A DNA stretch of 64,000 nt, taken from positions 124,001-188,000 of the forward strand of contig CBFFRQ010000032.1 of assembly GCA_965644315.1 (NCBI GenBank), read 5' to 3'. Within the stretch, counting starts at the first letter, position 1; each line of letters starts with the position of its first letter. The notes below the pieces were generated by a model. That model saw nothing but the letters and a program-made list of their open reading frames with translations, did no database searches and had not been told where the DNA came from. This document shows positions 1 to 64,000 of the stretch, one piece after another. The position numbers and the translations under genes are program-made. Source of the stretch: Caecitellus pseudoparvulus (taxonomy: Eukaryota; Protista; Bigyra: Bicosoecida).

Positions 1-908
1 GTGGGCACCTGCTCCTCCACCTTGAAGATGCCTTCCGTGTGTGTGGCACGGGACACTTCCACCTTGGTGGACTGGAAGACAAAGGCGTCTTGCAGCAGCT
101 CGATGTGGATGCCCAGGAGCTCCGCCAGGGCCATGCTGAAGGCGCGGTCATGCCCCGACACGTCCAGCCACAGGTTCACGTCGGGACTGCCACTGAATCG
201 CTCCCACCACGCCGTGAGGAATTCTCGGATGTGCCCCGTGTCCACGAGGCACACCGACACGGCGCCTTCGGACGGCACGCCTGCCGCTTCCAGTGGTGCG
301 AAGGTGCGGTAGGTGACGGCGACGACGGCGACGCCCACTGCGTCGGTGGCTGGCGACACGCTGCGCAGCTCCGACACGATGTCGTCCAGGCGCCAGTTCA
401 TGAAGTGGCGCACGAACTCCGGCTCAGACACGGCGCCCGTCTGGTTCTTGTCCACACGCCGCAGCAGGCGAGCCACTGCCTGCATGTCCCTGCAGCAGGG
501 GCGGGGGGAAGTGAGGGGTGCAGCCTCGGCTGCGGCGACGGCTGGCGTTGGCGACCACACGCACTGTGCCGCATCATACCCCATGTACAGGAGCCCTGCT
601 CTGAACTCAGCGTAGGAAATGCTCTCATCGTTGTCTGTGCAGCGCGCCATGCGGTGCGGGGTGGCGCGTGGGAAGTCGGCGTGGCTGCAACGGCAGCGAG
701 GTGCGCCAGCAACTTCCGCACCTGTGTCCAGGTGTCGAAACAGTTGCCGCAGTTGCTGGCGAGACAGCGCGACATTGCGTCGCATGCCCTGGAAGCGCTT
801 CAGCTTTTCCTGCTTCCTGGCGATGGCTCGAGGTGCTGCGGCTGCTCGATCGGAGGGCTGGCTGGTCTTGGCCAGGGTGGGGCCACCCTCCGCTGTGCTG
901 GCTGCCAT
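1..908 (-). CDS. EF-hand calcium-binding protein (3' end outside window; at least 2 introns)
   Basis: Minus-strand ATG at 908 (MAASTAEGG...RQLFRHLDT), GT-AG intron, then DNDESISYAEF (EF-hand 1), another intron, then DKNQTGAVSEPEF (EF-hand 2). The frame stays open to the window edge. Confidence 0.7.
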   Translation of the reverse strand, partial: MAASTAEGGPTLAKTSQPSDRAAAAPRAIARKQEKLKRFQGMRRNVALSRQQLRQLFRHLDTGAEVAGAPRCRCSHADFPRATPHRMARCTDNDESISYAEFRAGLLYMGYDAAQCVWSPTPAVAAAEAAPLTSPRPCCRDMQAVARLLRRVDKNQTGAVSEPEFVRHFMNWRLDDIVSELRSVSPATDAVGVAVVAVTYRTFAPLEAAGVPSEGAVSVCLVDTGHIREFLTAWWERFSGSPDVNLWLDVSGHDRAFSMALAELLGIHIELLQDAFVFQSTKVEVSRATHTEGIFKVEEQVP

Positions 909-1103
909 GGCGGCACAGGCGGGTGGAGAAATGCAAACCCAACGCAGGTGGTGGCAAGGCACCTGACTGACTGTGTGCAAGACGGGAGCTGCAATTTTGT
1001 GGACCTCGTGAGGGTGCCAAGGGGGGGGGGGGAGTGGCCGCACACGCCACCCCCACCTCCTTCCACTTCACCATCGCACGTTGCGCAACACAGCAGCATG
1101 CAT

Positions 1104-2147
1104 TCACTCAGAGTCAGCCTTGGCGGGGGCCGGGGTGTCCTCCTCGCTGGCCTCTGGCAACTCAATGCCGTGTTCGAAGTCAGGCTTCCACCCCGTGGCA
1201 ATCATGGCTTGCTCGAACAGCCACGGCATCCAGCCGTTGAGCACAGCGATGCCGCGCAGAGACAGGGGGTACGTGTACCGCTCTGCGCCAGACTCCAGCG
1301 CGTACAGCACGCCCCGCGCAGCGTCTGCAGTGGACATGGGCGCCACCAGCGCACTGTACAGCCACGGCTGTCGCTCCCAGGAGCCGGGGTTGTTGGAGAA
1401 GTACGTGCTGTCTACGGTGCCCAGCACCACCTCCTGCACTCGGACGGGCGTGCTGGCGACGTCTGCGCGCAGGGCGTGTGTGAGGCCAGCCAGCGCCCAC
1501 CTCATGGCAATGTAGGCAGTCGCGCCGGGGATGGCGCACAGGCTGGCGGGGGACTGTACGTTCAGGATCCAGCCACGCTTGCGCTGCAGCATGGCTGGCA
1601 GCACGGCTCGGCTGCACAGCATAGCGGCCAAGGTGGGTGCCTCTGCTGCGCTGAGGATGGCGGCGTCGGTGCTCTCCCACAGGGCCTGGAAGCGCCCAGC
1701 GCCGGCGCAGTTGATGAGGACGGACACGGCGCCCACCTCCTTCTCGATGAGTCCGAAGACGTGCGGTACTTGGCGTGTGTTGGCGCAGTCACACACGTAG
1801 CCTGACGCGCGGCTGCCAATGGCTGCCACTGCCGCCTCCACCTTGCCTGCAGTGCGGGCGATGATGACGACGTGGGCGCCCTGTGCCGCGAGCAACTTGG
1901 CTGTCGCCAGCCCGATGCCCTGTGACCCGCCCGTGATGACGACGATGGTGCCGTCCGTCAGGACAGGTGCCGTGCTGCGCTCGTACAACTTCCAGGCGCC
2001 GTACACGAGGCCGGCGGCGGCGGCGGCGCCGAGCAGCCCAGCCGTGCGGCGGTCAGGGCGCCATTTAAAAGTGGAGGAGAGTGCTTGCTGGGAGCCGCGC
2101 AGGAGGCTGTGCAGGGTGTCCTGCACCGAGCCCAGCAGCGCCTGCAT
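1104..2147 (-). CDS. Short-chain dehydrogenase/reductase with N-terminal membrane anchor
   Basis: ITGGSQGIG Rossmann motif, LINCAG, NVQS and Y-x-x-x-R at the catalytic position; hydrophobic N-terminal segment. Confidence 0.9.
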   Translation of the reverse strand: MQALLGSVQDTLHSLLRGSQQALSSTFKWRPDRRTAGLLGAAAAAGLVYGAWKLYERSTAPVLTDGTIVVITGGSQGIGLATAKLLAAQGAHVVIIARTAGKVEAAVAAIGSRASGYVCDCANTRQVPHVFGLIEKEVGAVSVLINCAGAGRFQALWESTDAAILSAAEAPTLAAMLCSRAVLPAMLQRKRGWILNVQSPASLCAIPGATAYIAMRWALAGLTHALRADVASTPVRVQEVVLGTVDSTYFSNNPGSWERQPWLYSALVAPMSTADAARGVLYALESGAERYTYPLSLRGIAVLNGWMPWLFEQAMIATGWKPDFEHGIELPEASEEDTPAPAKADSE

Positions 2148-2376
2148 GGTGCTGCGGGAATTGCCGCACGTGCACGGCGGTGCTCCGTTCGCCGCAGCCA
2201 GGACAGGCGGTAGCCTGTTGATTTAGACCGGCAATGCAGGGAGTACATGAAGAATTGTACATGTATTTTTCCACTTGCCTGCTTTTTGCTGCGCCGCACG
2301 TGGGGGGGAGGCTTCACCCTTTGTTGCAGTGGGAAGGGGCAAACGTGTGTGGCCTCCACTGCCCGCCGGGCGCCGC

Positions 2377-3519
2377 TCACTGTGAGCGTCGCTTTCCATG
2401 CACACGGCCCTGCAGCCATCGAGTGAGGGAGCCCGAGGTGCCACCCGTCGCGTACGTGCCAGACGCCGTCCACACCAGCGCCATGCTGCCTGCCGCCAGC
2501 GCCGTGAGCTGGGTGCCGAACAGCCAAGCCGACGCGACGGCCGACACGCCGATGCTGACGCTGGTGGCGACGCCCTTGGTGACGCTGTCTGTGACACGCA
2601 CAGTGAGTGCTGAGAGCAGCCCCCCCGCCGCCGACAGCACCACCAGCAGGCAGACAGTGGGCGAGAACCCTGCCAGCAGCCCGCGGTGCAGAATTAGCGC
2701 CCTGTCACTGGGGGACAGCAGGAGGATGCTGGCGTTGAGCAGGATGGAGACGAGAGCCAGCTGGACGTTGAACATCCACACGGACCGCCGGCGGTTGGCC
2801 TTCAAGCGCCACTCCGTCCAGCCTCCAGCCAGCGATCCCAAGGACACGCCACCCACTGCGTAGGCCACGCCCAGCACTGTGGAGCCGAGGTGTGGGGGAG
2901 GGTGCTCGACCCCGCCACCACCACTGCCACCTCCAGGTGTCGCGGACAGCTGCACGCCTGCGACGCCTGCGCACAGGGCCACAAGGGCTGCCCACTGCAA
3001 GCGGGTGGGGTGTCGGCCCAGCAGCAGCACAGACACGATGGCGGCGGCGAGGATCTTGAGCTGGTACAGCACTTGCAGGACGGGGGCGTCGATGTGGGAG
3101 GCGGCAGCGAGGCCCAGGTTGTTGGACAGGGCGTACAAGATGCCGGGGACTGTGCGGGGGGCGAGGGGGCGTGCAATGCGTCGGGCGCTGCGGTCGACGA
3201 ATGTGTGCGCGTGGCCCCACGCACCGGCGATCTTCCACACGTGGCTCCAAGTGGAGAACCAAGCGAGCAGGCGGGACGCCATGGTGGTGAGGGAGACATT
3301 CTCAAAGTAGCAGCAGAGCGCGAGGGACAGCGCGAGCTTCAGCACCTCAGCACATAGAAGCACGGCAGCGTTTGAGAAGGGCGCTGCTGAGTTCTCAGAA
3401 TGCAGCTGGCACCACCGCGTGGTGAGGGAAGCAGCCGACCCCTGCAGCACCAGGGCAGTCAGGGCAAAGTACTTCACCAGTGTGCTCCGTGAAGGCAGCA
3501 AGGTCGCGCCCGGGCGCAT
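2377..3519 (-). CDS. Nucleotide-sugar transporter, SLC35A (UDP-Gal/CMP-Sia) family
   Basis: AVLLCAEVLKL, VPGILYALSNNL, QVLYQLKILAAA, QWAAL, SVWMFNVQL, GGLLSALTV...DSVTKG match SLC35A motifs. In-frame intron at about 3150-3225. Start taken at MRPGATLL. Confidence 0.88.
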   Translation of the reverse strand: MRPGATLLPSRSTLVKYFALTALVLQGSAASLTTRWCQLHSENSAAPFSNAAVLLCAEVLKLALSLALCCYFENVSLTTMASRLLAWFSTWSHVWKIAGAWGHAHTFVDRSARRIARPLAPRTVPGILYALSNNLGLAAASHIDAPVLQVLYQLKILAAAIVSVLLLGRHPTRLQWAALVALCAGVAGVQLSATPGGGSGGGGVEHPPPHLGSTVLGVAYAVGGVSLGSLAGGWTEWRLKANRRRSVWMFNVQLALVSILLNASILLLSPSDRALILHRGLLAGFSPTVCLLVVLSAAGGLLSALTVRVTDSVTKGVATSVSIGVSAVASAWLFGTQLTALAAGSMALVWTASGTYATGGTSGSLTRWLQGRVHGKRRSQ

Positions 3520-3789
3520 TGTGCCGGCTGTGGGTGCCAAGTGGCACGCGAGCCGGCGTTTCACAAGAAACGCCGACGAGCACACAAGGCTGGATCCTGG
3601 CGCAAATTCAAAGTTACTGCAGGGCAAGCCTCCCGTGTGTGCTTGAAGACGCCACGCGCAGTGGTTGCACTGCTTTTCAGCTCAAGAGGGCTCCTGCGGC
3701 CCGGAAGCGGGATTTGCGTGGCCTGCGCGTCTGTCTCCCGCGCACAGCAAGCAGCAAGTGCAGGCCAGCACGGTGCACTGGACAGCGGC

Positions 3790-6700
3790 ATGGCGACGCA
3801 GTTGCCGCCCTTCGTCGTGGCGCTCATCGGCGCTGAACACAGCGATGACCTGTTCCGCAAGACCCTCTTCCGCATGCGGCCATGGTGGAAGGTGCGTGGC
3901 GTTGCCTGGCGTCACGTCGCAGCGGCAGTGCAGTCTGCAGGCTGCACTTGCACTCCTCTGCGCAGGCCTCCACACGGCCAGAGGGCTCAGACGAGGAGGC
4001 CCTCTCAGCCATCAAGTCAGAAGCATTCAACCTCTTGTGGTCTGACAGTCTCTTCGTGGGGCGGTCGCCGGTATTCGGGTGCGTCTGCGCGCCTCGCGCG
4101 AGGGAGCAAATTCCGCAGCACCCCCCTGCCCCGCGCCGCCTCTGCCAGCCTGCTGAACCCGACGACGTCCTCGCCACGGCCGGGAGGCGCCGAGTACCAA
4201 CTGGTGAACCATTTCCCCAACAACCAAGTGCTGGTGTCGAAAGCCGCCCTGCTTCGCACAGTGCACGGCATGTGCCGTGCGCAGGCGGCGGCAGCTGCTG
4301 AGACGGCAGGCACGGCACTGGCGGGGGGCCAGGCGTCTGCCTCCCCCTTGCACCTGTTTGACGTGTGCCCAGTGTCGTTCATGATGCCGGGCGGCGGGGA
4401 GCTGGACGACAACGCGACGTGGAAGTCGTTTGCGCTGCGGTACATGCGCATCGCAGACAACCCTGACCCAGCCGCGCCGGCCATTCGGTGCCCCCCCAAG
4501 CACTGTGCGGGGAACCTGTGGCTGACCAAGCCCGTGCGAGGCGCAGACGGCCACGACATGACGGTGTGGTCCAGCCTGACAGCTCTGAAGAGCCACCTGG
4601 AGGCCAGTGAAGGGGAGTGGTTGGTGCAGAAGGTCATTGAGCGGCCGCTGCTGGCGTACGGGCGGAAGGTGTCCCTGCGGTCCTTCGTGCTGGTGACGGA
4701 TGCCATGGATGTGTACACGTGGAATGCGCCGTTTTTCAACCTGGCCACGGCGCTGTACACGCCGGTGGGCTTCTCTGGCGAGGGCGGCTCTGCGCCGCAA
4801 GGTGACGTTGCGGCAGTGCAGGTGACTTCCACGGCGCAGCAAGCAAGCGTGCCTGGGTACGGCCAGCACCCGCTGCCACTGGGCAACATCATGTATTTCG
4901 ACGAGATGAACAAGTACCTGAACAGCGAGAACAAGAGCCTGCCAGCCAACGCCCTGTACACACACGTGCTGCCGGCGTTGCGTGCGCTGTGCGTTGACGT
5001 GGTGCGGGCTGCTGCGCCGGAGCTGCGCAAGGGCTGCGGTGGGCGGCGTTGCTTCGAGTTGTTTGCAGTGGACGTGCTGGTGGACGAGGATTTGCGTTTG
5101 TGGTTGTTGGATTTCGCAGAGAACCCCAACTTGGACACCGCCACGGACCGCCAGGAAGCCCTCGTGAACACGGTGTTTGCTCAAGCACTGGCGCTGGCGG
5201 TTGACCCGCTGTTCCCAGCACCCACTGTGCAGGCAGAGGCACGCCGTGCGCTGGCAGTGGGGAACCGCCAAGGTGCCTGTGGCGTCATCCGCGGCACGGA
5301 GGCATTTGGCATCGCCCCTGCCGCTCAAGGCGCCTCTGCCCTGGCTGCAGCACACACTGCCCCCCTGCCAGCGGCACCCCCCCTCCTCATCGGCACGCTG
5401 GGGGGTGCTGCGGGCTGCCGGGAGTACTGGTCTCGCCTGGCAGCGGGGGCGTCTGAGCCGCCCAGCGGCGTGGACTCCATCGCAGTGGGCGCCGCTGTCA
5501 CGACGACAGGCACAGAGCCCCCCCCCTCCGGACACCCAGACGCCCCCCCCCTGCCCATCGCCGCTGGCTTTGAGTTGGCGTTCCGGGTGGCAGATGTGCC
5601 GGATGTGGAGCCGTTGCCACAGGCGTTGCTGAAGGAGGTGCGGGTGCAGGCGGAACAGGCTCCCCGTGTTCCGGACTCCCTGGACCCGTTCCTTGTTTTG
5701 CCTCCCGCCTCTGTTCTGCCTCGGGCGCCGCTTGGCTCCCGTGTCACTGAGGCAGCCCTGCCCCCCCGAGCCCGCAACGCTGTCCCCTGGTACGGCATCC
5801 CGCCCCCCCCCAAAGACCGCTTCGTGAAACTGGCGGACCCTGGGGCGAGTGGGGGGGGAGAGGGGGCCCTCGTGCCATCGCCACCCCCTCCCGGGTCCAC
5901 CCCCCCTCCCCATCCGCTGTCCAGTGCAGAGCGAGGTGGGGGGGGGGAGGGGGGTCGCGCACCCCCCCACCGCCCTGGCCCTGACCCCCCCTCCACCCCC
6001 CCTGGTCGTCGGGCAGGCAGCCCTGGGCCACCTGCCGCCTTGAGGAGCGGGAGCCCATCTCGCACATTGTTGCGAGATGGGCAGGGCAGGCCCCTCGCTG
6101 GCGTGGCGTCGCCGCCCCCCCCTCCCCCACACCGCCCCCCCCCGCCCCGTGCCTCCTCTGTCGCTGGATCGGACATTGGCGGTGAGGCGGCGCCAGACTC
6201 ACCCCGGATGGAGGAGGGGCGAGGGGTGGTGCAGGCGAGGGCCCACCCCCCCCTGGCCCCCGTGCAGGAGGCACCCGCTCTGCCCCCCGCCCCCATCCGC
6301 CCAGATGGGCCTGCTGGGCGCGCCAACGCCCTGCTCGCCCGGCTGGAAGCTGCCGCTGGCACACCGGGGGCCAAGCCAGTCAACCCCGCCTTGCTGGCTC
6401 ACCTGCGCCACGCCGTGCAGCTGCTCACTGCCGCTGAAACGGTGGCAGCGGCGCGAGGGGCGTTGCAGGAGCTGGAGGGGGGTGAGCCTGCACACTCGTC
6501 ACCAGTGCCGCCTGCGCAAGCGTCCCAGCAGGCGGCGTCTCCGGGGCACAAGCCGCACACGGAGGGGCGGCGTGGTGGCAATTTCCGCTCGCCGTACGCG
6601 GCCCCTGGCTCGGCCACCTCCACCTCCCGCAGCTTCAGCCGGGTGTATGGCGGGCACAGGGGCGTGACACCTGAGTTGGGCCCAGGCTCCCACCCACAGG

Positions 6701-7902
6701 TGCAGCGCTCCCCTCGTGCCCGTGCTGCAGCGGCTGCACGGGCCAAAGCAGCCCGTCGTGCAGCTGCCGCTCGCGCTGCCGCCGCAACGCCCACTGGGCG
6801 CCTGGCGCAGAGCCGAGGGGGGAGCACGGCTTCTGCCCGAGCTGCAAGGCAGTTGGCACGTGCGCAGCGGCACGAGGCACGCCAGCGGGCCGTCAGTCCA
6901 GTGTCTGGCCCAGGCTCAGGCGGCGAGGGTGAAACGCCGACGGAACGCAGCACCGTCCGGGGGCGCTCCAGCCAGGGCGTCTCCCCCACTCGCCAGTACG
7001 CGGGCGCACTGCAGACAAAGCTGGTGGAGGAGGTGGATGCTGAGGTGGCCCGTGTGACGCAGGAGGTGGCTGCGCGGTCCTCTGAGTTGGCCCAGCGCCA
7101 GGCAGCGCTGGATGAGCGTGAGGCTGCGTTGGCGGCGGCAGAGGCGCGGCTGGCGGCGGCAGCGGCCAGCATGCCGGGACCGTATTACGCCCCCTCCACA
7201 GCAGGCAGTCCAGGCCTGGAGAGCACCTTGCCCCGGGGCGGTGGCAGCCGGGACGCGTCAGCCTCCCCCAGCGCCTCGGACAGTGACTCCGGCGGTGACT
7301 CCGACAGTGACTCGTCCCTCGTCCAGCCCCGCGACGGCGCCCCCGTGGAGGTGTGGGTGGAAGTGCCCTCTGCCCAGCACGGCGGCACCCCCTACTACTA
7401 CCACGCTGTTAGCCGGGACACTCGCTGGCGCCGCCCCACTGGACCGGGCATCATCGTACTGGCACAGGATGAGCTGGAGACGGCAGCGGCCACGGCACAG
7501 GAGGCTGTGCACTCAGCTGCCGCGGCAGCAGCGGCTGGGCCCTCCTACGGCGGCATGGCCCCCACCCCACACCAGGCGCACTCCGCGCAGCACCAGCCGT
7601 ACATGGCGGCGCACGAGTCACGAGGGTTCGGCCACGAGTCACCCTTCAGCCACACTGCTCACTCGCCCGGCGGGCCATCAGGGTGGCACCATGCGCCTAC
7701 GGAAGCTGCCTCTGGCGTGTTCCGTGTTCCGGGAGCAGGCACCCTCGGCTCCGGCAGCATTCGGTTCGACGGAGAGCAGAGTAGTGGCGGGGCTGGTCTG
7801 AGCAGGCACGGCGGGGCCCATGCGCCTGCATATGGAGGAGGGCCGCATGACAGCAGCAGGCACAGCTACCGTGCACCGGATGTGCACGTGAGGCTGCATT
7901 GA
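3790..7902 (+). CDS. Tubulin-tyrosine ligase-like (TTLL) domain protein with long low-complexity tail, coiled coil and WW domain
   Basis: VNHFPNNQVLVSK, WLTKP, WLVQKVIERPLL..GRKVSLR, CFELFAVDVLVDEDLRLWLL; WW-like WVEVPSAQHGGTPYYYHAVSRDTRWRRP near 7350-7440. 5' introns likely. Confidence 0.8.
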   Translation: MATQLPPFVVALIGAEHSDDLFRKTLFRMRPWWKVRGVAWRHVAAAVQSAGCTCTPLRRPPHGQRAQTRRPSQPSSQKHSTSCGLTVSSWGGRRYSGASARLARGSKFRSTPLPRAASASLLNPTTSSPRPGGAEYQLVNHFPNNQVLVSKAALLRTVHGMCRAQAAAAAETAGTALAGGQASASPLHLFDVCPVSFMMPGGGELDDNATWKSFALRYMRIADNPDPAAPAIRCPPKHCAGNLWLTKPVRGADGHDMTVWSSLTALKSHLEASEGEWLVQKVIERPLLAYGRKVSLRSFVLVTDAMDVYTWNAPFFNLATALYTPVGFSGEGGSAPQGDVAAVQVTSTAQQASVPGYGQHPLPLGNIMYFDEMNKYLNSENKSLPANALYTHVLPALRALCVDVVRAAAPELRKGCGGRRCFELFAVDVLVDEDLRLWLLDFAENPNLDTATDRQEALVNTVFAQALALAVDPLFPAPTVQAEARRALAVGNRQGACGVIRGTEAFGIAPAAQGASALAAAHTAPLPAAPPLLIGTLGGAAGCREYWSRLAAGASEPPSGVDSIAVGAAVTTTGTEPPPSGHPDAPPLPIAAGFELAFRVADVPDVEPLPQALLKEVRVQAEQAPRVPDSLDPFLVLPPASVLPRAPLGSRVTEAALPPRARNAVPWYGIPPPPKDRFVKLADPGASGGGEGALVPSPPPPGSTPPPHPLSSAERGGGGEGGRAPPHRPGPDPPSTPPGRRAGSPGPPAALRSGSPSRTLLRDGQGRPLAGVASPPPPPPHRPPPPRASSVAGSDIGGEAAPDSPRMEEGRGVVQARAHPPLAPVQEAPALPPAPIRPDGPAGRANALLARLEAAAGTPGAKPVNPALLAHLRHAVQLLTAAETVAAARGALQELEGGEPAHSSPVPPAQASQQAASPGHKPHTEGRRGGNFRSPYAAPGSATSTSRSFSRVYGGHRGVTPELGPGSHPQVQRSPRARAAAAARAKAARRAAAARAAAATPTGRLAQSRGGSTASARAARQLARAQRHEARQRAVSPVSGPGSGGEGETPTERSTVRGRSSQGVSPTRQYAGALQTKLVEEVDAEVARVTQEVAARSSELAQRQAALDEREAALAAAEARLAAAAASMPGPYYAPSTAGSPGLESTLPRGGGSRDASASPSASDSDSGGDSDSDSSLVQPRDGAPVEVWVEVPSAQHGGTPYYYHAVSRDTRWRRPTGPGIIVLAQDELETAAATAQEAVHSAAAAAAAGPSYGGMAPTPHQAHSAQHQPYMAAHESRGFGHESPFSHTAHSPGGPSGWHHAPTEAASGVFRVPGAGTLGSGSIRFDGEQSSGGAGLSRHGGAHAPAYGGGPHDSSRHSYRAPDVHVRLH

Positions 7903-8128
7903 ATGCACTGCTGTTGTGGAGCTCGGTGCTTGGCCAGCGGGAGGGGGGGGGGGCACCAGCTTGGGTGAGACTGGGCGCGCCGTCACCATGTAGACACGAA
8001 GTGCATGATGCAACTTGGCGTGTGCTGCGACCTATTTGGGTGCGTGGGAGGCTGGACTGCTGTGAGCAATCGACAGCCGTCGCAGGGCGACACCGGCTAC
8101 ACAGCGCCACTGCTGTGTACGGCACGGC

Positions 8129-9139
8129 ATGGGACACAAGGAAGGCCCTGTCTCAGGGGAGCAACAAGTGGACTGTATGCACCAGGGGCCTCCTGGCTCG
8201 CAGCGTCCCGGGCGCAGTCCCAGAGCAGGGGCGGTGCCCCTGACGCTGTCGCGTTTTCGTGCAGAGGGTGGCACGGCCAGTGTGAAGAGCACAGAGGGGC
8301 GGCAGGACGTAGGTCCACTCCAGGCAGACGGAGAGCAGTCTACACACACGCCTGCCACTGCTAAACAGTCGGAGGGCGCGTTGACAGGTCGGGGGCATGC
8401 TTTGACCAGGACAGTGCGCCTGCGAAACGCCGCAGTGGCCAAGCGACGGGCTGCGATGCAATCTCAGCAGGACGCCATGCGAGACGAGCCGAGCGAAGTG
8501 CAAGCCCATGACTACCTTTCGCGGTCTGTGGACAAGTCGGCCTGGTTGAGTTCGGCGGACTTCAAGCTGGGCGGCAGCAGCCGTGGCACGGGTGGGCCGT
8601 GCACTTCACCTGACCGGCCTGCATGGCAGAAACCTCCCCGCCGGCGCAAGCCCTCCACTGCGCCCCACATGCTGGGCCAGACTGGGCGGGTCTTCGGCGT
8701 CAGCGGGTCTGTCCCGGCGCCCCTCCGGCCGTCCCCTGCCGGCGGAGGCGTCGTGCGCGGCGGGCGTGGTGAGGCACCTCCGCCGCGCAACAGCGCTGAC
8801 CCGGCCAGCAGCGCATTTGTGGCCCTGACGCTGCCTGCCCGTGGCGGCGCCGGCATCTCCAGCACCACCAGCGTTCTGACGCGTGGCCAGGCGTCGGTCG
8901 TCACCAGCGTGCACACTGCAGCGTATCGAGGGGATGACCCCCTGCGAGAACGGCTGGGCGGGAGGGTGCTGGCTGGGCGGGATATGCGGGGCGCCGCCAC
9001 ACACGGCTTCATTCGCTCAGATGGCAGCCGTGACGGCGTGGGGAAGATCCTGCACGACTCTGCCATGCGGGCACTGCACGGCGGCACTGCCCGTGAGTTG
9101 GCACGCCTTCGCACCGTGCCGACCACTGCACGGCGTTGA
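8129..9139 (+). CDS. Hypothetical protein (start uncertain)
   Basis: 336-aa ORF between two genes with no recognisable domain. Confidence 0.4.
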   Translation: MGHKEGPVSGEQQVDCMHQGPPGSQRPGRSPRAGAVPLTLSRFRAEGGTASVKSTEGRQDVGPLQADGEQSTHTPATAKQSEGALTGRGHALTRTVRLRNAAVAKRRAAMQSQQDAMRDEPSEVQAHDYLSRSVDKSAWLSSADFKLGGSSRGTGGPCTSPDRPAWQKPPRRRKPSTAPHMLGQTGRVFGVSGSVPAPLRPSPAGGGVVRGGRGEAPPPRNSADPASSAFVALTLPARGGAGISSTTSVLTRGQASVVTSVHTAAYRGDDPLRERLGGRVLAGRDMRGAATHGFIRSDGSRDGVGKILHDSAMRALHGGTARELARLRTVPTTARR

Positions 9140-10212
9140 GGCGGCCGGGCGTCGCGTGGGTGACAGTGAGGCAGACGGCGCCATTCCACCTGCACTTGTT
9201 TGCTAAGGACAGTGCATTCATCTGCTCTCACACCTCGGGGCGGGGTGCTTGGCAAGCCCTTCTCTGCGTTGCGAGAAGCTGCGTGCACGCAAGGCGCGCC
9301 TGCAGCGAACGCGGGCTTCGAGGGGAGCTTAAAACAAGCAGGGGGCTTCAAAGTGTGTCATGGTACAGAAATGTGCAGTGCATGTCTCGTGCCAGGGCGG
9401 ACAGCGGGCGGGGCAGGCGGCGGCGGGGTGGTGTGTGCAGGTCACGGTTCCTCCCCTGCTCCGTGGTCATCCAACAGCTCTTGGCATGATGGCGTGCCCC
9501 GTGGCGCCCGAGCCACGGCGGCCCCCTCCACACATGCAGTTATGGACCCCCCTTTGTCTTGTTTTCAGTTTCAATGCCGGGCTCGCGGCCCTCAGGGTGG
9601 CAGCGCAATGTTGCCTTGTTTGGCGGGTCCAGCAGCAGCCCGGCGTGGGAAACGGCTGACTGCACTTGATGAGCCAGCTACTTGGGCGTCAGGCAAGGCA
9701 GCCTGCCCCCCCAAGGCCCCTGCACACTCAAACTCATCAAATGTATCCTCGCAGGTGCATTGTGGGGAGTGGAGGCAGGTGCGTTTTCTTCCGGCTTGAC
9801 CAGCAGGAGCGCTCACAATCACACGCTCCCTGCCCACACCGCGGGGGCAGGGGAGCGATGGAATACACGCGAGTGGCTTCCACGACCACGCAACTACGGG
9901 GTGTGGGCCCTGCCATGCGCGGCACGCACCCCCTCCCCCGCAAACGTACCCCACAGCCGCCGCCGGCGCAGTGTGCCAGCGCTTCGAGCGTGGGGGGCTT
10001 GTGGCAGCGGGCGCAGTGGCGGGGAACGAGCACAACCCCACACCAGCCACACACCCAGGGGGAAGAAGAGACACATTGGATCACACTGCTGCCCACAGCA
10101 GCCCCTCGCCTCAGGCGTACGCCCGCCTGAGGCGCCGAGCGCAAAGGAACGGCACGCCTCAGCACGCCGCCGCACCTTGCGAGTGGGCCCCTCCCACCTG
10201 CACCTGCAGAGG

Positions 10213-12019
10213 ATGCAGGGGCAGACTGCGGGTGGGGCTGGCCAAGGCGTTCCTGCAGCGCAAGCTGCCCCCAAGCGCTCCCACCAGCTGGTCCTGCATG
10301 GTGCGTGGCGTGTGCCGGGTGCAGGTGCAGTGCAGGCATCACGCCCGGCACACGCGGAAGCCGCTCCTGCCTGTCCTTCACAGAGAAACTACAGAGCGGT
10401 GCACAGGGAGAAGTGTACAGGGGCGAGCTGAACCAGAAGACTGTGGCGGTGAAGAAGTTTAAGGACCCGTCGGCTTCACCCGTGCAAGCCGAGCTGCAAG
10501 CTGTGCGTCTGGATGTGGCGTTTTCCAGCTGCTCGTGGACTCACCTACCGCCATCGGCCCGCTGCCGCTGCGTCCGCCGGAGGCGCCTGTGCTCGCCAGC
10601 AGCACACCTGCCTCCCAGCCCACCTGCACTGGTCCCCCTCGCCCCCGCCTCCCTTTTCAGTTTGACCGGCTGCAGTGGCACCACCCCCACGTCCTCGGCA
10701 CTTACCAGCCCGTCAAAGTGCGGCACTCCTCTGGCGCAGCTTCCGTTCTCCTGCCCATGGAGTGCGCGGAGGGGGACATGTTCGAGCACATGAACCAGAC
10801 AGGCCCCATGGGCATGTCCAGTCGCCCCCTGCGGGAGTGGGCCTTGCAGGTCGCTCACGGTGCGTGCCGTGCCGTGGTGTTGCAGGCGGCGCCGGCCACG
10901 CGTGTCACGCCACGCTCCTCCCTGCGCGCAGCCCTTGCCTTCTGCCACGCAAACGCCATCGCACACCGGGACGTCAAGCCGGAAAACATCCTCCTCGTGC
11001 GGTACGGCCCGCCGGCAGCTCAGCCAGGGGCGCAGGGTGCACACCCGCCTGGCGGGTGTGCCCCCTCACCTCCCGAAGCCGCCGCGCCCTCGCTCATTGC
11101 CAAGCTCTGTGACTTCGGCTCCGCCAAGGTGGGCCACTCCCTGCACCGCCGCATCGTGAAGGACTACACGGTTGCCGGCCCTGCCCGCCTGGTGGGCTCG
11201 TCAGCCTGCGGCTCGCCGCTGTATGCCGCGCCAGAAATCGCCAGCCTGTCAGCGCAGGTGAAGGCACCGCCGACGGAAATGTCGGGTGTGTCAACAGGCA
11301 CCTCCTCTGCCGCTGCCAGCGGGGCAGAGGGCACTCCTGCACCTCTACATGGAGTTCAGGCGTCCCCCCGTGGCTCAGCCGCCTACGACGCCTGTGCGGC
11401 GGACGTGTGGAGTTTCGCCATCACGTTGCACGTACTGGCCACGGGGCGGGCGTTGTGGCACAGCGCCGTCATGGGTGACGAACGCTTCGCAGCGTACGCA
11501 AACAGCCACATGTCCACTGCAGCGCCCCTGGCCATCACACTGCCCCAGGCACCCCCCTCCCTGGCGGGTGACGTGCCTCACGGCGGCCTGCCTGCTTCTG
11601 GCGTGCCGGGCAGTCTGGCCAGCGGCAGCGGCAGCTTGGGCGTCATGGCGTCAGCGTCCGTGGGCAGCTCCTCCGCCGCTGCCGCCGCTGGCAAGGCCTG
11701 GCGTTGGTCCAGCAGCATGCCGCCCGCCTTCATGGACCTCATGCAAGCGTGCCTGGCTCTCAACCCCGCTGCCCGCCCCACCATGGCGCAGGTGCTGGCG
11801 CACCCCTGGTTCACCAACCCTGACTGGCAACCGGCGCCCAGCCCCCGGCCAGGGCACAGCCTGGCGCACTACCGCTCGCCTGCAGAATTCGGACCCGGCA
11901 GTGGGCGCAGCACGCCTCAGCGCAGCCCTGCGGCAGCCCACCCGGCGCCGTCGCCGGCTGCGGCCCAGGCAGCTTCTGGCATCATTGACGATTCCCATGA
12001 GGACTGTACGTACATTTGA
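10213..12019 (+). CDS. Serine/threonine protein kinase (CAMK-like), intron-containing
   Basis: LQSGAQGEVYRG, VAVKK, HRDVKPEN, LCDFG, CGSPLYAAPE, DVWSFAITL, RPTMAQVLAHPWF across exons. Start codon tentative. Confidence 0.88.
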
Positions 12020-12480
12020 AAGGCCTCGGACACTGCAGCACGCCTGTGCTGCCTGCTTCAGGGCGTCTTTCCCCCCGAGCCATGTGACCCGGCCGTGGCA
12101 CGCAGATGCTGCTGCTGGTCGTGTGACTCTTCCGCCATGCGTTGCGGCACGCCGCACCGCAGGCAAGTGTTTGTGACTTCGCTGACCCAAGACTTGCCGT
12201 GGTGGTTGGCGAGGAGGTGGGTGGGTGCCGGGTGCTGTGGCACTGCATCACCCCCCATCCACCCCCCCCAGACGAGCGGGGTCCCTGCCATGTGTGTGGG
12301 CTTGCACCAAGCCCCCCATGCACACCCCTGCTGTTGTCTACGCCACCACCTCGCAAGCCAATGCACATATGCTGCTCACTTTACACTGGCCCCGTCTCCC
12401 CTCTGCGCACCGTGTCTCGCACTGCTGCCGTGTGGCCTGACCACGCACGCCGACGCCGCTGCCGAGTGAAACGCACCACC

Positions 12481-13263
12481 ATGGCCCTGTCCACCGCCTC
12501 CCGCCGCGCAGCCGCCGCTGCCACCTCTGCCATGCGGGCCCTGTCCTGGGCGCCCGCCCGCGGCATGGCCGAGTTCGTGCGCGACAAGCCCATGGCGTCG
12601 GTGGGCACCATCGGCCACGTTGACCACGGCAAGACCACGCTGACGGCCGCCATCTCCTACGTCCTGGCCACGGCACAAGGCAAGACGGCTGTGCCCATGG
12701 GCGACATTGACAAGGCCCCTGAGGTGAGCCCTGCGTGGCGGCCAGGGGCCGTGGGCGTGCGCTGATGTGGCAGGCGCCGTCGTCAATTTCCGCACGCACA
12801 CACCTCACGCTGCCTCCGCCACACCCCTCGCCGTGCCGCCCGCCCCCACCTTGTGCAGGAGAAGGCCCGTGGCATTACCATCTCTGCCGCCCACATTGAG
12901 TGCGTGTGCTGCGCGGGAGTTGTGAGGGGGGAGGCTCGTTCACCTGCCCTGCACAGCAGAATACGCACCACACGGCTGCGTCTGTGTCATCGCCCCCTGC
13001 CACTGCCTTCGCGCCGCCTGCACTGCCCAGGTATGAGACTGAGAACCGCCACTATGCCCACATTGACTGCCCCGGCCACGCTGACTACGTCAAGAACATG
13101 ATCACGGTGCGTGGGCGGGGGCGTTTCGCTGGCGCTGGCACTGGCGTTGACGTGAGCTGAACCGACGGCCGGCACGCACCCCCCCTCGCCCCCCCCTCCC
13201 TTGGCTGCACAGGGCGCTGCCCAGATGGACGGCGGCATCCTGGTGGTGTCTGCGCCCGATGGG

Positions 13264-13298
<35 letters not shown>

Positions 13299-14124
13299 AC
13301 GGCAGGTGGGCGTGCCTGCCCTGGTGGTGTTCCTGAACAAGGTGGACATGGTGGAGGATGAGGAGCTGCTGGAGCTGGTGGAGATGGAGATCCGCGAGCT
13401 GCTGGACTTCTACGAGTTCCCCGGCGACGACACGCCCATCGTGCGAGGGTCTGCCCTGGCCGCAGTCAACGGCGAGAACGACGCGATCGGGCGCGACGCC
13501 ATCCTGGAGCTGATGGCGGCGGTGGACAAGCACATCCCCATCCCCGAGCGCGACCTGGACAAGCCCTTCCTCATGCCCGTGGAAGACGTCTTTTCCATCG
13601 CCGGCCGCGGCACCGTGGCCACTGGCCGCATCGAGACGGGCATCGTCAAGGTGGGGGATGAAGTGGACATCATGGGCCTGCGCGCACCCGCCAAGACCAC
13701 TGTCACCGGCATCGAGATGTTCAAGCGCAGCCTGGCACAGGGACAGGCCGGCGACAACGCAGGCATCCTCCTGCGTGGCGTGAAGCGCTCCGACGTCACC
13801 CGCGGACAGGTCATCGCTGCGACTGGCACTGTGTCCACGCACCAGAAGTTCACCGCCAGCGTGTACGTGCTGACCAAGGCAGAGGGCGGCCGCCACAAGC
13901 CCTTCTTCGCGGGGTACCGCCCCCAGTTCTTCTTCCGCACGGCAGATGTGACGGGCAGCATCACGGCGATTCCCGAGGATGCCACCATGGTGGCGCCTGG
14001 TGACAACACCACCATCACCTGTGAGCTCATGTCCCCCGTGCCCATGGCAGAGGGTCTGCGCTTCGCCCTGCGTGAGGGTGGCCGCACCATTGGCGCTGGC
14101 GTCATCAGCTCTATCGTTGAATGA
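12481..14124 (+). CDS. TUFM: Mitochondrial elongation factor Tu (exons 12481-12723, 12859-12899, 13031-13106, 13213-14124)
   Basis: Arg/Ala-rich presequence, [68 protein letters not shown]; canonical GT-AG introns restore the frame. Confidence 0.97.
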
Positions 14125-14209
14125 GCAGCGTGAGCGTGTGGGTGCGCCGCTCAAATTCCGCGCGACGCGAGCCTTTGGCCCGGTCCACCCGCCACGCCGC
14201 AATGCAGCC

Positions 14210-16777
14210 ATGGCCCTGCCGCCGCCCTTTCACGCCCTCACAGGCGCCTTTTGGGCAGCCCTGCCTGCTGCTCGCTGGAGCGTGTCCCGTCCTGAGGGGC
14301 ATGGCCGTGACACTGCGCCGGCAGCGGTCGTGGCGCCACTACTAGCGCTGGCCTCGGCACTGCAGAGGGCCTGCGAGGCAGGGCACGCAGGGCAGGACAT
14401 GGGGCGTGTGCTGGGCGCCTTTCAGGTCGCCGCGGCCAGCGCCGCGACGGCCATCCTGCACCGCACCTTCGCCGTGGGCGGCGCCAGCCACCAGGCCAAG
14501 CACGCGGCAGCCAGCTGGGCGGGAGGGCTGCCAGGCTCGCCCTGGCTTCGACACCTCACTAAGCAAATTGTCGTGCTGCATGATGTGGCATTGCTGCTGG
14601 ACGCCGTGCACGCGCTGAGCCGTGCAGGCGCAGAGGCCGGCGTGGCGGTGGAGCGCCCGCCGAGTTTCAACGGCGTTTCAACTGGCACATGGCAGTTGCT
14701 GTCCAGCTGGGCCGTGTCGGATGCCGCCTCGGCAGAGTGCCTGCCCTGGCGCAAACTGCAGCCTTCCGAGCTGCTCATGCAGTCCCAGCCAGTGCGCCCG
14801 TCAGCAGCGGTGAGCGGCAGGGGAGGGGGGGGTGGCCGGGCAGTGGACCCCCCCTCCCACACGCCCTGTCTCCCCTGGTGTTGTGGGGGGCGAGACCCCG
14901 CCCCCACCACCAACAGCAAGCTGGTGCCACTTGGGCTGCCAGATGGCGCGGGGGGGGGGCTGGAACCTGCTGCGTTTCAGGCCGCCCCCCCCCACACACC
15001 CCCTCGCCGGCGGGGGTGGGGCGGCGGTGACCCGTACAGTGCCCCCCCCACCCCTGCCAACACCAAGCGCTCAGGGGGGGGCAGGGGGGGTACGGCTGTC
15101 GCACCCACCCCCCTGTCCCCCAACCCCCCCACACCCGGCCGGGGGGGGGGCAATGCCTCTGACGCACTGGAACAGTCGCTGTCTGGCTTGCACATTTCCT
15201 TCGGGGAGGGGGGCGGCAGTGGCCAGCCAAGCCTGCGAAACGCATCAGAGGGCCGCGGGTCCGCGCTGCTCCTGGCCACACAGGCAGGCGGCAGCTTCCT
15301 GCTGTCCGGGCCACCTGGCAGCCCCCCCGCGGTAGGGGTTGAGGGGGGGGGCCTTGCCCCCCTCGCAGAAGGAGGGCAGGGGGGTGGCCGCCTGGCCTCC
15401 CTTGCGCGGCACCTGTCTGGTGCGTTTCAGCCGCAGGAGACTCCGCTGTGGCGCCCCGTGTCCACACCGGCCCCCACCCACAGCAAGCGGGGGGGGGCAT
15501 CCCTCCGACGCCTGGGGGCCCTCCTGCGATCGGCGGTGCAGGCATGTCGCACACGGGTCGCACAGGTCGCACTGCGACACACGCTGACCATGGTTGCCAG
15601 CGCAGCAGGCGCCGCCTCCTCTGTGCTCCTCGCCGAAGGGGCGGATGGGGAGGTGTGTGAAACGCAGCAGCACGGCCAGGGGGGCGCCTACGATCTGACA
15701 TCGCCCCCTCCCCTGCTGCTGGCACACGCCAAGGTGCTTCCTCCGCCCCACCACCCCTCAGGCCTCGTGACGCAAGCGGCAGGGGGCTTGGCCATGCTGC
15801 AGGTGGCCGGCAACGCACCCGAAACGCCAGCCGCACACAGCACCGCCCACCACGCAGCAATGTTTGGGGCCCCCTCACACCACGTGCGAGCACTTGTTTC
15901 TGCAGTGCTGGCTCCGCTGGCCCACCTGTGTTCCGCTCTGCACCCTGTTCTCGCGCCACTCCTACTGGGGGTGGCGATGGACTGCACAGTGGTTGGGCTG
16001 TTCACGGCAGTGAGGTGGCGTGTGCGAGGGGGGGTGCTGGTGGCAGGCCCGCCCCCTGTTGCTCCTGCACGCCTGCCCAACCCCCGCGGCTCAGGGACTG
16101 ACTTCAAGGGCGGTCGGCCCGCAACGCAGCAGGGGGCAGTGACTCCGGCAGGCTCCCTGCAGCTGCTCGTGGACGTGGTGTTCTTGCAGCTGTGGCTGGG
16201 CAGTGGGGCGCCACTCGGAACAGAACAGGCGACCGGGTCATACCTGCCGCCTCCTGGTCGCATCGAGACTCCCCTGCACGCACTGCACATGCTGTCTGCT
16301 GCGTTTCGGGGTGGCCCGCAGGCGTGGTGGGGGGTGCCGGGGGCGGGCAGTGACGCCCCCCTTCCCCCCCCTGTGGGCCCCCCCCTAGCGAGCATGCTGT
16401 GCCCGGCAATGGCTGCAGCGTGCCTGGCCAGTGGCGTGTGGGGGTGGGCCGCGGGCGTATTACGCAGGGCTCTGCCCAGCGCCCCCCTCCCCAGCCCACG
16501 CCGCGAGGCACCCCCCCCTCAGCCCAGCGTGACCCCCCCTCTCCTGGCGCCCTGGGCCCCCCCCGACCCTGACGCACCCGATGCGAACCGGAACAGCCTC
16601 GAGGGCCTGTTCGGTGTTCCGCCTGAGTGGGCCGGTGTTCTGCCCACCCCCTCGTCGGACCCCTCTGCTGCCGCCTGGCTACAGTCTGCAGCTACAGCCG
16701 GCGCGCCAGGCTCTGACCCATCCTTGCTTCTGCAGCTGCAGGTGTTGCTGCAGGGGGCAGAGCCTGCCGTGCAGTGA
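14210..16777 (+). CDS. Hypothetical protein; weak resemblance to CATCHR/CCDC142-like helical proteins
   Basis: Long ORF. GSLQLLVDVVFLQLWL is reminiscent of the GxxQLxxD motif of tethering-complex subunits (inference only). Confidence 0.5.
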   Translation: MALPPPFHALTGAFWAALPAARWSVSRPEGHGRDTAPAAVVAPLLALASALQRACEAGHAGQDMGRVLGAFQVAAASAATAILHRTFAVGGASHQAKHAAASWAGGLPGSPWLRHLTKQIVVLHDVALLLDAVHALSRAGAEAGVAVERPPSFNGVSTGTWQLLSSWAVSDAASAECLPWRKLQPSELLMQSQPVRPSAAVSGRGGGGGRAVDPPSHTPCLPWCCGGRDPAPTTNSKLVPLGLPDGAGGGLEPAAFQAAPPHTPPRRRGWGGGDPYSAPPTPANTKRSGGGRGGTAVAPTPLSPNPPTPGRGGGNASDALEQSLSGLHISFGEGGGSGQPSLRNASEGRGSALLLATQAGGSFLLSGPPGSPPAVGVEGGGLAPLAEGGQGGGRLASLARHLSGAFQPQETPLWRPVSTPAPTHSKRGGASLRRLGALLRSAVQACRTRVAQVALRHTLTMVASAAGAASSVLLAEGADGEVCETQQHGQGGAYDLTSPPPLLLAHAKVLPPPHHPSGLVTQAAGGLAMLQVAGNAPETPAAHSTAHHAAMFGAPSHHVRALVSAVLAPLAHLCSALHPVLAPLLLGVAMDCTVVGLFTAVRWRVRGGVLVAGPPPVAPARLPNPRGSGTDFKGGRPATQQGAVTPAGSLQLLVDVVFLQLWLGSGAPLGTEQATGSYLPPPGRIETPLHALHMLSAAFRGGPQAWWGVPGAGSDAPLPPPVGPPLASMLCPAMAAACLASGVWGWAAGVLRRALPSAPLPSPRREAPPPQPSVTPPLLAPWAPPDPDAPDANRNSLEGLFGVPPEWAGVLPTPSSDPSAAAWLQSAATAGAPGSDPSLLLQLQVLLQGAEPAVQ

Positions 16778-16920
16778 GGGGGGTGAGTGTGCTGGGTCGA
16801 TTGATTGCACAGTGTGTGGACGGTATCAATTCACTACGACTGCAAGTGCGTCAAAGCGCCGCCTGCTTTACATGCCAGGCACTAAGCCCCCAGGTGCTGG
16901 GTTGACGCCACACCTCCGGC

Positions 16921-18614
16921 ATGCTGCTGCGGGCAGCTTGGCGCTCTGCTTCGCACCACCTTCGCACACGCCGCACTCCACGGCACGCGTCTCTCCTGCA
17001 GCACATCACCAGCAACTTCAGCATGGCCGCAGACGGCGAAATCAAAGTGGAAAAGGCCCACACCCCTCGGGACGTCCTCAGCATTGCCCCCATGATGGAG
17101 GTAACGGACGTGTACTACCGGTGCGCGTTTCAGCGGCGTTTCGGTGCAGCGCCAGGCGAACACGTCATGCACACGCGACGGCGCCCTGTGCGGTGTGTGC
17201 AGGTACTTCATGCGCCTGCTGACCAAGCGCACCCGACTGTACACTGAAATGGTCGTCGAGAACACCATTCACCACACGGACAACATCGACTGGCACCTGC
17301 GCTTCTCGCAGTGCGAGGCGCCCGTCGCGCTGCAGGTGGGAGGCTCGGACCCAGACGCTGTGCGCACCGCTCTGGAGAAGGTGGTGGCTGGCGGCTACGC
17401 GTATGATGAAGTGAACTTGAACTGTGGCTGCCCCAGCGAGCGCGTGGCAACGGTGCGTGCCGCTGCTGCGTTGATCCTGCAGCGCTGTGACCCGCACCGC
17501 ACACGTCACGCACACCCCGCAGAAGAGCTGCTTCGGCGCTCGCCTCATGCTGGAGGCTGCCCGTGTGCGTGACGTCGTGAACAGCATGCAGGCTGGCGTG
17601 GCGGGCAGTGGCATGGAGGTAACGGTGAAGTGCCGGCTGGGCGCAGACCACATGGACTCGTACGCGGAATTCCGCGACTTCATCGCCACTGTCGCGCAGT
17701 CTGGGTGCACGCACTTCATCGTGCATGCCCGCAAGTGCTGGCTGCAGGGCCTGAACCCCAAACAGAACCGCACCGTGCCGCACCTCAAGTACCACTGGGT
17801 GTACCGTGCGGCGGTCGAATTTCCGCACCTGCGTATTTCGCTCAACGGCGGCGTGAACACGTGGCCCGCCATTGACGAGATGCTGCGCCTGCAGCCCGGT
17901 GCAGCGGACGGCACCTCCCCTCATGTGGCGCCGCTACCCCCCTCCGTAGCGGGCGCATACCCCCCTGAAGGAGCTGGCACTGCCGCCGGCTCAGACCGCC
18001 TCATGCGTTGCAAACCGTCCACGGCAGAGCTGGCGAGTCAAGTGGTGGAAGACCCCGTCGCATATGGACAGGGCACGCTGTGGCACGACCCGACCCCTGG
18101 CGCCTCCTCTGCCGATGGCGGAGGGGGCGACCTGTCTCTTGCGCCTGGTCTGCTGGACTCTGTCATGATTGGGCGAGCGGCGTGGCATGACCCGTGGCTG
18201 TTCGCAGACGTGGACCGGCGGCTGTTCGGGCAGGCCAACCCCATGCCACACCGCCGCGCGGCAGTGGAGGCCTTCGTGGCGTGGCTGGAGCGTATTACGG
18301 GCCCCGGCGGCTGGGCCAAAGTGCACTCCTTCAACATCATGGTGAAGCCCATCGTGGCGCTGTTCGCCGGTGTGCGGGGCGGCAAGGCGTACCGCCGCAC
18401 ACTCACCGAGGGCGCCCGCAAGGCCACACACAGCACCATTCGGGACGTCGTCCAAGCTGCCTTGGCACACATCCCCCTGGAGTTCCAAGTGGAACCCCCC
18501 CACGCAGCTGCCATGCCGCCAAAGCCAGAGGCAGAACCAGAGGCAGCAGCCGGCGGGGCGGATGACACAGCCTCGCCCCCCGCGAAACGCCAGGCTGTGG
18601 AGACGTCAGAGTGA
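16921..18614 (+). CDS. dusA: tRNA-dihydrouridine(20/20a) synthase, DusA type (2 introns; alternative start at 17023)
   Basis: LSIAPMMEVTD, LYTEMV, PVALQVGGSDP, YDEVNLNCGCPSERV, CFGARLM, VTVKCRLG, HFIVHARKCWLQGLNPKQNRTVP, VMIGRAAWHDPW. Confidence 0.93.
18489..18614 (+). repeat. Direct repeat copy 1 (native DusA 3' coding end, 126 bp)
   Basis: gtggaaccccccc...gagtga; homologous to 23471-23596 and 28744-28869. Confidence 0.95.
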
Positions 18615-19130
18615 CCCACATCAGACGCAAGGTGGTCTGAGGGGTGCGAGAATGCACTTGCACCGCGCCGCCTGGCGCAGTGTGCCTCTTTCGCCCTCCG
18701 CAGGTGCAGCCTGCAGGCCTTGACATGGAGAGCACCCAGAAGCCAACGGCAGACCCGGTGCAAAAGCGGCAGGAATCTCAGGGGTGTTTTGAAAGCCCTT
18801 TCCGCACAATTCTTGCAGAGATGCCGGACATCCCATCGAGCGTAGCCGGACACCTTTGACATGCCTGCCACCAATTTATACCTCAACATATTCCCACACA
18901 CACCTGTGGTATCACTGAACATCTACACATCCTTGTGCCTGGGGCTTTTTCAGCACTCCTGGCCGCCACAGGTGAGCGTGCACTGGTGCAAGTGCGGAAG
19001 TTGCACCCTCACACGTGAGCTACGACAACGCTTCCCCGGCACACAAATACACTTGCCCACTGCCTCCACCCCACAGGATCCACCTATGTAGTAGTGCTCT
19101 ATTTGATCAGATCTCCTGCCATCCATCGCC

Positions 19131-21597
19131 ATGGTGCGTGGTCGTGGGCCTGGTGCCTTGCTTTCGCCAGCACTTGCGCCAGAGCGTGTCGCCAACACCA
19201 CAGCACACAGCGCCGTTCCCCTCCACCACGCCACAGGAAGCAGTAGCAGGACAACCTATTGAGGGCAGCACAATAGCCACTGCAGGCATCGACGGCGTAC
19301 AGGCTGAGGCGGTGGCGGCATGCTTGCGCAAGATGAAGTGCTTGCCGGACAGCGTCATGGACCACGGCCCAGCACTGCGAGGACTGGCAGCCATTGGGCG
19401 TGGCGAGGCGCCGGCTGCAGGCGACGCCCCATCGGCCATGAGCCTGGTGGAGCTGGAGGCTGCACTGCGTGACGCGGGGAGTGCGCTGTTGGAGCAAGTT
19501 GGGCTGTTGGCGGGGCAGCATGAGCGAGGTGGTGTGTGTGCTGCGCTGCAGTACCTGTCGTTCCGGTGCTTCGCCGCGGTGGATGTGCTGCATCAGGCGG
19601 CATCTGGCGTGGGTGTCGCTGCAGTGCCAGAGGGTGACGCACTGTGGGGCGCCATCGTGAGTGCTTGGGGCAGTGTGCGGGCCGGTGTGAACATGGAGGG
19701 TGCGCTGGCTGACCTGACGCGATGGTGGCAAGGCTTCGAGAGGGCCGATGTGGATGTAGCTGGTGAGGGTGGCCCGCTCACACATGATGCCTGTGGCGAG
19801 GCAGCGACGGATGCGGCTTTGGCTGGCATGCGACAGCAGGCGAAGTGGCTGCGAGGCGAGGCGGCAGGCGAGCTGAGGAGTGAGAGTGCCGCGAAGCACT
19901 TGGAGTGTGCTGCGAGTTCAGTAGAGGAGCTGTGTGGGCTGCTGGGGTGTGGACCGGTGATGAGTGGTCGGAAGGTGAAGGCTGTTCGTGGGCTGGACTT
20001 GTCGGGCGGCGTGGAGTGCCTGAACGGCAAGGATGTGAGTGTGTACAGTGGACGAGTTGAGATCTTGGATGAGGATGTTGATACCGCTGGAGATGTGGAG
20101 CAGTGGGCAGCGAGTGTGGAGGCGGGTGCGACAGCGCTTGCCATGAGTGTTGGAGTCGTGAAGCGTGGCGAAGTAGCTCGCATCGCACATGGACTGCCGC
20201 GGATGGCGCAGACTCCACACAGAGCAGCACTAGCACACAGTACTTCAGCTGGCCGAGCAGATGAGCCGATTGGGGTGAGGAGCAGTGCCATGGTGCAGGT
20301 GCAGTGTGAGGCGGGGTGGCCGTTGAGGGTGTTCCTGGAGGATGAAGCGTGGGGCGATGTCGGGCTGGATGTGAAGCAGCGCGTGGCTGTGAGGGTGCTG
20401 GGTGTGTGTGCTGTGGCGGAGGCGTGTGGGGTGGATGTGGGTGATGTGGGTGTGGGGAGCTTTGTGGTGGTGGGTGTGGGGAGTGGCAGTGTGGGTGATC
20501 TGGTGGGCGCACTGGATGGAGGTGGGGTTGAAGTTTTGCTGAGTGCGTGTGGCGGTGTGTGGAGCACAAGTCGCTCTGATGGTGGCAGCGGTGATCGTGG
20601 TGGCGTGTTGAGTGTGCTGCACGGGGTGCTTGGTGTGGGAGGTGGGGCCTTGGGCGGCGGATCGTGCGTTGTGTCGAGCTTTGTGGGGAGCGGTGAGGGT
20701 GGTGAGCATGGACTGACAAGCGCGTTGGAGTTGTTGGGGCGGGGAGGGAGTGGTTGCTGCATGGGTGCATATGCGATGGCGTGTGAAGGAAGAGGGGGAG
20801 GAGTGGGGCGCCTTCCAGGTGTGGAGAGCGTTGTGCAGAGTGTGCTTGATGGAGAGCAGGCAGCTGATGCGGCAGGTCAGGCGGAGACAGCTGACGCTGA
20901 GGTTGTACCGGCTACAGAGTCGGAGGTTGCTGCCGAGCAAGTCCCTGAGCTGGAGACATTCAGTAAGGAGAACACAGCTGCGTTTGTGGAAGCGTGCAAG
21001 GAGGGTGAGCTTGCCAGAGTGCGCGAGTTGCTTTCATTGACGGGGGATGAGGCAGTGGATGTGCATGTGGAAGGAAATGTTGAGATGTGGCCAAGGGTTT
21101 GCAGACAGGGCCCTGAGGCCGGCTTCCGATGGGCCTGCGCCAGGGGCCACACAGACATCGTGCGTGAGCTGTTGGGTCTGACTGGGGCGCGGGAAGTGAA
21201 TGTGCACGCGGCGGATGAGGATGGACCTGAGGCTGGCTTCCGATGGGCATGCCGCATGGGCCGCACACACATCGTGCGTGAGCTGCTGGGCCTGACTGGG
21301 GCGCGGGAGGTGGATGTGCATGCGGCGGATCGGGGTGGACCTGAGGCTGGCTTCCGAGGCGCAAGCGCCAATGGCTACACAGACGTCGTGCGTGAGCTGC
21401 TGGGCCTGACTGGGGCGCGGGAAGTGGATGTGCACGCCGCGTATAAGTATGGACCTCAGGCTGCCTTCCGATTGGCATGCGGCGCTGGCCATACAGACAT
21501 CGTGCGTGAGCTGCTGGCCCTGACTGGCGTTCGCAGAATCCCAGACACTGTGCGGCAGCAAGCAGCTAAGTTTTCGAGCCTGAAAGACTTGATTTGA
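19131..21597 (+). CDS. Variable ankyrin-repeat receptor-like protein A (N-cap plus 4 x 38-aa repeats, the last merging into a C-cap)
   Basis: ATG(19131)-intron(19134-19236)-exon in frame with ORF 19015..21597. Repeats GPEAGFRxACxxGHTDIVRELLGLTGAREVDVHAADxx at 21109, 21223, 21337, 21451 (114-bp period). Confidence 0.85.
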
Positions 21598-21825
21598 CCC
21601 CAGGCCCCAAGCACGGGCCAATGCATCACGCGCCAAACCTGGCCCCCACGTCAGGCCAGCACACCCGCCACACCTCCATACCAGCATACCCGTCCCTCCT
21701 CCACACCCGAACAAACCACACTTCAATCCACCACACGCAACTCAACAACACACCTCAACACCATCCCCACATCTCCCGCTCCCACACATGCATTGCACTC
21801 TCACACCTGCACACACCAACTCCTC

Positions 21826-23470
21826 TCACTCCTCCCCCGCACGCTTCCTGCACTTCCCACCACCACCTCGCAGCACCTTCAACTTGGCCACGCGCTTCGC
21901 CACGTGGCGCTTCTTCGCCTGTGCCTTCCGACTCCGGCGTGCAGCAGCTGCTGCCGGGTTCGCCACCGCCTCCTGCGCCAATTGCTTCGCCCGCCGCTCC
22001 TTCGCCGCCGCCCTGGCCTGCCGCTCGCCGTTGTGCGCCGTCAGGAACACATCTGCACCCATGGCAGCCTGCACCGCCTCCATGACCTCCGACGCCAAGC
22101 CACCTGCCTCCGCTGCAGCGGCCGCCTGCTGGCCTTGTTCCGACCAAGATGGCGCATCGGCCAGGCGGGGGTCGCTGGCCACGTGCTCTGCCGCCTGCAC
22201 AGTGTGGAACACTGCCCGCGCCACCGGCACCACGTAGCGCTGCAGGCCCGCCTGGAGCACCTGCCCAGCCATGGCCCCGAACACGTTCAGCGCCGTGGTG
22301 GCCGCCGGCCCGCCCTTGTGCACTGCCGTGTTGCTGAGGCGCTGCAGCAGCCAGAACAGCGGGTCACGCGCACCACCGCCGTCGTCGTCTTGGGCAGTGT
22401 GTGTGGGGGGCGAGCTGTCCTGCTGCACCGCCTTGCCGCCCACCACCTCCATGCCACCCACAAGCAGGGTGCACTTGCTGGCCAAGCGAGCCGTGCGCTG
22501 GGCAAGGTGGGGCGAGATGGTGTTGCGGGAGCTGGGCGGGGGCGTGGCGTACAGCCCCACCGCCGTGAACAGAAGCACCGGTGCCAAAGCCGTGCCCTGC
22601 TCCCTACTCAGCGTACCGTCCGCCAGCTGCACACAGGCTGCCCGGGCCAGGGCGAACAGGCGCTCATCCTCAGCCAGCCACGCCACCACGCCAGGCGGTG
22701 GGGGGCAGCTCCCCACGCTCGCCACTGCCGCGGTGTTCAAGACGGCGCCCAGCCACCTGGCTGCTGCCGCCAGCACCCACGCGTGAGGGAACACCATGAT
22801 GTCGATCAGGGCATCCAGAGATGTCCACAGCGCACTGTGAAGTGTGGTGATGGTGGTGGCGTCTGACTCTTGTGCCTTCCCTGACTTGCGCCGCCGCTTC
22901 GTGCCGCTGGCAGGCGTACCACCACTGCCACTCCGAACACCGGCCGCTGCCTCGCTCAGCACACGGGGATGTGCCTCCCACAGACGCTGCAGGAGGGTGC
23001 AGGCGTAGTTCGCCGTATCCCACGGCAGGGCTGCGGCAGCCTTGCGGGCCTGCGCCTGAGCCGCACGCTACGTAGCCACGGCAGGCGTCACGATACGCCC
23101 CCACCTGTCCACATCACCGTCACACCTGCCATCACTGTCGTCGCCCTCCAGCTTCCCCCCGCCACTCCACTCCACTCGGCACGGCACGGGCAGTGCCAGG
23201 CGCACTGGCTTGCCCGGACCCACTCGCCGCACCCAGCAACGCCAGACTGCCCCCCCCTACCACCTCACCCTCCACGTTGCTCCCATCGCCATCGCCATCA
23301 TTTGCCGCTGCGGCATCCTCCTCCAGGTGCTGGGCGTGCCGCATGGCTGCCGAGGCAGCGTCACTCGCCTGCGCCTCCTGCACGCCCTCAGGTACAGGCG
23401 CCAGGGCTGACCCATCAGTCCGCCCTTTCCCTCACATGTCGTGCAGTCTTCGCTGTTGGGTAGACGCTTT
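21826..23470 (-). pseudogene. UTP20: 5'-truncated UTP20 (small-subunit processome) C-terminal fragment, copy 1
   Basis: PHAWVLAAAARWLG and EAVQAAMGADVF...ERRAKQLAQEAVANPAAAAARRSRKAQAKKR resemble the UTP20 C-terminus. In-frame TAG near 23069 where copy 2 has CGG; the fragment starts abruptly at the repeat junction. Confidence 0.7.
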
Positions 23471-23596
23471 GTGGAGCCCCCCCACGCAGCTGCCATGCCG
23501 CCAAAGGCAGAGGCAGAGGCAGAGGCAGCAGCTGGCGGGGCGGATGACACGGCTTCGCCCCCCGCGAAACGCCAGGCTGTCGAGACGTCTGAGTGA
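23471..23596 (+). repeat. Direct repeat copy 2 (DusA 3' end duplicate)
   Basis: Encodes VEPPHAAAMPPKAEAEAEAAAGGADDTASPPAKRQAVETSE* with no indels. Confidence 0.95.
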
Positions 23597-24113
23597 CCCA
23601 CATCGGAAGCAAGATGGTCTGACGGGTGCGAGAATGCACTGGCACAACGCCGCCTGGAGCAGTGTGCCTCTTGCAAGCTGCGAAGGTGTTCCCCACATGC
23701 AGGTCTTGACATGGAGAGCACCCAGAAGCTAACGGCAGACCCGTTGCATGTGCAGCAGGAATCTCAAGGGTGTCCTGCAAGCTCTTTACGCATTTTTGCT
23801 GAGATGCCAGACACTTGGTCGAGCGGAGCCGGACACCTTTGAAATGCCTGCCACCAATTTACACCTCAACGCATTCCCACACACACCTGTGGTATCACTG
23901 AACATCTACACATCCTTGTGCCTGGCGTCTTGTCTTTACTCCTGGCCGCCACAGGTTAGCGTGCACTGGTGCAAGTGCGGAAGTTGCACCCTCGCACGTC
24001 AACTGCGACAACGCTTCCCTGACACACAAACACACCTACCCACTGCCAGCTCACCACAGGAGTCAGATTCACAGCACTGTCATACCTGATCAGACCCCCT
24101 GCCATCCATCGCC

Positions 24114-26913
24114 ATGGTACGTGGGCGTGAGCATGGTGCCTGGCTTTCGCCAGCACTTGCGCCAGAGCGTGTCGCCCACACCACAGCACAGAGCGCCCTG
24201 CCCCCCACCACCACAACAGGCAGCAGCCACAGGACAACCTATTGAGGGCAGCACAATAGCCACTGCAGGCATCGACGTCACACAGGCTGAGGGGGTGGCG
24301 GCATGCTTGGGCAAGATGAAGTGCTTGCCAGGCCGCGCCATGGCCCACGGCCCAGCACTGCGAGGACTGGCAGCCATTGGGCGTGGCGAGGCGCCGGCTG
24401 CAGGCGACGCCCCATCGGCCATGAGCCTGGTGGAGCTGGAGGCTGCACTGCGTGATGCGGGGAGTGCGCTGTTGGAGCAAGTTGGGCTGTTGGCGGGGCA
24501 GCGTGAGCGAGGTGGTGTGTGTGCTGCGCTGCAATACCTGTCGTTCCGGTGCTTCGCCGCGGTGGATGTGCTGCATCAGGCGGCATCTGGTGTGAGTGTC
24601 GATGCAGTGCCGGAGGGTGACGCACTTTGGGGCGCCATTGTTGGTGCTTGGGGCAGTGTGCGGGCCGGTGTGAATATGGAGGGTGCGCTGGCTGACCTGA
24701 CGCGATGGTGGCAAGGCTTCGAGAGGGCCGATGTGGATGTAGCTGGTGAGGGTGGCCCAGTCACACATGGTGCTGGTGGTGAGGCGGCGACGGATGCGGC
24801 TTTGGCTGGCATGCGTCAACAGGCTGAGTGGCTGCGAGGCGAGGCGGCAGGCGATCTGACGAGTGAGAGTGCCGCGAAGCACTTGGAGTGTGCTGCGAGT
24901 TCAGTAGAGGAGCTGTGTGGGCAGTTGGGGTGTGCGCCGGTGATGAGCGGTCGGAAGGTGAGGGCTGTGGGTGGGTTGGACTTGTCGGGTGGCATGGGGT
25001 GCCTGAACGGCAAGGATGTGAGTGTGTACAGTGGACGGGTTGAGATCGTGGATGAAGATATCGATAGAGCTGAGGATGTGGAGCAGTGGGCGGCAAGTGT
25101 GGAGGCGGGTGTGAGGGCGCTTACCACGAGTGTTGGCGCCGTGAAGCGTGGCGAAGCGGCTCGCATTGCCAAAGGACTGCCACGGATGGCACAGACTCCA
25201 CGCAAGGCAGCGTTGAATCACATCTGTGGTGGTGGTCGAGCTGATGAGCCGGTTGGCGAGAGAAGCAGTGTCACAGTGCAGGTGCAGTGTGAGGCGGGTT
25301 GGCCGCTGAGGGTGTTCCTGGAGGATGAAGCGTGGGGCGATGTTGGGCTGGAGGTGAAGCAGCGCGTGGCTGTGAGGGTGCTGGGTGTGTGTGCTGTGGC
25401 GGAGGCGTGTGGAGTGAGTCTGAATGGTGTGGGTGTGGGGAGCTTTGTGGTTGTGGGTGTGAGGAGTGGCGGTGTGGGTGATCTGTTGGGGGCACTGGAT
25501 AGGGGTGGGATTGAGGTGGTGTTGAGTGCATGTGGCCGTGTGTGGAGTACAGGTAGCTCTGATGGTGAGAGTGGTGCTGGTAAGGGTAGTGGTGTGTTGA
25601 GTGTGCTGCGTGAGGTGCTTGGTGTCGGAGGCGGTGCGTTGGGTGGCGGCTCGGGCGTTGGGTCGCTGTCTGTGGGGAGCGGTGAGGGTGGTGAGCATGC
25701 ATTGTCGAGTGCGTTGGGGGTGTTGGGGCGGGGAGGGAGTGGTTGCTGCATGGGTGCTTATGCGATGGCGTGTGGGGGGCTTGGGGGTGGAGTGGGGCGC
25801 TTGTCGGGTGTGGAGAGTGCTGTGCGGAGGGTGCCAGATGGAGAGCAGGCAGCCGGTGCGGCAGGTCAGGCGCAGGCAGCCGAAGCTGCGGCATCAGCTG
25901 GAGAATCGGACCCAGCCCCTGAGGTGGAGAAATTTAGAGAAGAGAACACTGCTGAGTTTGTAGAAGCGTGTAAGGAGGGTAAACTTGTGAGAGTGCAGGA
26001 GCTGCTTGCGTTGAGGGGGGACGAGGCAGTGGATGTGCACGCAGATGGATTCGTTTCGACCGGACCATTTCGCAGTAGTACAGGGCCAGAGGCTGCTTTC
26101 CGATGGGCATGTGTGAATACTCACATAGATGTTGTGCGTGAGCTGTTGGGCCTGACTGGGGCGCGGGAGGTGGATGTGCACGCTGCGGATGGGGCTGGTC
26201 GTGAGGCCGCCTTCCGATTCGCATGCCACAGAGGCAATATAGATGTTGTGCGTGAGCTGCTAGCCCTCACTGGGGCGCGGGAAGTGGACGTGCATGCGGC
26301 GGCTTGGGGCGGGCCTGAAGCTGCCTTTCGGTATGCATGCCGTTGGGGCCACATCGACACTGTGCGTGAGCTGCTGGCCCTGACTGAAGCGCGGGAAGTG
26401 GATGTGCATGCTGCGGATGAGCATGGACCTGAAGCCGCCTTCCGACACGCATGTGCCAGTGGCCACACAGACATCGTGCGTGAGCTGCTGGCGCTGACTG
26501 GGGCACGTGCAGTGGATGTGCACGCGGCGGACGACATTGGGCCTGAGGCTGCCTTTCGACTGGCATGCACCTGGGGTCATACAGACATCGTGCGAGAGCT
26601 GCTGGCTCTCAGTGGGGCGCGGGCAGTGGATGTGCATGCGGCGGATCGCGCTGGACATGAGGCCGCCTTCCGATGTGCATGCGCCAATGGCCGCATATCC
26701 ATCGTCCGTGAGCTGCTGGCCCTCACTGGGGCGCGGGAAGTGGATGTGCACGTGGCGGCATACGGGGGATCAGAGGCCGCCTTCCAGTACGCATGCCACT
26801 ATGGCCACACAGACACCGTGCGTGAGCTGTTGGTCCTCACTGGAGATCGCAGGATCTCAGACAGCATGAGACAGCGAGCCGCCAAGTTTGAGAGCTTGAG
26901 AGACTTGATCTGA
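24114..26913 (+). CDS. Variable ankyrin-repeat receptor-like protein B (N-cap plus 7 x 38-aa repeats, the last merging into a C-cap)
   Basis: ATG(24114)-intron(24117-24219)-exon in frame with ORF 24121..26913. Repeats at 26083, 26197, 26311, 26425, 26539, 26653, 26767. Confidence 0.87.
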
Positions 26914-27047
26914 TCCATCCCTTCAAATGAAGGCCAGTGCACCATGTGGCAAACCCGATACATTTCTGAAGCCAGCACGGGCCTCATCGCAATCCACCAC
27001 ACACGACAAAGCACCTCGCTTCACCTCTGTCCCCACACACCCCGCTT

Positions 27048-28743
27048 TCACACCTGCAAAACATCTCCCTCCACACCCCACACCAACGCCTCGCACTCCT
27101 CCCGCACCCGCTTCCTGCCCTTCCCACCACCGCCTCGCAGCACCTTCAGCTTGTCCATGCGCTTCGCCACGTGGCGCTTCTTCGCCTGTGCCTTCCGACT
27201 CCGGCGTGCTGCACCTGCTGCCGGGTTCACCACCGCCTCCTGCGCCACGTGCTTCGCCCGCCGCTCCTTCGCCGCCGCCCTGGCCCGCCGCTCGCCGTTG
27301 TACGCCGTCAGGAACACATCTGCACCCATGGCAGCCTGCACCGCCTCCATGATCTCCCACACCAAGGCCCCTGCCTCTGCTGCAGCGGCCGCCTGCTGTG
27401 CCTGCTCTGACCAGGATGGCGCGTCGGCCAGGCGGGGGTCGCTGGCCAACTGCTCTGCCGCCTGCACAGTGCGGAACACTGCCCGTGCCACCGGCACCAC
27501 GTAACGCTACCGGTCCGCCTGCGGCAAGTGCCCAGCCATGGCCCCGAACACGTTCAGCGCCGTGGTAGCCGCTGGCCCACCCTTGTGCACTGCCGTGTTG
27601 CTGAGGCGCTGCAGCAGCCAGAACAGCGGATCACGCGCACCACCGCCGTCATCTTGGGCAGTGTGTGTGGGGGGCGAGCTGTCCCGCTGCACTGCCTTGC
27701 CGCCCACCACCTCCACGCCACCCACGAGCAGGGTGGACTTGCCGGCCAAGCGAGCCGTGCGCTCGGCGAGGTGGGGCGGGATGATGTTGCGGGAGCTGGG
27801 CGGCGTCGTGGCGAACAGCCCCACCGCCGTGAACAGCAGCACCGGCGCCAGAGCCGTGCCCTGCTCCCTGCTCAGCGTACCGTCCGCCTGCTGCACACAG
27901 GCTGCCCGAGCCAGGGCGAACAGGTGCTCATCCCCAGCCAGCCACGCCGTCACACCAGGTGGTGGGGGGCAGCTCCCCACGCTCGCCACTGCCACGGTGT
28001 TCAGGACGGCGCCCAGCCACCTGGCTGCTGCAGCCCGCACTCACACGTGACGAAACACCATGATGTCGGTCAGAGCATCCAGAGACGTCCACAGCGCATT
28101 TTGCAACGTGGCCGCAGTGGTGGCGTCTGCCTCTTGCGCCTTCCCAGCCTTGCGCCACCGCTTTGTGCCGCTGGCAGGCATCACGCCACTGCCACTGCCA
28201 CAGGCACCGGCCGCTGCCTCACTCAGCACACGGGGATGTACCCCCCACAGGCGCTGCAGGAGGGTGCAGGCGTAGTACGCCGTGTCCCACGGCAGGGCTG
28301 CGGCAGCCCTGCGGGCCTGCGCCTGAGCGGCACGCCGCGCAGCCACGGCAGGCGTCACCACATGCCCCCACCTGTCCACATCCCCATCACACCTGCCATC
28401 ACAGTCATCATCCTCCACCTCCCACCCGCCACCCGCCACTCCACTCGGCACGGCACGGGCAGTGTCAGGCGCACTTGCCTGCCCCGACCCACTCGCCGCA
28501 CCCAGCAACGCCAGACTGCCCCCCCCCTACCACCTCACCCTCCACGTTGCTCCCATCACCATCATCATCACCATCCGCCGTCGCGGCGTCCTCCTCCAAG
28601 TGCTGGGCGTGCCGCATGGCTGACGAGGCAGCGTCACTCGCCTGCACCGCTTGTACGCCATCACGTGCAGGCGCCAGGGCTGACCCATCAGTCCGCCCTT
28701 TCCCTCACATGTCGTGCAGTCTTCGCTGTTGGGTAGACGCTTT
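27048..28743 (-). pseudogene. UTP20: 5'-truncated UTP20 C-terminal fragment, copy 2
   Basis: Paralogue of copy 1, broken into three ORFs (28041..28508, 27507..28040, 27048..27500). TGG>TGA at 28041 and a stop/frameshift near 27505. Confidence 0.7.
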
Positions 28744-28869
28744 GTGGAGCCCCCCAACGCAGCTGCCATGCCGCCAAAGGCAGAGGCAGAGGCAGAGGCC
28801 GCAGCTGGCACAACGGATGACACGGCTTCGCCCCCCGCGAAACGCCAGGCTGTGGAGGCGTCTGCGTGA
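28744..28869 (+). repeat. Direct repeat copy 3 (DusA 3' end duplicate)
   Basis: Encodes VEPPNAAAMPPKAEAEAEAAAGTTDDTASPPAKRQAVEASA* with no indels; downstream sequence diverges into unique DNA. Confidence 0.93.
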
Positions 28870-29099
28870 CCCACATCGGAAGCAAAGCTTAAGCATCTTG
28901 GGGAATGCACTCAGACTGCGCCGCGTGTGGCGAACTGCTCCTTCGCCAGGAATGGACGCGGCGCCAGGGCCCACCACATTCCCAGCGCACAGTCAATTTC
29001 CGAACGACAGCAACAGACACAGCCAACCTGTGCAACTTTGCAGCGCCATTTTGTGACAGCCTGACCAGCCTGTACCGCAGGTTGCTCGCGTCTCAAGTC

Positions 29100-31107
29100 A
29101 TGGCTCGAAGCACCTGCCTCGCGCTCGTCGCGTGTGCCGGCCTTGCCGCCGTGCGGGCCACTGGCATCACCATGGCCTTGACGAATGCAGGCGTGCAAGA
29201 CCTCGCAAGTGTCGCCAAGGACATCATCGCCGAGAAGTTCGGCACGCTGACCGTCGCAGGTGAGAGCGGCGCTCGAGGCGCGGCCAGGTGCACTGCACAA
29301 GCCCCCAGGGCGGCTCGTTTCCTGGGCCCTTCCTGCCCCCTGTGCGGTGCCCCTGCGCGGCATCGTCGAGTGATCTATTTCATACATTCTTTGAACTCGT
29401 TACCCTTTATGTTTGCTTTCTGAGTGTACCTGGTGCAGCTGGACCGCCCCACTGGCTTCTGCGTGCGGAATTTGCGTTGCCAGAATGTGATGCACTTCTC
29501 TCCCATCCTGCGGCTTGCCTGCGCAGAGAACAAAATGGAGAAGGACGGCCTGGACATTACTCTTAGTGATCTAACCGTCAGCGGCCTGACCGTGGGCGAC
29601 GTGCAGAGTGCGTTCAAGCGGCGCCGCCTCGCGAAGCTGGCCTCCGCTCAACCCGTCGCCCCTTCCCTGCGCCACAGTGCAACTGGCTCCCAGTGCGGGC
29701 CTGTCCATGCTGGCCCAGGACATCAACGTGGAGGCCCTCAGCGCCAATTGGGCCTACCAGCTGCACATCTGGCCCCACGTGCCGTACGGCAGCGGCGTCG
29801 TGACTGGCTCCGTGGCTTCCTGCTCGGCCAAGGTGCTCGCCACAGTGTACACGCTGCCGGGGGGCCATTTGAACGCGACCATCGACACCGTGGACATCAG
29901 CGTGGGGGACGTCACCCTGCACTTCTCCGGCGGCATCACCGCCTGGATCCTGGACCTGCTCAAGGGCCTGCTGAAGGGGGTCTTCAAGAGCGCCATCGCG
30001 GGGGGCCTGGAGGACACGCTGCGGGAGCTGGTCGCAGACGACGTCGACAGCATCCTCGCGACCTTCCCTACACAGCAGCCCCTGCCCCTGCCCGCCCCCT
30101 ACAACGTCTCTGGCATCGACATCGCAGTCACGGCTGGGCCAGCCTTCACGGCGCAGTACTTTGGCATTGGCATTTCAGGGGCGGGGTATGTTCTGAGCGA
30201 CCCCGCCAAGCCCCCCCCCTTCACCCCACCAACCAACCTGTCCCTGTGGGATGCCCGTACCGCTGAGTACTACGCACAGGTGGCCGTGTCCACTTTCTCC
30301 GTGCAGAGCCTGTTCTGGTCGCTGCAGGAGGGCGGCGTGCTGCGTTACACGGTGCTGCCCACCGACGTGCCAGCGGACTTTCCCCTGCAGCTCAAGACCA
30401 GCGACATCGCCTGGGATGCCATCGCGCCGGGGCTGGTCAAGGCCTACCCAAACATGTGGGTGCAGCTGGCGGCGCATTTTGGCGAGGCCTTCAAGGTCAC
30501 TGCCTCCGAGGCCGGCAACTCCTTCGCCGTGACGCTGCCGCTGGCACTGGACATCCAGCCGCAGACGCCAAGCGGCCCCGTGACAGCCTTCACCGTGGGC
30601 TGCCCCCTCGCCACGCAGATGCGTGTGTCTGTGAACCAGAACGGCACGGGGCAGGTGATCGCGGGCAGTCTGGACTTCGTCACGTGCGACCTGGGCGTCA
30701 CAAACTCCTCCGTCGGCAAGGTCACCATCGGCCTCCTGACAACCGTCGTGAACTGGGCTCTGCCCACCCTCGTCCTGCCCTTTGCCAACAGCCTGCTGCA
30801 GGAGGGCTTCCCCCTGCCCAGCGTGGACGGCGTCACCCTCACCAACACCACCGTCGCCTTCCGCGACAACTACGCCGTGCTGGCCTCCAACCTGGACGTG
30901 AACATCTCCGCCCTCCCCTTCAACTTCTCCAGCACCCTGCGCAGCTACTCAGCCGACCTCACCAGCCACTCCACCGTGTCAGGCGTCGCGAACCTGCCTG
31001 TGCCCGCCAGCCAGCCCCTGTTTTTCGGCGGCAAGGAGGCGTCAGGGCGCGTGCTGCAGCCTTCCGAGGGGGCGCAGCGCAACCAGCGTCGCCTGCGAGG
31101 CGTTTGA
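29100..31107 (+). CDS. BPI/LBP/CETP family lipid (LPS)-binding secreted protein (2 introns)
   Basis: Signal peptide MARSTCLALVAC..., GITMALTNAGVQ, VTLHFSGGITAWILDL, and C-terminal LPFANSLLQEGFPLPSVDGVTLTNTTVAFRDNY typical of the BPI C-terminal domain. Confidence 0.82.
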
Positions 31108-31346
31108 AGTGACGTGGCAGAGGCCCGTGCATTGAGCAGTCACGTGCACCGGCAAGCCAGTGCGGGGGGGGCGCGTGCAAGCTTCGGCTGCTGCTTGAGC
31201 AAAGGGGGGGTGGCCGGGGCAGCAGAGGGGTTCTTTGCGGAAAACAGAAGCGGGTAGCGCACAAATTCCGCCCACCACGCCAATGCACGCCATTGCCTCA
31301 CCTGCAGCTCCCGCGCTTCTACACCGCGACCAAACACCTCCCCGCC

Positions 31347-32304
31347 ATGTCTGCCCTTCGCCTGGGCGACGCCCTCCCCGCCAAGACCCTGGAAACGAGC
31401 CATGGGGCCATCAACCTGAGCGAGGTGAGCGGCGAACCGAGCCTCAATGCGCCGCCACTTTGGCGCCTGCACGCCCGCCGCCCACTCCACTGCGCAGTAC
31501 TTCAAGGACTCTTGGGGCATCATTTTCTCCCACCCACGAGACTTCACGCCCGTCTGCACAACGGAGCTGGGCACGGTGCGTGCCCGCTGTGCATTCCGTG
31601 GAACTGCAACGGGCCGCTGACCCTTGCAGACACCACACACGCACACCCTGCGCGCCAACACAGGTGGGCAAGATCTTGCCAGACCTGGACGCACGAGGTG
31701 TCAAGGTGCTGGCGCTGTCGGTGGACTCGGTGGAGTCACACAAGGCGTGGACAAAGGTGCGGAGCTGGCGCGCTCTTGCACTCAATCAACGAAGCCCACA
31801 CATTGCAGGCCACACACCCCCCCCCGCCGCCGCTGCCTGCAGGACATTGAGGCCACCAGCGGGGTGTCTGTGACGTTCCCCATCATTGCCGACCCTGATC
31901 GGGAGTTCGCCACTGAGCTGGGCATGCTGGACCCAGATGAGAAGGATGACACAGGCTTGCCCGTGACGGTGCGGGCTGTGCTCATTTTCAACCCTGCCGG
32001 GACACTTGCGCTGAGCATCACGTACCCACCCGCTGTGGGGCGCAACTTCAAGGAAGTCTTGCGAGTTGTGGACGCCCTGCAGCGCGCAGCCGTGCACCCC
32101 GTCGCCACACCTGCCAACTGGGAGCCCGGCCAGCAAGTCATGCTGCAGCCGAGTCTGTCAGCCGAGCAGGCGGCGACGCAGTTCCCCGCCCACACTGTCA
32201 CGGACGTGCCTTCAGGCAAGGGCTACATCCGCATGGCAGCTGACCCTGAACCCGAGGCGGTGACCAAGCTCCCAGCTGCGGCCGGGGCTGCCGGCAGCGC
32301 CTGA
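31347..32304 (+). CDS. PRDX6: 1-Cys peroxiredoxin (Prx6 subfamily), 3 introns
   Basis: [76 protein letters not shown]. Confidence 0.95.
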
Positions 32305-32415
32305 GTACATGTACGAGGAGGGCAGGCACGGCATGGCAATGCAAGAGACCTGCATTTAAATCGACTGCACATGCTTTGCGTGGAGAGGGCACCAGGCTCT
32401 GCCTGCCCCTGCCAC

Positions 32416-35400
32416 TCACAGCCCCGCGTCATCCTCCTCGTCGCTCTGCACTTCCGCACTGCTGCCAGGCTGCTCCCCTGACGTTTGCTCCACTGCCACG
32501 TCCCCCGCACTGGCAAAGAAGGGGAAGGCGGACGCCAAGGCAGCCAGCCCGTCTGCCGCTGCGCCTGTGGTGCTGGAATCCAGGGAGCTGTTCGCGGCGA
32601 ACTGCCGCTGCACCCGCCGCCGCGCGAGGAACCCGCGCACAGAGCTCTGCACCCTGGACACGAGCATGTGGCGCACCCACCGCGCCATGACAGTCTCACG
32701 TTGCATGCGCTCCACCGCGCTCAGGGCGTCAGGCCCGAACTTCCACCTGGACAGCAGCGTCAGCAGCGTGCCAAACGGCACTTGCAAGCTGCCCTCCGGT
32801 CGGGCAGCCACTGCAGCTGCAGCTGCAGCGTGCACGTGCTCCAAGCGCACTGCGTCCAGGGCGGCGATTTGCTGCGAAGGGAGGCGTATGGGTGGTGGGG
32901 GAGAGCTGTGTGAGCAGGGGGTGTGGGGCGAGCGGCGTTTGCGTGGGTTGGCGGCAGCACGCACAGCATCCACCTCCTCGGGGGTTCGCAGACTGCCAAT
33001 TTCACGCAGCACGCGCTTTGCCACCCCCATTGCCTCCACTCGGCTGCGCATGATAAATGAAGGCGCATGGTGCTGTCGCTTGGGCGTGCGCTGCCCTGCC
33101 TTGCGCAGGCGGCTCGCAGTGCCCGCGCCTGCCGCCTGGCTCTCAAACCGCACGCGAGGAGGAATCTCCACAGTGGGAGCAGGCTGCGCGCCATCTTCGG
33201 CCTTGTCCGAAGCAGGGCTTGCTGGGGCAGAGGCTGCCGGGCGTGGTGCGGCGTCGGGGCCTTGGTGCCCTCCTGCAGCTGGCAACGCTCCCGCAGGTTT
33301 GGACTTTTCTGCGCCGACGAGGGGAGCAGCTCCCGAAGGCGGCACCATGCTGGCAGGCAGCACGGCGGCATCGCTTGCACTGGCCTGGTCCTGTCGCTTC
33401 CCCAACGGCGGCTGCACTTGCTTGCTGAGAATAGCGCGGCGCCGCAGCAGCAGCTGGCGTGCCTGTCGCAGGGTGCGAATGCGACGGCGCACTTCAAAGA
33501 CAACTGCGGAAGTGCAAAGCGGCGAACGCGTGCATGGCAAACTCGGGGAGGAGAAGTGCCCCGCTTCAAGTGGGTGGATGCAGGGGGTCACGTACCGTTC
33601 TGTTCAAAGGCCATGCCGTGCACTTCAGTGCGGAGGATGGACCACCACCACCGCCGCTGCAGGCCGCGTGCGAGGAAGCGCTGGAACGGGGACTGCCCAA
33701 AACTCACAAAGGCGGCCTCCAGGAACGCCTTGCTGACATCCTTGTCATCAGACTTGCTGCCGGCCCTGCTGTCCGCCGGCCCTGCACCGCCAAGCGTTGA
33801 CGACATGCCCGGGTCAAATGCAGATCGGCCACGGGCGTGGCCGCCGCCTGTAGACGCCCCAGCCACGCTGTCCGAGCCTGTCGTCAAGTGTGGTGGAGCC
33901 TGGGGCAGGGACGCCTCTGTGGACTGCCACATGGCCGAGTCCTTGCGAGTGGCGAGGTAGAACGGCTTGCCCAGCTTGGCGTCCATTTCTGCCAAGCGTG
34001 CAAGCAGCGCCGCCCGTTCCTGGCGGCGCTGCAAGCGCTCAAGCTTATCTTGACCCGCTGTAAAACGTGGAAGGCGTGTGATTGGTGCTTAGGAGTGGGA
34101 GCACTGTTTCCAGCGGCGAGGGACACGCACCGAGGCGGGTCAAGAAAGGGCGCAGTTTTCGCAGCGGCAGCACGCCTTGGAACTTGGAGTCCATGCCCCG
34201 GCTGGTCCACGCTTTCTTATACTTCTGAATGTCCGCAAAGGACATGTCCGAGCTTTGCTCGATTTCAACCTGCGATGCGTGGAAGAGGAGGGTGGTCCAG
34301 CGGATACGGTACACTCCGGGACCAGGGTCGCGTGCGCTTTCCGTGCTGCAACGTACAGCGTACAAGAAGTTCTCCAGCACTGAGCCGAGGTAAAAGGCGA
34401 GAATGACAAGCGTCACGATAAGGGTGAATGCGAAGAAGTACACGTTTGTAACGCTGGTCACGCTCTGCGTATCCGCGTAAATGGACGGCCACTCGCCTCC
34501 TGCAAAACGGGAGAGGGGAAACGGGGACAGCATTGTTCGACTCGCATGCAGGCAATGGCAGCGATAACTAAGACCAGTGAAGCGATGCGGCGGAGCAAGA
34601 CGCACCTGTGGCCATGCGCAGAAGAATAAAGAGGCTGCTGCCAAAGGTGCGGAAGTGCGCGTGGCGGTTGATGGCCTCCAGAGGAGCAACACTGCCCGCG
34701 AATTCGACGGCGCTAGCCAATGCCCCAGGCGCGGCCTGGCACGTGGACACCTCCAGCACGCCTGCTACGGCTGGGGGCACCGTGGCACCAGTGGTGGGGT
34801 GTGTGCTGCCAGGCTCAAGCAGAGTCCCACCCACGGTGTTGGCAGACTGTGCCTCCTGCACAAGTTCAGCCCATGTGAAGTTCCCTGCAGCCACGCTGGC
34901 CGCAGCGGCTTCTGGCGTGAACAGAAACACAGACTGCAGCTCCCGCGTGGCTTGCTGCAGGGAAGCGTCATACAGAGCCCCCATGCTGAGAAGGGATGTG
35001 AAAGTGGCCTCCTGCGCGTCCTCGCCTGGCTCGGGGTAGTACGCCACCCGGTCACCCAACCGAGTGGATTGGGAGCCGATGCGGGCGGGGGGCAGCAGGT
35101 GCAGCGGGTCGCCCAGGCTCACCCCGAAGCAGGCCGAGTTGTTGGTGACAGAGGGCTGCAGGTTGAAGGCTAGGACTGGGTCGGGGTGCGGCACAGACCA
35201 CTGGTGCACATGGCGACGTGAGGCGCCCAGGTCCCCGAACAGCTCCATGCCCATGACAGCAAAGACGAAGAGGAAGAGGAAGAGGACTGCCGTGACATTC
35301 AGCAGGGACCCCAGGGACACGACGGCCGTGTCAAAGAGGATGCGCAGGGAGGGGATCTTGCGGAACACGCGCGCCAGCCGAGCGACGCGGAACACCCGCG

Positions 35401-38400
35401 CAGCCTCCACAGAGAAGGGGAACGTCGCCGGCATGAAGTCGAAGATGAGGGAGCCGGCGACGAGGACGAAGTCGAAGGTGTCCCATGCGTCGCTGAAGTA
35501 CGCCTCCAGGCCCAGGCCCAGCCACTTGATGAGCACTTCTGCCGCGAAAATGGCCAGGAACACGCGGTTCAGGATCAGGATAGCCTGCGCAAAGTCGGCT
35601 GAAATGGGGTAGTGGTTCATCATCAGCACGATGACGTTCAGGATGATGCAGGCGGTGATGAAGCCATGGAACCAAGGGTGCTTGCTCAGCAAGTTCGCGT
35701 TGTCGCGGGATTTGTACCAGGACAGCGCACAGCACCGCCGTGTGCGCACCGCGCAGTAGCACGTGCAGCAGTCCTTGCAGCACACTGCGCAGCTGCTGCT
35801 GACGTCGGAAGCGCAGGCTGCCAGGGAAGGGCAGGACTCTGCCGTTGCAGTCGTGGTGGACTTCTTGAAGCAGGGTGGCGCGATGAGCGCGCCCTCCTTC
35901 AAAATGCGCCGGTTGCGAATGCGGTCTTTCCGCGCTTGCTTCTTGCGCAGTGCGGCAGCTGCCAGGGGCGACAATGATGAAGTGGGCGTGCGGGACATGC
36001 TGGCTTGGGGTGCGCCGCTCTTGCTCGTGTCCACACGCAAGGAGGCGTGCTGGGAGCCCTCCATTTCGGCGCCGTTACTCGAAGACGCAGCACGCGCGTG
36101 TGCGGCCTGCAGGTACGCCTGGCGAAGTTCCGCCTCCACATCGTCATCTTCAGTGTCGGAGGAAGTGCCGGAGGATGAGTCGGTGGAGGAGGTCGTGGAG
36201 GACGTGTCCCCCTGCCCCGTGCGAATGATGTGTGCGGCAGTACGGGAGGATGGCGTGGCCCCAGACACCTCCCCGAACACGTCCACTGCACTCTCCTCGT
36301 CGCCGCTGGCTGCTGCGGGCACAGCTGCGATGTCTGTGATGCGGGGTTCACTGGCAGCCTTTGCGGCAGAACCCAGGTGTCGAGGTGCGGCCGCTGAGAA
36401 CAACGAGTCCATGCCACTGCCATCCACGCTGACGCTGGTGTCTGACAGAACCAAGTCCCGGACTGACGCGCCGGCTTGGGGGACGTAGCGGGAGCCAGGC
36501 ACTCCAGCGTTGCCCTTTTGCACGTCAAGGAGGCTGGGGGAGAACACAAACGTGCCTGCCAAGTTGCTGCCTTTGTGTGTGTGGGAGCTGGGCTCTTGGC
36601 GCGTGCCCAGGCGGCTGCTCAAGGCCGCCTTGCGACCTGCACGCTGCAGCAGCCGTGCTCCTGCTGTCATGGGGCGCCCAGGAGCTGCAAACATCTGCCC
36701 TGCCTGCTGGCCACTTCCCTCACCCCCATCTTCAGCGTGCGACACCTCATCCTGGGCCTCCAGCTCCACGCCAGCTACCACAGCTGCCACGCGCCGGAAG
36801 CCGTTTGACACGTAGTTCCGCACACCTGGCAGCAAGGTTGCCAAATTGGGCACACCACGGCCTGCGGCGAGTGGCACGTCTGCGGCTGCTGCTCGTCTGG
36901 GCAGAGCCAGCACAGCTCTGCTGGGTGACGGCCGGAGAGGCTTTGGGGCAGGGCTGTGAGCCGCCTCCGACGGGGGCACGGCAACCAAGTCGGCAGCACA
37001 TGCCTGAGCGTTCTCCGCACCAGGCATCGGCGACCCAACAACTGGGGATGGCTCAGGTGCGGTGGTGCTGGGTGTTTCGGTCGCTACGCGCTTGCGCTTT
37101 GGACGCTTGAAGTTGACGGCAGCAGCAGCCAGCGGCTCCGGCACCGGCGCTTCGAAGTCAGCACGCAGCAGGCGGCGTTGCTGAGGAGGGGAAAAGAGCA
37201 GCACGAAGCGCTGCAAGTTCAGCCACTTGCGCTGCTTGCTGGTCATGTCGGCAGACCCTGACACCCTGGCCAGGTGCTCAAGCACGATGCCCAGCACCAA
37301 CTGCAGCAAGATGAAGCTGACCACAAACACGAACACAATGAAGAACAGCGCGAAGAAGGGGGAGTTGTTCTTTATCGGGCCCTTGTTTGCGTCGTCTATG
37401 TCCATGGCACGGAACATCACTGCGAAAGCGAGAAGACGGCGGGGCAGTGCGGAAGCAGGCATCGTTGTGCACGGCAACGGCGGCTTTGGGGTGGGCGTGA
37501 CGCACCTGGTGCCCAGGTTTCCAACGTCACAATGCGGGCAAGAGTGCCCAGGGAAGAGGGCATAGAGTCGAAGTTTGCCGTGGGGACCTGCCACGCCCGC
37601 AGGGCCAACTCGCCGTCCTCCGCCACAAACACACCCCGACACAGCTCCCGGGTGGAGACAGACTCGTCTGAGCAGTTGCCCATGGCATCTGCAAACAGGT
37701 CGCGAGCCATGACAGAGAAGGCGAACATGGTCAAGGTGCACAGCAGAGCCGCATTAACAATTTGAAGCCTGTGAGAGCGGGGGGAGGGCAGGTGCAAATG
37801 TATCGCAGCCAAGGCCAAAGTCAAGGCGTCAACACGCACCCGCCCGACCACATGGCAATGACGAGGCGTCGAGTGGCGGCGAACCTGTCCATGAGGCGCA
37901 GTGGTCGCAGGCAGCGGCCGATGCGCAGGAGGCGGAGCCACAGTGGCTCGCTTGTGCCTTCCGCGACCAGCCCCCGATCCCCGCCCTGTGTCGTGCCTGG
38001 CAAGGAAAGCAGGTCGCCGTTGCCGCCAAAGGCTCGACCAGTGTACGAAGTCACAAGCAGTACCTCTGCGATGGAGACGAAGGCGATGAAGGCGTCGAAG
38101 GCGTTCCAGCCGACGGAGAAATACCGCGTGCCGCCCAGCGCGAACATGCGCAGCGCCATTTCCAACCCGAACAGCACCGCGAACACCAAGTCCATCACGG
38201 CGATCCAGCGTGGCTGGTCCAGGGAAGCCTGGTAGTCGTCGAACGCCAGCAAGATGGAAGACAGCACAATGATGCCTGCGACAGTGTACTCAAAGGCGGG
38301 CATTTTGATGATGCGGAGTGCGAGCGCTCGGGCAGGGTGCTGCAGCGAGCAAGCACACCGGCCACAGCACACAAACTCAGAGGGCTCTGCGAAACAAGTA

Positions 38401-41400
38401 GGGGCGGGGAAGGTGCGCAGTGAGGGAGCTGTCAGCGCCTGCGACCCGGGTGGGGCACGTACGAACTCGCAGCGCCCTGTCAGTGCTGGCCGCGGGGCGT
38501 GCAACGGCGCTGGCGGTGTTCTGGGTGGGGGCAGTTCCCGCCCCCCCAGGGCGCTTGCCTGCCATGGCTTTTGCAGTCAAACTTCGAGGCACACTGCTGC
38601 TGTCGCTGAGTTGCTCCTGAGCAGGCAGGGCGGTGCCCGCGTGCCCGCCCTCATCCGCTGCGTCGCTGCCTGGTGCTGCGTCACGTGCTGCAGCTTCCGG
38701 CAACGGCTCGCCTGGAGCCAGGAGCACGGGTGCCCCCTGGAAAATGGGCCCCCCCAGCACAAGGGTCTGTCGAGGGACGCCTGTGTCATCCAGCACGCCG
38801 GGGGCGTCGCTGAGGGTAGGGGCAATGCGGGTGTCCGAGCCTTCGTCCTCCTCATCCACACGCTCCAAGTGATCCCTGCGCTTGTCCCCGCCCAGCACTT
38901 GCGCAGCCGCCAAGCGCTTCGACGCGGCAGCGAGACGCGCGGTGCGTACTGCCTGTGCAGCCGCTGCTCGCTGCCGCAACGCCCACTCCCGCTCATGCTG
39001 ACACAGCGCCAGGACCAGAGGCTGCAGTGCGGTGGCATCATCCACCAGCGGGGGGGGCGCCCGCGTCACACGGGTGGAGGCGGTCATGGGGCGTGCGCCA
39101 GTGCTGGTGGGCGGCCGGCGTGCCGACAGGGGCAAGCGCAGAGGCTCTGCCGCCAGCACGACTGCCGCTGCGGCGCCTGCAGCGTGGTGCTCTGCGGGTG
39201 TGTTGGCCAGCCACGCATCGCCCTCGAGCTGCATGACACGTGTGGCGGCAGACGCCACCGCCTCTGGGTTGGGAGCCTGGTCCTCCTCGTCGTCATCGGT
39301 GTCCTCACTGCTGCTCCATGAGGCATCGCTGACCGCGTCGATGGGTGGGCTGCCTTGGTCGCTGGCAGGTCGCACCTGCCGAGCCTTGTCCACCTCTTCC
39401 TGCGCCATGGCCAAGTTCAGTGTGGCGCTGGTGCCGACGCCTGGCATGGGAGAGGCCTGCGCTGCCAGCAGATCGCCAGCCGCCGCGTCGAACTTGGCAG
39501 CCAGAGAGTCCATGTCCAGGCCGGGCAGGGTGGGGGACGTGGCGGGCGCTGGCTGGCGAGGGGAGGGCGGGATGTTCACCGTGGGTACAGGGGATGCCAG
39601 CAGTGAAGCTGGTGAGCCTGATGCGGCGCTGTGTCGGCTCTGGCGACGTGCCTCGTGCCGCTGGCGTCGCTGGCGCCGTTTGGCACGCAACCGCGCCTCA
39701 AACCGGCGCTGCAGCCGATCAGCCTTGGCTCGCTCAGCCACCTCCTTCTCCGTGCGGCCGCTGCGTGTCGCAGAAGCCTGGGCGCGCTGAGTGAGCAGCG
39801 CCAGAGCAGGGAGGCGTGTTCGACTGGGCAGGTGAAACGCAGGAGACGCTGCGATGGGGCGCCTGGCTCGTAGGGCCCCCACAGCACTGTGAAGAGCTGG
39901 CGAGCCCAAAGACTTGACGGGTGACGGGGACGCCGCCACGCGCCAGGAGCCGGCAGGCTTTGGAGGAGCCGCTTTGTGTTCTGGCTCGTCGACACCCTGC
40001 GTGTGTTCAGTGTGCCCAGGTGGTCCTGGTGCCGACGCGCCGCTCGCGGCAGGCCCTGTCGCCTCCTCCTGCTCAGCGGGAGCTGTGGCGGGTGCCGGGG
40101 CAGTCTCAGCAGTCATGTGTGCACTGTCCTCGTCCGGAATCTCCACGAAGCGGTCGTAGGGGTTGTGCGTCGTCGTGCTCATGGCAGCGAGCTCGTCCTG
40201 CGTCCCCACCGCGTCGAGCGTCACGTCGCGGTACAGGCCGCGCAGGCGCTCGCGGCGGTGGGCGAGGTGGCGCACGAGGGCGAAGGCGCGACGAGACATC
40301 GCGCCCAAGTACACTTCCGCCAGCACCCGCCCCAGTGCGACCATGTCCACGTCTTCTTCTCCCTCGGGGCTGCGTGCACGGTCTGGATCGGAGGTGAAGG
40401 AGGAGAACCGCGCTTCGCCAGGCGGCACACTGCCTGGCTTGCTGTCGGGCGCGCCGACGGGGTCAGGCGGCGCAGTGGGCACTGACGCCGCTGCGTGGCC
40501 CAACATGCCTGCGGCATGCAGCAGGTCGCGCAGAATGCCGGTCTCCTCCTGCGAGAGGGCAGCGCCTTCCCGCACTGCCAGCTGATGCAACAACGCCACC
40601 TGCTCTGCCGTCTGCACACATGCCAAGTTCTTCGCCGCTGTACCGCGAAGCTGGTCCAAGTCGGTTTCCAGGGACGCCTGCTGGTCGTCCTCAGGGATTG
40701 ACGCATCCATCTCGACTTCTGCTCGCTCGTGTGCCGTGCGAGCCATGTGTGCGGCGACGCCCGCCGCCGTCTGCAGGCGGTCCATGCCCACAGTTATGGC
40801 GCGTAGAAAGCCGATGAGGGTGGTGCGCTTGCGCTTGAGGGTTTCCAGGCGCACCTCCCGCTGAAAGCGCACGAGGCGGCGGAACTTGCTCATCTGCTGC
40901 GCGTACCGGTCTTCCTCTGCGTGCTCGAAGTTCTCCAGGATCACGGCCACGTACCAGTTCGTGAGCACGAAGCCTGAGAAGAAAATCCACACAATGATGT
41001 ACGGCACTGCTGCCCACGCGGCTGAAGACTGCATGCAGTTGTAAAAGGCGTTGGACCAGTTGTCCAGCGTGATGAGCACGAACAGCGTGATGGTGGACTC
41101 GAAGAAGGTGTCAAAGCGCAGGCGTGGATCAGCCAGCTCCTCCTCGTCGGCAGGGAAGCGCCCACCAAACAGCTGCATGCCAAGCAGCGCATACACTGCA
41201 GTTGTGAAGATAGTGAGGCCAATCAGGTTCAGCAACGCATGTGTGGACTTGAAGGCGGTGCTGAGCAGCTCCTGCATGCCGGGGATGCGCAGCATGAGCC
41301 GCACCAGGCGCAGCACTCGGAAAATCAGCACTGCTCGCACAATGTCCAGGAGCTGGAAGTTTGTGTCTGACGCAGTGAGCGCAAGGATGTTGAAAGGCAG

Positions 41401-43609
41401 GGCCAGGACGGACAAGGACACGATGACTGCGTCCAGGACGTTCAGTGTTTGGTCCCAGTACGCCCAGCCGATGGCAATGAGTTTCAGCGCACACTCCACG
41501 GCAAACAGCAGCGTGAAGAGGATCTCGAAGACTTGGTACACCTCCTTGCCCTCTGTCTCTGTCGGGGAGTCCAGCACCATGGTCACAGAGTTCGCCACAA
41601 TCAGCACCATGATGCCCCACCCGAACCACTTGTGAGTGACGATGGGTCGCAGGCGAGGCTGGCAGTCGCTGAGGCAGTCACAGCAAGGCCGGCACGCCGG
41701 GCTGTCCGTGCAGGCGCCATGGCAGCGCTGCTCACAGGTCTGGTCTTCTTCGATGGTGAACTCTGCCGCCTCCATTTCGTCAATTGCTTCATCCAGTTTC
41801 CACCCACCTCGAGTCCGCGCTGACACCTCCTGCACCACACCTGCCGCGCTGGCACCACGCTGCAAGGACCGAGCCTGCACCATGCGCCAGCGAGCTGTGC
41901 TCTGGGCACTAGATACGCTGGGGCCCTCGCTGGCTGAGGGAGACGGGCCGCTGTCAGTGGCGGGCGAGTCGACGCCGTCTGCATCGCTGCTCGCTGCACC
42001 TCCTTCAGCACCTGCCTGCTGCTGCTGCTGTCCGCTGCGCGAGGGGCGCATGACCGCCAGGACGCCCGTCGTGCCGCGCCTGGCACTGTCCAGGACACCC
42101 CGCGCACCGGCACCGATGATGTTGCGCATGTCCCGCACAGCACTGATGGCCCGGCCTGACAGGGTGCCGGCAGAACGTGCAGACGCGGTGCCCGCTATGG
42201 CTTCGGCCTGCCGAGCTTCCAATAGAGCGTCTCGCTTGGCAGCCAGTTCGTCCTCATACTCCGACCACGCAGCGGAGAACAGGCCAACAACGACAGAAAT
42301 GAGGACATTCAGCAGCAAGAAGTTGGTGACGAGGATGACGAGGGCGATGAACAGGGAAATGGCGGGAAACTCCGCATCCTCCAGGTAGTAGTTGAACACT
42401 TCCCAGTCCTCGAACAGCGCGATGAGGAAGATGAGCAACAGGCCGTGCCCAATGTCATCGAAGTGTGTCAGTCCGAAGTTCGGGTTGTGTGCCTGGCTCT
42501 CGGCACAGGTGAGGTTCAGGCGTGCCAAGCCCCGCCACTGCGCAGCAGGCAGGGCTGGATACAGCGTCGAGGCCGAAGCGTTGGGCTGTGCCAGCGCCTC
42601 GGCCACCAGGGAATTGAACCCTGCTGCGACGGCAGGGCAGGACAGCCCGCCTTTCAAGTCTGAGTCTCGATTGCAGAAGAGCTCTGTCTCTGGCTCGGGC
42701 GCCTCGAACAGCTTGCCGGAAGCGGCGTGCACACAGCGACGGCGCAGGGAGCCGCCCATGCCGTCCACGCCCATGATGGCGAAGACGACGAGGATGATGA
42801 GGAAAATCATGAGAACGTTGGCCAGGTACGGCAGGCCCCGCACGAGGGACAGCAGCATGACCTGCATGCCGCGGAACTGCCGCAGCGCCCGCAGCGGCCG
42901 CACGACTCGCACAACGCGCAGGGCGGCCAGGTTCAGGGAGATGAAGGGGACGAAGTCCAGCAGGCCGACGCAGACGACGAAGAAGTCCAGGCGATTCCAC
43001 CGCGCCTCTGCGCCCCAGAAGTACGTGTCGCGAGGCAGCCCCGCTGCATCCACCTCCCGACCGCACAGCCCCACGCCCTGCCCCACCCACTTCAACAGCA
43101 TCTCCGTCCTGCGGCAGAGGAAGGCGCAGCATGGCACGTGCAAGGCTCAGTGTGTGGTGGGCGTTCTGGCACAGCGCCTCGCGGAACGCACAGGAAGATG
43201 GCGAAGATAACGGAATCGATGGCGTCCACCCAGCCTTGGCGCGTCTCGGAGCCGTTCCACCCCGCCATGATGAGGATGCTGCCGATGATGCCGGCCATGA
43301 CCAGGCCTTGGGCCGGCCAGGAGTACACGATGACCTGCGTGGCGCGCAGGGCGTGCGTGGGGGGGGCGAAGGCGGCTGCATGGGCCGTGGAGCCGAGCTC
43401 ACCTTGGCCTGTCTGCGCCAGTGGGGGAAGTCTGGGTCTTTACTCCACAGGGACCGCGCCCCCGCTTCAGTGGGGGCATTCGCAGGGGCCTCCGTTCCCT
43501 CTTTGTCCCTTGCATCGGCCGCCTTCAGCGTGTCCAGCGGCAGAGGAGGGACAGCGGGACCGGACACCCCAGCGACTGGCGTTGGTGTCGCCGCGACGCT
43601 GTCCGGCAT
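32416..43609 (-). CDS. Four-domain voltage-gated Ca2+/Na+ channel alpha subunit (multi-exon) with C-terminal EF-hand-like and IQ motifs
   Basis: Four S1-S6 repeats with S4 helices (LRVVRVVRPLR; IFRVLRLVRL; LRIGRCLRPLR; ARVFRVARLARV), WNRLDF/WNAFD/WDTFDF motifs, pore loops FEDW/LDNW/LETW/GGEW, and IQ-like VQSSVRGFLARR. Confidence 0.92.
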
Positions 43610-44189
43610 GCTGAGTCTGAACGGGTGGCGCAGTGGGCGGCGATGCGGCCGACGCCAGCCAGGGGTGTGTCAAGAGAAGGTGCCGCGGCCGAGGCTCGGG
43701 GGCAGCAGGTGGAGCAGCCCGAGCACGCTGGTCCTGCTCAGGAGCCAGCGGAAATTGAGAGCGCTGCCACACACACATTCACGGCCTGCTCTCAGCGAGC
43801 GGGCGAGTGGCAGGGCAGTCCGCCACCTCGTGCATAGCCTGCGAATTCAGACGGCTCACTTTGCCTGCTTGTGTCGCCTGATGCGAGCCCCGGCTGGCAC
43901 GCTGGGCCCCCGGAGGGGTGTGTAGGGGGGGCTCACCAAACTCCGCAGGAGCTGCGCGACCGTCCACTTCGGCACGCTGCACACAGCCTCAAACACTCCC
44001 AAACTTGCCTGGCGCACCCCCGCAAGCTGGTGCCTGCGATTTTCGTTTTAGGCGAAACAGCGCCGGTGCTTCCCATTTTCTCCGCGAAGAATCGCCCGGG
44101 GGGTGGCAGCATCATAAGTGAGACGATTCTGCGCGCTGGAGCCAACTTCCGCGCACGTTCCTACCACGCCGGTAGGGAGCCACAGCACC

Positions 44190-47100
44190 ATGGCAGGCCG
44201 ACGAGCCATGCCAGGGCTGTTGACTTTCCTTACCATCGCTGCTCTTGGAGTTGTTTCTGGACAGCAACCCATCATAGCTGACTGCAGTGCTGCTGCGGAG
44301 GGTGCAAAGTTTGGCCGTGCCATTGCCGCAAGCGACATCCCCAGTGCAGACGGAAAGTACCGTGCTGCAGCCACTGCCGCAAACGAAGACAATGGCGTGA
44401 GTGCTGCTTCCTGTGTTGCTGTTGCCCGCGCACGTGGCTGCCCGGTTCAGGGACTTGCCCCCAGACCCGCGCCCGGTCTAGGTGGCACCAGCTACCGAAA
44501 AGCGACCCTTCCGCACGCCTACCGCGCGCCGCCTCGCTGCACAGGGAGTCGTGCATGTGTTAGTGCAAGAGTCATGTGGGTGGGTTGTGGAGGCCACCTT
44601 GCAGCCACCCCCGCCTGCTGACGCGCGGGGCGTGGAAGGCGAGCTGTTCGGAACCGGCGTAGCTGTGCAGGGTGACACGATCGTCGTGGGGGCCTCCAAC
44701 TCCCTGGTGGGCATTTCCAGTGCTGCGGGGGCTGCTTTCGTGTACAACCGAACGAGCAGCGGTAATTGGACGTTTGTGCAGGTGCTGACTGGGCCGCAGT
44801 GGTTCAATCATGGCTTCGGCTTCCGCGTGGCGCTGTCAAGCTCCGGCACGCTGCTCGTGGGGGATCGGACGGAGGCTGGCTTTGTGATGGTGTACCAGGC
44901 CCACAATGAGAGCCTGCCCTTCGCCCTGCGCGAAGTGTGGAAGGCCCCCAATGACCCCTCCGGCCTAGGAGGCTTTTTCCCCTTCCTGGACCACGACCCG
45001 GTCGTGAGCGGCTTCGGCTGGTCCATGGACGTTCAGGGGGACAGGGCGGCGGTGAGCGCCAGCGGCGCGGTGTACCTCTGGCAGCGCCGGCGCCGGGCCG
45101 ACTTGCTGGCGGGGGAGGACGACATCGTCACCACGACAGACCTCAGCACGTCGTACGACTTCATTACAACTGACTTTGTGCAGGACCCCATCCCGGCTAA
45201 GGTGCCCGACCCTGAGTTCCTGTGGGTGCACGAAGTGACCCTCATCGCGCCCTTGCCGGAGGGCTTGGAGGAGTCCTCCCCTGACTTCCAGCACGCCTTC
45301 TCCTCCTTTGGCGCGTCTGTGGACCTGCATGGCGAGTGCGTGGCAGTGGGCGCGCCGCTGTACCCGTCGCACCCCTCCCACACCGGCCCCTCGACGCTGT
45401 CAGGCGGCGGTGTCTTTGTGTACTGTGAGAACTCCACGGAGATCTGGCGCCCCGTCGCCGCCCTGCACTCCTGCGACGGCCACAACGACGCTGGCTTTGG
45501 CTACGCCGTGTCCATGGACTCGCACGGCCTCGCCGTCGCGTCTCCCGGCGACCTCAGGATCCAAAGCACGTATGAACTTGAAGGGCACAACATAGTGACC
45601 AAGGAGCCTGCAGTGTACCTCTTCTCCACCGCCGCCCTGGCCAACACAGACGCCCTGCCGCCCGTGGACGAGGCCTTCTCCGCCCGTCGCTCCAACGTGT
45701 TGGCAGGCACGGGGCCGGGGCCCGCCTTCAGCATCCAGAACGCCGCCGTGACGGCGCGGGATGTCCTGACGCGCATTACCACCCCCGACCCTGGCCCCTC
45801 GCACACCTCCCTCTCCTTCGCCTCCTCCGTCGTCCTCGTGTACGACGCCGGTGCGGCGGAGCGGGACGCTTCCACCATCGGTGTGCTGGTGGGCGCGGCG
45901 GAGTCCACCGGGATGAATGTCGCAGCCCTGCCCCAGGAGGCGGCGCTCACGGGCGCCTGCGTCAACGCGGACGCCCGGGCTGGCTCCTGCGTTGCACGGC
46001 AGGACGGGGCGGTGTTCGGCCTGGACAACGCCGCCTTCACAGGGCAAGGCGACTTCAGCTTCGTGTGCCCCACCCCCCTGCCCACTCCCTCCCCGACATC
46101 CTCTTCCTCCCCCACTCCCTTCCCCACTCCCTCCCCCACATCCTCTCCCTCCTCCACCGCCAGCCCTGCTGCGACAGTGTCTGGCACCCCATCGATGTCT
46201 GTGTCGCCGACACCGTCGGTGTCTGCGACCAGCTCTGGCACCCCCTCCGCCACGCCCTCCACCACGTCATCCGCCAGTGTCACAGCTTCCATGTCCTCCA
46301 CAGCCTCCCCCACAGGGACGGCAACTGCCACCCCCTCATCCTCGGCCACTGCCACGTCCCAAGCCACACCGTCCTCCGCTGCCACGCCCTCTGCCTCCGC
46401 CCTGCCCACCCTGCAGGTGCCGGAGAACTGGGTGCAGCCGCGCAGTGTGGACCCCTCAGGGTGGGGCAGCCTGGAGCGCGGCGTGGCGACCTACCTCCGT
46501 GTGCTGGTGGGCGTGGACCTGGCCCTGGCCTCAGGCAGCCCCGGCCTAGCCACTCTCACGCGCCCGGCGGCTGTCGCGTTGCGCCTGGCTCTGCGGAGTG
46601 CAGTGCAGGGTGGCGGTGTGGATGCGACGGCGATCGTCGTGTCTGACGTCAGCGAGGGCAGCACGGGGCGCCTGCGGCAGCTCAGCCGCGCCACGAGCGA
46701 AGTGGGCGTGCTGCACGTCACCCTCACTGTGGTGGTGCCCTCCAACACAGAAGCCACGCTGGTGCGGGCCCACCTGCGCTCCAGCGATGGGCAGGATGCC
46801 CTCGTGCAGCAGCTGGCTGCCCGCATGCCGCCCACCTTCACGGGGGCTCGTCTGGCCACCGACACTGTGCGCGCAGTGCAGCCGACGCCGACGCCTTCCC
46901 CCGCCCCGAACAGCTCAGGGCAAGAACGCACGAGCGGCGCCACCACTTCCGAGGGCGGCCTGTCGTCTGCGACTGTCATTGGCATTTGCATTGTGGCCAG
47001 CCTGTGCATCGCCGTGGTGGCGGTGGTGGTGAACAACGCCGTGCAGCGGCGCAAGGCGCCGACGCGCCCCGCCATTCGCCGCTTCCCCTCCGCCAGCTCC

Positions 47101-47292
47101 ATGGACAGCTCCATGAGCCTGGCTGGGAGGGGCATGCGCCCCGCCACCATCTCGGCACGCATGCCTCTGGAGCTTAGCTACGGCGGCAATGGGCGGGAGG
47201 TGCAGCTCAAGGCGCAGTACGGCTTCAAGCTCGTGTCGCAGTCCAGCGGCGGCAGCCACGACGGCGCTGCCGCCCGCCCCGCCCTGCCGTGA
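44190..47292 (+). CDS. FG-GAP (integrin-alpha-like propeller) cell-surface protein with Ser/Thr mucin stalk and single TM helix
   Basis: Signal peptide; FGRAIA, FGTGVAVQGDTIVVGA, FGFRVA, FGWSMD, FGASVDLHGECVAVGAP, FGYAVS; PTPSPT stalk; TM VIGICIVASLCIAVVAVVV; intron about 44397-44543. Confidence 0.85.
46070..46410 (+). repeat. Ser/Thr/Pro-rich mucin-like coding repeat
   Basis: PTPSPTSSSSPTPFPTPSPT...TPSATPS low-complexity tract. Confidence 0.8.
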
Positions 47293-47777
47293 GACAATGC
47301 ACCAACAACACGCTCCATGCAACAGACACCTGACCTGTGAGCATGGTAGACCAGCTCTGCCGGGCCAGTGGATCGAAACCTGGCCAAGGGGTGTGGTGCA
47401 GAAGCTTCCATCCGGTGCCCCCCCTCTGATCATGGCGCACCAGCGCCAGCGCTGCCTGCGGTGGTGTCGGAAGCAGGGCGCGTCGGGCGCATGGGCGGCA
47501 AGCAGCATGAACGCCCGCAAGTCACTGCATGCTTGCTCTACATGCTGGTCGTGGTGCGGGTGCTGGGAAGAGTTCGCGCGCTAGGGTATCAGGGGCACAG
47601 TTCTGTGCGGCCAAGTCCAGTTTGGCAGTCGCCCGCCGCCTGCAATTTACAAGTGCCCCTCGCGACACTCAGCGGCTTTCGAGGTGTAAAGAGTGTGTGA
47701 AAGGCGTCAAGACGTGTATGCATCTACCTTCCTCCAGTTCAACCCTGCACTTGGCTCGCGGCCCGCTCCCGAGCGGC

Positions 47778-50700
47778 ATGCGCTCTGCACGCCTTGTCGC
47801 TGGGAGTCGGATTGCGGCAATTGCAGCCCTTGCAGCTTGCCTGGCACACGCAGCGCAGGGCTTGCCGGTGTGCGATGATGACAGATTAGAGCTGCACTCC
47901 CCTTCCTCCTCATGCGAGCTCCCGCCGGGCTTGTTTCCCCACCACGCGAACGTGTCTGGCGGAGCGCTGATTAGCGTTGGCGGCAACACGACGTTCACCG
48001 GCCTCATCCAAGTGGGCAGTGGCGGTGCCATCATCGGCAACGACTCAGCCCCTGTGCGAGACCTTGCCGAGTGCCAGGCTGAGCTGGACGCGTGCACGGT
48101 GGTCGTGCCTGACGAGGTGCCGGCGGGGACGATCTTGCCGCCAGGCTCATACCAGGAATCGGTGTGCGTGCAGCTCGATTTTGACAACTCCACGCAGGTG
48201 GCTGCCGTGTTCAGCCACGACTTCAATGTGACGCGGGAAATCATGCAGCAGGAGGCTGCCAATGGCGGCAACGCCCTCTCAGAATACGTCTTCGACGTGC
48301 CGGAAGACCTGTGAGTGCGCTCAATTTCCGCGCTCGGCCGCTGCGCTGGCGCACACCCCGCTGGAATTCCCCCGGGGCGCGCATCAACCCCGCGGGCTTC
48401 AACTGCCCCGCTGCGCCAAGAAGGGGGTATCACATGCACTTGTGATTGAAAATAGCCTTCTTGCATCCGTCTGCAACTTGACCTGACCCTGCGCCGCGCC
48501 CGACTTCGCCTGCACAGGTGTGTCCCGGGATTCCTCGCAGTGTGCATGCCTGCAGTGTTTTTCAATGGCAGTGAGCAGCCCAGCACACGGTACCCGTTCA
48601 TCGGGCCATCGGCTGCCCTGGGCAACCTGGTACGGCGCAGCGCTGCCCTGGCGCGTCACCACGCCGAGCTTTCACTTCCCGTTCTCTGCGTTGCAGGCCA
48701 CGGACTGGAAGCTGCAGCCAGTGGACATGGTGGATGCTGATGTGTTCACGGTCACCCCCAGCGAAGGCTTCATCATCGTGCAGCTGGGCACGTCGGGCGT
48801 GCTGGACTACGAGACAAATCGCGAGCTGTCTTTCCGCTTGCTGTCCACGACAGAGGTGCGCAAACCCAACCCTGCCGCCTGCAACATGCCAGGCCCAGGA
48901 GGGGTGGGCAAAGCCTTCCCCAACTCGACATTTTGCGGAGGCTCCTCCAGCATCCCCGCCTGCAACGTCACGTACTTGCCGGGGGACTCTGTGCCGCAGC
49001 TGGCGCCCAACGCTGGCGTTGAACTGCGCCTGGTGCAGGAGTACGACCCCATCACCCGCACCAACGTCAGTGTCCTGCGCAACGTCAGCCTGCCCTGCCG
49101 TCCCCCCACGCCCACTGCCAATGACACCCTGGACGGCCGTGCCTGGCCGCTCTTCCCTGGCATCGACCCCATCGTGCGCTTCGTGCTGCCCACTTCCACG
49201 CTGGTGCTGCGCTTCAACATCACCGCAGCGCCCGAGCGGCCCGTGTGGCGCCCGCCCGCCGACACGCTGGTGCTGGATGACCCCGCTGCAGACTTCATCA
49301 ACCTGAACCCGGCAGTGGCCAAGCCCGACGCGTGTGGCGGGTCGGGCAGTCTGAACGTGACGGTGGGCGCGGAGGTGCCCGCTGGCACGCCCGACGGCTT
49401 CCCCGTCGGCCTGCCCATCCCCGTCACGGAGGAGGACGCGGGGGAGTCCCTGACCATCCGGGTGGATCTGAGCCCTCGCAGCCCGCCTGGCTCCACCCTG
49501 GCCACGGCACAGCAGTTCCGCCTGGAGGTGCGAGATTCAGACAGCGCGCAGAGCGGCACAGCCAGCTTCGAGTCGCCCCTGACGCTGGGCCGTGTCGCCA
49601 ACACCATTCGCTTCCGGCTGCTGGTGCAGGTGACCACTGACACGTCCACTGGCATCACCCTGCCGCCGTCAGGGCAGTCCGTCGTCCTCTTGCGCGTGAC
49701 GGCGGCTGACCCCGTGGGCCTAGAGAGCTTCGTGGATGTGCGGGTGAACATCACTTCCCTGGCGCCCGAGGGCGGCATCAAGGTCTTGCCCACCAGTGTG
49801 TCGGAGGAGGTGCTGCCCGATGCACCCGCCAGCACCATCACGCTGGGCGTGTTCATCGCCCCGGGCGTGGAGTGGACGGCGTCGGGGCTGCTGCCCCTGG
49901 ACCCCGCCGTGGGCCTGGTGTCCTCCATCCCCCCCTGGATCTCCCTGTCAGCCGTCACTGGGGAGGGGCCCACGGTGGTCACAGCGGTGCTGAACGGGAC
50001 GGGGTACCCACAGGGCACACTCCGCACACAGCTACAGTTCTCGTCTCTCTTCGACCTGGCTGGCAGCGGCGGCGGCAGTGGCGGGCTCACTGCTGCAGAG
50101 CTCATCACATCGGTGCCGTTTGAGCTGTTCGTCGCCGCTCCCCGCGCCGTGCTGCAGCCCAACCAGCTATCCCTCACCGCCCAGCCAGGCGGCCAGAACA
50201 CGTCCGTGGAGCTGGTGCTGCTCAACGCCGGCTCCTTCGAGCTGACCTACACGCTGTCAGTGGCAGACTCGCCGTCCACCCCCTGGCTCTTTTTGCGCCG
50301 GGTGGACCCTGCAACGTCTGCCGTACTGCCCACGGTCCTGAACGTCACCTCTGGTACAGTGCCGCAGGGCGGGCTCACCCGCATCTCCGTGCAGGCCAAC
50401 CCACGCCTGCTGACCACTGGCCTGTTCACGGCCAGCCTGGCCTTCACTTCCTCGGACCCCGCCGCCGCAGACGTCACCCTGCCCGTCACCCTGCGTGTCA
50501 GCTGGATGGCGGTGTGCCCAGACATGGTGGGGTTGACCGCGGCACCAGATGGCTTCTCCTCTGCTGCCGTGGAGCTGACGAACCTGTCACCCTTTGACAT
50601 CGGCCTGGCCCTGGATGTGCGGGGCATGTCGGAGGCCTTTATCAGGGGCGCGGAGCTGGTGCCGCCCAGCGGCGTGGAAATCACCATGGGCGCCTCAGAC

Positions 50701-53700
50701 AACAAGCTGCCCGTGGGGGAGCCCCCTCGCACGGTGGCGCTGTCCCTGCACTACGCGTCTGGCGAGGCAACAGGCCCTGGCGTGTACAACACCACTTTTG
50801 ACGTCGTGACTTGGCGCCGCACGGCAGCTGAGCTGGCGGCAGATGCGGCCGTGGTGGACCCCGTCACCAAGGCGGGGTACATCCCCGAGCTGGAAGTGTA
50901 CCTGTCCAGTGTAGGGGCCACCTTCATCGAGCGCCGCACCATCACCGTTACGTACACGCTGCTGGAGGGGCCCACGTCCCCCCTCACCAGCTCCATCGGC
51001 GGCCTGCGCAGTGACATCCTGCGCGCCACCGTGCCCTCCAGCACACCCGCGCCCAGCGCCACCTCCACGCCCTTCCCTTCCCGCGGCCTGACGCCCAGCA
51101 CCTCTGCCACGCCCAGCGCCACGCCCAGCGGCACAGCCCTGCCCACTCGCTCTGTGACCCCGACGCCCTCCCCTGTGGATGACCCGTCACCCTTCCCGTC
51201 GCCCAGCGTCGGCGCCAGCCCATCAGCTGCCCCCTTCAGGCCACCCCCTCTGCCACAGGTCCTCCCCGCCAACGAGGTCCTCGTCGCCAGCCTCGTCCTG
51301 CGAGACGCCTACTCCTTCGCAGGCACAGAGCGCCCCGCTGGCGTGCTGGAGGTGACGGTGGAGTCCTTCGCGCCTGTCGTCGCAGCCTTTATCGACGGCT
51401 CCCCCGGCGTCAAGGCCGCGGCACTGGCAGGCCTGGGTGATCGCCGCCTGTCCTCCGCCTTCTCCGACCGCCTGCTGGCTGCCCGGCTGCAGGGTGCGGC
51501 GGCGCACTCGGCGGGGCTGGCCGCCGTCATGGCGGATGGCCACGAGGCGCAGCACCGCCTGCGGCAGAACGTGGAGGCCAGGTTCAGCAGCCTGCACAGT
51601 GTTGACGCCTTGAACAAACGCAGTGCCGTCCGCAGATACGGCGCTGCCCTAGACCCGTACCTGCACTTGGACACGGCGCAGTTCAGACGGGAAGCGCTGC
51701 CACCCCCCATGTGGATGTCACGGTCTGGCGCCGCCGCCTACGTCACGGGGCGTGGCGAGCAGCAGGCGTGGCAAGGCGGCATGCAGCGCAGGCTGGAGGA
51801 GGAGGTGGTAGAGCGACAGGCTGGTGCCCCTCCATCCAGCAGCACATGGGGCGGGGAGGAGCTGGAGCCACCTGCCTCTCCCCCTGGGCTGATGCCCCGC
51901 ACCGTCTACGACAAGCTCTCGCGCAGTGGCAAGTTCCTGGTCCATGAGGATTTACTGAGGGCGCAGCAGCTGTCCCCTTCGCTGAAGCGCTCGCAGGACG
52001 AGACCGGGGCCATCAACGACCCACAGCACCCAGACCCCATGCCCCTGGGATGGTCCCCGCCAGTGGGTGGCGAGGCGTTTTCCGCGGCCCAGGCCCAGAT
52101 GCACGACCTGTACCAGATGGTGGGCCCAGATGGCGGCACGACAGGCGCCGTCCTGGGCACAGACGAATTCCGGGAGTGGACGCTGCATGCTTCGCGGGCA
52201 GCTGGGCAGGTGGGGCATGGGACTGCGTACCGGTACGGCAGGCCTTCCCACGAGCACCTCGCTCACCTGGACCACGATATTGACATGAAACTGCTGACTT
52301 CAGGGGTGGATGTGCAGGCATGGTACGAGAAGAACTCCGTGTGGATGGGCGGCACTGGCGCACGCGCTACTGAGCACCTGCGCCTGTGGCGGGAGAGTGG
52401 CTCCGTGAACGCCCACGCAGGAACCAGGCGCCTGCGGGCGCAGCCAGGGCAGCGAGTGGTGCGGGGTGAGGGCCGCCACCTTGGCGTGCCCAGCTTGGCC
52501 AAGCTGCCCGCCAAGCAGGGCGGTCGGCAGGTGGGCTGGCCCTGGATGCGCCAGCTGTCCGACATGGCGCCTCACCTGGACGATCGGCGGCCGGCACACG
52601 ACATCCGGGACCCCGTTGCGGCACGGGTGCAGCGCGAGCTGCTGCGCTTCGCGGCTGCTGGTTCGGCCCTGGCTGAGAGCCACACTGCCGCGTCACGGCG
52701 CGCACCGCGACCTAACGTCGCGGCTGACGACCGCGCCCACTGGACCGAGGCGCAGTTCAAGTACCACGAAGGGGGTGAAGCAGTGGCTCCCCCCGCCGCC
52801 CCACGAGGGCAGCAGGGCAACTCAGATGCCATGCACCACCTCATGTCGGCACTGGGTCCGGGGCAGGGGACTGCGCATCGATCTCGGTACGTGAACCCCA
52901 ACACCGGCGTGCCCGCGCCGCCGTCCCCTCACACGGCGCCCCATGAGGCGCCTGAGTTCAGCAGGCCCGGCACCCTGCACACGTGGACACTGCCTGGGTC
53001 ACCCCACCGGCACCTGCAGTCCACGCTGCGTGCCGACACGGGCAGCATCGCCACCGTCACCGTCGTGTACGAGGGGCCGGCACGCAACTTCGGCAGCGAC
53101 GCGTTGGCGGATCGCAGCTCCTTGAGCTCCCTGGAGGAGGAGGCGCTGGGCCTGTACACGGTGTACATCCGGCCCCTGCGGCAGGGCACGGCGGTGCTGC
53201 GGGCGCGCGTGGGAGGGGAGGAGGTGCTGGGGTCCGGGCACACCTTCACCATCCAGGGTGCGTCCTGCCCCGCCATGAACGTGACCCAGACACGCTCAGG
53301 CCTGGAGTGCGAGTGCCAGGCAGGCTTCTCCCTGGACGTGGCGGCGGTGTCCCTGGCCGCTGAGCAGGGCATGAGCGGGACGGGCGTCGTCAGCTCGGAC
53401 GCCTTCCTTCGCTGCCGTGCCTGCGAGCCGGGCTTTGAGAAGGCGGCCTCGGGCAACGCGCCCGCCTGTGACGTGTGCCCCTTCAACACGTACTCCGCCG
53501 GCGCCACCATGGGCTGCCAGCCGTGCCTGGACTCCCCAGGCGCCTCCTGCGCTGAGGGCGTGCTGGTCATCAAGCCGGGGTTCTGGTACGAGCCGGGCCT
53601 GCGCCGGCCGCTGACAGGCGTGTACGGCGTGCGGGATGAGGCGGTGCGGCGCAATGTGAGCGAGGAGGTGGTGGTGCTGGACCTGCACCGCCAGATGGGC

Positions 53701-56400
53701 GTGGCAGGGGGGCCCAACGGCACCTTGCCGGCGCCGCTCCTCGTGCTACCGGCAGGCACAGTGCTGCACCAGTGCCCCCTGCCGGAAGTGTGCCAGCTGG
53801 ACCCCGCCACCCAGGCGCCAGTGTGTGCGACAGGGTACTCCGGCCCCCTCTGTGCTGTGTGCGCGGACGGCTTTGAGAGCAACAACGGCCAGGCAGGTGC
53901 CGTGTGCAACGAGTGCCCCGCCCAGGCCGTGAACATCGTCATCACCATCGTCGTGTTCGGGGTCGTCGTGTTCGGTGTCACGCGTGTGGCGCTGGGGCAG
54001 AAGGCTGCTGAGCGCTCCATGGCAGGGAAGAGCCCCACCACCCGCACCATGACCATCGTGCGTATCGGCATCAACTGGATGCAGGCCACGGCTGTCGTCG
54101 GCACGATGCAGCTGGCAGGCCTGTCTCGCCTGGTGGAGGGCGCCCTGGCCCTGGGCTCAGCGGCAGAGGGCGTCACCCTCGGCTTCTTCCCCGTGCGCTG
54201 CCTGACTCAGCTGGACTTCTACACCACCTTCTACACGTACCTGTCCCTGCCCCTGCTGGCGCTGCTTGTGCCGCACGCCGTCTCCATCATTGCCTGGGCA
54301 GGGGTGGTGAATGGCTGCTGCGGGGGGGTGGACACACACACCTCCCGCTCAGCCTCCCGACGGCGGCGTGGTGGCGTGGCCAAGGCGGGCTTGGCGCAGG
54401 CGCAGCGGGCAGTGGAGATGTCCCCCTCCCCCACGCACCGCCCGGCGTCACCCCCCCGCAAACCACGCGCCGGGGCCGCCGAGGGCAAGCCAACCAGCTC
54501 TGAGGGCAGCGCGGAGACAGGGCACTCGCGCAAGGCAGCGGCGCCAGTGCGCATTCGCCGTGGAGCGCGGGGTGACTCGGTGTCCACCCGCACACACGTG
54601 CAGGCAGGGGCGGGCGGAGTGGGCCGCGGCAGTCCCCCCTTCGGCCCCGGCGGCCTGCTGCCTGGCTCGCCCCTGCCCCGCAGAGGGCGAGCGCGCACTG
54701 GCTCCAGTGCAGGGTCGCACTCACCGGAGTCCCCTGCTCTGGGCGGAGCGGCACGCCCCCCCTCGCCCCTGCGCCAACCCCACACCCTGGCTGGCTCCCC
54801 CATGCACAGCCCCAAGCGGGGGCCACAGGGCAAGCCGTCCGGCTCCCTCATTGAGCCTGCGTCGGCGCCTCAGCCTGAGGAGGACAGCGGACTGGCGGGG
54901 CGGGTGCTAAGTGCGCTGGCGCTGTGCAAGACGGCTCTGTGCTGTGGCGGCAGCGGCGGCGGGCGGTCGCGCTCCAAGACAGTCAGCATCGCCTCCAATG
55001 AGTCCCGCCTGCTGCTGGCGCGGTACCTGTCCCGCGGCACCACCAGCTCCATCGTGCTGCTGTTCCTGCTGCACTTCACGCTGCTCCGGAACACCACCAA
55101 GGTGTTCGTGCTGTACCCCCACACCATCGGGGGCCGCACATACCTGGCGAATGACTTCACGGCCACCACTTCCGACGCCCAGTACATGACCGCCTTCGGG
55201 CTGGCTCTGGCCAGTGTCGTCGTGTACGTCATGGGCATCCCCGCCATTGGCGTGGCGGTGCTGCTGCACAACCGTGAACGCCTGAACTCAGGCACATTCG
55301 CCGCCCGCTTCGGGTTCCTGTACGCTGGCCTGCGCCGAGAGAGGGGGCTGTACCTGTGGGAAGGTGTTGTGCTGCTGCGCAAGATCGCATTGGTCTTCAT
55401 CGCAACCTTCGCCACCACCAACGCACTGCAACAGGGGTACCTCGCGACGCTGCTCATCATCATCGCCCTGGTGCTGCAGATCCGCTTCGAACCGTACGAG
55501 CACAAGGTCGTGAACCAGCTGGAAGCCTCCTCCCTCAGCACCCTGCTGTTCACACAGCTGGGCGTGCTGTACTACGCCAGCACGCCCACGCTGGCCGTCT
55601 CAGCCGTCGTCCTCTCCATCAACTGCGCCATGGCGCTGCTCTTCCTCGTGGCTCTCGCCACCGCCTCCCGTAAGGCTGTCCTGGCGCGCACCCGCAGCGC
55701 CCTCCTGCTCCTCCTCGCCCTCGTCAACCGCTGTGGCTGCTGTGGCACGGCCTTGCCCGCCGCCCTCCAGCGCGCCATCGAGGATGTGCGCAGGGCCCAG
55801 GTGGAGCTGGACGCCGGCATCGAGACCAGCGGCTTCCAGATCTCATCCCTCGCCTCGGGGCTGTGTGGCGCGTGCTTAGGTGCGCAGCAGGCCGCTCGCA
55901 AGCTGGTCATGTCCAAGTCCTTCCGCGCCAAGCCGGCGAGGGAGGGGGGGGCCGCCGCCACCGCCTCCGCCTCTGCAACCTCCAAGAACCCCATGCTGTC
56001 GCGAACAGCATACCAGAGCACGCCACCCGACCTGGACCTGGGCCCTGGCATCTCCTCTCCCGGGGAGGCCTCCGACAAGTCCAAGCTGTTCTCCAACCCC
56101 CTCCTGGCCGTGTCTGGCAAAGCCCGCAGCCGCACCCTGTCCTCTCGTGGCCGGGAGTCCATCGCCATCGCCTCACCAGGCAGCGCCTTCCTGCCCGCCA
56201 ACGCCAGCAAGCTTGCCGGCACTGGGGAGGGCGACAGCGAAGCCACGCCTGACAGCCGGCCGGGCCAGCTGATCAAAGGCCAAGACCTGTCCCGCCGAAG
56301 CCAGCAGCTGGTGGACCTGGCCCGCGCACAGCGGGAACAGGCGGGGGGCATGGCCACCGGGCGCCGCCGCGGAGCGAGCAAGTCTCGCCGCGGCAAGTGA
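47778..56400 (+). CDS. Giant multidomain membrane protein: signal peptide, cadherin-like, BACON-like and filamin-like domains, Cys-rich repeats, multi-TM (TRP-like/FLC-type) C-terminus
   Basis: Signal peptide MRSARLVAG...AAQG; LDYET; WTAS...PPWISLS...G; GLYTVYIRP...GGEEVLGSGHTFTI; CRACEPGF/CPFNTYS/CATGYSGPLCAVCADGF; FGFLYAG..LWEGVVLLRK..EPY..NQLE. 5' introns at about 48311-48700. Confidence 0.82.
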
Positions 56401-56561
56401 TGTGCCGGCTGCCCTTGCGCCGTGTCGCCGTCATGTGTCATTTCTGTAATGCAGTCTGCATGTGTCTCAGTGCAGTCGCAGCGCCAAACCCCAGTGAACA
56501 AGGTCACACGCCACGCACAGCAGGGCCACACTTGCAGCCCCTTCGCAGCAAGCTTGTTTCC

Positions 56562-59388
56562 ATGGCTGCCGAGGTTGCCGAGGCGGCAGGCGCCCTGCCC
56601 TGCACCAGCGTCACATGCATCATTTGTGCTGAGGAGAGCGGGCAGCAGGGTGGCACGGCGGTGTACTCCTGCAGCCATGTCATGTGTGCCACGTGTGCAG
56701 CCCGGCTGCGCATGCTGCAGAAGGACTTCTCCTGCCCCATGTGCAAGCAGGAGTCCAAGGTGGCCGTCGTGGACCATGCTTACACAGAGGGGAAGGACTT
56801 TGGCGAGTGCGTGGGGCCAAATTCCGCACCCCGCCGGTCTCCCGCCCGCAACCTTCCTTCGCCGCTCCTGTTGCCCAGGTACAAGGTTGGCGGGCTGGAT
56901 AAACGCCAGCTGCCTGCCGGTGCAGTGGCTGACTTCCCCACAGGGCTGGTGTTCCTCCGGCGCCAGGAACGGGAGGATATCGTGAACCTGCGGCGGTTCC
57001 GTGCGTGCGTCGGCGGCGACACGTCTGAGCACTCCGGCCTGCGCGCCTTGAACACGTACCTGCGGCACAAGTACAAGGTGCAAGTGTGCGAGATTTGCAT
57101 TCGACACGGCACCTCCTTCGTGGGTGAAATCCCTCGCCGCACGCCTGCCCAAATGCGCCAGCACCGAGACAAGGGCGACAAAGGCACTGGTGCGTGAGCA
57201 TGCCGCGCGCCGCAAGGAGCGTGCGCGGGACGCTACCTCTGCCGCCATCCACTGCACAGGCTTCAAGGGGCACCCTGTGTGCGACCTCTGTTCCAAGCGC
57301 GTGTTTGACTCGGATGCTCTGCGAGCCCACCGGCACAAGGACCACTTCTCGTGCCAGGTGTGTTCCCGAGGGGGCCACGAGTCATACTACGCAGACTACG
57401 AGACCCTGGCGCAACACTTCCGCTCGGAACACTTCATGTGCGAACACCCGGACTGCCAAGCCGCCCGCTTCGTCGTCTTTGCCTCTGCCGTGGAGCTGAA
57501 GGCACATGTGGCCAGCACACACCCCGGCCTGCTGTCACGAGAGGAACGCACACTCACCACTGGCATCGCCTTCCACCACGCGTCTGGGGGTGGAAGTGGG
57601 GGTGGTGTGGAGCGCTACGATTCCTCTGGCCGCCGTGTGCAGGAGCGGGGCCGGGGCCGGGGCCGGGGCGCCTCCAACCACCCAGCCTACGACGCAGGCA
57701 CTCAATCTGCCCTGGGCAACATGAGCCGGGTGGAGGCAAGTGAGTGGGAGACAGCGCTGGCTGCTGCAGGGGGGGGGCAGGGGGGGTGAGGCTCACTTCC
57801 CCACCCTGGGCAGAGGGGGGTCGGGGGGGGCAACACCATGGCGGGCAGGCTGGGGGGATACTCCGCCGCCACTGGCAACCCCCGTGCTGCTGCCTCCGCT
57901 GTGGCGGCGTTCCCCACGCTCGGCGGAGGCGGGCGTGGCCGGCCGAAGAAGGGGAGGGGGGGCGGCGCACAGTGGGGCGCGCCCGCTTCCACCGCCCGCC
58001 CACAGCACACGCTGGAAAGCCTAGGCGTGCGGGTGAAGGGGCGCAAGGGCAGACGCAAGGGCGGCGTCAAACCCTCCACCCCCACCCCTGCCCCAGCCCC
58101 CGTGTTACCCGCCCCAGACCTGGGCAGCGCGCAGAACGAGGAGCCTGAGGGGGAGGTGCCGGGCGGAGGCAGCACGGTCACTGCCGTCGTCTTCGCGGTG
58201 CAGAAGGCGCTGCAGGGGCGTCCGGAAAAGTTCGAGGTGTTCCGCCGCCTGGTCACGGGCCTGAGGGCGGGGGAGGTGCAGGCGAAGGACTTCCACGACC
58301 GCATGGCGGGCGTGCTGCCCACCAAGGACTTCCTCAGCCTCTTCCCCAGACTCGTCTCCAGCCTGCCAGACCCCGCCACGCGCACTGAGCTGGCCGGCAT
58401 CCACCTGCGCTACGTCAAGCGTGTGTCGGCCGTCACAGGCGGCTTCAGCATGGTGCCTGGCATGAGCGGGCAAGTGCCAGAAGCGGCGCCTGAGCCGGAG
58501 CCCGTGCCACGCAGCACCCAGCGAGGTAAGGCGAAAGCCAAACAACAGCGACCCAAGGCCAAGGCCAAGGCCAAGCAGGCTCCTGCTCCTGCTCCAGCTC
58601 CATCTCCTGCCCCAGCACCTGCTCCAGCACCTGCTCCAGTCCCAGACCTGGCCCTTGTCCCTGACGCTGCGCCCATCCCATCCCTGGCCCCGCCCCCGGA
58701 CCTGCCCCCAGGCATCGTGGCTGGTGGCTTCGAGGCGCTGGCGCCGCCCCCTCCCCTGCCCCCCACACTGCCTGAGGAACCCCAGCCCTCCAGAGATAGC
58801 ACTGCCAGTGCAGAAACCACCCCCACCGTCGCTGGCCTGTCCATGCAAGCTGCTCTAGCCCCCAAGACACGCACTGGGCGGGCCAGCGCGCCCGTGCCCG
58901 CCCCAGCCCAGCCACAGCAGGCACCCGCGTCAGCGGCAGCGGTCGTGGCCACTGCACCTGCCACACTCGCCATCCCGGCGGGGGTGCAGGTGAAGCGAGC
59001 CAGCGGCAAGAAGAAGTGGAAGAGCTCTGCCGGCGCACACCGACCAGCGGCGCCAGCACGCCAGCCCAAACAGAAGCCCGAGCCCAAGCCCAAAGCGGCC
59101 AAGCCCAAGCCTGCGCACATGAGTGCACCCGTGTCTGGGGCACACACCGCCTTTGTGCCGCCAGCTGGCGCTGTGCGCTTGAAGAAGGGTGAGACGGATG
59201 AAGCACCTGCGTGGGGTGGCGCCAAGGCCAAGCCACAAGCAAGCGCCCGCGCCCCTGACCATGCTGGGACACGTTTGAGCGACATCCTGGCCGCCAGTGC
59301 TGCGCCAGCGCCGTCTAAAGCTTCAAGTCGTGGGGCACGCCGAGGGAAGAGCAAGCGAGGTGTGAAGGTGGACTTGGCCAGCCTGTGA
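56562..59388 (+). CDS. ZNF598: RING/C2H2 E3 ubiquitin ligase, ZNF598/Hel2 family
   Basis: CIICAE...CSHVMCATCAARLR..CPMCK RING; GFKGHPVCDLC..F.DSDAL..H..KDHFSCQVC; YYADYETLAQHFRSEHFMCEHPDC..FVVF..ELKAH; FPTL motifs. Frame break at about 57785-57850. Confidence 0.88.
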
Positions 59389-59524
59389 GCCGGCAGCACA
59401 TGTCTGCACACCCGTCAAATTCACAACCCTTCAAAGATTAAGGTAGAACTTGCTGTGAAGTGAGCTGTGGTGTCGAGATTGCCGGCCAGCCGCCCTGCAG
59501 GTAGCCCCACACTCACACGCTGCC

Positions 59525-61420
59525 ATGGCTGCACTGAGCCTGACCCGGAGAGCACTGGCCCGCGCACGAGCCTGCACGCTGCAGCGAGGAGCACTGGCGC
59601 CAGGCGCAGATGTCGTGCAGGTGGCTGCGAGAAGCTTCAGTTTGGCAGACTACGGCTCCATGGAGGGTGAGGCGCGCACTGCGTAGCGTCCAGCTTGCGC
59701 CAGCCTGCACCAGCCAAGGACGCCTCGTCCCGATCCCTCAGCTCCGCTGGATGCGACGGCCAAGGGCTGGCAAGGGATCAAGCGCTTTTATGACCATGTG
59801 GGCGTGCGGGGTGTTGCGGACGATGGCACCATCTCGCCTGAGGGCACTGATGCCGCGGCTTGGCAGGTGTGTCTGCGGAAATTGACACCCTCACCAAGGC
59901 AGTGAACAGGCCGTGGGGACCGCTGCAGAGTGAGGCTTTGGTGCACAGTCATCCACCCTTCCCAAATCCTTACACAGGTTCTTGTGCAAGGGCGTGTGCT
60001 TCGAACAAATGCCTTGAATGACTTGCTCGTGCGTGGGCGAGCGGCGCTGCGGAGCGAAGCGCAGTATCACGCGCCTCCTGCACCTGCGCTGCGCTTGCCT
60101 CGCAGCTTCCCACCAAGGAATTGGCTCTGGCCATTGCCATGGAGTTCGGGGCTCAGAAGGGCACCATCGTGTCCGCCACCACACCCCTCGTGCGTTGCAA
60201 GCAACTACGCTTGCATTGCTCTCGCGGCCTCCCTGCAGCATCCCACCCGACCACCGTCGCCTGCGCAGTACAACCTCGCCTGCACGGCCATCGACTCGTA
60301 CGCAAAAGACGACCTGCGCATGGCGGCTGCTGCCCCCGCAGTGGACGCTGTCCTGGCCAAGACGGGCCAGACAGACCTGACGGTTTCCGGGGTTGCTGAC
60401 CCAGTGCTGCCCGCCACGGAGATGGTGGACGTGGACCGTGTGGCGTCCACCCTCATCAAGACGGCCGACTTCGGGGAGGACCCCAACCGCCCCGAGATCC
60501 GGTACGCCACACGCATGCCGGGGCAAGCCAGCACCATGAGCAGCATGGGCGGCAGTGGCGGGGAGACAGCACGCCTGCGTGAGATGCTGAAGGACTACTT
60601 GGAGACGGACTCCATCTGCTACCGAGTGTCCCTGGAGACGGGGGACCCAGACGAGGCCCTCCTGCGGCGGCGGCAGGACAAGTACTACGACCCGCTCATT
60701 GACTGGTTCAAGAACGCCTTTGGCGTGACTCTGGGCTGGACGACGGGGCTGCAGAATGTGCAGCACTCCACTGCCGCCTACGAGCTGTGCGAGGACATCA
60801 TCGACAGCGGGGACCACTTCCTGCGTGCGGCAGTGCATCAGGCGCTGGGCACGACCAAGTCCACCGCCATCACGCTGGCCCTCCTGTTCCGGCACATCTC
60901 CGCAGAACAGGCCTTCAACGCCAGCCGAGTGGAGGAGGAGTACCAGATCGAAGTGAACGGCTTCGTGGAGGACGGCCACGACACAGCCAGGGTGTCCGCG
61001 CGCATCCAGCTGGGCGCCGTCGCCAACCTGCTGTGGCTCAGCCCCACCTCCCGCCCGCCCCAGCCGCCCCAGGGCCTGGGCCCCGAAGCCGTGCAGGCTG
61101 ACATGGAGAAGCGGCTGCAGCGCGTGGCGGCGCGCCGGGCCAGGGATGCCGTGCAGGGCATGCTGGAGGCAGAGGAGCGCGCGCGCCGTCGAGCCGCCGT
61201 GGAGGGCGGGACGAGCCCATCCCCGGCGTCCGCCCCCCTGTCCGCAGAGGCCAAGGAGGCCGCGGAGCTGAAGTGGATGGAGGAGGAGCTGGTGGCCCTG
61301 CAGCAGCAGACCAACCGCATGGCGGCAGGCGCCGGCATGGACCTGCCCTACCCAGAGGCAGGCGTGGGCGATGCCGCAGCGGCAGCCGCAGCAGCGGAGC
61401 CCAGCGGCAAGTCAGGGTGA
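59525..61420 (+). CDS. ATPAF2: Mitochondrial F1-ATPase assembly chaperone ATP12 (multi-exon)
   Basis: Presequence MAALSLTRRALARAR; KRFYDHV, VLVQGRVLRT, LALAIAMEF, YNLACTAID, YLETDSICYR, LRRRQ..YDPLIDW, ASRVEEEYQI..GFVEDGHD. Confidence 0.9.
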
Positions 61421-61937
61421 ACAAGGCTGCACGGTGCATCCGCCTGCAATGCAGAACGTGCATGGTGCGGGGCGGTGAAAACAAGCTGCTTACTTGCTTG
61501 CTTACTCACTTACTGTCTCATGTGAGGCTCGTTGAACTCGGAGCAGAGATTTGATGCGTGCTGAACTAAGCCAAAGGAGGGGGGATTTTGATTCCTAGGA
61601 CTTTTAAGCCTTTATGTAACACACGGTGCATAATGCCACTTCACGAAGCCTCATCAACACGCTCACGCATCGGTCCAGATGAGCTGCCAAGTGCAAATCC
61701 CCTGTATAGCCTGGTGTCGAGCTACGGCTGTCTGCGGCGTGGCCAAAACGAGGTGTCGCAGCGACACGCAGGAGTGGACTGTGCTGCCTGGCTAGGCGTT
61801 GGGCGGCTGCCCTCCAAAAGGGTCCTCAACCCTGCTTGTATTTGTCAAGATTTGGCTTCGACACCTAGGGGTGGCTTGCTCGGTTCCCTGGCCCCGTTCC
61901 TTCGACCGAGGCGACCTGCACGCGTTTTCGACACGCG

Positions 61938-62621
61938 ATGGCGTCGGCTCCTGTGGCTCCCGTGGACACACTGCGGGCCTTCCTGCGAGACGCAGGACGC
62001 CAAGCGGAAGTGCTTGAAGAGCACATGGAGAGAAACCCCGACACGCCCCCCAAAGTTGCCGCATCCCTCGTGGCATCTCACCGCATCGATGCTGGCATTG
62101 CGGCTGAACTGGCTCTGAGCGTGGGCATCGGCACCGACACGGAGGAGCTGTCTTACATTCGAGACGAGCTGCTGAACTCCGATGCAAACCTACGCGTCAA
62201 GAGTCGGTACCATGTGCAGTTCGTCAAGCCAGCCGTGCGAGAAGTGCGGGCGGTTGTGAGGGGCGAGCTGCCGCCAGGCAAACTGCAGTGGAGCTTCCGG
62301 CACACTCTGCTGCTGTATGGCATGTTGTTCACGGTGGGCGGTACGCAGCAAGGCAAGGCATGGTTGAACAAGGCAGCTATCAGCCCGCCAGGTGGCGACA
62401 GGGTTCTGCAAGAGACGTCCGGAGGTCTGGCAGATTTCCGCAGCGCGGTGCACGAACTGCTCACGTCACTTGTTGGGGTGTTCCGCCTCACTTCCCCCGA
62501 ACAACAGGTGGCGTTGCCCGCCAGCGACCCAGCGTTAGACCACCTGCCTCTGGGTGATGCGCAGCGCCGAGCCTGTGTGCAAGCGGTGCACAACCACGTG
62601 CGGTTCTTGGCATGGGAGTGA
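61938..62621 (+). CDS. Hypothetical protein
   Basis: 227-aa ORF with globular-looking composition; no recognised motif. Confidence 0.55.
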   Translation: MASAPVAPVDTLRAFLRDAGRQAEVLEEHMERNPDTPPKVAASLVASHRIDAGIAAELALSVGIGTDTEELSYIRDELLNSDANLRVKSRYHVQFVKPAVREVRAVVRGELPPGKLQWSFRHTLLLYGMLFTVGGTQQGKAWLNKAAISPPGGDRVLQETSGGLADFRSAVHELLTSLVGVFRLTSPEQQVALPASDPALDHLPLGDAQRRACVQAVHNHVRFLAWE

Positions 62622-62623
62622 AT

Positions 62624-63937
62624 TCAACTCGCTAGGCTGGCTTGGGCACGCAGCAACAGTGGCAGGCGGCGGCGGCGATAGTGCGCGAAACCCGCCAGCT
62701 CGGCGATTTGCCGCGCCTGGCCGGCATTCACGGCTGTGGCCACCTGTTGCGTGCCATGCAGTCGCACAAGTGTCGCTGCAACGCAGCAGGCTTCGGCGAA
62801 CCCCGGCTCCCCCCGCTGAACCTGCACCCTTTGGAACATGCGAGTCACCAGCCCACCCGTGATGACACGGAGGAAAGGGGTGGCGTCTTCGAACTTGGCA
62901 ATGTCCTGACGCTGTTCACCCTGTGTGAAGAAGTTGCCCGCCCGTTCCTGTGTCAGCAGGCGACGCTCTGCATCTTGCAGCTCCTCCTGATCCCACGTGT
63001 CCAAGGGCACCTCACATGTGGCTTCTGCAGGTGCTGACCAAGAGTACACGTGCAAACCCACGTCGGCACCCCATGCTCGCATCTCCTGCATGACGGGTCT
63101 GCACATGTGCGCCAACAGCGCGACAAAGTCAATGGAGTTAGCCCCGGGTTGGGTAGCTGGGCGGGGAGAGACCATCCTGAGCAGGCACACAACAGCATGG
63201 TGCAAGTCTGGGCGCAGCTGGCGGTGCTGCAGCATGTTCGTCAGGACGAGGGGACGCCGCCCGGCACTCTCCACCCACACATCGTGCAGCTGCATCTTGG
63301 CAGTTACCTCTTGGACAAGCAGAAGCGACTGCATGTCTCCCCCGTGCACAGTGCACTCCATTGGCAGCGTCGCTTGCACTTCTTTGTATCGGTCTTCCCA
63401 GTCAGGATAGTGACACTTCACCCGTGCCCAGTGCTGCAGCAGCGTGCGCACACAGGCGGCGTGTCCGTGGAACGCGGCCACCATGAGCGGCGAGGGCGCG
63501 TGCAAGTTTCCATCGGGGGAGCCGCCCCGCTGCAGCAGCAGGCGCAGCACAGCCTCATGGCCCTCCGAGCAGGCGCCATGCACAGGTGTCAGCGAGCTCT
63601 CCATGCCCTCCCAGCGGCTCGGGAACCCCACCATGCACCGCAGCATGGGGTGAACTGCCCGCGGGTCTGCGCCCATGTCCAGCAGCTGCCGCACCTGCCC
63701 CAGCTCCCCCCGCCGCGCGGTGCTGAACAGGTGCCAGTCCTTCTTCCACTGCTCCTCGACGGGCCTGCCGTCCCACAGCTCCATGCCATTTGGCCCGTCA
63801 CCTTCAAAGTGCCCCTCCCACTCGTCCTCGGCTGGCCCGCCCCCGAAGTCGCCAAAGCCACCCTGGAGAGCGCCCTGCAATTGAAATCCTAGCTCCACGT
63901 CTTCTTGGCCAAAGGCGAAGCCCTGCGGGTCAGCCAT
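62624..63937 (-). CDS. Ankyrin-repeat protein
   Basis: LFSTARRGELGQVRQLLDMGADP, TPVHGACSEGHEAVLRLLLQRGG, SPLMVAAFHGHAACVRTLL. Confidence 0.8.
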   Translation of the reverse strand: MADPQGFAFGQEDVELGFQLQGALQGGFGDFGGGPAEDEWEGHFEGDGPNGMELWDGRPVEEQWKKDWHLFSTARRGELGQVRQLLDMGADPRAVHPMLRCMVGFPSRWEGMESSLTPVHGACSEGHEAVLRLLLQRGGSPDGNLHAPSPLMVAAFHGHAACVRTLLQHWARVKCHYPDWEDRYKEVQATLPMECTVHGGDMQSLLLVQEVTAKMQLHDVWVESAGRRPLVLTNMLQHRQLRPDLHHAVVCLLRMVSPRPATQPGANSIDFVALLAHMCRPVMQEMRAWGADVGLHVYSWSAPAEATCEVPLDTWDQEELQDAERRLLTQERAGNFFTQGEQRQDIAKFEDATPFLRVITGGLVTRMFQRVQVQRGEPGFAEACCVAATLVRLHGTQQVATAVNAGQARQIAELAGFAHYRRRRLPLLLRAQASLAS

Positions 63938-64000
63938 GCCTGACTAGAGCGCGCTCGGGGCGCTCCAGCGAAATGGCGGCCACACCCAACTGTTGCATGC

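Follow-up and report, generated by a model that had tools for sequence, protein, structure and literature searches.

Two paralogues in a marine stramenopile protist belong to a large family with hypervariable ankyrin arrays and are candidate recognition receptors

To our knowledge, how free-living protists recognize viruses and other non-self is largely unknown. Elsewhere, conserved solenoid frameworks with a diversified binding face and variation in copy number are found in the leucine-rich repeats of plant NLRs and in the VLRs of lampreys, and in RNase L ankyrin repeats sense the ligand for an antiviral effector. The closest natural precedent for the genes described here is provided by fungal NLRs (Podospora nwd/het-e; Dyrka et al. 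2014) with internally conserved and positively selected ANK, TPR or WD repeats, for which the criterion is an internal repeat identity of >85% (PMC4986451). In the fungal ankyrin repeats about five positions are positively selected, in the inner helix and hairpin on the concave face, and the fungal repeat NLRs include heterokaryon-incompatibility genes (PMC4986451). The protist genes resemble them in having near-identical repeat arrays, repeat-number polymorphism, large lineage-specific families, few repeat positions under positive selection, and repeat sensors joined to varied N-terminal modules, but they differ in having a helical region and a predicted pseudokinase in place of NACHT or NB-ARC, a unit of 38 rather than 33 aa, and a stramenopile host.

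The window, a stretch of 64,000 nucleotides, contains two intronless neighbouring paralogues of this marine protist, in the open reading frames at 19015-21597 (+) and 24121-26913 (+). The ORF list and alignments of the genes with each other and with metagenomic homologues place gene 1 at 19333-21597 (+), encoding ~754 aa counted from the first ATG (MKCLP...), and gene 2 at 24316-26913 (+), encoding ~865 aa from MKCLP. The start codon assigned to gene 1 (19333) is provisional, its mechanical ORF beginning at 19015; that of gene 2 begins at 24121, with an ATG upstream of MKCLP at 24133. Each gene is preceded by a conserved element of ~230 bp on the plus strand (18770-19000 5' of gene 1, and 23752-23983 5' of gene 2), a candidate promoter or 5' UTR; a DNA search of the organism's own genome gave 41 matches to it, mostly to query positions 282-512 at 71-87% identity and adjoining module genes, and the element is common to roughly 38 family loci. 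On the minus strand at 21829-22959 lies the 3' part of a passenger gene, co-duplicated with gene 1, and a second copy downstream of gene 2 (27096-28226, minus strand) is interrupted by one TGA and one TAG. Contig C43 carries the passenger in full, as an open frame of 4210 aa, and the window fragment is 90% identical to that copy.

With Tandem Repeats Finder, a period of 114 is found over 21112-21527 (3.6 copies) and again over 26122-26843 (6.3 copies), and the units, read in register, start at 21109, 21223, 21337 and 21451 in gene 1 and at 26083, 26197, 26311, 26425, 26539, 26653 and 26767 in gene 2. The initial annotation had described 11 repeats of 114 bp (38 aa) in two paralogues, and its count of four plus seven units holds, the last of each merging into the C-cap; the residues that it gave for the turn and for the slots following FR and AC match the translation exactly, and the N-cap (FVEACKEG...) and C-cap tail (...KF.SL.DLI) are present in both proteins. 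Gene 1 encodes an N-cap ankyrin unit with a variable loop (20983-21108, +), three internal units of 38 aa each (21109-21450, +), and a final unit running into the C-cap tail and stop codon (21451-21597, +). In gene 2 the N-cap unit (25957-26082, +) includes a low-confidence loop at 26050-26076 (pLDDT <50 at residues 41-49 of ANK model mfabd8f1a6f06), and is followed by six internal units of 38 aa each (26083-26766, +), which are supported by AlphaFold2, Foldseek and PDB sequence matches, and by the final unit with its C-cap tail and stop codon (26767-26913, +). Within the window genes, the repeats have an internal identity of 0.72-0.77 when all 38 positions are counted, which is under the 85% of the fungal arrays, and of 0.82-0.87 at the framework, with the five variable positions described below set aside.

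Pfam Ank_2 matches were obtained with E-values of 6.7e-10 and 2.3e-32 (39.8 and 111.8 bits, cut-off 27.3), and AlphaFold2 models the gene 2 array with a pLDDT of 92 and two helices per unit. A Foldseek search with this model recovers FEM1B, DARPins and ankyrin-1 (E 1e-8, TM 0.6-0.66). The profile match together with the predicted helix-turn-helix/hairpin solenoid identifies the units as ankyrin repeats, yet two canonical features are departed from, the period being 38 aa rather than 33 and EAAF replacing TPLH. The unit is an atypical ankyrin subtype, and these departures do not exclude its membership.

Where the initial annotation treated the proteins as ankyrin-only, the arrays turn out to be just the C-terminal third, each preceded by a module of ~500 aa composed of a helical region and a protein-kinase fold without catalytic motifs. 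In the AlphaFold2 model of gene 2 (m8b1ee2b53c1f; mean pLDDT 80, pTM 0.81) residues 1-205 (24316-24930, +) are all-helical, with helices from H11-22 to H184-204, and residues ~204-490 (24925-25785, +) adopt the kinase fold. The gene 1 counterparts are an all-helical region of ~205 aa (19333-19945, +), colinear with gene 2 residues 1-205, and a kinase-fold domain (19942-20800, +) whose coordinates are approximate, being carried over from the gene 2 alignment and the fold matches of the gene 2 model. Those fold matches show the central domain as bilobal, as in kinases, but no invariant Lys is present among 17 homologues, HRD is absent after predicted helix E, and DFG is absent before the activation segment; there is an invariant Cys in ...SACG. 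We predict that the domain is a catalytically dead pseudokinase.

The MLKL pseudokinase is nominally the best structural match to this domain, within 1 Z unit of the ordinary kinases ALK, ITK and IRAK4. MLKL, a necroptosis executioner activated through phosphorylation by RIPK3, consists of a four-helix bundle and a pseudokinase and, unlike the protist proteins, has no repeat sensor. No match linked the helical region to a four-helix bundle, full-length MLKL (4btf) appears in the Foldseek results with an rmsd of 23 Å, and Pfam and profile searches found no sequence homology to MLKL. No match to the helical region was found in the Atlas feature search or among PDB sequences; Pfam reports ankyrin families only, with no match to NACHT, NB-ARC or TIR, PADLOC reports nothing for the module, and no transmembrane segment was found. 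Ankyrin repeats and a kinase or pseudokinase also share one chain in RNase L, RIPK4/ANKK1 and ILK. In RNase L and ILK, however, the ankyrin repeats come first, the reverse of the order in the protist proteins, which also lack the RNase domain of RNase L, and all of these are single-copy genes with conserved repeats whereas the protist family is multigene and hypervariable. We found no published description of an architecture that joins a helical region, a pseudokinase and ankyrin repeats.

The variation is confined to a few positions of the unit. When the nine internal units of the window are compared, the 33 framework positions have an amino-acid identity of 0.82 and the five variable ones of 0.12, a pattern far beyond chance; framework pN is 0.096 against a pS of 0.363, so that the framework is kept at the protein level as third codon positions drift. 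A sample of 329 units from 31 loci in the same genome bears out the earlier description of a nearly fixed framework with hypervariable slots, and the variation is not spread evenly over the framework: only positions 8, 11, 12, 37 and 38 have an entropy above 2.9 bits, and the values for the most tightly conserved framework positions stay under 0.5 bits. Identity at the variable positions is 0.07-0.13, and the 329 units carry 278 distinct five-residue signatures. Ankyrin-only genes, of which there are many in the genome with arrays of up to 44 units, have the same variable positions as the receptor genes, showing that the hypervariability is not bound to the receptor architecture.

An excess of dN over dS at the predicted surface, on which the initial annotation had staked its reading, is seen at these five slots and nowhere else, with all figures obtained by pairwise counting. 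In a young subfamily the ratio of pN to pooled pS is 1.9-3.1 at exactly codons 8, 11, 12, 37 and 38, with bootstrap intervals above 1, and is <=1 at all 33 other codons. For 117 independent unit pairs, picked on half of the framework codons with pS measured on the held-out half, variable-codon pN (0.343) exceeds held-out pS (0.215; Wilcoxon p 2.6e-8), and the variable codons have the same pS (0.212) as the framework, which speaks against the variable codons merely being older. As a calibration, the N-terminal domains of the two genes have diverged by a dS of 0.25, similar to framework dS, with a dN/dS of 0.37.

Repeat arrays undergo concerted evolution, and the five positions could in principle be unconstrained surface set in a framework homogenised by gene conversion and unequal crossing-over, with no adaptive diversification. 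The approximately equal likeness of any two subfamily units within (pS 0.18) and between (0.22) arrays agrees with this, as do the three youngest array pairs (95-97% identical and possibly alleles), whose ratio of 0.14-0.63 shows no excess over 1. However, neutral sites are expected at dN = dS whereas the observed values are 1.6 to 3 times dS; conversion would homogenise the variable codons along with their flanks, but unit pairs with framework pS <0.05 still show a variable-codon pN of 0.40; synonymous change is equal in the two classes of codon; and family-wide the framework protein is conserved (pN 0.13) although synonymous sites are saturated (pS 0.58). We regard purely neutral variation as highly unlikely. 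The extreme localisation of the changes, five codons between nearly invariant DNA, is also what targeted mutagenesis by a diversity-generating retroelement or by somatic diversification could produce in place of germline selection, but neither a template/variable repeat pair nor a reverse transcriptase beside the genes is seen in the window, the diversity extends across hundreds of germline units at many loci, and changes in the variable codons affect all three bases without an evident preference for particular bases, making this the most far-fetched of explanations.

The slots recall the engineered DARPins, consensus binders built on the same plan of an N-cap, identical internal modules and a C-cap, and the protist family, with its near-identical internal modules between the two caps, is a natural counterpart. 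DARPins are the best PDB sequence matches of the array (E 3e-27). In the alignment, unit positions 37, 38, 11 and 12 correspond to the DARPin randomised positions 2, 3, 13 and 14 in the numbering of Binz et al. 2003. The proposal that the variable sites are the same as those randomised in DARPin libraries stands for four of the five slots, and four of the six randomised positions (2, 3, 5, 13, 14 and 33) are variable here, but slot 8 aligns with a fixed DARPin framework residue, Leu10, DARPin position 5 is a conserved proline in the protist units, and position 33 shows moderate variation (1.85 bits). The protist units also have EAAF where DARPins have TPLH, and are five residues longer, with one additional residue close to the start of helix 1 and the other four following helix 2. 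Positions 8, 11 and 12 are predicted to form one face of the inner helix, with 37 and 38 at the hairpin tip, and secondary structure, helical periodicity and the DARPin alignment together predict that the variable residues lie on the concave face.

The genome contains ~75 module genes, so the initial annotation's expectation of a sizeable family, which the lack of further members would have overturned, is borne out. The module is almost confined to this lineage, and metagenomic relatives have it joined to SEL1 repeats or a coiled coil instead. Repeat number changes quickly between close paralogues, whose open frames are between 612 and 1607 aa long, with 4 versus 7 units in the window. The receptor genes are near-intact, with a stop in 1 of 83 module matches and in none of the 150 among the ankyrin matches listed, as against 14 of the 46 co-duplicated passenger fragments. 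Nearly all of the 46 passenger copies lie beside receptor genes, and the family expanded through the copying of a cassette of ~5 kb.

The presence of this cassette at >25 loci with its passenger and upstream element, and the clustering of many copies on short contigs or at contig ends, are features that a drive or toxin-antidote family spreading its own cassette might also display. A self/non-self system within the species, for allorecognition or for mating incompatibility like that of the fungal het genes, would likewise have its model in the heterokaryon-incompatibility genes among the fungal repeat NLRs (PMC4986451). The cassette, however, shows no transposase or other mobility gene, its copies are arranged in a way consistent with tandem and segmental duplication, and the youngest, possibly allelic, copies have no excess of surface change, and we consider a selfish or within-species role rather improbable.

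Most known ankyrin arrays and pseudokinases act as scaffolds, and it is conceivable, if unlikely, that the proteins are endogenous scaffolds or adaptors for diversified partners within the cell itself, such as kinases, channels or ubiquitin-ligase substrates, and that the variation reflects sub-functionalisation of paralogues. The substrate adaptor FEM1B is among the best structural matches, Pfam and PADLOC reveal no defence domain, and the ankyrin-only members have an identical pattern. Yet a scaffold family would have to account for ~75 near-identical modules bearing surfaces with so little identity at the variable positions and with dN > dS, for so many distinct signatures, and for fast repeat-number change in a lineage-restricted family; the combination of surface diversity, dN > dS, repeat-number turnover and lineage restriction is typical of conflict genes and not of housekeeping scaffolds.

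A diversifying recognition repertoire, as first proposed for these genes, is supported by the fixed framework, the five hypervariable slots, dN > dS and the large family. The window genes are strong candidates for recognition or immune receptors, and we infer a possible immune-receptor role for the family; that they belong to a ~75-gene germline repertoire of cytosolic single-chain receptors is the reading we lean towards, with some reserve. Like plant NLRs and VLRs they would diversify the face of a solenoid, but with ankyrin repeats where those use LRRs, and there is no sign here of the somatic assembly of VLRs. In such a receptor the hypervariable ankyrin groove would bind diverse, fast-changing ligands, most plausibly viral, bacterial or other non-self proteins, and binding would be relayed to the module of helical region and pseudokinase, whose output would be a signal or an effector activity; the pseudokinase may control the helical domain in the manner of MLKL, whose pseudokinase governs a helical killer domain. 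Units gained or lost, duplication of the cassette and positive selection on the five positions would be the sources of new specificities. A more specific and quite tentative version is that the proteins represent a new class of eukaryotic innate immune receptor, in which viral or bacterial proteins are detected by the hypervariable ankyrin groove and this directly frees an MLKL-like helical executioner kept in check by the pseudokinase of the same chain; the protist would then possess ~75 germline sensor-executioner genes.

The family has the evolutionary marks of receptors in its copy number, clustering, repeat-number change and positive selection on a predicted binding face. If the proposed function is true, stramenopiles would have arrived independently at the solution known from fungal NLR repeats and engineered DARPins, and direct ligand sensing would be coupled to an MLKL-like pseudokinase switch. 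The arrays also constitute a natural library of stable binders based on a 38-residue ankyrin variant, which may be of interest to protein engineers.

The two paralogous genes lie on the forward strand, gene 1 at 19015-21597 (860 aa) and gene 2 at 24121-26913 (930 aa), each within one copy of a tandemly duplicated segment of about 5 kb, in eukaryotic DNA of about 66% GC with long intronless ORFs. Tandem Repeats Finder places arrays with a period of 114 bp at positions 21112-21527 and 26122-26843 of the window; Pfam recognizes ankyrin repeats in them, and in register gene 1 has four units and gene 2 has seven. In both genes an N-cap unit comes first and the final unit merges into a conserved C-terminal tail. 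The initial annotation had described a fixed 38-residue ankyrin framework with hypervariable slots, carried between N- and C-caps in two proteins with four and seven units, and this description is borne out. Translation of the units shows the variable residues listed for both paralogues to be correct, and the nine internal units share 82% identity at the 33 framework positions versus 12% at the five variable positions (8, 11, 12, 37, and 38). Among the window units framework pN is 0.096 versus a pS of 0.363.

The neighbors of the two genes in the window encode a tubulin-tyrosine ligase, voltage-gated-type ion channels, a BPI/LBP-like protein, and a dihydrouridine synthase (ORF at 17487-18614). 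Three direct copies of the end of this last ORF (its 3′ part; 18489-18706, 23471-23688, and 28744-28961) bracket the two 5-kb cassettes, the second copy being 89% and the third 70% identical to the first; the arrangement resembles what unequal crossing-over would leave after a local tandem duplication. GC skew reaches 0.20 at 20001-22000 and 0.35 at 24001-26000, so that G strongly outnumbers C on the receptor coding strand; the neighbors do not share this bias, which is probably compositional, arising from Gly/Val/Ala-rich coding. Two adjoining minus-strand ORFs (34568-37741 and 38377-43143) both contain ion-transport domains and may together make up one multi-domain channel gene that an intron or a frame change interrupts. 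A 437-aa ankyrin protein on the minus strand at 62624-63937 matches the canonical Pfam Ank model, but it appears unrelated to the receptor family, since a model of the 38-aa unit finds no such units in the window outside genes 1 and 2.

The initial annotation read the pattern as a diversifying recognition repertoire and named family size, per-site entropy, and per-site selection as ways of checking it, and all three have been examined. When the organism's own genome (a 30.6-Mb assembly in 215 contigs, with the window on contig C32) was searched in six frames with the gene 2 array, 206 matches emerged from 829 first-look candidates, and none of the 150 matches listed contains a stop. From 30 fetched loci and the window we placed 382 units in register, using G-P-E-A-A-F-R-x-A-C-x-x-G-H as the reference, and 329 of them are both unique and internal; the shortest arrays have a few units and the longest has 44 (in one 1867-aa ORF). 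Shannon entropy among the 329 units exceeds 2.9 bits at positions 8, 11, 12, 37, and 38 only, is below 0.5 bits at the strictest framework positions, and the five variable residues form 278 distinct signatures. Arrays show the same pattern of variation whether or not they are linked to the N-terminal module.

Some genes of the 38-aa unit consist of ankyrin repeats only: four such loci (L045:3260-8860, on contig C54 of the genome G000, together with L046, L047, and L052) have 27 to 44 units behind a leader of just 70-105 aa, with the same five hypervariable positions. Separately, an NCBI protein named YCF1 (P0039, a partial ABC-transporter record from an assembly of the dinoflagellate Symbiodinium sp. 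KB8) is 70% identical to the 38-aa array over a third of the query, which may reflect a fusion, a mis-join, or contamination of the culture by a relative of Caecitellus pseudoparvulus.

Family-wide, pS is about 0.58 and thus saturated while framework pN is 0.13, and it is therefore purifying selection on the protein that holds the framework, not recent copying. Because synonymous sites are saturated, the family-wide dN/dS is uninformative at the variable sites, and these were therefore assessed in a young subfamily and in nearest pairs that are independent of one another; all of the selection figures come from counting methods without a recombination model. In the young subfamily (89 units, pooled pS 0.217) pairwise counting gives pN/pS ratios of 2.8, 3.1, 2.3, 2.0, and 1.9 at positions 8, 11, 12, 37, and 38 respectively, with bootstrap intervals above 1 at all five and a ratio of at most 1 at every other position. 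Even unit pairs with a framework pS below 0.05 still have a variable-codon pN of 0.40. As a guard against bias in the choice of pairs, 117 non-overlapping nearest unit pairs were picked on half of the framework codons and their pS was taken on the other half. Variable-codon pN in these pairs is 0.343 versus a held-out pS of 0.215 and a framework pN of 0.060, with variable pN above held-out pS in 80 pairs and below it in 29 (Wilcoxon p 2.6e-8). The five positions of each unit that are predicted to face the groove thus outpace synonymous sites.

An alternative explanation is that the variable codons are older islands that have escaped homogenization, but this is argued against by the pS within those codons (0.212 in the 117 pairs), which is the same as in the framework. 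Nor is the dS of the array framework unusually low, since the N-terminal domains of genes 1 and 2 differ by a dS of 0.254 (dN/dS 0.37). The three array pairs of most recent origin (95-97% identity) have ratios of 0.14-0.63 from very few changes, and are perhaps alleles.

The AlphaFold2 model of the ankyrin array is a confident solenoid (pLDDT 92, pTM 0.89), in which each unit forms one helix over positions 4-11 and another over 15-22, with a bridging hairpin from 36 to 1. The N-cap loop (26050-26076 in gene 2 and 21067-21108 in gene 1) has a pLDDT below 50 in the gene 2 model. Positions 8, 11, and 12 have i, i+3, i+4 spacing along the inner helix, and the variable part of the array therefore coincides with its predicted binding groove. 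Foldseek matches FEM1B, DARPins, and ankyrin-1, and the top sequence matches among all solved structures are DARPins (E 3e-27). The libraries of the original DARPin design paper reportedly randomize positions 2, 3, 5, 13, 14, and 33. Unit positions 37, 38, 11, and 12 align to DARPin positions 2, 3, 13, and 14, whereas position 8, one helical turn ahead of 11 and 12, aligns to the fixed Leu10, and the family unit has five extra residues, at position 3 and after helix 2. The general layout of DARPins is one of caps, modules, and paratope (PMC8683736).

The array is just the last third of each protein, and neither Pfam, PADLOC, nor the PDB sequences give a match to the approximately 500 residues that precede it. 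This module is nonetheless conserved in 13-15 metagenomic and assembly-derived proteins, in which its partner is a 38-aa ankyrin array, SEL1 repeats (P0007), or a coiled coil (P0010). When 1.84 billion representative proteins were searched exhaustively by profile, only 20 relatives came up, and the module is thus restricted to the lineage of this protist. By its HSP90 the genome belongs among the stramenopiles: the top named matches come from oomycetes and diatoms (73-75% identity), and a match at 99% comes from a metagenome only. An AlphaFold2 model from a 17-sequence alignment (pLDDT 80, pTM 0.81) shows a helical region (residues 1-205), for which an Atlas feature search gave no usable match, followed by a mixed domain with a protein-kinase fold (residues 204-490). 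All of the best 50 structural matches to the latter are kinases; on a second look the first five are MLKL pseudokinases, with ALK, ITK, and IRAK4 within 1 Z unit, and Atlas shape and feature searches likewise point to kinases. The domain has no invariant Lys, no HRD, and no DFG, and the usual criteria therefore class it as a pseudokinase. The receptor proteins have no predicted transmembrane segment, and a literature search for helical-pseudokinase-ankyrin receptors in protists found nothing relevant.

The receptor family, a conserved helical-pseudokinase module joined to an ankyrin array, is real, large, and lineage-restricted. The module has 83 matches in the own genome, of which about 76 cover nearly its whole length, with identities of 34-87%. 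Close paralogues have open frames of 612 to 1607 aa, reflecting very different repeat numbers, and repeat number shifts fast between paralogues. Minus-strand fragments of the 3′ part of a passenger gene lie beside gene 1 (21829-22959) and gene 2 (27096-28226), and 46 fragments of this kind occur with family members throughout the genome. Stops interrupt 14 of these 46 versus only one of the 83 modules, and receptor genes have therefore been kept open while their co-duplicated passengers decay. The intact passenger gene is a 4210-aa open frame beside receptor genes on contig C43 (about 618963-620087), which on this arrangement is likely the source locus of the expansion. In addition, genes 1 and 2 are each preceded by a conserved element of about 230 bp (18770-19000 and 23752-23983) that an own-genome search finds at about 38 family loci with 71-87% identity; it is a candidate for a common promoter or 5′ UTR.

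Among natural systems the fungal NLRs come closest: their ANK, TPR, and WD repeats combine high internal conservation with repeat-number polymorphism, and positive selection acts at about five positions of the concave face (PMC4986451). The receptor family differs from them in its 38-aa unit, in its host lineage, and in the absence of the NOD domain that fungal NLRs contain. We infer that the groove of the ankyrin array would recognize a ligand and that the N-terminal module would signal or execute, with a receptor role that is probably in biotic conflict; the family may represent a candidate MLKL-like sensor-executioner.
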